From Candidatus Nanohaloarchaea archaeon (GTDB lineage Archaea; Nanohalarchaeota; Nanosalinia; Nanosalinales; Nanosalinaceae): a stretch of DNA of 22,688 nt. The notes under the pieces were generated by a model. The model had not been told where the DNA came from. It was given only the letters and a program-made list of their open reading frames with translations, and ran no database searches. The stretch covers positions 1 to 22,688 of the forward strand of contig JBDGRK010000020.1 of the NCBI GenBank assembly GCA_042218075.1, read 5' to 3'. Each line of letters starts with the position of its first letter. The first letter of the stretch is position 1. The position numbers and the translations under genes were made by a program. Shown here in pieces: positions 1 through 22,688 of the stretch.

Positions 1-38
1 TCCTCTCTTTCAACCAGCTCGCCCAGGTCGACTCCCAT
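1..38 (-). CDS. fen: Flap endonuclease 1, N-terminal fragment (runs off window start)
   Basis: ATG at 38 (minus) reads MGVDLGELVERE, resembling the archaeal FEN1 N-terminus (MGVxLgel). Only 12 codons are visible. Not in the ORF track. Confidence 0.65.
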   Translation of the reverse strand, partial: MGVDLGELVERE

Positions 39-76
39 GGAAAGAGATTTAGCTCCTGAACTTTAAACAAAATATC

Positions 77-1012
77 ATGAATGATCCAAAGATTGTGCTC
101 TACGATTTTGAGGGTGAGAAATCTCTATCTGACGAATTCAGGGAAGAGTTAAGACATCGATCATCTGAGTTGAGAGTGGTTGAGACAGCAGAAGACTACA
201 GCGGCAAACTTGGTTCGGAGCACCTGGAAGGCGCACAAGTACTGATCTCTCGTGTCTTTGATGATTATCCTCAGGAACTGTTTCAGGATTCAGAAATCGA
301 ATATATTGGAGTTATGGCAACTGACAAATCCCATTATCCTCTGGATTTTCTGGAGGATAGAGGGATTGAAATTTCCAATGCTCCTGAATACGCCCGCGAG
401 TCTGTGGCTGAACTTACTGTCAATATGATGCTGACGCTCAGTCTGAACAGCTACATGACAACGGATTTCGTGGAGTCAGGGAAATGGGATGTCGGTCCTT
501 TTCCCGGTAAAGAGTTGAGAGGCAAGAAACTCGGAATTATAGGTCTGGGATCGATTGGATCAAGGGTTGCTGAAATTGCCAGCGGTCTCGGAATGGAGAT
601 ATGCTATAACAGCAGAAGTGAAAAAGAATTTGCAGCAGAAAGAGGCTGGAAATTCCTTAAACTAAATGACTTGATTTCCAAGTCAGATGTGAATTCAATC
701 CACTGTTCACTGAATAGAGAAACCGAGAACCTGTTGAACAAGGAAATTCTGGATAAAATTGAAGGAGAGAAGGTTATTCTGAACGGTGCTAGGTCCGAGA
801 TACAGGATGTTGAGAAAACTATTGAACTTTGCGAAAGAGGAAGATTGAAGGTCTGGTTTGATGCCCTGGAGGATCAGGAGCAGAGGGAGAACTTGCTGTC
901 TGCAGGCAACGCGGTTCTTACCTCCCATTCCGGATGTGCGACTAAAGAAGCAAAAGAAAGGCTGAAACAAAAAACCCTGGAGAATCTTGACAATTATCTG
1001 GGTGAGAAATAG
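77..1012 (+). CDS. D-isomer-specific 2-hydroxyacid dehydrogenase (glyoxylate reductase-like, divergent)
   Basis: Motifs SNAPEYARESVAE, GKELRGKKLGIIGLGSIG (Rossmann fold), IHCSL, NGAR, TSHSG. Confidence 0.9.
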   Translation: MNDPKIVLYDFEGEKSLSDEFREELRHRSSELRVVETAEDYSGKLGSEHLEGAQVLISRVFDDYPQELFQDSEIEYIGVMATDKSHYPLDFLEDRGIEISNAPEYARESVAELTVNMMLTLSLNSYMTTDFVESGKWDVGPFPGKELRGKKLGIIGLGSIGSRVAEIASGLGMEICYNSRSEKEFAAERGWKFLKLNDLISKSDVNSIHCSLNRETENLLNKEILDKIEGEKVILNGARSEIQDVEKTIELCERGRLKVWFDALEDQEQRENLLSAGNAVLTSHSGCATKEAKERLKQKTLENLDNYLGEK

Positions 1013-1146
1013 TGAACCAGATGTGCGAGTACTGCGGTGAGAGAGAAGCAGTGGATACTTGTGAGATGTGCGGTGCCAGTATATGCGCGGAGCATAAGAA
1101 GGATTACGGATGCGAGGTCTGCGGTGGCGAGTACAGGTTTGAATAG
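1012..1146 (+). CDS. Small Cys-rich zinc-finger protein (44 aa, B-box-like spacing)
   Basis: GTG overlaps the upstream TAG, with SD-like GGTGAG at 1001-1006. Reads MNQMCEYCGEREAVDTCEMCGASICAEHKKDYGCEVCGGEYRFE (CxxC, CxxC, CxxH, CxxC). Not in the ORF track. Confidence 0.8.
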   Translation: MNQMCEYCGEREAVDTCEMCGASICAEHKKDYGCEVCGGEYRFE

Positions 1147-1176
1147 AGTTATTAAGAGAGGAAAGAATTTCTTGGT

Positions 1177-1413
1177 ATGCAGAGGAGAAAGCTTGAAAGG
1201 TTCACCGAGTTTCTGATTATAGGTGTTGTTCTCGGGGTTTTCGAGGACATGCTGGCGGTGATGCTGGTGACAGGCGAGAGTTTCAGCCTTGAGATGCTTG
1301 GAATCGTTCTTATCGTTGCTGTACCCTTCGCCGCCTTCTCAGAACTTGTAGTTGACAGCAAAGAATATCTGATGATTGAGAAGATAGTTTCTAGATTGAA
1401 AGCTTTGTTTTAG
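1177..1413 (+). CDS. Small membrane protein with two predicted TM helices
   Basis: Two hydrophobic stretches (FLIIGVVLGV...AVMLV and MLGIVLIVAVPFAAF); tight packing with neighbours. Confidence 0.75.
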   Translation: MQRRKLERFTEFLIIGVVLGVFEDMLAVMLVTGESFSLEMLGIVLIVAVPFAAFSELVVDSKEYLMIEKIVSRLKALF

Positions 1414-1421
1414 TGAATATA

Positions 1422-2108
1422 CTAATTATCAGGTAATGTCGGTAGTTTATTCCCGTATTTGGCTGTGTCAGCGGTCTGGTAATCCGGTTCCACTTCTACT
1501 TCGATTTCCTCGCCGTCTACTTCAACCACCTGGTTTTCAAATACACCGGTTTCGAGTGTATCATTTATCGGTCCTACTATAACTCTTCCGTCAATGTATT
1601 TTGCCTCCAATGCAGGACCGCCCCCATAATCTTCGGTATCTGTCTCTATTATTAAATCCAGCTCCTCGATAGCTTTTCTTGCTGTTTCAAGCTTGGAAAT
1701 ATCTTCTTCAGTGCTGTAGAGTATTCTATTCGCATCACTAAAGTCTCCAAGGGTGTTTCCTTCTGGCTCCTGATATTCGACATTACTTCTAATAGGTGAT
1801 TTAATCGCGGAGAAAAGGTATTCGTGAAATTCTTTCCGATCCTCAAGTAGAACTCTTCCGGTTTGATCCTGATCCCAGATGTTTATGCCTGTCGTTCTCG
1901 GAAGATTATCAAAGTCTAGTGTGTGATCTGAATCGTAAGGATTTACGATAATGTTGGAACCGTCGTAGAATATCTCCACATCAGGAACTTCAGTGTTTTC
2001 TTCCGGTTCAACTTCCAGTTTTGCTGTATCTATTTCGTCAAGATCATCCTTAAATTGATCCAGACTTTCCTCCGGATTCACCGAGCTGAACTGGATGTCA
2101 GTATTCAT
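1422..2108 (-). CDS. Acidic hypothetical protein
   Basis: 228-aa ORF with strong D/E enrichment typical of halophile proteins; no recognised motif. Confidence 0.75.
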   Translation of the reverse strand: MNTDIQFSSVNPEESLDQFKDDLDEIDTAKLEVEPEENTEVPDVEIFYDGSNIIVNPYDSDHTLDFDNLPRTTGINIWDQDQTGRVLLEDRKEFHEYLFSAIKSPIRSNVEYQEPEGNTLGDFSDANRILYSTEEDISKLETARKAIEELDLIIETDTEDYGGGPALEAKYIDGRVIVGPINDTLETGVFENQVVEVDGEEIEVEVEPDYQTADTAKYGNKLPTLPDN

Positions 2109-2145
2109 ACTTTGTTATTACTCAGTGACAAATATAAATCTTTGC

Positions 2146-2400
2146 CTAGAGCTTGTCGAAGTGCTCAAGCTCGATGCTCTGGATTCCTTCAACTTCCTCA
2201 AGCCTCTCCTCAACCGCGTCAGTTCCGCCTTCCTCGTCGGAAGTTATAGTCGAAATCTTGACCGCCTTCAATCCAAAGGCGACTTCTTCCTCCTCAAAGT
2301 CATCGACATCTATCTTCTGCTTTACGCTCTCTTTGATATCCTCCAGATCGGTTTCATCGCTTTCCGGCATAAGCTTGTAAACGCACTGTACTTTTCCCAT
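2146..2400 (-). CDS. ef1b: Translation elongation factor aEF-1beta
   Basis: Motifs KLMPES, EEEVAFGLKAV, EEGGTDAVEERLEEVEGIQS; lies downstream of the Zn-ribbon gene, a common archaeal pairing. Confidence 0.95.
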   Translation of the reverse strand: MGKVQCVYKLMPESDETDLEDIKESVKQKIDVDDFEEEEVAFGLKAVKISTITSDEEGGTDAVEERLEEVEGIQSIELEHFDKL

Positions 2401-2463
2401 TTCGATTACCTCTTGAAGAGAAGATCGGCATGAAAATTTAAAAACAGCATCTGCTGATCGATC

Positions 2464-2628
2464 TCAGGGTCCTTCAAAGCCACATTCCGGACACTCGTAG
2501 TCGCTGGCCAGTTTCTTGCACCTGTCACATCTTGCCAGGTTTTCCCCGCATTCAGGGCACTTGAACTCCACGAAGCTGTCAGCCGCCGACAGATTCCTTC
2601 CGCAGCTTGTGCATTCTTCAACTTCCAT
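2464..2628 (-). CDS. Zn-ribbon protein (DUF1610 / HVO_2753-like), 54 aa
   Basis: MEVEECTSCGRNLSAADSFVEFKCPECGENLARCDRCKKLASDYECPECGFEGP: four CxxC motifs ending in GFEGP, upstream of EF-1beta. Not in the ORF track. Confidence 0.92.
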   Translation of the reverse strand: MEVEECTSCGRNLSAADSFVEFKCPECGENLARCDRCKKLASDYECPECGFEGP

Positions 2629-2676
2629 ACAGTTTTTCCGGGAACGAATAGTTAAAAATGGGAGTGGAGAACGCCG

Positions 2677-2686
2677 TTATTTAAAG
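2677..2686 (+). promoter_or_regulatory. TATA box of tRNA-Arg
   Basis: TTATTTAAAG about 25-30 nt upstream of the tRNA 5' end. Confidence 0.55.
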
Positions 2687-2709
2687 CTCTGAAGCGATCT
2701 CCAACTTAG

Positions 2710-2859
2710 GCCCTCTTGGTCTAGCTGGAAAGACGGCACCTTGCGGACAACTCCTGGCGCGGAGTTGGAACGCGCCAAGCCGTGCTCTGCACGGCTTTCG
2801 GAACTTGTTTACTGAAGTCAACTAGGTGCAGATCCTGGGTTCAAATCCCAGAGGGGGCG
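2710..2859 (+). tRNA. tRNA-Arg(GCG) with a 77-nt intron at 37/38 (intron 2747-2823)
   Basis: Acceptor GCCCTCT/AGGGGGC with discriminator G; D stem GTCT/AGAC with A20 (Arg identity element); anticodon stem GCACC/GGTGC; spliced loop TT-GCG-GA; T arm CTGGG-TTCAAAT-CCCAG. CCA is not encoded. Confidence 0.88.
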
Positions 2860-3843
2860 CTACCAAGGCTTGTTGACCACGTTCACCTTTTTTCTCAGGT
2901 TGTCGATTGTTGAGTCAACGATCCTCTGCATCGCTTCCCTTGAGTTGAAGGCGTTGTGAGGTGTTATAATCACGTCATCCCTATTTATCAGGATATGATC
3001 CTCCAGTATTACCTCGGGATCGCACCCTGCCTTTAGATCTCCTAACATCTCTATATCATCCTCTATGTAGCATTCCTCCTCAAGAACGTCGAGCCCTGCC
3101 GCTTCGACATTGTCCTGCTCAAGTGCCTCTATGAGCGCTTCAGTGTCTATGAGCTCGCCTCTTGCTGTGTTGACCAGTATCGCTCCATCCATAAGCTGGA
3201 ACTCTTCCTCTGAAAGCATGTGCCTGTTCTGCTGGACCAGCGGGCAGTGAAGTGTAATAATATCAGCGTCTCTCAGCAGATCCTCTAGGTCGACGTACAT
3301 GTAACCCATTTGATGAGCTGCCTCGTGATCTTTCTCAACATCGTATGCGATAACATGCATGTCGAAGCCGTTGGCTATCCGGATCACGTTCTTTCCTATC
3401 GTTCCGGTTCCGATCACTCCCAGCTTCTTGCCTTTCAGGTCAATACCCCTCAACCCTGAATGGTCGAAATCTCCCTGATCAACCTTCTCTACAGCCCTGT
3501 AGATCTTTCTGGTGAGGGACAGTATCAGCCCGAAAGTGTGTTCCGCTACAGTTGTGCCTCCGTAGTCAGGCACGTTCGAGACGATAATGCCTTCCTTGGC
3601 TGCCTTTTCAGTGTCCACGTGGTCGAAACCCGTGGAGCGACACGCTATCTGGTTAACGTCCAGCTCTTCAATCACTTCCGAATCGACTTCGGATGATACG
3701 AAAACTGTCACAGCGTCGTATCCTTCAGCTTTCTCGAGTGCCCGGCTGTCAAGCGATTCATCGAAGAAATCTATCTCCAGTCCTTCTACATCTCCCAGGT
3801 AGTTTTTCTCCCATTCTTCCGCGTCGAACCAGGCGACCTTCAA
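2860..3843 (-). CDS. D-lactate dehydrogenase-like 2-hydroxyacid dehydrogenase
   Basis: Motifs RSTGFDHVD, NVPDYG, VAEH, GVIGTGTIG, LHCPL, NTARG, GLDVLEEE, ITPHNAF. TTG start with a purine-rich SD; the stop abuts the tRNA 3' end. Confidence 0.92.
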   Translation of the reverse strand: MKVAWFDAEEWEKNYLGDVEGLEIDFFDESLDSRALEKAEGYDAVTVFVSSEVDSEVIEELDVNQIACRSTGFDHVDTEKAAKEGIIVSNVPDYGGTTVAEHTFGLILSLTRKIYRAVEKVDQGDFDHSGLRGIDLKGKKLGVIGTGTIGKNVIRIANGFDMHVIAYDVEKDHEAAHQMGYMYVDLEDLLRDADIITLHCPLVQQNRHMLSEEEFQLMDGAILVNTARGELIDTEALIEALEQDNVEAAGLDVLEEECYIEDDIEMLGDLKAGCDPEVILEDHILINRDDVIITPHNAFNSREAMQRIVDSTIDNLRKKVNVVNKPW

Positions 3844-3969
3844 TCTTCTCCCCTTATACTTTAGATAATATTTCTGGTACTCAAAAAGCTTCTCTAGTCA
3901 TCGAAAAGTCACATGATCTCGATAGATCCTCTCTGGAGGTTTAAGTTCTTAAAGGAGCAAAAATGATGT

Positions 3970-4320
3970 ATGAGAAAAGTCGAAATTGTGGATGATCGAG
4001 GAGAAAAGTTTGAGGCTGAGCTTGCTGACTCTTTTTTATCAAGGGCGAAGGGCCTGAGTTTTCGATCCTCAGGTAAGATGCTTTTCGCCTTTCCAGGAAA
4101 TACCAGGTCTTCTATCGACATGATGTTTCTCTCGAAACCTCTCCACCTATACTTCATGGATTCTGAGAAGAAGGTGATAGACGTCAAAAGGGCGGAACCG
4201 TGGAGCCTCGACCCCTGGAGCTGGAAACTCTACTCCCCGGAACAGAGCTACCGCTATTTGCTTGAAAGTTTCGAGGAGCTTGATATAGAGGAGGGAGATG
4301 CCCTTTCTTTTGACATCTAA
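3970..4320 (+). CDS. DUF192 family protein
   Basis: Motifs AELADSFLSRAKGLSFR, MLFAF, SIDMMF..PL, and YLLE. Confidence 0.85.
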   Translation: MRKVEIVDDRGEKFEAELADSFLSRAKGLSFRSSGKMLFAFPGNTRSSIDMMFLSKPLHLYFMDSEKKVIDVKRAEPWSLDPWSWKLYSPEQSYRYLLESFEELDIEEGDALSFDI

Positions 4321-4634
4321 TCTGCTGGTTGGAGCATATCTCTCACGCTACTCAGCTTGTCTCCTACTAATGGTATTCCAGGGCCTTTTCCATCCCGGAT
4401 GATCATCTTGGGAGGTGATTCCGGGTGTTTAACCTTTTAAATATCTGAAAGTATACTGAGTTCTTTCTCCTGTTCATCGGTGAGATTTTCTGTCCCTCTT
4501 AACTCGAGACTTACCTCTCCAAGATTGTAGCTGTTCTCCCCAGTGACAAGGTCTACCATTTGCCTGTTTTCAGCTAATGTTTCAGAAGTGTATTCTTGAT
4601 CTCCAATCTCTACAGTGTCGTAAAATTCCGACAT
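4317..4634 (-). pseudogene. Acidic hypothetical gene apparently interrupted by an in-frame TAA (4437-4439)
   Basis: The 65-aa ORF continues in the same frame for 39 sense codons (KVKHPESPPKMIIRDGKGPGIPLVGDKLSSVRDMLQPAD) to a TAG at 4317-4319 that overlaps the convergent DUF192 stop. Confidence 0.5.
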
Positions 4635-4706
4635 AATTTATTTTTGTTCTTCATCGGATAAATCTTTCCCCCCGTGATAAAAGATTTTCCAAGTGAAACA
4701 GGGGTT

Positions 4707-5387
4707 ATGGAGCTTTCAAAGTTCTGTCCTCGGTGTGGCGAGGAGACTGAAGAGCTTCACGGCGAGAAGAAGCAGCTGTGCCCGGAATGTTTCCCGGAGA
4801 AGAATGATCTTCTTGAAATACCTCATGTCGTGGAGATTGAGGTCTGCTCGGTATGCGGGAGGATGAGGAAGCACGGCGAATGGATCGAAGAATACTCGCT
4901 TGAAGAGCAGCTGGCCGAGAAGTTCGAAGAGTTTTCCGAGGAAGAAGTTGAGATGGAGCTACAGTACTGGGAGGAAGACGAGAAGATGTTTGTAAGGGTA
5001 CACGCGTTGAGAGGAGAGATTAAGGATGAATACGATGCCGAGCTGAGAACGACAACGGAGCAGTGCGAAGAATGTTCAAGGTTCGAGGGAGGCTTCTACA
5101 AGGTGAAGATGCAGCTGAGAGGAGAAGCAGATCTTGAAAGGATATCGGGAAGGATGGCGGAGAAGGCTGCGGAGGTCACCAACGAGGATAGAGGAAGCTT
5201 TCTTTCCAACCTGGAGGAGAACGATCACGGCTTCGACTTCTTTCTTTCAACGACGAAGATTGCAGACGAGATTCTATCCATGCTGAAGAACTCTCACGAT
5301 CCAGAGGTCAAGAGATCCTACGAGCTTGTGGGGGAAGAGGATGGCCAGGAAGTTTACAGGAACGTGATCTCCGTAAGGATAGAGTGA
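4707..5387 (+). CDS. nmd3: NMD3-family ribosome biogenesis protein (archaeal, short form)
   Basis: Motifs FCPRCG, LCPEC, EVCSVCG, CEECSR..GG.Y...MQLRG, and C-terminal LVGEEDGQEVYRNVISVR. ATG 4707 is preferred over GTG 4674. Confidence 0.9.
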   Translation: MELSKFCPRCGEETEELHGEKKQLCPECFPEKNDLLEIPHVVEIEVCSVCGRMRKHGEWIEEYSLEEQLAEKFEEFSEEEVEMELQYWEEDEKMFVRVHALRGEIKDEYDAELRTTTEQCEECSRFEGGFYKVKMQLRGEADLERISGRMAEKAAEVTNEDRGSFLSNLEENDHGFDFFLSTTKIADEILSMLKNSHDPEVKRSYELVGEEDGQEVYRNVISVRIE

Positions 5388-6442
5388 GACTTATGCGTTT
5401 TCTAGCCTACCATGCCAAGGGTGTGGGAGATATACTGGAATGGGAAATTCTGGAGAGGGTTCCCGGGGTGGAAATAGTCAGGAGATCTGAAAAATACATA
5501 CTGTTCGAGACAAGAATAGATAATGTCCAGGATATCGTAAATCTGAGGACTGCTGATGACGCACAATTGTTGCTTGCTGACAGAAAATTTGAATCCAGGC
5601 CCGTTAATAGTGAAATAATCGAGGAGATTCCGCTGAGAAAGCTGGAGGATTCTTTCAGGTTTATAAATGATTTTAGATCTCTGGAGAGGGAATTTTCGAT
5701 TACTTTATCCCGATAGAGGAACCCTGAACCCTGTTTTGAAGCTCTCAGGACAGAGGTTTCAGATAGAATTGAGGCGGAGACGGGATTCGATTACAGGGAG
5801 AGGGATCACTCAAATTTTGATCTCAGGATTCATCTTGAGGAGAACAGGATGCTGGTATCTGCCAGGATCTGTCGCAAGCCGCTCTACCACAGGGAATACT
5901 GGAATGAAGGAGTCAGGGGCTCTCTTAGAACTTCGGTGGCTGCATCACTGGTTAGACTGGTGCATCCCGGAAGGGAGGCAAAGATCGTGGATAACTTGTG
6001 TGGTTCCGGAACGATCCTCTGCGAGGCCGAGAAGATGGGTTTGGAATCTTACGGAGGGGACAGGGATGAAGAGGCGATTGCCTCTACGAAGGAGAATATT
6101 GTTGAGATCAGCCAGGATGCAGCTGAACGGATAAATAATCAGGACGCTAGATCGACTGAATATCCGGATAATGAATTCGAGATTGCGGTTTCGAACCTTC
6201 CCTGGGGCAAGCAGGTGGATTCAGGTTCTGATCTTTTCCCTGGAGTTATGGAGGAATATTCCAGGATCCTGAAGCCTGATGGAAGGATAGTGCTGCTTAA
6301 CAATCACCGCGAACTAGTAGGCAAATATCTGAGGGAAAACTTTCCTGGTCATGAAACAGGCGGTATTCGGCTTGGAATGCTTGGCCAGCAACCGGTGGTG
6401 AGTTATGCGGTTCCAGACGAAGAATGTCTCAACAAAATGTAA
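5384..6442 (+). pseudogene. THUMP-type / UPF0020 RNA m2G methyltransferase (Trm14/Trm11/RlmL-like) split by one in-frame TAG at 5714-5716
   Basis: ORFs 5384-5716 and 5849-6442 share a frame with no other stop between them (...FSITLSR*RNPEPCFEAL...FDLRIHLEENRMLVSAR...). Motifs GSLRTSVAASL, DNLCGSGTILCEA, VSNLPWG. Confidence 0.8.
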
Positions 6443-6459
6443 GGCAGAAAGATTCTCAA

Positions 6460-6467
6460 TTTAAAAA
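6460..6467 (+). promoter_or_regulatory. TATA box of aIF-1A (leaderless or short-leader transcript)
   Basis: TTTAAAAA about 23-30 nt before ATG 6490. Confidence 0.5.
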
Positions 6468-6489
6468 ACTGGCTCTTCAATCTGCATCC

Positions 6490-6807
6490 ATGGCGCAGAA
6501 TCAGAACGGCGAGGAAGAGCTTGGAAGAGTGAGAGAGCCGGAAGGAAAGGAGGTAGTCGGTATTGTACTGAGAAAGGAGGGAGGCGGAAAGTACCGCGTC
6601 TACTGCACCGATGGAGAGGAAAGAATCTGCCGAATCCCGGGATCGAAGAAGAGAGGCATCTGGGTGAAGCGCGATTCTGTTGTTCTGGTAGAACCATGGG
6701 ATATACAGGGAGACGAGAAAGGCGATATACAGAAGAGTTACTCCCAGGCCGAGACCGAGTGGCTGGAAGACCAAGGATATTTAGACGAGATCTCAGAGTT
6801 TCTATAA
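6490..6807 (+). CDS. eif1a: Translation initiation factor aIF-1A
   Basis: Motifs VYCTDGEERICRIPG, IWVKRDSVVLVEPWDIQ, KGDI; upstream of RIO1. Start moved to ATG 6490. Confidence 0.95.
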   Translation: MAQNQNGEEELGRVREPEGKEVVGIVLRKEGGGKYRVYCTDGEERICRIPGSKKRGIWVKRDSVVLVEPWDIQGDEKGDIQKSYSQAETEWLEDQGYLDEISEFL

Positions 6808-6809
6808 CA

Positions 6810-7127
6810 ATGAACCCGAAGTTCCTGCTAAATCAACTGCTTATTCTGTCATCGTTGTTTCTGATAGTGAACTTCCTGTTCTTCCTTCCGTCTTATTATT
6901 CATTCAATGTTGACCCCGCGAGATGCGACAAGCTGGAGGCTTCAAAACTCGAGTTCAGCTACCAGGAGAATCTCTGCGGTTCGGTCTTAAAGGCGTGGAA
7001 AAGTTTCCTGCTACAGAGAGAAGAGTTTAAATCCAAAGCAATCCCGCTTATAATTGCATTGCTGATAACTTCAATCTACAGCTACTACGAAAAACTTGAG
7101 GAAAGGTACAGAAGACTAGGTATATGA
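6810..7127 (+). CDS. Small membrane protein (two TM segments)
   Basis: ATG 6810 just after the aIF-1A stop; hydrophobic LLILSSLFLIVNFLFFL and AIPLIIALLITSIY; stop overlaps the RIO1 start (ATGA). Confidence 0.65.
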   Translation: MNPKFLLNQLLILSSLFLIVNFLFFLPSYYSFNVDPARCDKLEASKLEFSYQENLCGSVLKAWKSFLLQREEFKSKAIPLIIALLITSIYSYYEKLEERYRRLGI

Positions 7128-7885
7128 AACAGGATCCACGAGATTTTGATGACAGGTGGAGGGAGGAGTCGAGGAGGATGTTCGATTCTTCGGACGCCAG
7201 AAAAGCCTTCCAGAACGTTTTCGATCACCGAACCTCCAAGGCTCTTTTGAAGATGGCTGAAAGGGAGGTGGTGGAGAAAGTCTACGGGGTTGTAGAGTCG
7301 GGGAAGGAATCGGTTATATTCCTTGCAGATACTCCTGATGGAGAAAGAATACTGCTAAAGATTTACATGACGAGAGCAGGAAACTTCAGGGAGATGAAGG
7401 ATTACCTCCGCGGGGACAAGAGGTTCAGGAACGTGAAAGATGATCGGCGATCAATCGTGAGGGAGTGGACGAAGAAGGAGTTCAGGAATCTGGAAAAGGC
7501 TTCTAAATTGGTAAGCTGTCCGGAGGCGATAGCAGTCCAGGAAAACATACTGGCGATGGAGTTCCTCGGAGAGAAATTCTCTCCCTATCCCAAGCTGAAG
7601 CAGGTCGAAGTTGAGAATCCCTGGGAGGCCTTTGATCAGACTGTCGAAGGTATTGAAAAGTTATGGAGGCAGGAGAAGCTGGTTCACGGCGATCTCTCCG
7701 AGTACAATATACTGGTCGACAGGAGAGGACAGAAGTACTGGATAGACTTTTCGCAGGGTGTCCATAGAGAGCACCCGGAGGCAAGGCAGCTTCTGAGGCG
7801 GGATGTCAAAAATGTCGCGGATTTCTTCGAGAGACAGGGCGCTGAACCTGAAGCTCAGAACGCCTTTGAGTCAATAATTTCGTAA
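7124..7885 (+). CDS. rio1: RIO1 atypical protein kinase/ATPase
   Basis: Motifs SGKESV, LKIY, KEFRNL, LVHGDLSEYNIL, IDFSQ, LLRRDVKN. Confidence 0.95.
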   Translation: MKQDPRDFDDRWREESRRMFDSSDARKAFQNVFDHRTSKALLKMAEREVVEKVYGVVESGKESVIFLADTPDGERILLKIYMTRAGNFREMKDYLRGDKRFRNVKDDRRSIVREWTKKEFRNLEKASKLVSCPEAIAVQENILAMEFLGEKFSPYPKLKQVEVENPWEAFDQTVEGIEKLWRQEKLVHGDLSEYNILVDRRGQKYWIDFSQGVHREHPEARQLLRRDVKNVADFFERQGAEPEAQNAFESIIS

Positions 7886-7912
7886 GTAGAGAGTCTCTAT
7901 CCTCAATTCAAC

Positions 7913-7920
7913 TTATAAAA
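7913..7920 (+). promoter_or_regulatory. TATA box of the KH-domain gene
   Basis: TTATAAAA about 29-36 nt before ATG 7949. Confidence 0.45.
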
Positions 7921-7948
7921 AGGTTTGCCGGAAATATCTACTAGAGAA

Positions 7949-8452
7949 ATGCGAGAGTTAAGGATACCGGAAGACAGAGTTGGGGTTTTGATCGGTGAGG
8001 ATGGAGAGACCAGGCAAGACATCGAAAAACTCACCGACTGCGAACTCGAGATAGAGGATAATCTTGCAAAAATTGAGGGTGAACCCATCGACGAGATGGA
8101 TGCCTTCAACATGGTGAAGGCGATAGGCAGAGGTTTCAACCCGGAGAAGGCCAAGAGACTGGCTGAGAAAGATGTCATACTCCATCTGATTGATATAAAC
8201 GATTTCGCAAACACTGAAAACTCCAGGGATAGGCTGAAAGGTAGAGTAATAGGAAGGGACGGCGAGACCAGGAGACACCTGGAAAAGGAAGGAAACGTAG
8301 AGATATCTGTGTATGGGAAGACTATCGGTATAATAGGTGTTGCTCAGAACATAGAGATAGTGGGTGAAGTCATCAAGCAGCTTCTGAATGGAAGGTCTCA
8401 CTCATCTGCGTATAACTACTTGGAAAAAAATCGTGCACAGATAAAGAGGTAA
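7949..8452 (+). CDS. KH-domain pre-rRNA processing protein (Dim2/Pno1 family)
   Basis: Motifs IPEDRVGVLIGEDG, AIGRGFNPEKA, RLKGRVIGRDG, GRSHSSAYNYLE; conserved position between rio1 and top6B. Confidence 0.93.
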   Translation: MRELRIPEDRVGVLIGEDGETRQDIEKLTDCELEIEDNLAKIEGEPIDEMDAFNMVKAIGRGFNPEKAKRLAEKDVILHLIDINDFANTENSRDRLKGRVIGRDGETRRHLEKEGNVEISVYGKTIGIIGVAQNIEIVGEVIKQLLNGRSHSSAYNYLEKNRAQIKR

Positions 8453-8482
8453 TTTTTGAAGAAAGGGGTCGAAAACTATACT

Positions 8483-11400
8483 ATGCCTGATGGAATGGAA
8501 CAGCAGATGGAATCGGGAGACCACAGAGAGATATCTGTGGCAGAGTTCTTCGAGAAGAACAAGCACCTTCTTGGTTTCGAAAACGCACAGAAATCGATTA
8601 TCACTGTTGTGAAGGAGGCGGTCGACAACTCTCTGACTTACTCAACGCCTTTCGTGTATAGAAAGGATGGGGAGACTGTACATGGGAAGATAGGTTCTGT
8701 TATAGATCGGATGATAGAGGAAAACAGAGAAAACGTTGAGACGAAGAGAGGCGGAGATCTTGAGAAGCTGAGACTGAAAGAGAGGGATGTAGAGTCTCTA
8801 AGCTTTGATACAGAAAGCTACGACTTGGATTTCAAGGATGTAAGCTCGGTTATGCGACATAAAGTGAACAGCGATATATTTGAAGTCGAGACTGAGGGAG
8901 GAAGAAAGGTGGAGCTGACGGACTATCATAGCGTCTTCGTGCTTAGAGACGGTGAAATAGTTTCAGTCGAGACGAGCGAGCTAGAAGAGAACGATTACAT
9001 AGTTATGCCTAAAGAGAGCTGGGGAGGGTCTAATATTAGAGATATAAATATCTTCAAGGAGCTTATGGCGCTTCCTGAGAGCGAGACAGAGGATCTAGGA
9101 CTTTATGAAGTAGAGAGCCTGATAGAGGAGTACAGGAGTCAAATTGAAGAATATGTAGACGAAAAGTATAGACTCCAAGACTTTAGGAAGTGTGATAGAC
9201 TACCGTTTAATATCGCCAGGAGGCTTGATCTGGATAAATCCGAGATTAGAGGATGTAAGATAGGATTCAAGTTAGGTCCAAACAATATACCGGCGGTAAT
9301 TTCGGCTGGTAGAGACTTAGCGGAGTTACTGGGTATATACGCAGCTGAAGGCTCAGTCACCGGAGGCAGGGAGAGGTATGAAAAAGTCTATTTCTCTCTT
9401 GGAAGCCATGAAAAAAAGTTGATTGATCATGTTGAAGCCTTGGTAGAAAGAGTATTTGGCCTGGAGCCCTCAACCGTGGACGCCCATGAATCTGCAGTAA
9501 ACGTTACAGTTAATTCAAAGGCCGCCGGCCTGGTCATGGAAAATGTATTCGGAATAGAGAACAGGGCTGACGAGAAAACTCTTCCACGTTTTGTCCTGGA
9601 TCTCTCTTCAGATCTCAGGGAGAGGTTCTTTATAGCCTATGCGGCCGGAGACGGCTATCCTACTGAGGAGATTATACCTGTGCTGAGAGATGGAGGAGAT
9701 ATAAGCGATGTAGCTGTAAACAAGATAACAGTTTCTTCTTCCTCCAGAATGCTCTCATCAGGTATGAGATATCTGCTTTCTTCAATAGGGATTGATTCGA
9801 CAGAGGAAAGAGCAGAGCCAGAGAACAGAACTGTAAAAGGAGAAGAAACAGAGTTTGGCGAGTCCTTCCTTGTCCATGTGAGAACTGGAGATACATCATA
9901 TTCAAACAGATTACCGGCTGAAGAGGTACTGGAGAAAGTAAGCAGTCCGAAACTGGAATACAACCTGGAGAATAGAAATCAGCAAAGGGTAGGGGCTTCT
10001 ACAGTTCTCAAAATGAAAGGTGAAAAGAAAGTAGAGTTTAAGGAAGAGGGTCTGAAGATAGCAGAAAGCGATCTGACCGCGGTCCCGATAAAATCGATTG
10101 AAAAGATAGAGTATAACCGGGAATGGGTATACGATGTTTCAGTGCCGGGTGATGAGAACTTTATGGCAGGAAATCACCCTCTCGCATGCCACAACTCGCT
10201 GGACGCATGCGAGGAAGACGAGATACTTCCGGAGATACACGTTCTTATTGACGAGATAGGAGACGACAAGTGCAGGGTTGAGATAAGGGATAACGCGATA
10301 GGACTCGACAGGCAGACGATACCCAAAGTCTTCGGTAAGCTTCTCTACGGATCAAAGTTCCACAAGCTACAGCAGTCGCTTCTTCCCGATCAGAAAGTAT
10401 TGGTTCGTAAGGACGGAGATGTGCAACTGGTGGAGATAGGACAGCTATGTGATGAACTTATAGAGTCTGAAGAAGGTGATAAAACGGCGAAGATAGATCA
10501 GAAAATTGAAGCACCGTGTTTCAAAAGAGCAACCGGCGAAGTTGCATGGAGAGATGTTACGCACGCTATTAGGCACGAAAATAGACATGAGACGTTCAGA
10601 ATTGAAACCTCTAGAGACAGGGAAATAGAAGTAACAGGGAACCACAGTTTGTTTGGGCTGACTAAAGAAGGTGAGATAGAAGAGATAGAGGCCTCTGAAC
10701 TGGGGGAAGGAGATTCAGTGCTATCTCCTCAAAAGATTCCGAATAAAGGAGAGAAAAATTCTCTCAATATTTTATCTCAATTTAAAGCAGATGAGATAGA
10801 AGAAATGCGCTGGTATGTATACGGTGTTTCAGAGGAAAAGCTCCAAGTAATCAAGAAGAAAGGGGAGAAAGTTAGGAAGAAACCATCGCCGGAGTCCAGG
10901 AAAAGAACCTACTATCGATATAAAGGAGTTGACATCCTAAAGGATAGCCTGGAACAGAATTACTTGGAAAAGAACTATCTGCCGGCTGAAAAGCTTCTCA
11001 GACTTGGATGGGAGGATAAAGTAGAGAACGGAAAGCTAAGAACCTATCAGGTGGGAGGGAATGAAAAAGAGATACCATTGAAAATTGATCTGGACTCAGA
11101 ATTTATGAGGTTCTTAGGACTTTTCGCTGCTGAAGGCCATGTGGACGAAAGACAGGCAGGTTTCACATTCGGCAGTCATGAGCAAGAATTTGTTTCAGAA
11201 GTAAGGCAGACTGCTGAAGATAAACTACAGATCTCAACAACTATGAACAAGAGAGAGGGTAATTCGACCAGAGTCAAGATCTTTGGAAGTCCTATTGTCA
11301 AGTTAATGGAGAAACTTTGTGGCAGAGGCGCTCAAAACAAGCATGTCCCGAACTTTGTGTTTGAAACATCGGAATGCAATCAGAAATCGTTCTTAAAGGG

Positions 11401-13333
11401 ACTTATAGATGGAGATGGAAGCACATCGCATCCCGGAAATGAGGTAAGCCTAACTTCAACCAGTAAAAGAATGGCTCAGCAAGTTTCATACCTTATTAAC
11501 ATGCTTGGTGTTGTCGCAAGCTGGAAGGAAAGAAGAAATGACTCCAACATATCGGGAGGAGAGACAGTCACCTATGATGTGCTTGTTCACGGGGAGGATT
11601 TAGAAGTACTAGACTTCGGGCATGACACAGAGAGAAAATCAAAGTACAAGATGCTGCCAGCAGAATTAATGGAGGATCTAAGAGTTAAGGAAGTAAATGC
11701 GATGAGAGTAAGATCAAACAAGGCAGGTCTGTACTATGCTGCAGGATTAGGAAGTAAGCCTCAGTTCTCAAAGAAATTCGTTGAAAAGGTGGAAAAGATT
11801 AAATCACGTGAAGAAGTGGAGGAGGACTACTATCTGAAAGAGTTAAGGAACAGAGGGCTTGTCGAACAGAAAAGTCTCACAAATAAGATGCAGAAGATAG
11901 AGGAAAGAGTTGAGAAGCTACTTGAATTCAGTGAATCCGATCTATGTCTATTGGATGTAAAAGAGATTGAAAAGACGAAATCTCCTGAATACGTCTACGA
12001 TATATCAGTTCCGGGAACGGGAAAAGATGAGAACTTTATAGCAGGCAACCAGGGGGCTCTTTGTGTCAAAAACAGCAGGGGCCAGCAGGGGATCGGAATT
12101 TCCGCCTCCGCGATGTATGCTCAACTTACTGCCGGAGAGCCCGTGACTGTATACTCCAAGATGGAGGGAGAGCCCTGCCACAAGTTTGTGGTGAGGATCG
12201 ACACAGAGGAGAACGAGCCGGAGATAATTGAAGACGAGGTTATAGAATCCGATTCAGAGGAGTTTCCGGGCGATAAAGACTACTACTTTGATCACGGAAC
12301 AACGATAGAAATGAATATAGAGGCCAAGTACACGAAAGGCCACCACTCCGTAAGGAACTACCTGAAGCACACCGCGATCATGAATCCCTACGCGAGAGTA
12401 GTTTTGAGAGAGCCAGACGGAAACAAGATAGAGTATCCAAGAGTCTCTAAAGAACTTCCAGAGAAGCCGAAGGAGATAAAGCCGCATCCTCACGGCGTGG
12501 AGCTGGGAGTAATGATGAGGATGATGGAGAATACAGATGCCAGAACTATCTCATCCTACCTACAGCAGGAGTTTACAAGGGTTGGGAGAACATCAGCGGA
12601 GGAGATATGTGATGAGGCTGAGATTGATACGGGCAGAAGACCTAACACGATGGACAAAGACGAGATAGAACAGCTTTTAAACGCTGCACAGAATGTAAAA
12701 CTGCAGAGTCCGCCGAAGGACTGTCTTTCTCCTATCGGAGAGGATCTAGTATTGAAGGGATTGAAGAAAGAGCTCAACCCGGAATTCTCCACCGCTATAA
12801 CAAGGAAACCTACAGTTTATGGCGGGAATCCGTTCCAGGTGGAAGTGGGACTTGCATGGGGAGGCGACATCGAGGAAGAGGGAAGCTACGATGAACTGAG
12901 GTATGCTAACAAGGTTCCCCTCCTCTACAAGAAATCTTCTTGCGTTACTACCAAAGCGATTGAGGAGGTATCATGGAACCGCTATAATGTCTCACAGGCA
13001 GGTGAGCGACCCCAGGGACCTCTCTACATACTAGTGCACATAGCCTCGGTCTGGGTTCCATTTACTTCAGAAGGAAAGGAGGCTGTAGCCAACTACGACC
13101 CGATCAGGAAGGAGATGAAGCTTGCGCTGCAGGAGGCGGGAAGGAAGCTCGGGAGATACATCGGAAGAAAGGAGAGGAAAGAGATACAGGAGAAGAAGAG
13201 AAGACAGTTAACCTCGTACGCGAAGGAGATGGGTCCGGCGATAGCAGAGCTTGCGGGAGAGGGAGACCCTGAAGAGATAGAAGACAAAATCCAGGAGATG
13301 GTCGAAAACGACTACAACCCTGAACAGCTTTAG
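8483..13333 (+). CDS. top6B: DNA topoisomerase VI subunit B precursor containing two inteins (mature protein about 528 aa from ATG 8483)
   Basis: Exteins rejoin as EISVAEFFEKNKHLLGF...KEAVDN|SLDACEE...LLYGSKFHKLQQ|SRGQQGIGISA..., followed by KPHPHG and RYANKVPL. Adjacent to top6A. Confidence 0.97.
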   Translation: MPDGMEQQMESGDHREISVAEFFEKNKHLLGFENAQKSIITVVKEAVDNSLTYSTPFVYRKDGETVHGKIGSVIDRMIEENRENVETKRGGDLEKLRLKERDVESLSFDTESYDLDFKDVSSVMRHKVNSDIFEVETEGGRKVELTDYHSVFVLRDGEIVSVETSELEENDYIVMPKESWGGSNIRDINIFKELMALPESETEDLGLYEVESLIEEYRSQIEEYVDEKYRLQDFRKCDRLPFNIARRLDLDKSEIRGCKIGFKLGPNNIPAVISAGRDLAELLGIYAAEGSVTGGRERYEKVYFSLGSHEKKLIDHVEALVERVFGLEPSTVDAHESAVNVTVNSKAAGLVMENVFGIENRADEKTLPRFVLDLSSDLRERFFIAYAAGDGYPTEEIIPVLRDGGDISDVAVNKITVSSSSRMLSSGMRYLLSSIGIDSTEERAEPENRTVKGEETEFGESFLVHVRTGDTSYSNRLPAEEVLEKVSSPKLEYNLENRNQQRVGASTVLKMKGEKKVEFKEEGLKIAESDLTAVPIKSIEKIEYNREWVYDVSVPGDENFMAGNHPLACHNSLDACEEDEILPEIHVLIDEIGDDKCRVEIRDNAIGLDRQTIPKVFGKLLYGSKFHKLQQSLLPDQKVLVRKDGDVQLVEIGQLCDELIESEEGDKTAKIDQKIEAPCFKRATGEVAWRDVTHAIRHENRHETFRIETSRDREIEVTGNHSLFGLTKEGEIEEIEASELGEGDSVLSPQKIPNKGEKNSLNILSQFKADEIEEMRWYVYGVSEEKLQVIKKKGEKVRKKPSPESRKRTYYRYKGVDILKDSLEQNYLEKNYLPAEKLLRLGWEDKVENGKLRTYQVGGNEKEIPLKIDLDSEFMRFLGLFAAEGHVDERQAGFTFGSHEQEFVSEVRQTAEDKLQISTTMNKREGNSTRVKIFGSPIVKLMEKLCGRGAQNKHVPNFVFETSECNQKSFLKGLIDGDGSTSHPGNEVSLTSTSKRMAQQVSYLINMLGVVASWKERRNDSNISGGETVTYDVLVHGEDLEVLDFGHDTERKSKYKMLPAELMEDLRVKEVNAMRVRSNKAGLYYAAGLGSKPQFSKKFVEKVEKIKSREEVEEDYYLKELRNRGLVEQKSLTNKMQKIEERVEKLLEFSESDLCLLDVKEIEKTKSPEYVYDISVPGTGKDENFIAGNQGALCVKNSRGQQGIGISASAMYAQLTAGEPVTVYSKMEGEPCHKFVVRIDTEENEPEIIEDEVIESDSEEFPGDKDYYFDHGTTIEMNIEAKYTKGHHSVRNYLKHTAIMNPYARVVLREPDGNKIEYPRVSKELPEKPKEIKPHPHGVELGVMMRMMENTDARTISSYLQQEFTRVGRTSAEEICDEAEIDTGRRPNTMDKDEIEQLLNAAQNVKLQSPPKDCLSPIGEDLVLKGLKKELNPEFSTAITRKPTVYGGNPFQVEVGLAWGGDIEEEGSYDELRYANKVPLLYKKSSCVTTKAIEEVSWNRYNVSQAGERPQGPLYILVHIASVWVPFTSEGKEAVANYDPIRKEMKLALQEAGRKLGRYIGRKERKEIQEKKRRQLTSYAKEMGPAIAELAGEGDPEEIEDKIQEMVENDYNPEQL
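8630..10195 (+). mobile_element. Intein 1 in Top6B (522 aa) with a LAGLIDADG homing endonuclease
   Basis: Starts SLTYSTP; block B LTDYHSVF; block C LLGIYAAEGS; block E AYAAGDG; block F VYDVSVPGDENF; ends CHN followed by extein Ser. Confidence 0.95.
10376..12073 (+). mobile_element. Intein 2 in Top6B (566 aa) with a LAGLIDADG homing endonuclease
   Basis: Starts SLLPDQK; block B VTGNHSLF; block C FLGLFAAEGH; block E FLKGLIDGDG; block F VYDISVPG...ENF; ends VKN followed by extein Ser. Confidence 0.95.
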
Positions 13334-13451
13334 AGGCGACATACTATGAGAAAAACGAAGACAAAACTTCAGAGAAGTTTATTGCAAAAGATTCAAGTGA
13401 ATCTTAGAATCAGAGATATTCTCGAGGTCAGAAACATGAGGTGTATCTGAA

Positions 13452-14582
13452 GTGCCGAAGAAAGACTTAGCCAACGACGAATCCACGCTTGACAAACTAA
13501 CCCATCTGGGACAGAAACTCAGAAGGCAACTGGGAGACCCGGAAGAGGACAACCTGACTATCGAGACACAGGTGAGAAGCAAGTCAAATGTTGAGTTCGA
13601 CGAGGAAGAGGGAAGACTCTCACTTGGAGACTCGTACTCGACAAGGAAGTTCCTCAACATAAGCCATGCGAGAAAGTTCATGCAGACCACGATGGTTGCG
13701 AACAAGGCGAAGGAGCTGGTGGAGTCCGGAAGAACTGCATCGATCAGAGAGGTCTACTACCAGCTGAAGCACTCTGTACCCGGACTCGACGAGAACACGT
13801 TCGAGGACCAGGACGAGTCGAATAATGTTGTGGTGGATATAGAGACCGCTACAGGCGCCATCAGGGAGGATCTACATCTCTTTGCGGAACCGAAGGGAAC
13901 GCTTTTCGGCCCTGTCGTGATAAACGACTCTGGAGACTCGATCGACTGCATGAACATGGGAACTTCGGGACTCTCGATTCCCTCGATTGTCGACCACTAC
14001 GAGTTCGAGGAGTGCGATGCGGATTTTGTGCTAGTGGTAGAGACAGCCGCGATGGTAAACAGGCTTGTTGAAGAGGATTTCCACAAGGAACACAACGCAA
14101 TAATTCTTGGAACAGGAGGCCAGCCGGCGAGAGGAGCCAGAAGATTGATCAACATAATGCACAACCGCCTCGATCTTCCTGTCTATGTGTTCACGGACGG
14201 TGATCCCTGGGGTTACTACATCTACTCCGTGCTGAAGTCAGGGTCAATGTCGCTGGCGTTCCAGTCGGACAGACTCGCGACTCCGGAAGCCAAACTGGTA
14301 GGCATGACGATGGAGGACATCGAGGAGTACGACCTCCACCATGTGACTGAAGACCTGAAAGGCAAGCCGGAGGACTCAGGTGGGCCTACTAAAGACTTCA
14401 AGAGGATCCAGGACGTTATGGAGTACGACTGGATGCAGAAGGAAGAGTGGCAGAAACAGTTCCAGAAGATGCTCGACATGGGAGTAAGGGTAGAACAGCA
14501 GGCTCTAGCCGCCAACTCTCTGGAATTCGTTGCCAACACTTATCTGCCTGAGAAGATTGAGAACAAGGAATTCCTGGACTAG
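13452..14582 (+). CDS. top6A: DNA topoisomerase VI subunit A
   Basis: Motifs SIREVYY (catalytic Tyr), FEDQDESN, LVVET, GQP, FTDGDPWG, EQQAL. SD GAGGTG at 13438-13443 before the GTG start. Confidence 0.97.
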   Translation: MPKKDLANDESTLDKLTHLGQKLRRQLGDPEEDNLTIETQVRSKSNVEFDEEEGRLSLGDSYSTRKFLNISHARKFMQTTMVANKAKELVESGRTASIREVYYQLKHSVPGLDENTFEDQDESNNVVVDIETATGAIREDLHLFAEPKGTLFGPVVINDSGDSIDCMNMGTSGLSIPSIVDHYEFEECDADFVLVVETAAMVNRLVEEDFHKEHNAIILGTGGQPARGARRLINIMHNRLDLPVYVFTDGDPWGYYIYSVLKSGSMSLAFQSDRLATPEAKLVGMTMEDIEEYDLHHVTEDLKGKPEDSGGPTKDFKRIQDVMEYDWMQKEEWQKQFQKMLDMGVRVEQQALAANSLEFVANTYLPEKIENKEFLD

Positions 14583-14623
14583 AAGTTTAAAAGATTCGGC
14601 AACTTTTTGCCTTTATATTACCT

Positions 14624-14788
14624 GCCCAGATAGCTCAGTAGGTAGAGCGCCACGCTGTTAACTCCGCCTTTCTCTCGAGAAAGGTGGTTGAGAAAATCTC
14701 TGATCTTCGACTGCAGCTTTCTTGGTGAAAGCTGCTTGATAGGTCGACAGTTACGTGGTGGTCCCAGGTTCGAATCCTGGTCTGGGCG
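14624..14788 (+). tRNA. tRNA-Asn(GTT) with a 92-nt intron at 37/38 (intron 14661-14752)
   Basis: Acceptor GCCCAGA/TCTGGGC plus G; D arm GCTC/GAGC; anticodon stem CCACG/CGTGG; spliced loop CT-GTT-AA; T arm CCAGG-TTCGAAT-CCTGG. BHB central helix CTGT/ACAG with a TTA bulge. Confidence 0.95.
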
Positions 14789-14823
14789 TCACTCGGCTTG
14801 TTGAACGTCTTCTTGTAGAACTG

Positions 14824-14831
14824 TTTAAGTA
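14824..14831 (+). promoter_or_regulatory. TATA box of the integrase
   Basis: TTTAAGTA about 24-31 nt before ATG 14855. Confidence 0.45.
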
Positions 14832-14854
14832 CCGAACCGAGGCCAACTATAATC

Positions 14855-16111
14855 ATGGGAGACGTTCACAACCGGAAAAAGAACCTGCAAAACACGTTAA
14901 ACAAGATCAGGGAAAACCCTGAACTATCCGAAGAAAACACGAAACTGCTGATAGAATTCAAGGATCACCTGCTCGCGGAAAACATTTCAGTAGAAAGAAC
15001 CTGCCGCTACATGAGCTCATGGAACACATTAGCACCTTTATTCGATTTCTCACTGGAAAACGCGGATAAGAAAGACCTGAAAAAACTGGTCGGGAAAATC
15101 AACCAGGATCAGATCAACGGAAAAGACTATAGTGTGTGGACCCTGGCCGAGTTCAAGAAAGCAGTACGGAAACTATACACGTACCTGGAAGGTGAGGAAG
15201 AACCCGAGCTTGTCGACTTTGTATCCGTCAACGTGAAAGAAACCGACAAACCCCGGACGGATCCATCTGAATTACCACGGCCCTCGGACGTCAAATCCAT
15301 GCTTAAACACGCATCCAATAACAGAGATAGGGCTTTAATCTTTTTCACATGGGATACAGGCGGTAGAATATCAGAAATCCTTAACGTGAAATGGAAAGAT
15401 ATAGAGTTTGGTGAAAACCTGACAAAAGTAAGATTCAGGGAATCCAAGACAGGTGAGAGAAAAGTACATATCCGTGAAAGCGTTGAAACAATTAAACAAT
15501 GGAAACAGGAATCGCCGAACACGGAACCGGACGACTACGTGTTTATCACGTTGAAAGGTTACGGTGAAACCGAGAAAGGCGACCAGATGCCATACAGTAC
15601 CGCCTCACAGATATTCAAGCGTCTAGGGGACGGTGCGGAGCTTGAATGCAAGTATAATCCTCATGCTTTCAGGAAAGGCAGAGCTACGAACATGGCGGGG
15701 CAGGGAATGAATCAGGCGCAGCTATGTGAATACTTTGGATGGGTGCAGGGATCAGACCAGGCCGCAACTTATATCCGTATGGCAGAGCAGGACCTGGAGA
15801 AAGCTGTAAAACAGATTCATGGCCTTGAGGAAACTGAGGAAGAGAAAGAGGATCTTTCTCCTAAGACGTGTGCGTCCTGTGATAGTGTGAATCCTGGTTA
15901 CCGGGATCAATGCAAGGAATGCGGCAACGCCATAACCGAGGACGTGGATAAAGTGATCGAGATGAAAGAGGAAGAGGTAACCAATGAGGTGAAAACGGAT
16001 ATTGTCGAGGAACTGTTTGACAAGATGGGGATGGACCAGGATGAAAGAGAACAGTTTATGGACCGGAAAATGGAGGAAAAGGTAAGTGAAATGGAGTTTT
16101 TCCAGCAGTAA
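14855..16111 (+). CDS. Tyrosine recombinase/integrase with a C-terminal Zn ribbon
   Basis: Catalytic set R (DTGGRISEIL), K (SKTG), HxxR (HAFR), W (FGW) and Y (ATYI); then CASC...CKEC. Confidence 0.95.
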   Translation: MGDVHNRKKNLQNTLNKIRENPELSEENTKLLIEFKDHLLAENISVERTCRYMSSWNTLAPLFDFSLENADKKDLKKLVGKINQDQINGKDYSVWTLAEFKKAVRKLYTYLEGEEEPELVDFVSVNVKETDKPRTDPSELPRPSDVKSMLKHASNNRDRALIFFTWDTGGRISEILNVKWKDIEFGENLTKVRFRESKTGERKVHIRESVETIKQWKQESPNTEPDDYVFITLKGYGETEKGDQMPYSTASQIFKRLGDGAELECKYNPHAFRKGRATNMAGQGMNQAQLCEYFGWVQGSDQAATYIRMAEQDLEKAVKQIHGLEETEEEKEDLSPKTCASCDSVNPGYRDQCKECGNAITEDVDKVIEMKEEEVTNEVKTDIVEELFDKMGMDQDEREQFMDRKMEEKVSEMEFFQQ

Positions 16112-16156
16112 AGGGTTAGATTTGTATATCTTGAGGAGATTATTAGAGAAGTAAAT

Positions 16157-16294
16157 TTGACCGATGTCTTGCAGAATGATAAAGTTGAAAGCAGAAAAGA
16201 TTTAGGATTAATACTTGCAGAGTTTATGAAAGAACAGGAAGTTGCAGATATATTTGATGTAAGCCAACAGGCGGTGAATGACTGGAAGAAGTGA
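16157..16294 (+). CDS. Small HTH protein (45 aa), possible excisionase or regulator, in frame with the integrase
   Basis: From TTG 16157: MTDVLQNDKVESRKDLGLILAEFMKEQEVADIFDVSQQAVNDWKK. QEVADIFDVSQQAVNDW is a classic HTH pattern. Start uncertain; not in the ORF track. Confidence 0.65.
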   Translation: MTDVLQNDKVESRKDLGLILAEFMKEQEVADIFDVSQQAVNDWKK

Positions 16295-16304
16295 GATTGT
16301 AATG

Positions 16305-16321
16305 AAGTTGTTAGACAACTT
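16305..16321. promoter_or_regulatory. Inverted repeat, putative operator or arm-type site
   Basis: AAGTTGT-tag-ACAACTT perfect 7-bp inverted repeat, overlapping a TTGTACAA palindrome, in intergenic DNA. Confidence 0.4.
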
Positions 16322-16388
16322 GTACAACGTAAATGTAAGTCCATGTTTCGATCGCTACAAGTATGCGCATAATAAGAGGTGAATATCC

Positions 16389-16709
16389 ATGTCAGAAAAA
16401 CAGAAAATCTTAATCGGGAAAAAGAATTCGATTGGATTAACCAAGACAATTGAGAAAGTGAGTTCAAGCAATTTTGAGAGTGAGACTGATGTAATCAAGT
16501 ACCTGGATCAAGTACATGGGAAAGGAGAATACACTTTAACCTGGAAGAAGTTTACTGCATTCAGGAAGCTGTGGCAGGGCGAGCTTCGAGAGGTGCCTGC
16601 GGAAAACCGCCTTGAATACAGGACATACGACACCAACGAACTCGAAAGTTTGGGAATCAAACAAGTTACCCTGCCGGATTCTGACTGGGTAGTAATCGAA
16701 AAAACATAG
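16389..16709 (+). CDS. Hypothetical protein
   Basis: 106 aa with a strong SD (GAGGTGA) at 16376-16382; less acidic than host proteins. Confidence 0.75.
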   Translation: MSEKQKILIGKKNSIGLTKTIEKVSSSNFESETDVIKYLDQVHGKGEYTLTWKKFTAFRKLWQGELREVPAENRLEYRTYDTNELESLGIKQVTLPDSDWVVIEKT

Positions 16710-16799
16710 TTGAATTATCGCCTTCACACGCGTGACGCACATACCGGATTCCATCATATAGACATACCTTGCTGCATTTTGCTAACCGGACAAACTGTT

Positions 16800-16808
16800 A
16801 AAAAAAAA
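16800..16808 (-). terminator. Oligo-T terminator of the leftward operon
   Basis: A9 on plus (T9 on minus) about 30 nt downstream of the last minus-strand gene. Confidence 0.5.
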
Positions 16809-16837
16809 GAGTGAAATGAAAGAAGGTTGAATTGGAG

Positions 16838-17191
16838 TCAGGCGTTGATCTCTGCATCCACTTCGACGTGTTTCTCGGCCAGGGCAAAGAACTGATCCGT
16901 CACTTTGTCGCAGTCAAGGTTATGCATGCATTCCGTGCAGTAAACCAGTTCAGGTCCTGGAATAGCGTTCGTGACGAATGTAAAGAATTTCCTGTCTTCT
17001 AATACGTTGTCTCCGCAGTTGTGACAATCTGCTTCTTCAATTTCCAGTTGCACGCTTTCTTTCCAGACAGAGACAGTGTATCCTCTGGCCTGCAGCACTT
17101 GAAGATTTTTAATTGATTCTTCTGGGAAATCTTCTAGTTCGCCTGATTTGAGTTCGTCTATCGACGCTACCGTGTTTTCGAACTGTTTCAT
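16838..17191 (-). CDS. Hypothetical Zn-binding protein
   Basis: CHNC...CTEC motifs; ATGA coupling with the upstream gene. Confidence 0.75.
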   Translation of the reverse strand: MKQFENTVASIDELKSGELEDFPEESIKNLQVLQARGYTVSVWKESVQLEIEEADCHNCGDNVLEDRKFFTFVTNAIPGPELVYCTECMHNLDCDKVTDQFFALAEKHVEVDAEINA

Positions 17192-17382
17192 GGTTTCTCA
17201 CCTTTCTCGGAGTAGTATATTTTCTGGCTGTCTTCAATTTTGTAGCTGATGTCAGGGTAGTTGATCAAGCTCGCCATGTTTTTGTCTACCGTGGATTTGC
17301 TTAATCCTGTTTCTTCCACGATCTCTTCCTTTGTCAACGGTCCTTTTTCCTTTAGAAGTTTTGAAACCGAGTTCATACTCAT
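17188..17382 (-). CDS. Winged-helix DNA-binding protein
   Basis: LLKEKGPLTKEEIVEETGLSKSTVDKNMASL; ATGA overlaps on both sides. Confidence 0.8.
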   Translation of the reverse strand: MSMNSVSKLLKEKGPLTKEEIVEETGLSKSTVDKNMASLINYPDISYKIEDSQKIYYSEKGEKP

Positions 17383-17768
17383 TTCGGAATATTCACCCTT
17401 TCGAGTACGGATTCGCCTAGAGAGTTTATCTGGTAGAATATCCGCCGGTCCTCGATACCTTTCTTTTCGATCAAGTTGTATTTTTTCAGTTTATTTAAGT
17501 GGTAGTAGACTTTGGATTTGCTCATGTCAAGATCCTTGGCTATACTGTAGACATAGTCTTGGTTCTGCAGATGTGCCAGTATTTTTCTAGTGCTTCTATT
17601 CCCGATTTTCCGTGCTATCAGATCCGGATCTAGTTTTTCACTGTTTTGTTCTTGCTTTCCCTTGCCTTTTCCGTTATTTCTTACTTCCTGACTATCATTT
17701 GATCTTTCAATTTCTCCATAAGTTTCACCGTAATTTGACCCTTCCTTTTGACTCCTTGAATTCTTCAT
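17379..17768 (-). CDS. ArsR-like winged-helix transcription regulator
   Basis: STRKILAHL...YSIAKDLDMSKSKVYYHLNKLKKYNLIE...YQINSLG. Confidence 0.85.
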   Translation of the reverse strand: MKNSRSQKEGSNYGETYGEIERSNDSQEVRNNGKGKGKQEQNSEKLDPDLIARKIGNRSTRKILAHLQNQDYVYSIAKDLDMSKSKVYYHLNKLKKYNLIEKKGIEDRRIFYQINSLGESVLERVNIPK

Positions 17769-20700
17769 TCAGCTCTTCACCTCGGCTTCAACTTTCCATT
17801 TTCCATTATCTCTTTTTGCCAAATCTCTTTCTTCAAGAGAATTAAGAATCTCTCCCGCTTTTTCTATTTCTATCCCTGTGGATTTTGACACTTTATGAGA
17901 TCCTGCTTTAGGATAATGTTTGATGAATTTGAGGACCCTTTCTACCTGTTCATCAAGATCATCTACTGAGGATATTGAGGATATTGAAGATATTGAGGAG
18001 TTTTCAGTATGCTCAGTAGATTCAGAGGGATGATTTTTACTACTATCTTGATTTTCATTGTCAACAAGATCATCAATATATTCGGTTAAATTATAGCGAG
18101 TCATTGAATCCTTGAAAGTAGTCTTATCGATCTCCAAACAAGTATACCCTTCCTGATCCTTAACCTTCATGCTATCAGACCGTATAAGGTCATAATCCCT
18201 CAACCTCTTCCCAACTCCCTGACTAGAAAGCTGATAATCCTCACTTCTGTCCAATTCCTCATTAACATATTCTGCAAGGTCCTGGAATCTTATTCTTATC
18301 TGATCGGCTTCTTTATCATTAAAATCGAGAATTATTTTATCCAGAATTGTCTGAACGGTTTTCGATATGTCAGATACGCCGCTTATATCCTCTTCTTCCT
18401 TTATTCTCGACTTAAGCTTGGTAGCCCTATCTTCCCCTTTGAAATATTTGAGAATTCCGCAGAATAATGCTATCTTATCAGCCTCTCTTCCAGATACATT
18501 CAACTTATCTCGATAACTGGAAACTTGATCGGTAATTTTTTCCCAGTTAAATAATGTGAACGCCGATATATGATTTCTCAGTTGTTGAGCCTCCCCCTTA
18601 TTCTCCATTTCGATCTTTGCAGGATCGTCCATATCCTCATCCGTCCTGACAGTTTTTAGGAAGACGCACCTGCTTTCAAAACTGTCAGCCCAACCCTTGA
18701 TACTGTTTGCACTAATCTTCTTAGGATTGAAGCTGTATATTGAAGTAATCTGGTCTTCGATTCCAACCCTATCAGGATCCGCGATTGGATAACTACCGTT
18801 TTTCCTGTATCCTGAATTAAATAATTGCTCAGTATCGCTTCTTGATTCCTCACTTCCTTTCTCAGTTTCCTCGAGATTGAGGCTGGCCTGGAAGCTATGA
18901 GCGAATCGTATACTGGCCTTTGGAGTACCAACATTAGGTCCCAAACCGTTGTATTCAAGCCAAGAGGAGGCAAGTTGAAGATTGGTTTTTCCTGTATCTG
19001 GTTCACCGTGAAGGTATAGATAGAAAGTATACCCTATTGGCGTGATCAAGTATGTGTGGACAATATAAGCGGCGATTAAATCATACCATTCTTCGTGGTA
19101 ATGATTCCAATAGCGTTTGATAAACTCAATTATTTCATCAAATAACTGTTCCTTGTTCTTGATTTGGTCAGGATTTTTGACCAGTTTTATAACCTGGTTT
19201 GTGGGAGCTCTGATCTGTGGAGCGGGCTTGTCCGCTATTTTGTGCTTGAATTGAACTTCTTCATCGTTCAGGTTTATATAGTCATAATCTATTGCCTGCT
19301 TGTCTTTCTTTGGTACTTCCTTCCATTTTCCCTGCTCTTCCAACTCAATCTTTCGTTCAGATTTCTTATTTCTTATTTGCTTGATCTGTCCATCACTTGT
19401 TATTATTGCCTTACGGAATCTTCCTCTTTCTTGATCGTATATCCATATTGTCTGGAAGAAAGTTCCATTGACTACTCCGGTCAGCCTTTTTTTCACTGGT
19501 TGCTTTGCCTCGGCAAGTTGGTCAATTTTCCCCTCCCAACTCTGATCATACTGAGAATATTGCTCAGTATTCTCAATATCTTCAATATCTTCAGTAGATT
19601 CCGCTCTTAATTCTTTAAGTTCGTCTTCAAGTTTGGGTTTTTTGACAGGCAACTTCGTGAGTATAGGATCTATATCTATATCTGACCAATCTTTCACTAG
19701 GTTAAGAACCTCTTTACACTTCTCACCTTGTTTCCTATTGTCTGCATTTTTAGCCTCTTGAATTAGTTGATCTAGGAAAGTTTTTGCATCTTCAATCAAT
19801 CCTGTCAAATCATATCCGTTTTCACTGGTCCAGTCATCAAGATCCATGCCCTCTGGCAGGTCAATCATGTACGGGTTCACACCGTTTTCAAGTAGTAATT
19901 CCGCTGTCTTTCTCTGTCCTTTCTGCCCTGGACCGTCCTGATCCATGGCTATATACACATTTTCAGCGTGCTGAACTCTTTCAACCACTTTCTCAACTTC
20001 TTTATTTGAAAACCGTGTGGTGACAGGGCTGACAACTGTAAAACCTGCCTTATTGGCGCTTATTGAATCCGTAATGCCTTCGGTAATAAACACTCCGTCT
20101 TTCTCACCTTGAAGCTCGTACGGAGTGTTTTTGATGTAATCAGTCGTGTAGTTCTTCTTGTACTTTGCATCGCTATCGCTCCCCGGCAACCTTCTGCCGA
20201 TAGTGAATACGGTTCTATTACCTTGAAGGTAGGGCCATATTATCCGGTTTTCTAAATGTGAATAAAGTTCACCATCTTCGCTTTGCCCGAAAAACCCTGA
20301 GTCTAGAAGAGCTTGCTTATCAAAACGCTGTTTCAATATTTCGATGTCGTCAGATGTAGGTATTCCGGGCCTTGATTTTTCAATATCCTCTTCTTCAAAA
20401 CTTCTTCTTTCCTTAATATCTTCCAATATATCGGAGTGCCTCTTTTTCAAGCTGTCATGCGCTAATTCTGTTGCTTTGGTCAGAACTTGAATCGCTTTCT
20501 GCTTCCTGTCGACATCTTCTTTGTCAACATCTTTGAACTCTTCAGGAAAGTGTTCTTTTAACCATTCAACTGCCTTATCAACTGAATTCCATCCCTTTGT
20601 GTGCATGACTAAAGTCGCTGGACTCTCTCCACCTTCTCCGTGGCATGCAAAGTGGCTTCCGTGGTAAACCGACAGATCGCCGGTATCCAGGTCGCATTCA

Positions 20701-20780
20701 GGACAGTAATAGTCTGTTCTGTCACTGTATCTACCTTCTACTTGCAAATCCAGTTCTTCAGCTATTTGTTTCAAGTTCAC
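17769..20780 (-). CDS. Replication protein: Zn finger + DnaG-like TOPRIM primase + P-loop ATPase/helicase (DUF3631-associated type) + C-terminal wHTH
   Basis: CPEC...ACH; ENRIIWPY, IGRRL and KY (DnaG catalytic core); ITEGITDSIS, AMDQDGPG and DLDDW (TOPRIM); GEPDTGKT (Walker A), LNLEETE (Walker B-like), FNSGY, FESRC, GREAD; KRLRDYDL; terminal helix-turn-helix-wing. Confidence 0.85.
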   Translation of the reverse strand: MNLKQIAEELDLQVEGRYSDRTDYYCPECDLDTGDLSVYHGSHFACHGEGGESPATLVMHTKGWNSVDKAVEWLKEHFPEEFKDVDKEDVDRKQKAIQVLTKATELAHDSLKKRHSDILEDIKERRSFEEEDIEKSRPGIPTSDDIEILKQRFDKQALLDSGFFGQSEDGELYSHLENRIIWPYLQGNRTVFTIGRRLPGSDSDAKYKKNYTTDYIKNTPYELQGEKDGVFITEGITDSISANKAGFTVVSPVTTRFSNKEVEKVVERVQHAENVYIAMDQDGPGQKGQRKTAELLLENGVNPYMIDLPEGMDLDDWTSENGYDLTGLIEDAKTFLDQLIQEAKNADNRKQGEKCKEVLNLVKDWSDIDIDPILTKLPVKKPKLEDELKELRAESTEDIEDIENTEQYSQYDQSWEGKIDQLAEAKQPVKKRLTGVVNGTFFQTIWIYDQERGRFRKAIITSDGQIKQIRNKKSERKIELEEQGKWKEVPKKDKQAIDYDYINLNDEEVQFKHKIADKPAPQIRAPTNQVIKLVKNPDQIKNKEQLFDEIIEFIKRYWNHYHEEWYDLIAAYIVHTYLITPIGYTFYLYLHGEPDTGKTNLQLASSWLEYNGLGPNVGTPKASIRFAHSFQASLNLEETEKGSEESRSDTEQLFNSGYRKNGSYPIADPDRVGIEDQITSIYSFNPKKISANSIKGWADSFESRCVFLKTVRTDEDMDDPAKIEMENKGEAQQLRNHISAFTLFNWEKITDQVSSYRDKLNVSGREADKIALFCGILKYFKGEDRATKLKSRIKEEEDISGVSDISKTVQTILDKIILDFNDKEADQIRIRFQDLAEYVNEELDRSEDYQLSSQGVGKRLRDYDLIRSDSMKVKDQEGYTCLEIDKTTFKDSMTRYNLTEYIDDLVDNENQDSSKNHPSESTEHTENSSISSISSISSVDDLDEQVERVLKFIKHYPKAGSHKVSKSTGIEIEKAGEILNSLEERDLAKRDNGKWKVEAEVKS
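17964..18027. repeat. 9-bp-period repeat cluster A (4 forward + 2-3 inverted TAYTGAR units)
   Basis: TACTGAG 17964, TATTGAG 17973, TATTGAA 17982, TATTGAG 17991; inverted TTCAGTA 18003, CTCAGTA 18012, degenerate TTCAGAG 18021. Confidence 0.85.
19549..19601. repeat. 9-bp-period repeat cluster B (1 forward + 4 inverted TAYTGAR units)
   Basis: TACTGAG 19549; inverted CTCAGTA 19563, CTCAATA 19572, TTCAATA 19581, TTCAGTA 19590. Shares TCAGTAGATTC with cluster A. Confidence 0.85.
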
Positions 20781-20899
20781 ATTATCAGACTCATAGTCTT
20801 TTCAGTTTCAACTGGTTTTTCGCTGCAACTGCATTGACCCATATTCTCACGGTCGCTCCAGTATTCTTGACCGCATTCTTTGCATTTCCAGAGAATCAT
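20777..20899 (-). CDS. Small Zn-finger-like protein (40 aa)
   Basis: MILWKCKECGQEYWSDRENMGQCSCSEKPVETEKTMSLIM; SD GAGGTGA; TGA overlaps the primase GTG. Not in the ORF track. Confidence 0.7.
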   Translation of the reverse strand: MILWKCKECGQEYWSDRENMGQCSCSEKPVETEKTMSLIM

Positions 20900-21039
20900 G
20901 CTTTCACCTCTCCCGTCTGTATGATTTCCTCTTTAAAGCAAAAAGGACACAAATCCCGATGGGTCACTTCTTGAAGCCACCAAGCCACCAAAAATTCTTC
21001 ATCCAATCTCAAGTCGCAGCTGCGGCATCGGTAGTTCAT
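20896..21039 (-). CDS. Small Zn-finger protein (47 aa)
   Basis: MNYRCRSCDLRLDEEFLVAWWLQEVTHRDLCPFCFKEEIIQTGEVKA; ATGA overlaps on both sides. Not in the ORF track. Confidence 0.75.
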   Translation of the reverse strand: MNYRCRSCDLRLDEEFLVAWWLQEVTHRDLCPFCFKEEIIQTGEVKA

Positions 21040-21221
21040 TCTACCCCATCCTCTTTGTAGTAGTTGTCTATGATTTCACGGAGCTTTTTGCTGGCGTTTC
21101 CTGTTTCTTGAAGCTTCTCAAGCTGGTCTTCTCCAATGTAAAACGTTTTCTCTGTCTTCTCACGTTCAATAGAATCGGAGTTCTTGTAGAACTTCTTTTC
21201 AACAGCCAGTTCTTGAACCAT
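21036..21221 (-). CDS. Ribbon-helix-helix-like DNA-binding protein
   Basis: KTFYIGEDQLEKLQETGNASKKLREIIDNY fits a strand-helix-helix pattern. Confidence 0.7.
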   Translation of the reverse strand: MVQELAVEKKFYKNSDSIEREKTEKTFYIGEDQLEKLQETGNASKKLREIIDNYYKEDGVE

Positions 21222-21318
21222 CTTGTGTCACACCGCTTTCGCCTGGACCGTTGCCGCGGTCCGTTTCTTTGATTTTATTTCTGAATGATTCTCGGAGGTA
21301 TTCCTCTACATCCTTCAT
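21199..21318 (-). CDS. Possible 39-aa hypothetical protein
   Basis: ATG directly after the upstream TAG; MKDVEEYLRESFRNKIKETDRGNGPGESGVTQDGSRTGC fills the operon gap. Confidence 0.4.
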   Translation of the reverse strand: MKDVEEYLRESFRNKIKETDRGNGPGESGVTQDGSRTGC

Positions 21319-21492
21319 CTATGCTTCAGCCTCCGCGACTGGTTTAATTCCAAGTTCCTTTTCCAGCTGGTTTAACTGCCTCATAAGACCTCTGCGACCG
21401 ATTTCCGATTTAGCCATACCTGTCTCCTCAACTATCCGGTCGAGTCTTTCTTCCAACTGGTCTGGGATTTGAATGTGGAAGTGATTGTTCAT
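21319..21492 (-). CDS. CopG/RHH-family DNA-binding protein (57 aa)
   Basis: MNNHFHIQIPDQLEERLDRIVEETGMAKSEIGRRGLMRQL is a canonical RHH pattern. Not in the ORF track. Confidence 0.8.
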   Translation of the reverse strand: MNNHFHIQIPDQLEERLDRIVEETGMAKSEIGRRGLMRQLNQLEKELGIKPVAEAEA

Positions 21493-21555
21493 GGTTTGTC
21501 AACCTCTGATCTGGGTCGGTAAAAGATTAGACCCACTTTTAAACACCAGTGAAAT

Positions 21556-21572
21556 TTATAACACCGTTATAA
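21556..21572. promoter_or_regulatory. Inverted repeat, putative operator upstream of the replication operon
   Basis: TTATAAC-acc-GTTATAA perfect 7-bp inverted repeat in an AT-rich gap upstream of the CopG-like gene. Confidence 0.45.
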
Positions 21573-21777
21573 CTATTTTTTGGAGAGACGCGAAACTCTG
21601 AAAACCAGTTATAGAGCTTTTTCAACCAGGTAACTAGGCCTGTTTTATAAGTAGATTTTTCAGGTTCAAACTTAACAACGACAATGCCAGCAATCTGCTT
21701 ATCCACCTTATCAGACGATTTCTTTTTGCCGTTAAACTCAAAATCGCTGTTACCGCCGTTTACTACCCTTTCAGGTT

Positions 21778-21921
21778 TCAAAGTTGTTCCGCTCCTTTCA
21801 GGAAGGCTTCTCTGAATACTTCTCCTGGGCTCATGTCTTTTTCCTTTGCTTTCTGCCGAGCTGTTCTTTCCACCTTTTCATCGATCAGCCACGGTGCCTC
21901 TTTCAACGTGTCGTAGCTCAT
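21778..21921 (-). CDS. RHH-like protein (47 aa)
   Basis: MSYDTLKEAPWLIDEKVERTARQKAKEKDMSPGEVFREAFLKGAEQL; starts 6 nt after the upstream stop. Not in the ORF track. Confidence 0.65.
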   Translation of the reverse strand: MSYDTLKEAPWLIDEKVERTARQKAKEKDMSPGEVFREAFLKGAEQL

Positions 21922-21927
21922 GGAAAA

Positions 21928-22272
21928 TCACAGCTCCGACTGCAGAAGCGCATCCACAATGTTGGTTTCTGTCACATCCTCTTCCTTGGCTTTTTCCCTC
22001 AGTTTTTCACGAGCTTCTCTGGATAGAGCAAACGTTTTTTTCTTCAAAGCTGGGTCTTCTCTTTTAGGGTTCTGCGGTTTCACCATGTTAACTGTGGCTG
22101 AATTGCAGTAAGTGCCTTCCTGGTGGTACTCAAGCAGGTCATCAACCCGGCTTTTGTCTTCTAGGTCCATGGCGATTATCCGGTTGCATACGTTGCAGAT
22201 TACGTTGAATGTGGCGTTTTCTTGGTTTTCAACTAGTCCTGGCGGAATGTTTTCGTGGTTATCGGAACTCAT
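21928..22272 (-). CDS. Zn-finger + RHH fusion protein
   Basis: CNVC...H...C followed by KKKTFALSREAREKLREKAKEEDVTETNIVDALL; ATG 22272 preferred. Confidence 0.75.
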   Translation of the reverse strand: MSSDNHENIPPGLVENQENATFNVICNVCNRIIAMDLEDKSRVDDLLEYHQEGTYCNSATVNMVKPQNPKREDPALKKKTFALSREAREKLREKAKEEDVTETNIVDALLQSEL

Positions 22273-22338
22273 GGAATACACACCTATACTTATATATACT
22301 TATTTCCCTTTAAATATCGTATGGATTTATACACATAC
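22273..22338. promoter_or_regulatory. Divergent promoter region between two RHH genes
   Basis: TATA-like TATATATAAG (minus) near 22289-22298 and TTTAAATA (plus) at 22309-22316; repeated ATACAC/ATAC units. Confidence 0.55.
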
Positions 22339-22488
22339 ATGGTGACAGATGACTCTGAACGAAAGAAAAGAGTGAATATAACACTTGGAGAAAAACACCT
22401 AGAAGCAATTGAAGAAGAGGCTCTTAACCTTTCCAAATTCGTACGTAAAAGAATCGAACAAAAATACCCAGAATACTTTAAGGATTAA
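22339..22488 (+). CDS. RHH DNA-binding protein (49 aa)
   Basis: MVTDDSERKKRVNITLGEKHLEAIEEEALNLSKFVRKRIEQKY; start moved to ATG 22339. Confidence 0.8.
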   Translation: MVTDDSERKKRVNITLGEKHLEAIEEEALNLSKFVRKRIEQKYPEYFKD

Positions 22489-22500
22489 AGAGTCAAATCA

Positions 22501-22688
22501 ATGTTTTCTGAAAAAAACGGCAATATAAAAGCCCTATACTTGATAATCGGTATTTTCGTAATAGGAGGGTTTCTCAATTTTGCGATAACACCGACCGTTA
22601 CCAGCGATACCTATGAAGATAAACACATAAAACTGGAGTTTCCTTTAGGCTTCCACGAAGAAGAAGCGGAACCTGGTCTGAAACAGTA
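22501..22688 (+). CDS. Membrane-anchored or secreted protein, N-terminal fragment (runs off window end)
   Basis: MFSEKNGNIKALYLIIGIFVIGGFLNFAITPTVTSDTYEDKHIKLEFPLGF...; open to the window end with one TM or signal helix. Confidence 0.65.
   Translation, partial: MFSEKNGNIKALYLIIGIFVIGGFLNFAITPTVTSDTYEDKHIKLEFPLGFHEEEAEPGLKQ

Follow-up and report, generated by a model that had tools for sequence, protein, structure and literature searches.

The stretch of DNA analysed here (the window: 22,688 nucleotides, the whole of one contig of a nanohaloarchaeal genome) carries, at 14790-22688, the left portion of an element that has entered the 3′ end of a tRNA-Asn gene (Table 1). Quite probably, this is a nanohaloarchaeal mobile element that inserts there by its own tyrosine integrase and replicates as a circle by means of a self-contained initiator-primase-helicase, Rep. 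Since the window is an entire contig, the element continues past the contig end; 10.7 kb is a lower bound for its size, since part of it is unassembled, and no contig overlap was found that closes this gap.

Table 1. Features of the integration site and of the left part of the element (positions in the window)
Feature	Position	Strand	Basis
Host tRNA-Asn(GTT), 93-nt intron; integration target	14624..14788	+	Rfam tRNA 57.7 bits, E 1e-10
attL core CTGGTCTGGGCGT, 13 bp: last 12 nt of tRNA + 1	14777..14789	+	identical 13-mer on C26
GGCTTGTTGAAC, 12 bp, one inverted-repeat arm beside core in reconstructed attP	14795..14806	+	complement on C26
Tyrosine integrase, 418 aa, CxxC...CxxC C-terminal tail	14855..16111	+	Pfam Phage_integrase 2e-24
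106-aa ORF	16389..16709	+	ORF; no Pfam/PHROG match
117-aa CxxC...CxxC protein, last gene of operon	16838..17191	-	weak phrog_4152 match, 6e-4
64-aa HTH protein	17188..17382	-	HTH_9 4.4e-6
129-aa ArsR-like wHTH protein	17379..17768	-	HTH_5 2.9e-8
Rep, 1003 aa: Zn ribbon + DnaG/Toprim core, linker 1, helicase + winged helix (residues about 400-925), linker 2, short C-terminal tail	17769..20780	-	sequence + models
Array 2, 9-bp repeats TGAGGATAT x3.7, encoding linker 2 SSISSISSISSVD	17961..18005	.	repeat analysis
Helicase module, Rep residues about 400-940, N-terminal beta domain, winged helix	17961..19583	-	AF2 pLDDT 87.8
Array 1, 9-bp repeats in inverse orientation to array 2, encoding linker 1 STEDIEDIENTEQ	19555..19599	.	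repeat analysis
Primase module, Rep residues 1-400, Zn-binding + RNA-polymerase domains	19581..20780	-	AF2 pLDDT 90.6
61-aa ORF, RHH-like by eye	21036..21221	-	sequence; no Pfam/PHROG match
57-aa RHH protein, weak	21319..21492	-	RHH_1 E 0.006
80-aa ORF	21539..21781	-	ORF; no Pfam/PHROG match
117-aa ORF, CxxC motif, RHH-like C-terminus; first gene of leftward block	21928..22281	-	no Pfam match
77-aa RHH-like ORF, opens rightward block	22255..22488	+	no family match
ORF with N-terminal membrane helix, cut by contig end	22501..22688	+	ORF

A preliminary description of this DNA had rightly proposed an integrative element while overlooking the tRNA-Asn gene and the att sites. The intron-containing tRNA escaped ARAGORN at default settings and was found, at 14623-14790, by aragorn -i. 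A second copy of the 13-bp core (attR) lies on the minus strand of C26, a contig of the same genome (G000:C26:16585-16597), and housekeeping genes are present on either side of the element. In a contig from run X2, position 14789 is followed by C26:16584-16555 with 0 mismatches. This contig, in which the tRNA end is joined directly to the C26 flank, is an empty site, which need not belong to the same strain and could come from a close relative; a contig from run X1 stops exactly at 14789. The complement of GGCTTGTTGAAC is found 9 nt inside attR. An inverted match of at least 12 on both core arms arose in 1 of 2000 shuffles, and the repeat is a probable core-binding site of the integrase. The genome being a 40-contig assembly in which the element finishes at a contig end, the host/element junction might be suspected of being an artefact of assembly or binning. 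We consider this extremely unlikely, since contigs from two public runs, belonging to two studies, extend over both sides of the junction, the core and its flanking inverted repeat are present on both arms, and the empty-site contig runs from the tRNA into C26, which belongs to the same genome. The element is probably missing from part of the natural population.

The integrase is intact. It matches phrog_1 (3.6e-27) and, below that model's cut-off, XerA (4.9e-24), and shares 35% identity with the L026 integrase. Rep and the wHTH, HTH and CxxC genes form a tightly packed leftward operon with 4-nt overlaps at wHTH/HTH and HTH/CxxC. The wHTH gene directly 3′ of Rep is kept in relatives (69% identity in L018, 41% in L023). 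The genes of the integrase and coupled operon listed in the preliminary description were all found in place; upstream of Rep, the 57-aa protein (which shares 48% identity with an L021 ORF) gives a weak RHH match, and the 61-aa and 117-aa products are RHH-like.

Residues 1-400 of Rep model as a DnaG fold of the bacterial cellular type. This part matches Pfam Toprim_2 (1e-11) and, slightly below the cut-off of 26, DNAG_N (2e-5, 25.1 bits); Rep scores 1.6e-24 and 86.5 bits against TIGR01391 dnaG, whose equivalog cut-off is far higher (283.6). Searching PDB sequences returned DnaG chains, with E values down to 4e-11, in which the NRIIWPY, GRR/KY, EG..D and DxD motifs of Rep line up with those of DnaG. 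The primase model aligns with Aquifex DnaG at Z 25.2 (371 aligned), with the DnaG of B. subtilis, M. tuberculosis and E. coli at 24.6, 22.9 and 21.7, and with T7 primase, T4 primase and Twinkle at only 12.6-13.8. Residues E234, D280, D313 and D315 are invariant in 31/31 sequences. The bacterial-style DnaG core and TOPRIM first recognised by their motifs are borne out by alignment and model.

For the segment from about 400 to 940 the model is a confident one and shows an AAA+ helicase of MCM/Cch-like type, whose sequence family has neither Pfam model nor name. Foldseek against PDB returned MCM (6.6e-8), Cch (3.4e-7) and SaPIbov1 Rep (8.6e-6). In VIA comparisons the helicase model scored Z 17.4 with M. 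kandleri MCM (3f8t) and 16.2 with SCCmec Cch, the latter alignment (270 aligned) spanning residues 31-403, N-terminal domain included; other MCMs gave 13.3-16.1. The module is not an SF3 helicase: SF3 structures reach only Z 8.8-10.4 against 16-17 for MCM and Cch, and there is no match to D5_N or DUF5906. For this module no Pfam family was found at E<=1 and no PDB sequence match, and hhalign against MCM-type modules gave a probability of 0.5%, that is, no detectable sequence relation. In consequence, the helicase assignment depends on the fold predicted for the module and on domain substitution, a line of reasoning ('substitution') applied to new helicases in PMC5862659. Walker A reads GEPDTGKT and Walker B LNLEE, with Glu in place of the usual Asp before E638. 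The latter residue is invariant in 14/14 full-length relatives and 37/37 helicase-module sequences; the Asp position is occupied by Ala in P0003. The Walker A Lys, an Asn and the Arg of an 'SR' motif are invariant as well, this Arg appearing, by eye, to sit like the MCM arginine finger. The atypical Walker B noted previously is real, but the ATPase bearing it is no unclassifiable oddity. Structure prediction per domain, proposed as a check at the time, gave for both halves of Rep the predicted kind of fold (DnaG; AAA+ helicase).

The domain content of relatives shows primase and helicase parts to be exchanged modularly. Among 86 helicase-module proteins, 30 also match the Zn/DnaG module, 52 match none of four other module queries, and P0046, P0054 and P0104 carry a Pfam Prim-Pol domain; the module is thus also met by itself or joined to an AEP primase. 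The Rep-type primase is found fused to D5_N+DUF5906 in P0022 and L002 (the latter in a tailed-virus contig), and to an MCM P-loop domain in the neighbouring elements L016 and L023, whose proteins are true DnaG-MCM fusions. Both parts are patchily spread, the helicase module occurring in 4/70 genomes of the phylum and the primase part in 8/70. L029, a circle of about 9 kb, encodes a relative of Rep at 35% identity. Its sequence has a 99-bp terminal overlap and reappears, circularly permuted, as L030 of another assembly (99.5-99.8% identity). The proposal of a new element family in the preliminary description needs qualifying: full-length Rep relatives (at least 80% query coverage) number 0/50,697 among phage records and 0/72,556 among plasmid records, but a toprim primase with such a helicase already exists in tailed bacteriophages, so the architecture, though novel in archaea, is not one of a new kind.

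One of these tailed-phage toprim + DUF927/Cch-like helicase proteins is the top BFVD match of the helicase model (E 7.5e-20), A0A6J5Q3V5, 947 aa, from an uncultured Caudovirales phage and annotated 'Archaeal primase DnaG/twinkle, TOPRIM domain'. It shares with Rep the order toprim primase then helicase and aligns with the helicase model over 552 columns (TM 0.53), but at only 15% identity; Rep, moreover, has no Pfam DUF927 match and an archaeal host. Phage fusions of a DnaG-like primase to a DUF927 helicase have been described, and among dsDNA viruses DnaG-like primases are given as confined to bacteriophages (PMC4889955). The self-loading SCCmec Cch and SaPI Rep of Staphylococcus (PDB 5dgk, 8tch, 7ola) resemble Rep in their MCM-like fold, N-terminal domain included, in their C-terminal winged helix and in being carried by integrated elements (Z 12.5 with SaPIbov1 Rep, 11.7 with SaPI5 Pri-Rep); they differ in showing no detectable sequence similarity, and the primase of Rep is of DnaG type and fused. 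Phage P4 alpha/D5-type proteins likewise unite toprim primase, hexameric helicase and winged-helix origin binder in one chain (PMC4889955) and are linked to Rep by the D5_N+DUF5906 fusions above, but the helicase of Rep is not SF3. Archaeal/eukaryotic MCM, the best structural match, is set apart by the lack of a PF00493 match in Rep. Replicases of archaeal plasmids of the pRN1 ORF904 type, to be compared together with the AEP primase-helicases of other archaeal and bacterial elements, are also single multifunctional Reps behind small RHH/CopG-like regulators (PMC4234260), whereas the primase of Rep is of the DnaG family, unrelated to AEP.

For Rep we infer the following activities, polarity and ring form. 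Its winged-helix domain(s) would recognise the origin, and the protein would assemble without a loader into an MCM/Cch-type ring helicase moving 3′ to 5′, the direction in which SaPI Reps move (PMC9371898). The N-terminal bacterial-type DnaG domain would make RNA primers, which host polymerase and clamp would elongate, and copy number and expression would be set by the small RHH and wHTH neighbours of the gene.

The linker-coding stretches on either side of the helicase module form co-varying inverted 9-bp arrays in 6/6 family genes with DNA. In the window the two arrays (45 nt each) are 82% complementary and 1549 nt apart. Array scores are 21-40 in five of the six genes, where codon shuffles reach 13-15 at most; L024, the sixth, has 3+3 units and one mismatch in each. 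Of the DnaG-Rep genes that have another helicase, 0/8 show arrays. The arms are complementary at 24-27 of 27 positions within an element and at 13-23 between elements, close pairs apart, and no clustering of array-unit copies was found outside the rep gene. The C-terminal winged helix of SaPI Reps binds short, oppositely oriented repeats (PMC9371898). With somewhat less than even confidence, we regard the two arrays as candidate iterons of an origin inside the rep gene. Their distance of 1.55 kb counts against this, being unlike the compact SaPI origins, whose repeats lie directly downstream of the gene. In phage lambda, the ori iterons are inside the O initiator gene, in the stretch coding for an interdomain linker, as a single compact cluster; the candidate arrays also occupy linker-coding stretches, but as two mirrored clusters. 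It is possible, if doubtful, that the arrays are no origin and reflect gene conversion between inverted repeats, recombination joints of the helicase module, or mRNA/ssDNA pairing. They mark exactly both borders of the module swapped among relatives; in L029 and L033 the complementarity continues into the non-repeated inner flanks; L024 and L030 have identical 34-nt stretches at both arrays, while the similarity of the surrounding genes does not exceed 69%, and this over a short stretch; and tripeptide pairs readable from opposite strands also occur in the helicase-only protein P0038 and, adjacent to each other, in P0054. Yet fast-slipping repeats 1.5 kb apart should diverge without selection, and the arms co-vary across 28-57% protein identity; inversion between the arrays would wreck the reading frame; and 0/10 listed joints in contig runs fall at the arrays, although contigs may miss rare forms.

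Even the assignment of Rep to replication might be challenged, as some element-borne primase-helicase pairs are reported to be dispensable for replication of their element (PMC7693054). That Rep serves another task (defence, repair, conjugative priming), host factors replicating the element, nevertheless seems very unlikely: Rep is the only large gene common to the integrated copy and the 9-kb circle, the assembled parts show no second gene for replication, and the order primase, helicase, winged helix is typical of initiators (PMC4889955). The element so replicated may be a plasmid, a satellite or a spindle-shaped provirus in decay. The absence of capsid genes, read earlier from the window, does not carry over to the element, which continues on C26 with a broken ATPase of spindle-virus type. 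Two ATPase fragments adjoin attR there (C26:16826-17185 and C26:17247-17510), 83% and 54% identical to an ATPase that is intact (276 aa) in the related element L023. The L023 protein has viral counterparts in Haloferax lemon-shaped virus LSV-48N (2e-27; 30% identity across 78% of its length) and in Halorubrum spindle-shaped virus BLv25 (3e-6), and none among plasmid records. Small hydrophobic ORFs occur at C26:18036-18407 and from 22501 onward in the window. Nanohaloarchaeal spindle-shaped viruses measure 21-22 kb and encode two hydrophobic capsid proteins besides a tyrosine integrase and an AAA+ ATPase. Of the replication genes of these viruses it is said that they 'cannot be predicted'; satellites pair the spindle-virus ATPase with plasmid replication genes (10.1101/2025.02.15.638363). 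With these DNSV/SRCE the element shares host phylum, tyrosine integrase and ATPase type, and it might conceivably be a probably defective provirus of this kind, or a pSSVx/SRCE-like satellite packaged by viral capsid proteins, though we would lean against it. The ATPase near attR is frameshifted and is without residues 1-48, Walker A among them, so that this copy of the element may be in decay and have lost its mobility. Among the genes other than the small hydrophobic ORFs no capsid protein was recognised; the circular L029 has neither ATPase nor capsid gene by Pfam; and no spindle-virus record in the phage collection matched Rep. The replication genes reported for DNSV/SRCE are rolling-circle endonucleases, AEP primase-helicases or not predictable, the main text of that source never mentioning toprim or DnaG (10.1101/2025.02.15.638363). 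Should the element nonetheless be a provirus or satellite, Rep would be the replication module that has escaped prediction in those viruses.

The genome (1.10 Mb in 40 contigs, 92% complete) contributes the window as its full contig C13 (22,688 bp). Housekeeping genes occupy the left part, up to a tRNA-Asn(GTT) gene. This gene was detected by Rfam and also by ARAGORN with introns allowed; its intron made default ARAGORN miss it, so that the "no tRNA" result at the site is a false negative. The integrase gene starts 66 nt past the tRNA end, on the same strand. The preliminary description had proposed an element made of an integrase and a coupled leftward operon. All of the genes it listed are present, but the tRNA-Asn integration site (Rfam, aragorn -i) had been overlooked. 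The final 12 nt of the tRNA plus one base form a 13-bp core, CTGGTCTGGGCGT, which recurs only once in the genome, on the opposite strand of contig C26. Contigs of four public runs were compared with the window. One contig of run X1 stops exactly at 14789. In run X2, from another study, a contig continues past 14789 with 255 letters that do not match the window, the first 30 of which equal C26:16584-16555 with 0 mismatches. Since this contig joins the tRNA end to the C26 flank without a mismatch, it represents the empty integration site. No circular form of the window element itself was seen; its empty site was found instead.

Past attR, the genes on C26 are host-like and encode a NUDIX hydrolase and a large membrane protein. 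A 12-bp inverted repeat surrounds the core on both arms, a length reached in just 1 of 2000 shuffles; it is compatible with integrase core sites, and its occurrence on both arms indicates that the C26 end is part of the same element. The locus thus has a tyrosine recombinase beside attL, direct repeats of the tRNA 3′ end at both borders and an empty site, as tRNA-targeting integrative elements do. From the att cores, the empty site and the inverted repeat, the element consists of two contig parts separated by a gap of unknown length and measures at least 10.7 kb.

Features of the window and of the right part of the element on contig C26
Feature	Location	Strand	Remarks
Housekeeping genes	1-14582		two 2-hydroxyacid dehydrogenases, NMD3, eIF-1A, RIO kinase, KH protein, topoisomerase VI subunits B and A
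tRNA-Arg(GCG)	2710-2860		intron-bearing
Topoisomerase VI subunit B	8456-13333		1625 aa, two inteins inside
tRNA-Asn(GTT)	14624-14788		93-nt intron; Rfam 57.7 bits
23-nt motif	14688-14710		in the tRNA-Asn intron
attL core	14777-14789		13 bp
Element, left part	14790-22688
Integrase gene	14855-16111	+	Phage_integrase, 2e-24
rep gene	17769-20780	-	1003 aa
Array 2	17961-18005		linker 2; repeat units at 17967-17999
Array 1	19555-19599		linker 1; repeat units at 19573-19593
Element, right part	C26:19374-16598		AbrB-like ORF, two ATPase fragments, Zn-ribbon ORF, 123-aa membrane protein, SRAP gene
SRAP gene	C26:18418-19083		abasic-site sensor; Pfam 1.9e-50; L066 6419-7084
attR core	C26:16585-16597	opposite	second copy of the core

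No contig-end overlap among the genome's contigs closes the gap. Three small low-GC contigs considered as candidates (C3, C5, C32) gave no Pfam match and no link, and C29 and C25 were rejected as carrying unrelated genes (reverse transcriptase, AAA_5, PIN). The low-GC contig C29, where at 2965-6099 (L071) a reverse transcriptase gene (RVT_1, 1.9e-10) lies beside an AAA_5 ATPase and large unannotated ORFs, possibly holds a defence island. In run X1, word depth is 11.5-12.2 for host-side contigs versus 3.7-6.4 for element contigs. About half of the cells may carry the element, a reading given no weight because contig depth sums over strains.

Some features of the host DNA deserve mention. The topoisomerase VI B inteins comprise two Intein_splicing stretches, a LAGLIDADG_3 and a Hom_end domain by Pfam. 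The intron-bearing tRNA-Arg was also missed by default ARAGORN; across the genome, aragorn -i calls introns in 26 of 37 tRNA genes, some of the calls being doubtful. The 23-nt motif has six further copies (91-96% identity) on C23, C37 and C10, five of them inside intron-bearing tRNAs (Thr, Trp, Pro, Arg, Leu; aragorn -i).

The Rep operon is tightly packed. A wHTH gene begins at the very next base after rep, and the HTH and CxxC genes that follow each overlap the preceding gene by 4 nt. Matches to the C/D-box RNAs sR6 and sR38 inside rep (E 0.2 and 0.08) are far below gathering scores and were taken as chance.

Residues 1-400 of Rep match Toprim_2 (1e-11) and solved DnaG chains (E down to 4e-11). 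DNAG_N scores 25.1 bits, just below its cut-off of 26, and TIGR01391 86.5 bits (1.6e-24), far below the equivalog cut-off of 283.6. The primase motifs cited in the preliminary description are confirmed and pair, in the alignment, with the motifs of solved DnaG proteins. An AlphaFold model of this half (31 sequences, pLDDT 90.6) resembles Aquifex DnaG (Z 25.2, 371 residues aligned) and the catalytic cores of the B. subtilis (Z 24.6), M. tuberculosis (22.9) and E. coli (21.7) enzymes, as opposed to merely Z 12.6-13.8 for Twinkle and the T7 and T4 primases. Sequence matches and predicted fold thus bear out the proposed bacterial-style DnaG/Toprim part, and the difference in Z scores places the modelled primase nearer to the cellular DnaG of bacteria than to the primases of phages. 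The DnaG RNA-polymerase core is present, with its N-terminal subdomain and a Toprim domain bearing E, DxD and D..D: E234, D280, D313 and D315 are invariant in all 31 sequences, and D282 is kept in at least 90%. The CHC2 zinc ribbon PF01807 gave no match in Rep at E≤0.01; it matches the relative P0003 (7.4e-7). Residues 1-90 of the model align with the B. stearothermophilus zinc-binding domain (Z 8.3), and the Rep ligand pattern is CxxC...CH. No C-terminal DnaB-binding domain was found in Rep by Pfam; the fused helicase takes its place. The host has a separate archaeal DnaG-like gene, on C36.

For the other half of Rep (residues ~400-940), neither a Pfam family, with E up to 1 allowed, nor a PDB sequence was matched; a PDB sequence-profile search with the helicase alignment returned P-loop noise alone (best E 0.25), and the 37 module sequences share no Pfam family among the best 25 of 65 families listed. 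In the structure predicted from these 37 sequences (pLDDT 87.8), the N-terminal domain is rich in beta strands and the P-loop core has a beta hairpin ahead of its fourth strand; a helical lid and a winged helix are also present. By Foldseek, the model matches MCM subunits (6.6e-8), SCCmec Cch (3.4e-7) and SaPIbov1 Rep (8.6e-6). A Foldseek-independent search gave Z 17.4 with M. kandleri MCM (3f8t, 262 aligned), 13.3-16.1 with other MCMs and 16.2 with Cch (5dgk_B, 270 aligned). The Cch alignment spans model residues 31-403 and therefore includes the N-terminal domain. MoxR-like and chelatase ATPases rank after MCM and Cch. Among predicted viral structures (BFVD), an uncultured tailed phage supplies the best match, a toprim protein of 947 aa (E 7.5e-20 over 552 columns); other toprim and DUF927 proteins come next, several of the latter at 5e-9 to 1.2e-7. 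No variation is seen at the Walker A Lys, at the Walker B Glu (E638), at an Asn or at the Arg of an "SR" motif. The ATPase that the preliminary description had recognized models as an AAA+ helicase, and its remark on an atypical Walker B is correct, Glu replacing Asp before E638.

The predicted model of the helicase module shares the AAA+ fold, N-terminal domain, lid and winged helix of MCM helicases but not their sequence membership: MCM PF00493 has no match in Rep and is absent from the best 25 of 65 families listed for the 37 module sequences, and profile-profile comparison (hhalign) with four true MCM-type modules of neighbouring elements gave a probability of 0.5%. Likewise, the modelled fold, N-terminal domain included, is shared with the DUF927/SCCmec Cch helicases, yet the Rep module has no Pfam DUF927 match (0 families at E≤1). 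Superfamily 3 helicases (D5_N/DUF5906, P4 alpha, E1) fit less well. Their core has no Pfam match in Rep, their Z scores (8.8-10.4) fall well under those of MCM and Cch, and DUF5906 is touched by only 2 of the 37 module sequences, with a best E of just 0.095. From the model, we conclude that the Rep helicase belongs to a divergent, as yet unnamed sequence family within the MCM/Cch-like helicases. Its neighbours in the ESM Atlas fall in unnamed clusters labelled bacterial or Uroviricota; DUF3631 occurs in a quarter of one cluster, a relation to be taken as a lead only.

Of the named relatives of Rep, the nearest bears the label Candidatus Nanohaloarchaea. A word-indexed search found 7 close relatives only, whereas an exhaustive search yielded 82 cluster representatives at E≤1e-30. 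No relative came out of a pattern scan of the genome contigs, and scans of viral contigs with the relatives P0046 and P0054 returned one primase-only locus and nothing, respectively. When 158 proteins were sorted by five module queries, the helicase module was present in 86: in 30 together with the Zn/DnaG module, in 4 with only the N-terminal part of P0046, and in 52 with nothing else. In the 29 proteins scanned with Pfam, Prim-Pol (AEP) domains were detected in P0046, P0054 and P0104, and no family was found in six helicase-only proteins. Elsewhere this primase (42-53% identity) has different helicases as fusion partners, namely D5_N+DUF5906 in P0022 and locus L002, and a true MCM P-loop domain in loci L016 and L023. 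The unnamed module stands where known helicases stand, which argues for a helicase role. The same argument has been made for DUF927, DUF3987 and VirE (PMC5862659). Among 70 species genomes of the phylum, the helicase module occurs in 4 and the primase in 8, all in one family; the spread of the modules is patchy.

Some of these loci have distinctive settings. L002 (IMG/VR, 1-20485) is part of a tailed-virus contig of 30 kb that encodes a portal, a terminase, an HK97-type capsid and three tRNAs, and its primase (DnaG + D5_N + DUF5906 protein) is 42% identical to that of Rep. In L016 (G053:C1:215000-234999), from a complete nanohaloarchaeal genome, the stretch 12082-18542 includes the gene for a 1059-aa Zn-ribbon, Toprim and MCM P-loop fusion, downstream of tRNA-Gly(TCC) and of a 325-aa ORF without Pfam match in the integrase position; two P-type metal ATPases lie further along, and L020, from the genus of the window, has the same layout. 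Three haloarchaeal plasmids of 10.8-23.7 kb (L003, L004, L005: CP002990, NZ_CP034690, NZ_CP100453) encode "hypothetical" giants of 1246-1764 aa, with a DnaG-like part 29-34% identical to Rep; Pfam finds DNAG_N in two of the three and no other family.

Elements that integrate at a tRNA gene and carry a primase-helicase initiator in one protein are of a kind already known. What is new is the combination of a cellular-type bacterial DnaG, an unnamed MCM/Cch-like helicase and an archaeal DPANN host; the original reading of an unusual self-priming integrative replicon stands, with refinements. Priming in archaeal plasmids and viruses is ascribed to archaeo-eukaryotic primases. In a 2016 survey, DnaG-like primases among dsDNA viruses were confined to bacteriophages (PMC4889955), and our literature searches found nothing linking nanohaloarchaea with toprim or DnaG primases. 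Judging from sequence and models, a bacterial cellular-type DnaG would be the priming part of replicases in nanohaloarchaeal elements and haloarchaeal plasmids, fused across elements to at least three different helicases. With at least 86 clusters at 50% identity in the set of 158 proteins, the helicase module forms a sizeable family that no Pfam model covers; it provides many "hypothetical" proteins of 480-650 aa with a name and with a function that can be tested.

L023 has an intact 276-aa counterpart of the two ATPase fragments, with which they share 83% and 54% identity; the fragments lack its first 48 residues including Walker A, and are frameshifted. Viral matches of the intact protein are to Haloferax lemon-shaped virus LSV-48N (2e-27) and to Halorubrum spindle-shaped virus BLv25 (3e-6); no plasmid record matches it. 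A Zot family name on the broken ATPase (3.7e-6) reflects just the common P-loop assembly-ATPase domain and was discarded. According to a 2025 preprint, nanohaloarchaeal spindle-shaped viruses encode two capsid proteins, an integrase and an ATPase of this type, their replication genes not being predictable, and satellites combine the ATPase with plasmid replication genes (10.1101/2025.02.15.638363). The element has a homologue of this AAA+ morphogenesis ATPase, but a shortened and frameshifted one. Small hydrophobic ORFs occur in the element, and part of it is unassembled. The copy may be plasmid-like, may be a satellite or may be a provirus in decay. If the nanohaloarchaeal spindle-shaped viruses encode the same Rep, their missing replication module would be supplied.

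A relative of Rep is found on a free circle. Locus L029 (9,107 bp) has a 99-bp overlap of its ends, and L030, from another assembly, is a circular permutation of it with 99.5-99.8% identity; the two represent a circle of ~9.0 kb. It encodes a Rep with 35% identity over residues 1-921, alongside small proteins of the RHH and wHTH types, and Pfam detected neither an integrase nor an ATPase or capsid gene on it. With its one-protein replicase, the circle is a candidate backbone for a DPANN genetic tool; no vectors are known for a DPANN archaeon. About 1.8 kb of L029 (1543-3322) is devoid of any convincing ORF.

The rep gene contains an unexplained feature, a pair of mirrored arrays embedded in the coding sequence. 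One holds 3.7 copies of TGAGGATAT, the other 2.3 copies of the complementary unit. Together they make up an inverted repeat of 45 nt whose arms, separated by 1549 nt, are 82% complementary; on the coding strand they specify both low-complexity linkers around the helicase module (STEDIEDIENTEQ and SSISSISSISSVD). The mirrored arrangement was found in all six family genes with available DNA, a set that includes neither helicase-only nor AEP-fused relatives, and in none of eight DnaG-Rep genes with other helicases. Five of the six have array scores of 21-40, versus a maximum of 13-15 in 30 codon shuffles each; the sixth, in L024, has 3+3 units with one mismatch per unit. The unit varies by element (GAGGATATT, GAGGATACT, GAGGATACG, ACTGAGCAA, AGTGAACCT), the two arms of one gene agreeing with each other: 24-27 of 27 positions match within a gene versus 13-23 between genes, exceptions being L024 and L029, whose arrays are nearly identical, and the window and L007, which form a close pair. 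Relatives known only as proteins also have linker pairs readable from opposite strands (TEQ/SAQ and others). Antisense tripeptide pairs occur in 7 of 21 proteins with at least two tripeptide repeats, one of the 7 being helicase-only, as compared to 8.4% for random unit pairs. This test undercounts, as P0002 fails it and yet has arrays in its DNA (L007).

That two unrelated peptides are encoded by mutual reverse complements cannot be explained by selection on the protein. A constraint at the DNA or RNA level, or concerted evolution, must act. We favour, by analogy, candidate iterons. In phage lambda the origin lies in the linker-coding middle of the O gene. SaPI Reps, structural relatives of the Rep helicase, use a C-terminal winged helix to bind short, oppositely pointing repeats (PMC9371898). 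Against the iteron reading, the clusters are 1.55 kb apart. Apart from those inside rep, neither the window nor L029 showed any iteron-like cluster. The 10 joints listed all fall at 13819-14981 and none at the arrays, a comparison of contigs only and not proof of absence. Should the arrays be iterons, they would provide a clean case of a DNA signal dictating the sequence of protein linkers. An extended version of the iteron reading, tentative and on balance rather doubtful, would make rep an initiator gene with its own split origin. The mirrored 9-bp arrays, set into both linker-coding stretches, would be read by the Rep winged helices, with one hexamer per array facing in opposite directions; the linker peptides (EDI/SSI, TEQ/SAQ, SEP/GSL) would be by-products of the DNA signal, and co-variation of the arms would set replicon specificity.

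The linkers of the relatives are tandem tripeptides that change from protein to protein (TEQ, NEP, NEA, MQQ / SAQ, GSS, SAS, ATS; alignment A2, columns ~480-500 and 1060-1080). In several helicase-only relatives, two different tripeptide arrays lie adjacent to each other, behind the module.

What the first reader, a model, noticed from the sequence alone, without database searches (positions are those of the whole stretch)
17964..19601. Two mirror-image iteron-like clusters hidden in the linkers flanking the helicase domain: candidate bipartite origin inside the rep gene
Seen: the same 7-mer TAYTGAR at exact 9-bp period occurs in two clusters about 1.55 kb apart. Cluster A has 4 forward plus 2-3 inverted copies; cluster B has 1 forward plus 4 inverted; both contain TCAGTAGATTC. 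The two orientations encode different peptides (SSISSISSISSV vs TEDIEDIENTE), which points to selection on the DNA motif rather than the protein. Both clusters fall in inter-domain linkers. Established: iterons within initiator genes exist (lambda O), and P4 alpha primase-helicase uses a two-part origin with one repeated motif. Inference: binding sites for the Rep wHTH forming a dual-coded, two-part origin or autoregulatory loop.
Basis: partly seen in the sequence, partly recalled or inferred. Interest (0 to 1): 0.78.

Follow-up and report, generated by a model that had tools for sequence, protein, structure and literature searches.

The report
Mirror DNA repeats inside replication gene
A replication gene of a small mobile element in a salt-lake nano-archaeon carries two mirror-image sets of a short DNA word in the stretches that code for its flexible linkers, and relatives keep the DNA word rather than the peptide, so these are most likely protein-binding sites, perhaps a replication origin, hidden in coding sequence.

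Summary
The 1003-aa gene on the minus strand (17769-20780) codes for a DnaG-type primase, a P-loop/winged-helix module and a C-terminal tail. It holds the only two TAYTGAR clusters in the 1.1-Mb genome. Together they form a 45-nt inverted repeat whose arms lie 1549 nt apart.

All five full-length relatives with DNA in hand (35-56% protein identity) have four 9-bp units with core ACKGAG at the same two linkers, pointing inward. The first array always reads Thr-Glu-x. The second array is read in two different frames. Synonymous codons co-vary between the linkers (ACT with TCA; ACG with TCC). This means the DNA word is what is conserved, not the peptide.

A protein-level test suggests the pattern extends across a large DPANN helicase family.

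Function is not shown. My best reading (about 0.45) is initiator-binding iterons, a split origin or control site, comparable to SaPI PriRep origins. Against it, no AT-rich unwinding element adjoins the arrays. One relative's contig shows the segment inverted exactly at the array, which keeps recombination in play.

Verdict: new variant of a known kind. Interest 0.72.

The parts
17769..20780 (-). Replication gene (1003 aa). Order of parts: Zn-ribbon/DnaG-type Toprim primase, linker 1, beta-rich N-domain + P-loop ATPase + helical part + winged helix 1, linker 2, small C-terminal domain.
   Evidence: ORF and translation. Pfam Toprim_2 (E 1e-11, aa 231-316) and DNAG_N (aa 112-210). PHROG DNA primase, aa 69-366. 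TIGR01391 dnaG, aa 56-364. PDB DnaG primases, E 1e-17. Central-module model.
19561..19597 (-). Linker-1 array. Four 9-bp units on the coding strand (ACTGAAGAT ATTGAAGAT ATTGAGAAT ACTGAGCAA), read as T-E-D, I-E-D, I-E-N, T-E-Q.
19549..19555 (+). Single inverted copy (TACTGAG) on the inner side of the linker-1 array. With the last unit it forms a 7-bp stem with a 7-nt loop.
   Evidence: (I8).
17964..17999 (+). Linker-2 array. Four 9-bp units in the opposite orientation (on the + strand TACTGAGGA TATTGAGGA TATTGAAGA TATTGAGGA), read on the coding strand as S-S-I-S-S-I-S-S-I-S-S-V.
18003..18023 (-). Two coding-direction copies (TACTGAG, TACTGAA) on the inner side of the linker-2 array. They begin with the same GAATCTACTGA as linker 1 and read E-S-T-E-H-T-E.
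   Evidence: (D2, I6).
18006..19538 (-). Central module between the arrays (about aa 415-925). Beta-rich N-domain, P-loop ATPase (Walker A HGEPDTGKT, about 18984-19010), helical part and winged helix 1.
   Evidence: Weak fold likeness to SCCmec Cch (5dgk_B, Z 6.9, 268 aligned), SaPIbov1 Rep (8tch_B, Z 5.8, 284 aligned) and ORC/Cdc6.
18069..18377 (-). Winged helix 1 (about aa 802-904), conserved in the family.
   Evidence: pLDDT about 95. Many winged-helix matches at Z 6-7 over model residues 389-492. Conservation.
17772..17963 (-). C-terminal tail after linker 2. Possible second winged helix, poorly conserved and folded with low confidence.
   Evidence: Pfam TrmB, E 0.073 (below cut-off). pLDDT 42-64. 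Alignment.
17379..17768 (-). ArsR/PadR-like wHTH gene directly downstream. A second candidate reader of the arrays.
   Evidence: Pfam HTH_5, E 2.9e-8. 69% identical to the gene in the same place in L195.
14855..16111 (+). Tyrosine recombinase (integrase) of the element.
   Evidence: Pfam Phage_integrase, E 2e-24. XerA-like, E 4.9e-24, below cut-off.
14624..14788 (+). tRNA gene with a long intron, next to the integrase. Likely integration target of the element.
   Evidence: Rfam RF00005, 57.7 bits. ARAGORN found none.

Best explanation
The two arrays are cis-acting DNA sites written into the coding sequence of the element's own replication gene. Each is a row of four hexamers (core ACKGAG; here AYTGAR) at a 9-bp pitch, which is three codons, so copies can be gained or lost without breaking the reading frame. 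They sit in the two disordered linkers, where almost any peptide is tolerated.

I take them to be iterons bound by winged-helix domains of the primase-helicase-like initiator. The model is one ring of the protein per array, as in the SaPI PriRep5 origin complex, where four winged-helix domains of a hexamer hold four iterons.

Because the arrays point towards each other, two rings would be set in opposite polarity on either side of the 1.55-kb segment that codes for the ATPase module. That would give a split origin, or a copy-control or autoregulatory site.

Shown:
- The arrays exist and are unique in the genome.
- They are conserved as DNA in relatives.
- They co-vary between the two linkers.
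- They go with the ATPase/winged-helix module rather than with the primase.

Inferred:
- That a protein binds them.
- Which protein that is.
- That binding starts or controls replication.
For: 1. Uniqueness. These are the only two clusters in 1.1 Mb.

2. Conservation of the arrangement. In 5 of 5 full-length relatives with DNA, the best long-range inverted repeat in the gene joins the two linkers, 1540-1628 nt apart. Scores against the highest of 20 codon shuffles:
- WIN (the window's own gene): 22 vs 15
- L001: 27 vs 13
- L025: 30 vs 14
- L003: 15 vs 13
- L185: 21 vs 15
. In 0 of 8 paralogous primase fusions with other C-terminal modules does the score exceed the shuffle maximum.

3. DNA, not peptide.
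- The linker-1 hexamer starts at codon position 1 in 5 of 5 genes (T-E-x).
- The linker-2 hexamer sits at offset 2 in 3 genes (S-V/I-S) and offset 1 in 2 genes (A-Q-S, S-P-S).
- L001 uses ACT GAG with TCA GTA. L185 uses ACG GAG with TCC GTA. The peptides are the same, and the synonymous change is matched in both linkers.

4. Formal count over 33 arm positions in 5 genes.
- 85.3% of cells are complementary, against 76.7 +/- 1.8 in shuffles (0 of 500 reach it).
- 8 positions changed on both sides (4 of 500 shuffles reach it).
- Slid controls give 31-43% complementary.

5. Core conserved, spacers free. All 8 units of L001 keep TACTGAG while the 3-nt spacers differ between the arms. This is typical of protein-binding repeats.

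6. The arrays follow the ATPase/winged-helix module.
- They occur with Toprim, with AEP-like + zf-CHC2 (P0018, P0020, P0022), and with no primase at all (P0027, P0029).
- Among 152 family proteins scanned, 37 unique within-protein pairs of tripeptide arrays were tested. Eleven can be exact reverse complements, against 89 of 1733 cross-protein pairs (binomial p 1.6e-6). At 8 of 9 or better: 30 of 37 against 35%.

7. The protein has the parts of a self-loading initiator. These are a primase, a P-loop module with weak fold likeness to Cch and SaPI Rep (Z 6.9 and 5.8), and a confidently folded winged helix.

8. Known parallel. In SaPI PriRep5, hexanucleotide iterons lie in two opposed sets, and four winged-helix domains bind three direct iterons and one inverted one (paper 10.64898/2026.10.17.759575, introduction and section 5 read). 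Here each cluster has four direct copies plus one or two inverted copies.
Against: - No binding or replication data exist for this protein or its family.
- No AT-rich unwinding element adjoins the arrays. The 60-bp flanks are at the gene's mean AT content in all 5 genes.
- The two sets are about 1.55 kb apart. In SaPI origins they flank a short AT-rich spacer.
- The hexamer core is nearly the same in relatives of 35-56% identity. Meanwhile the presumed recognition helix of winged helix 1 varies and the C-terminal domain is poorly conserved. No residue segregates with ACT versus ACG motifs.
- One close homologue (P0004) shows only degenerate arrays. One (P0026) has arrays that fit only 8 of 9.
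- The L004 contig carries the segment inverted at the array, which speaks for recombination.
- The fold matches for the ATPase module are weak. All Z scores are under 8, and the P-loop core of the model has pLDDT < 50.
- The family-wide test rests on back-translation, not on DNA, and the family members are related to one another.
Confidence: 0.45

Rival explanations
1. Recombination sites. The inverted arrays are substrates for inversion of the 1.55-kb segment, either by the element's tyrosine recombinase or by homologous recombination. Inversion would switch the gene off, leaving a primase with a short tail. Alternatively the arrays serve as joints at which the ATPase module is exchanged between different primase genes.
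For: - L004 (2222 nt, 72% nucleotide identity to L025) has the end of the ATPase module (aa 541-946, + strand) abutting the end of the primase (aa 89-421, - strand). The junction lies inside one 4-unit array. This is exactly the product expected from crossing-over between the arrays.
- The same primase, about 50% identical, is fused to unrelated C-terminal modules. The same module is fused to different N-terminal domains. Linker 1 is therefore an evolutionary breakpoint.
- An integrase lies 1.7 kb away, with weak likeness to tyrosine-type invertases (E 3.4e-9, far below cut-off).
- Matched changes in both arms would also follow from gene conversion.
Against: - The inverted form breaks the gene. 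In L004 the primase frame ends 40 codons after the array and the module frame stops right after it. No useful alternative product is seen.
- L004 is one short contig. A mis-join by the assembler at an inverted repeat gives the same picture.
- Contigs of two runs bridge both arrays of the window in the reference orientation and show no joints, but depth is about 5 and contigs drop rare forms.
- Four tandem 9-bp units do not look like a tyrosine-recombinase core site (recalled, not tested).
- Recombination alone does not explain why the hexamer core is kept across relatives while the spacers drift.
Confidence: 0.17
2. Binding sites for another protein of the element, such as the ArsR-like wHTH protein encoded directly downstream. 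The function would be partition (centromere-like), transcription control or a roadblock inside the gene, rather than initiation.
For: - A wHTH gene of 128-133 aa directly follows the replication gene in 3 of the 3 loci where downstream DNA is available on the same strand (window, L195, L025).
- The window's copy and L195's are 69% identical, which is more conserved than the replication proteins.
- Short tandem repeats bound by small HTH or RHH proteins are typical plasmid centromeres (recalled).
Against: - L025's downstream wHTH shows no BLASTP similarity to the window's, yet L025 shares the ACTGAG motif.
- The window and L195 proteins are 69% identical although their hexamers differ (AYTGAR versus ACGGAG).
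- In L003 the next ORF is on the other strand and has no family.
- The arrays track the ATPase/winged-helix module across very different contexts.
Confidence: 0.15
3. Nucleic-acid pairing. The two arms anneal in the mRNA, or in a single-stranded DNA replication intermediate (a panhandle). This loops out the ATPase-coding part, for control of translation or for replication chemistry.
For: - The arms are 76-92% complementary over 36-67 nt in the genes.
- Changes on both sides keep complementarity at 8 of 33 positions.
Against: - By hand count on the unit tables, transition differences between the arms in the window, L001 and L025 give mostly A.C mismatches in the mRNA sense: 11 A.C against 2 G.U. 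L025 has one such mismatch in each of three units.
- The hexamer core is invariant while the spacers are not matched in register. That fits a protein site better than a helix.
- Local hairpins are not conserved: z -2.0 and -2.1 in the window only, and -1.1 to +1.3 in L001 and L025.
- No Rfam family matches here.
- A 1.5-kb loop closed by a mismatched 36-nt helix is a weak structure.
Confidence: 0.08
4. No function. Slippage-prone 9-bp repeats in disordered linkers, kept alike by occasional gene conversion between the two linkers.
For: - Disordered linkers tolerate repeats.
- Copy numbers and units vary.
- P0004 appears to have lost clear arrays.
Against: - There are four units at both linkers in 5 of 5 genes; in L003 linker 2 the in-phase run is three units, with a fourth ACTGAG copy about 20 nt outside.
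- The orientation is the same (inward) and the inner flank is shared (GGTT-type).
- The hexamer core is kept across 35-56% identity and across two reading frames.
- The signal is family-wide at the protein level.
- Conversion without selection would not hold a motif over such distances.
Confidence: 0.07

Closest known systems
Origins of Staphylococcus aureus pathogenicity islands (SaPI) with Rep/PriRep self-loading helicases
   Same: - Primase fused to a ring ATPase with a winged-helix DNA-binding domain.
- Penta- or hexanucleotide iterons in two oppositely disposed sets.
- Four winged-helix domains of a hexamer seen on three direct iterons plus one inverted iteron (paper 10.64898/2026.10.17.759575, introduction and section 5 read).
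- Here: hexamer core, four direct copies plus one or two inverted copies per cluster, and two opposed clusters.
- Weak fold likeness of the central module to SaPIbov1 Rep (8tch_B, Z 5.8) and SCCmec Cch (5dgk_B, Z 6.9).
   Different: - The SaPI ori is about 300 bp, lies downstream of the genes, and its two sets flank an AT-rich spacer.
- Here the sets lie inside the gene, 1.55 kb apart on either side of the ATPase-coding part, are translated, and have no AT-rich neighbour.
- The host is an archaeon.
- The iteron spacing in SaPI ori is given in a supplementary figure that I could not see.
Phage lambda ori inside gene O
   Same: - Initiator-binding repeats lie inside the initiator's own gene, in the part coding for the inter-domain linker.
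[quoted passage not shown] The linker detail is recalled.
   Different: - Lambda has one cluster of four 19-bp iterons, each internally symmetric, next to an AT-rich stretch (recalled).
- Here there are two clusters of 9-bp units in mirror orientation, with no AT-rich stretch.
- O is not a primase or helicase.
Phage P4 alpha protein with ori and crr; phage-plasmid N15 RepA with ori inside repA
   Same: - A multifunctional primase-helicase with a C-terminal DNA-binding domain.
- P4 uses one repeated motif in two separated regions.
- N15 has its origin inside the replication gene.
Search one search did not return the primary papers.
   Different: - P4 ori and crr lie outside the alpha gene and are kilobases apart.
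- N15 has a single intragenic ori.
- Neither is described as two mirror arrays in linkers flanking the helicase module (recalled).
- No sequence similarity of the central module to known families was found here.
Invertible DNA segments and the yeast 2-micron FLP system
   Same: - Inverted repeats flank a segment.
- A tyrosine recombinase lies nearby.
- One relative is found in the flipped state (L004).
   Different: - Known switches give two useful states and have defined core sites (recalled).
- Here the flipped state truncates the gene.
- The repeats are tandem 9-mers.
- The flip rests on one short contig.

Membership tests
Iteron-type initiator-binding repeats (replication origin or control site) | Three or more regularly spaced direct repeats of a short motif | tested here: met
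   Four units at an exact 9-bp pitch in each cluster.
Iteron-type initiator-binding repeats (replication origin or control site) | Placed in or next to the initiator gene of the same replicon | tested here: met
   Both clusters lie inside the primase/P-loop/winged-helix gene of an integrase-bearing element.
Iteron-type initiator-binding repeats (replication origin or control site) | Arrangement kept in relatives while the motif drifts | tested here: met
   Kept in 5 of 5 full-length relatives. The cores are AYTGAR, ACTGAG and ACGGAG, matched between the two linkers.
Iteron-type initiator-binding repeats (replication origin or control site) | Adjacent AT-rich DNA-unwinding element | tested here: not met
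   The 60-bp flanks have AT 0.52-0.67 against gene means of 0.55-0.61. The top AT windows are not adjacent to the arrays.
Iteron-type initiator-binding repeats (replication origin or control site) | The initiator binds the repeats, and the repeats are needed in cis | not testable with these tools
   Needs EMSA or footprinting and a replicon assay.
SaPI-type PriRep origin | Primase fused to a ring helicase (SF3 or MCM-like) with a winged-helix DNA-binding domain | tested here: inconclusive
   The primase and winged helix are clear. The ATPase fold matches are weak: Foldseek E 1e-2, Z 5.8-6.9, and the P-loop core has pLDDT < 50.
SaPI-type PriRep origin | Two opposed iteron sets around a short AT-rich spacer, downstream of the gene | tested here: not met
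   Opposed sets are present. However, the spacer is 1.55 kb of coding sequence and the sets are inside the gene.
Lambda O-type intragenic origin | Iterons in the linker-coding part of the initiator gene | tested here: met
   Both arrays code for low-confidence (disordered) linkers.
Lambda O-type intragenic origin | A single cluster of about 19-bp, internally symmetric iterons with an AT-rich neighbour (feature recalled) | tested here: not met
   There are two clusters of 9-bp asymmetric units and no AT-rich neighbour.
Programmed invertible segment | Inverted repeats flank the segment | tested here: met
   45-nt inverted repeat, 82% complementary.
Programmed invertible segment | Both orientations occur in a population | tested here: inconclusive
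   One relative's contig is flipped. The window's own runs show only the reference form, but these are contigs at depth about 5.
Programmed invertible segment | Both orientations give a working product | tested here: not met
   In L004 the primase frame stops 40 codons after the array and the module frame stops right at it.
DnaG-type (Toprim) primase | DnaG catalytic core N-domain plus Toprim domain | tested here: met
   Toprim_2, 45.4 bits against a cut-off of 22.1. DNAG_N, 25.1 bits against a cut-off of 26 (just under). PDB DnaG primases, E 1e-17. The TIGR01391 score is far below its equivalog cut-off, so this is a relative of cellular DnaG and not DnaG itself.

The most novel reading that the evidence does not exclude
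A large family of initiator/helicase genes of mobile elements in DPANN archaea may carry its own origin inside the gene. The origin would be two mutually reverse-complementary iteron arrays written into the disordered linkers on either side of the ATPase/winged-helix module, or side by side in the last linker in the compact forms.

The gene would then be a self-contained replicon: protein and binding sites in one piece of DNA. The unit array-module-array could be passed as a cassette between different primase genes. The 9-bp pitch would be the price of living in a reading frame.

The inverted contig L004 would then be a by-product, or a control, of two protein-bound inverted arrays.
Probability: 0.3. 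Interest if true: 0.85.

Novelty: new variant of a known kind. Interest (0 to 1): 0.72.

Why it matters
Replication origins of DPANN archaea and of their plasmids and viruses are almost unknown, and none has been mapped in Nanohaloarchaeota. Here a sequence signature points to exact 36-bp candidate sites in at least five elements. The signature has three parts:
- paired, mutually reverse-complementary 9-bp arrays in linkers;
- conservation across reading frames;
- synonymous co-variation between the two linkers.

This makes the question directly testable by gel shift, footprinting and synonymous recoding.

It is also a clean natural case of dual coding. One stretch of DNA serves as a protein linker and as a cis element, and the same DNA word is translated as Thr-Glu-x, Ser-Val-Ser or Ala-Gln-Ser depending on strand and frame.

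If the family-wide signal holds at the DNA level, the signature could be used to find origins in thousands of unannotated archaeal elements. It would also explain how this module moves between primase genes.

In my searches no paper describes it. 'Nanohaloarchaeota' together with 'iterons' returned 0 papers.

Tried and rejected
- Local hairpins or cruciforms as the conserved feature. DNA folds give z -2.0 and -2.1 for the window's two clusters. L001 and L025 give -1.1, +1.3, 0.0 and +0.6. Not general.
- AT-rich unwinding element beside the arrays. None found. A 40-bp AT-rich window lies about 350 nt inside linker 2 in 3 of 5 genes. AT-rich DNA lies 280-680 nt downstream of linker 2 in 3 of 5. 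Neither was followed up.
- Inversion in the window's own population. Contigs of runs X1 and X2 cover 17000-20900 and bridge both clusters with no joints. These are contigs at depth about 5, so this says nothing about rare forms.
- Other pieces of the L004 gene in its genome bin: none found.
- A search for short primase-plus-array proteins that would mark further flips gave one hit, and it belongs to another subfamily.
- Primase recognition sites. Rejected because the arrays also occur with AEP-type N-domains and with no primase.
- Co-variation of winged helix 1 with ACT versus ACG motifs. Too few sequences, and three rows were badly anchored. No conclusion.
- Register-specific matching of C/T variants in the window's two arms (C,T,T,C against C,T,T,T). 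Chance would give this about half the time.
- Circular closure of the short contigs: no terminal overlap of 15-200 nt in 9 of 9 contigs tested.
- Relatives of the central module in IMG/VR: none. In PLSDB plasmids: none.
- No Pfam, NCBIfam or PDB-sequence hit for the central module. The Atlas gave only unnamed clusters and DUF3631 on 25% of one cluster, which is a lead only.
- Rfam gave only a tRNA.
- Attachment site: only a 13-nt direct repeat (14810-14822 and 21181-21193), at chance level genome-wide.
- Supplementary Figure 1 of the PriRep5 preprint, which gives the iteron layout and spacing, could not be seen.
Full report
**Setting**

The window is a whole 22,688-nt contig (C13) of a 1.1-Mb, 40-contig archaeal genome bin. 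Its left part is chromosomal. It holds topoisomerase VI B (with inteins) and A, eIF-1A, RIO1, NMD3 and KH proteins. A close homologue of the gene in question is labelled Candidatus Nanohaloarchaea by its source.

From about 14.6 kb on the content changes:
- a tRNA gene with a long intron (14624-14788, Rfam 57.7 bits; missed by ARAGORN);
- a tyrosine recombinase (14855-16111);
- small ORFs and two wHTH genes (17188-17768);
- the 1003-aa gene on the minus strand (17769-20780).

G+C falls from about 0.47 to 0.40 over 16-20 kb. This is an integrated mobile element next to a tRNA gene.

**The observation**

TAYTGAR occurs 28 times in the window, against 13.9 +/- 3.5 in shuffles; 0 of 100 shuffles reach 28. 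Eleven of the 28 lie in two clusters at exact 9-bp steps. In the whole genome no other cluster of three or more exists.

The clusters form a 45-nt inverted repeat, 82% complementary, with 1549 nt between the arms. Both contain TCAGTAGATTC. The peptides are ESTEDIEDIENTE and SSISSISSISSV.

**The gene**

- Residues about 56-366 are a DnaG-type Toprim primase (Pfam, PHROGs, NCBIfam, PDB sequences).
- The central 500 residues match no Pfam, NCBIfam or PDB sequence profile. They carry a Walker A motif (HGEPDTGKT).
- An AlphaFold model of residues 415-935 has mean pLDDT 68, with the P-loop core under 50. It shows a beta-rich N-domain, the ATPase, a helical part and a winged helix.
- Foldseek gives only weak matches (E about 1e-2): ORC/Cdc6, MCM, SaPIbov1 Rep and SCCmec Cch.
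- The wide structural search gives many winged-helix matches at Z 6-7 for model residues 389-492. Whole-model matches are Cch (Z 6.9, 268 aligned) and SaPIbov1 Rep (Z 5.8, 284 aligned). These are under the level at which a fold match is safe.
- A second model, of residues 795-1003, folds winged helix 1 with pLDDT about 95. It leaves the linker-2 stretch disordered (pLDDT about 40) and the C-terminal domain uncertain.

The arrays therefore lie at the primase/module boundary and at the boundary between winged helix 1 and the C-terminal domain.

**Relatives**

Protein searches gave seven close homologues. Scans of genome and metagenome contigs and of 70 genomes of the phylum gave DNA for four further full-length genes: L001 (56% identity), L003 (42%), L025 (35%) and L185 (about 47% over the module). 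They also gave a partial contig, L004.

In each of the five full-length genes the best long-range inverted repeat joins the same two linkers, 1540-1628 nt apart. Scores against the highest of 20 codon shuffles:

| Gene | Score | Shuffle maximum |
|---|---|---|
| WIN (the window's own gene) | 22 | 15 |
| L001 | 27 | 13 |
| L025 | 30 | 14 |
| L003 | 15 | 13 |
| L185 | 21 | 15 |

. L003 is the weakest.

Eight primase fusions with other C-terminal modules (L002, L005, L026-L030, L103) score 10-13, within their shuffles. Three partial genes (L004, L023, L024) could not be scored this way.

In-phase runs of the hexamer occur only at the two linkers in every locus. The one exception is a two-copy run elsewhere in the window.

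**Anatomy**

Each array has four 9-bp units with a hexamer core and a 3-nt spacer, and it points towards the central module (in L003 linker 2 the in-phase run is three units, with a fourth ACTGAG copy about 20 nt outside). It is followed on the inner side by a G-rich/GTT flank, for example GGAGTTTTCC in L001 and CGGGTT in L025.

Cores:
- window: AYTGAR;
- L001, L025 and L004: ACTGAG;
- L003 and L185: ACGGAG, with one ACTGAG and one ACAGAG variant respectively.

The window has in addition one or two inverted copies on the inner side of each array.

**Why the DNA and not the peptide is conserved**

1. In linker 1 the hexamer starts at codon position 1 in 5 of 5 genes (Thr-Glu-x). In linker 2 the reverse-complement hexamer is read at offset 2 in three genes (Ser-Val/Ile-Ser) and at offset 1 in two genes (Ala-Gln-Ser; Ser-Pro-Ser).
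2. L001 and L185 encode the same peptides, T-E-x and S-V-S. L001 uses ACT and TCA. L185 uses ACG and TCC. A synonymous change in one linker is matched by a synonymous change in the other.
3. On an in-register alignment of the five genes, 85.3% of arm cells are complementary, against 76.7 +/- 1.8 in shuffles (0 of 500 reach it). Eight of 33 positions changed on both sides (4 of 500). Partners slid by 1-3 columns give 31-43%.
4. The core is invariant within a gene while the spacers are not matched between the arms.

**The wider family**

A profile of the central module finds 2709 proteins at E <= 1e-3 and 75 at E <= 1e-30 among 1.84 billion representatives. The matches include forms with AEP-like N-domains and stand-alone proteins of 500-650 aa. 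One carries the label Candidatus Aenigmarchaeota.

I scanned 152 of these proteins for tripeptide-period arrays. Forty have two or more arrays, giving 49 within-protein pairs. I dropped:
- six pairs of P0132 (collagen-like repeats);
- one same-unit pair of P0140;
- five duplicates of identical unit pairs.

This left 37 unique pairs. Eleven can be exact reverse complements under some codon choice, against 89 of 1733 cross-protein pairs (5.1%; binomial p 1.6e-6). Thirty of 37 reach 8 of 9, against 35%. Examples are YLS with VTE (which back-translates to the same ACTGAG word), EVS with SET, and NEP/DEP with GSF/GSS.

In an AT-rich stand-alone subgroup the two arrays lie side by side in the last linker, for example SLT x3 next to SEE x4.

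These are back-translations, not DNA, and the proteins are related to one another. The p-value is therefore indicative only. No relative was found in IMG/VR or PLSDB.

**What it most likely does**

The facts are:
- a unique, paired, oriented array of hexamers;
- conserved as DNA;
- tracking an ATPase/winged-helix module;
- lying in an element whose only replication gene this is.

This fits binding sites for the initiator itself.

The nearest studied system is the SaPI origin. There, penta- or hexanucleotide iterons lie in two opposed sets. They are bound by the C-terminal winged helices of a Rep or PriRep hexamer. A cryo-EM structure shows four winged helices on three direct iterons and one inverted iteron.

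I therefore propose that each array seats one ring and that the mirror orientation sets two rings in opposite polarity. The 9-bp pitch (three codons) and the placement in disordered linkers would be adaptations to lying in a reading frame.

Only the sequence facts are shown. The candidate readers are winged helix 1, the C-terminal domain and the downstream ArsR-like protein, which is 69% identical between the window and L195.

**What speaks against it**

- No AT-rich element adjoins the arrays.
- The 1.55-kb spacing has no precedent in the systems I could read about.
- The core motif is more conserved than the candidate recognition helices.
- P0004 has only degenerate arrays.
- L004 shows the segment inverted, with the junction inside the array. 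This is either a true crossover between the arrays or an assembler's wrong turn at an inverted repeat. The flipped gene is broken, so I read it as a by-product and not as a switch, but I cannot exclude a switch.
- The window's own runs show only the reference orientation, at low depth and as contigs.
- mRNA pairing is disfavoured, because most transition differences give A.C rather than G.U in the mRNA sense (hand count). Local hairpins are not conserved.

**Comparison and novelty**

Iterons inside an initiator gene are known for lambda O (passage in PMC7157519). An origin inside a primase-helicase gene is known for N15 RepA, and a two-part origin is known for P4. Both of these are recalled and not checked here.

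What is new:
- two mirror arrays flanking the ATPase module;
- translation in both orientations and in two frames;
- demonstrable synonymous co-variation between the linkers;
- occurrence in DPANN archaeal elements, with a family-wide signal.

My literature searches found no description of this.

I file it as a new variant of a known kind, interest 0.72. Confidence that it is a selected cis-acting DNA element is about 0.85. Confidence that it is an initiator-bound origin or control site is about 0.45.

Noticed in passing
window 14624-14788 (+): A tRNA gene with a long intron (165-nt span for a 71-position model) lies directly upstream of the integrase. Rfam finds it at 57.7 bits; ARAGORN found no tRNA in the window. 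It is the likely integration target.
   Followed up: partly
window 14810-14822 and 21181-21193: A 13-nt direct repeat (TTCTTGTAGAACT) would bound a 6.4-kb element running from the integrase to just past the replication gene. This fits the G+C dip and the 3.3-6.6-kb contigs of relatives. The match is at chance level genome-wide.
   Followed up: partly
L004 (= G060:C95) 1190-1230: The contig is in the flipped configuration. The end of the ATPase module and the end of the primase converge on one 4-unit array. This is either a crossover between the inverted arrays or an assembly mis-join.
   Followed up: partly
window 8456-13333 (+): The topoisomerase VI B gene is 1625 aa. It has two intein splicing-domain stretches and LAGLIDADG homing-endonuclease domains.
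   Followed up: no
L002, L024, L103, L188-L190, L193; proteins P0007-P0009, P0164: The same Toprim primase, up to about 50% identical to the window's, is fused in other elements to unrelated C-terminal modules. These include an unknown one, a D5-like one with GQGQNGKT, and an MCM-like one. None has arrays. Linker 1 is a module-shuffling breakpoint.
   Followed up: partly
window 17379-17768 (-) and L195 6760-7161 (+): The ArsR/PadR-like wHTH gene directly after the replication gene is 69% identical between two elements whose replication proteins are less alike and whose hexamers differ. L025 has an unrelated wHTH gene in the same place.
   Followed up: partly
about 350 nt inside linker 2: window about 18308-18347; L001 2786; L185 2980: A 40-bp AT-rich window (AT 0.72-0.80) lies at the same distance from the second array in 3 of 5 genes, at the start of the winged-helix-1 coding part. 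AT-rich DNA (0.75-0.85) also lies 280-680 nt downstream of linker 2 in the window, L003 and L025.
   Followed up: no
proteins P0032, P0033, P0036: These stand-alone family members carry a further tripeptide array (NGK or RNG repeats) just before the SEV/STV array. For P0032 and P0033 the NGK array is not reverse-complement compatible with its SEV neighbour (6 of 9). For P0036, RNG with STV is compatible (9 of 9).
   Followed up: no
contigs of relatives: Most family members sit on very short contigs (3.3-8.7 kb), of which the gene fills most. This hints at small plasmids or at hard-to-assemble multi-copy elements. No terminal overlaps were found in the 9 contigs tested.
   Followed up: partly
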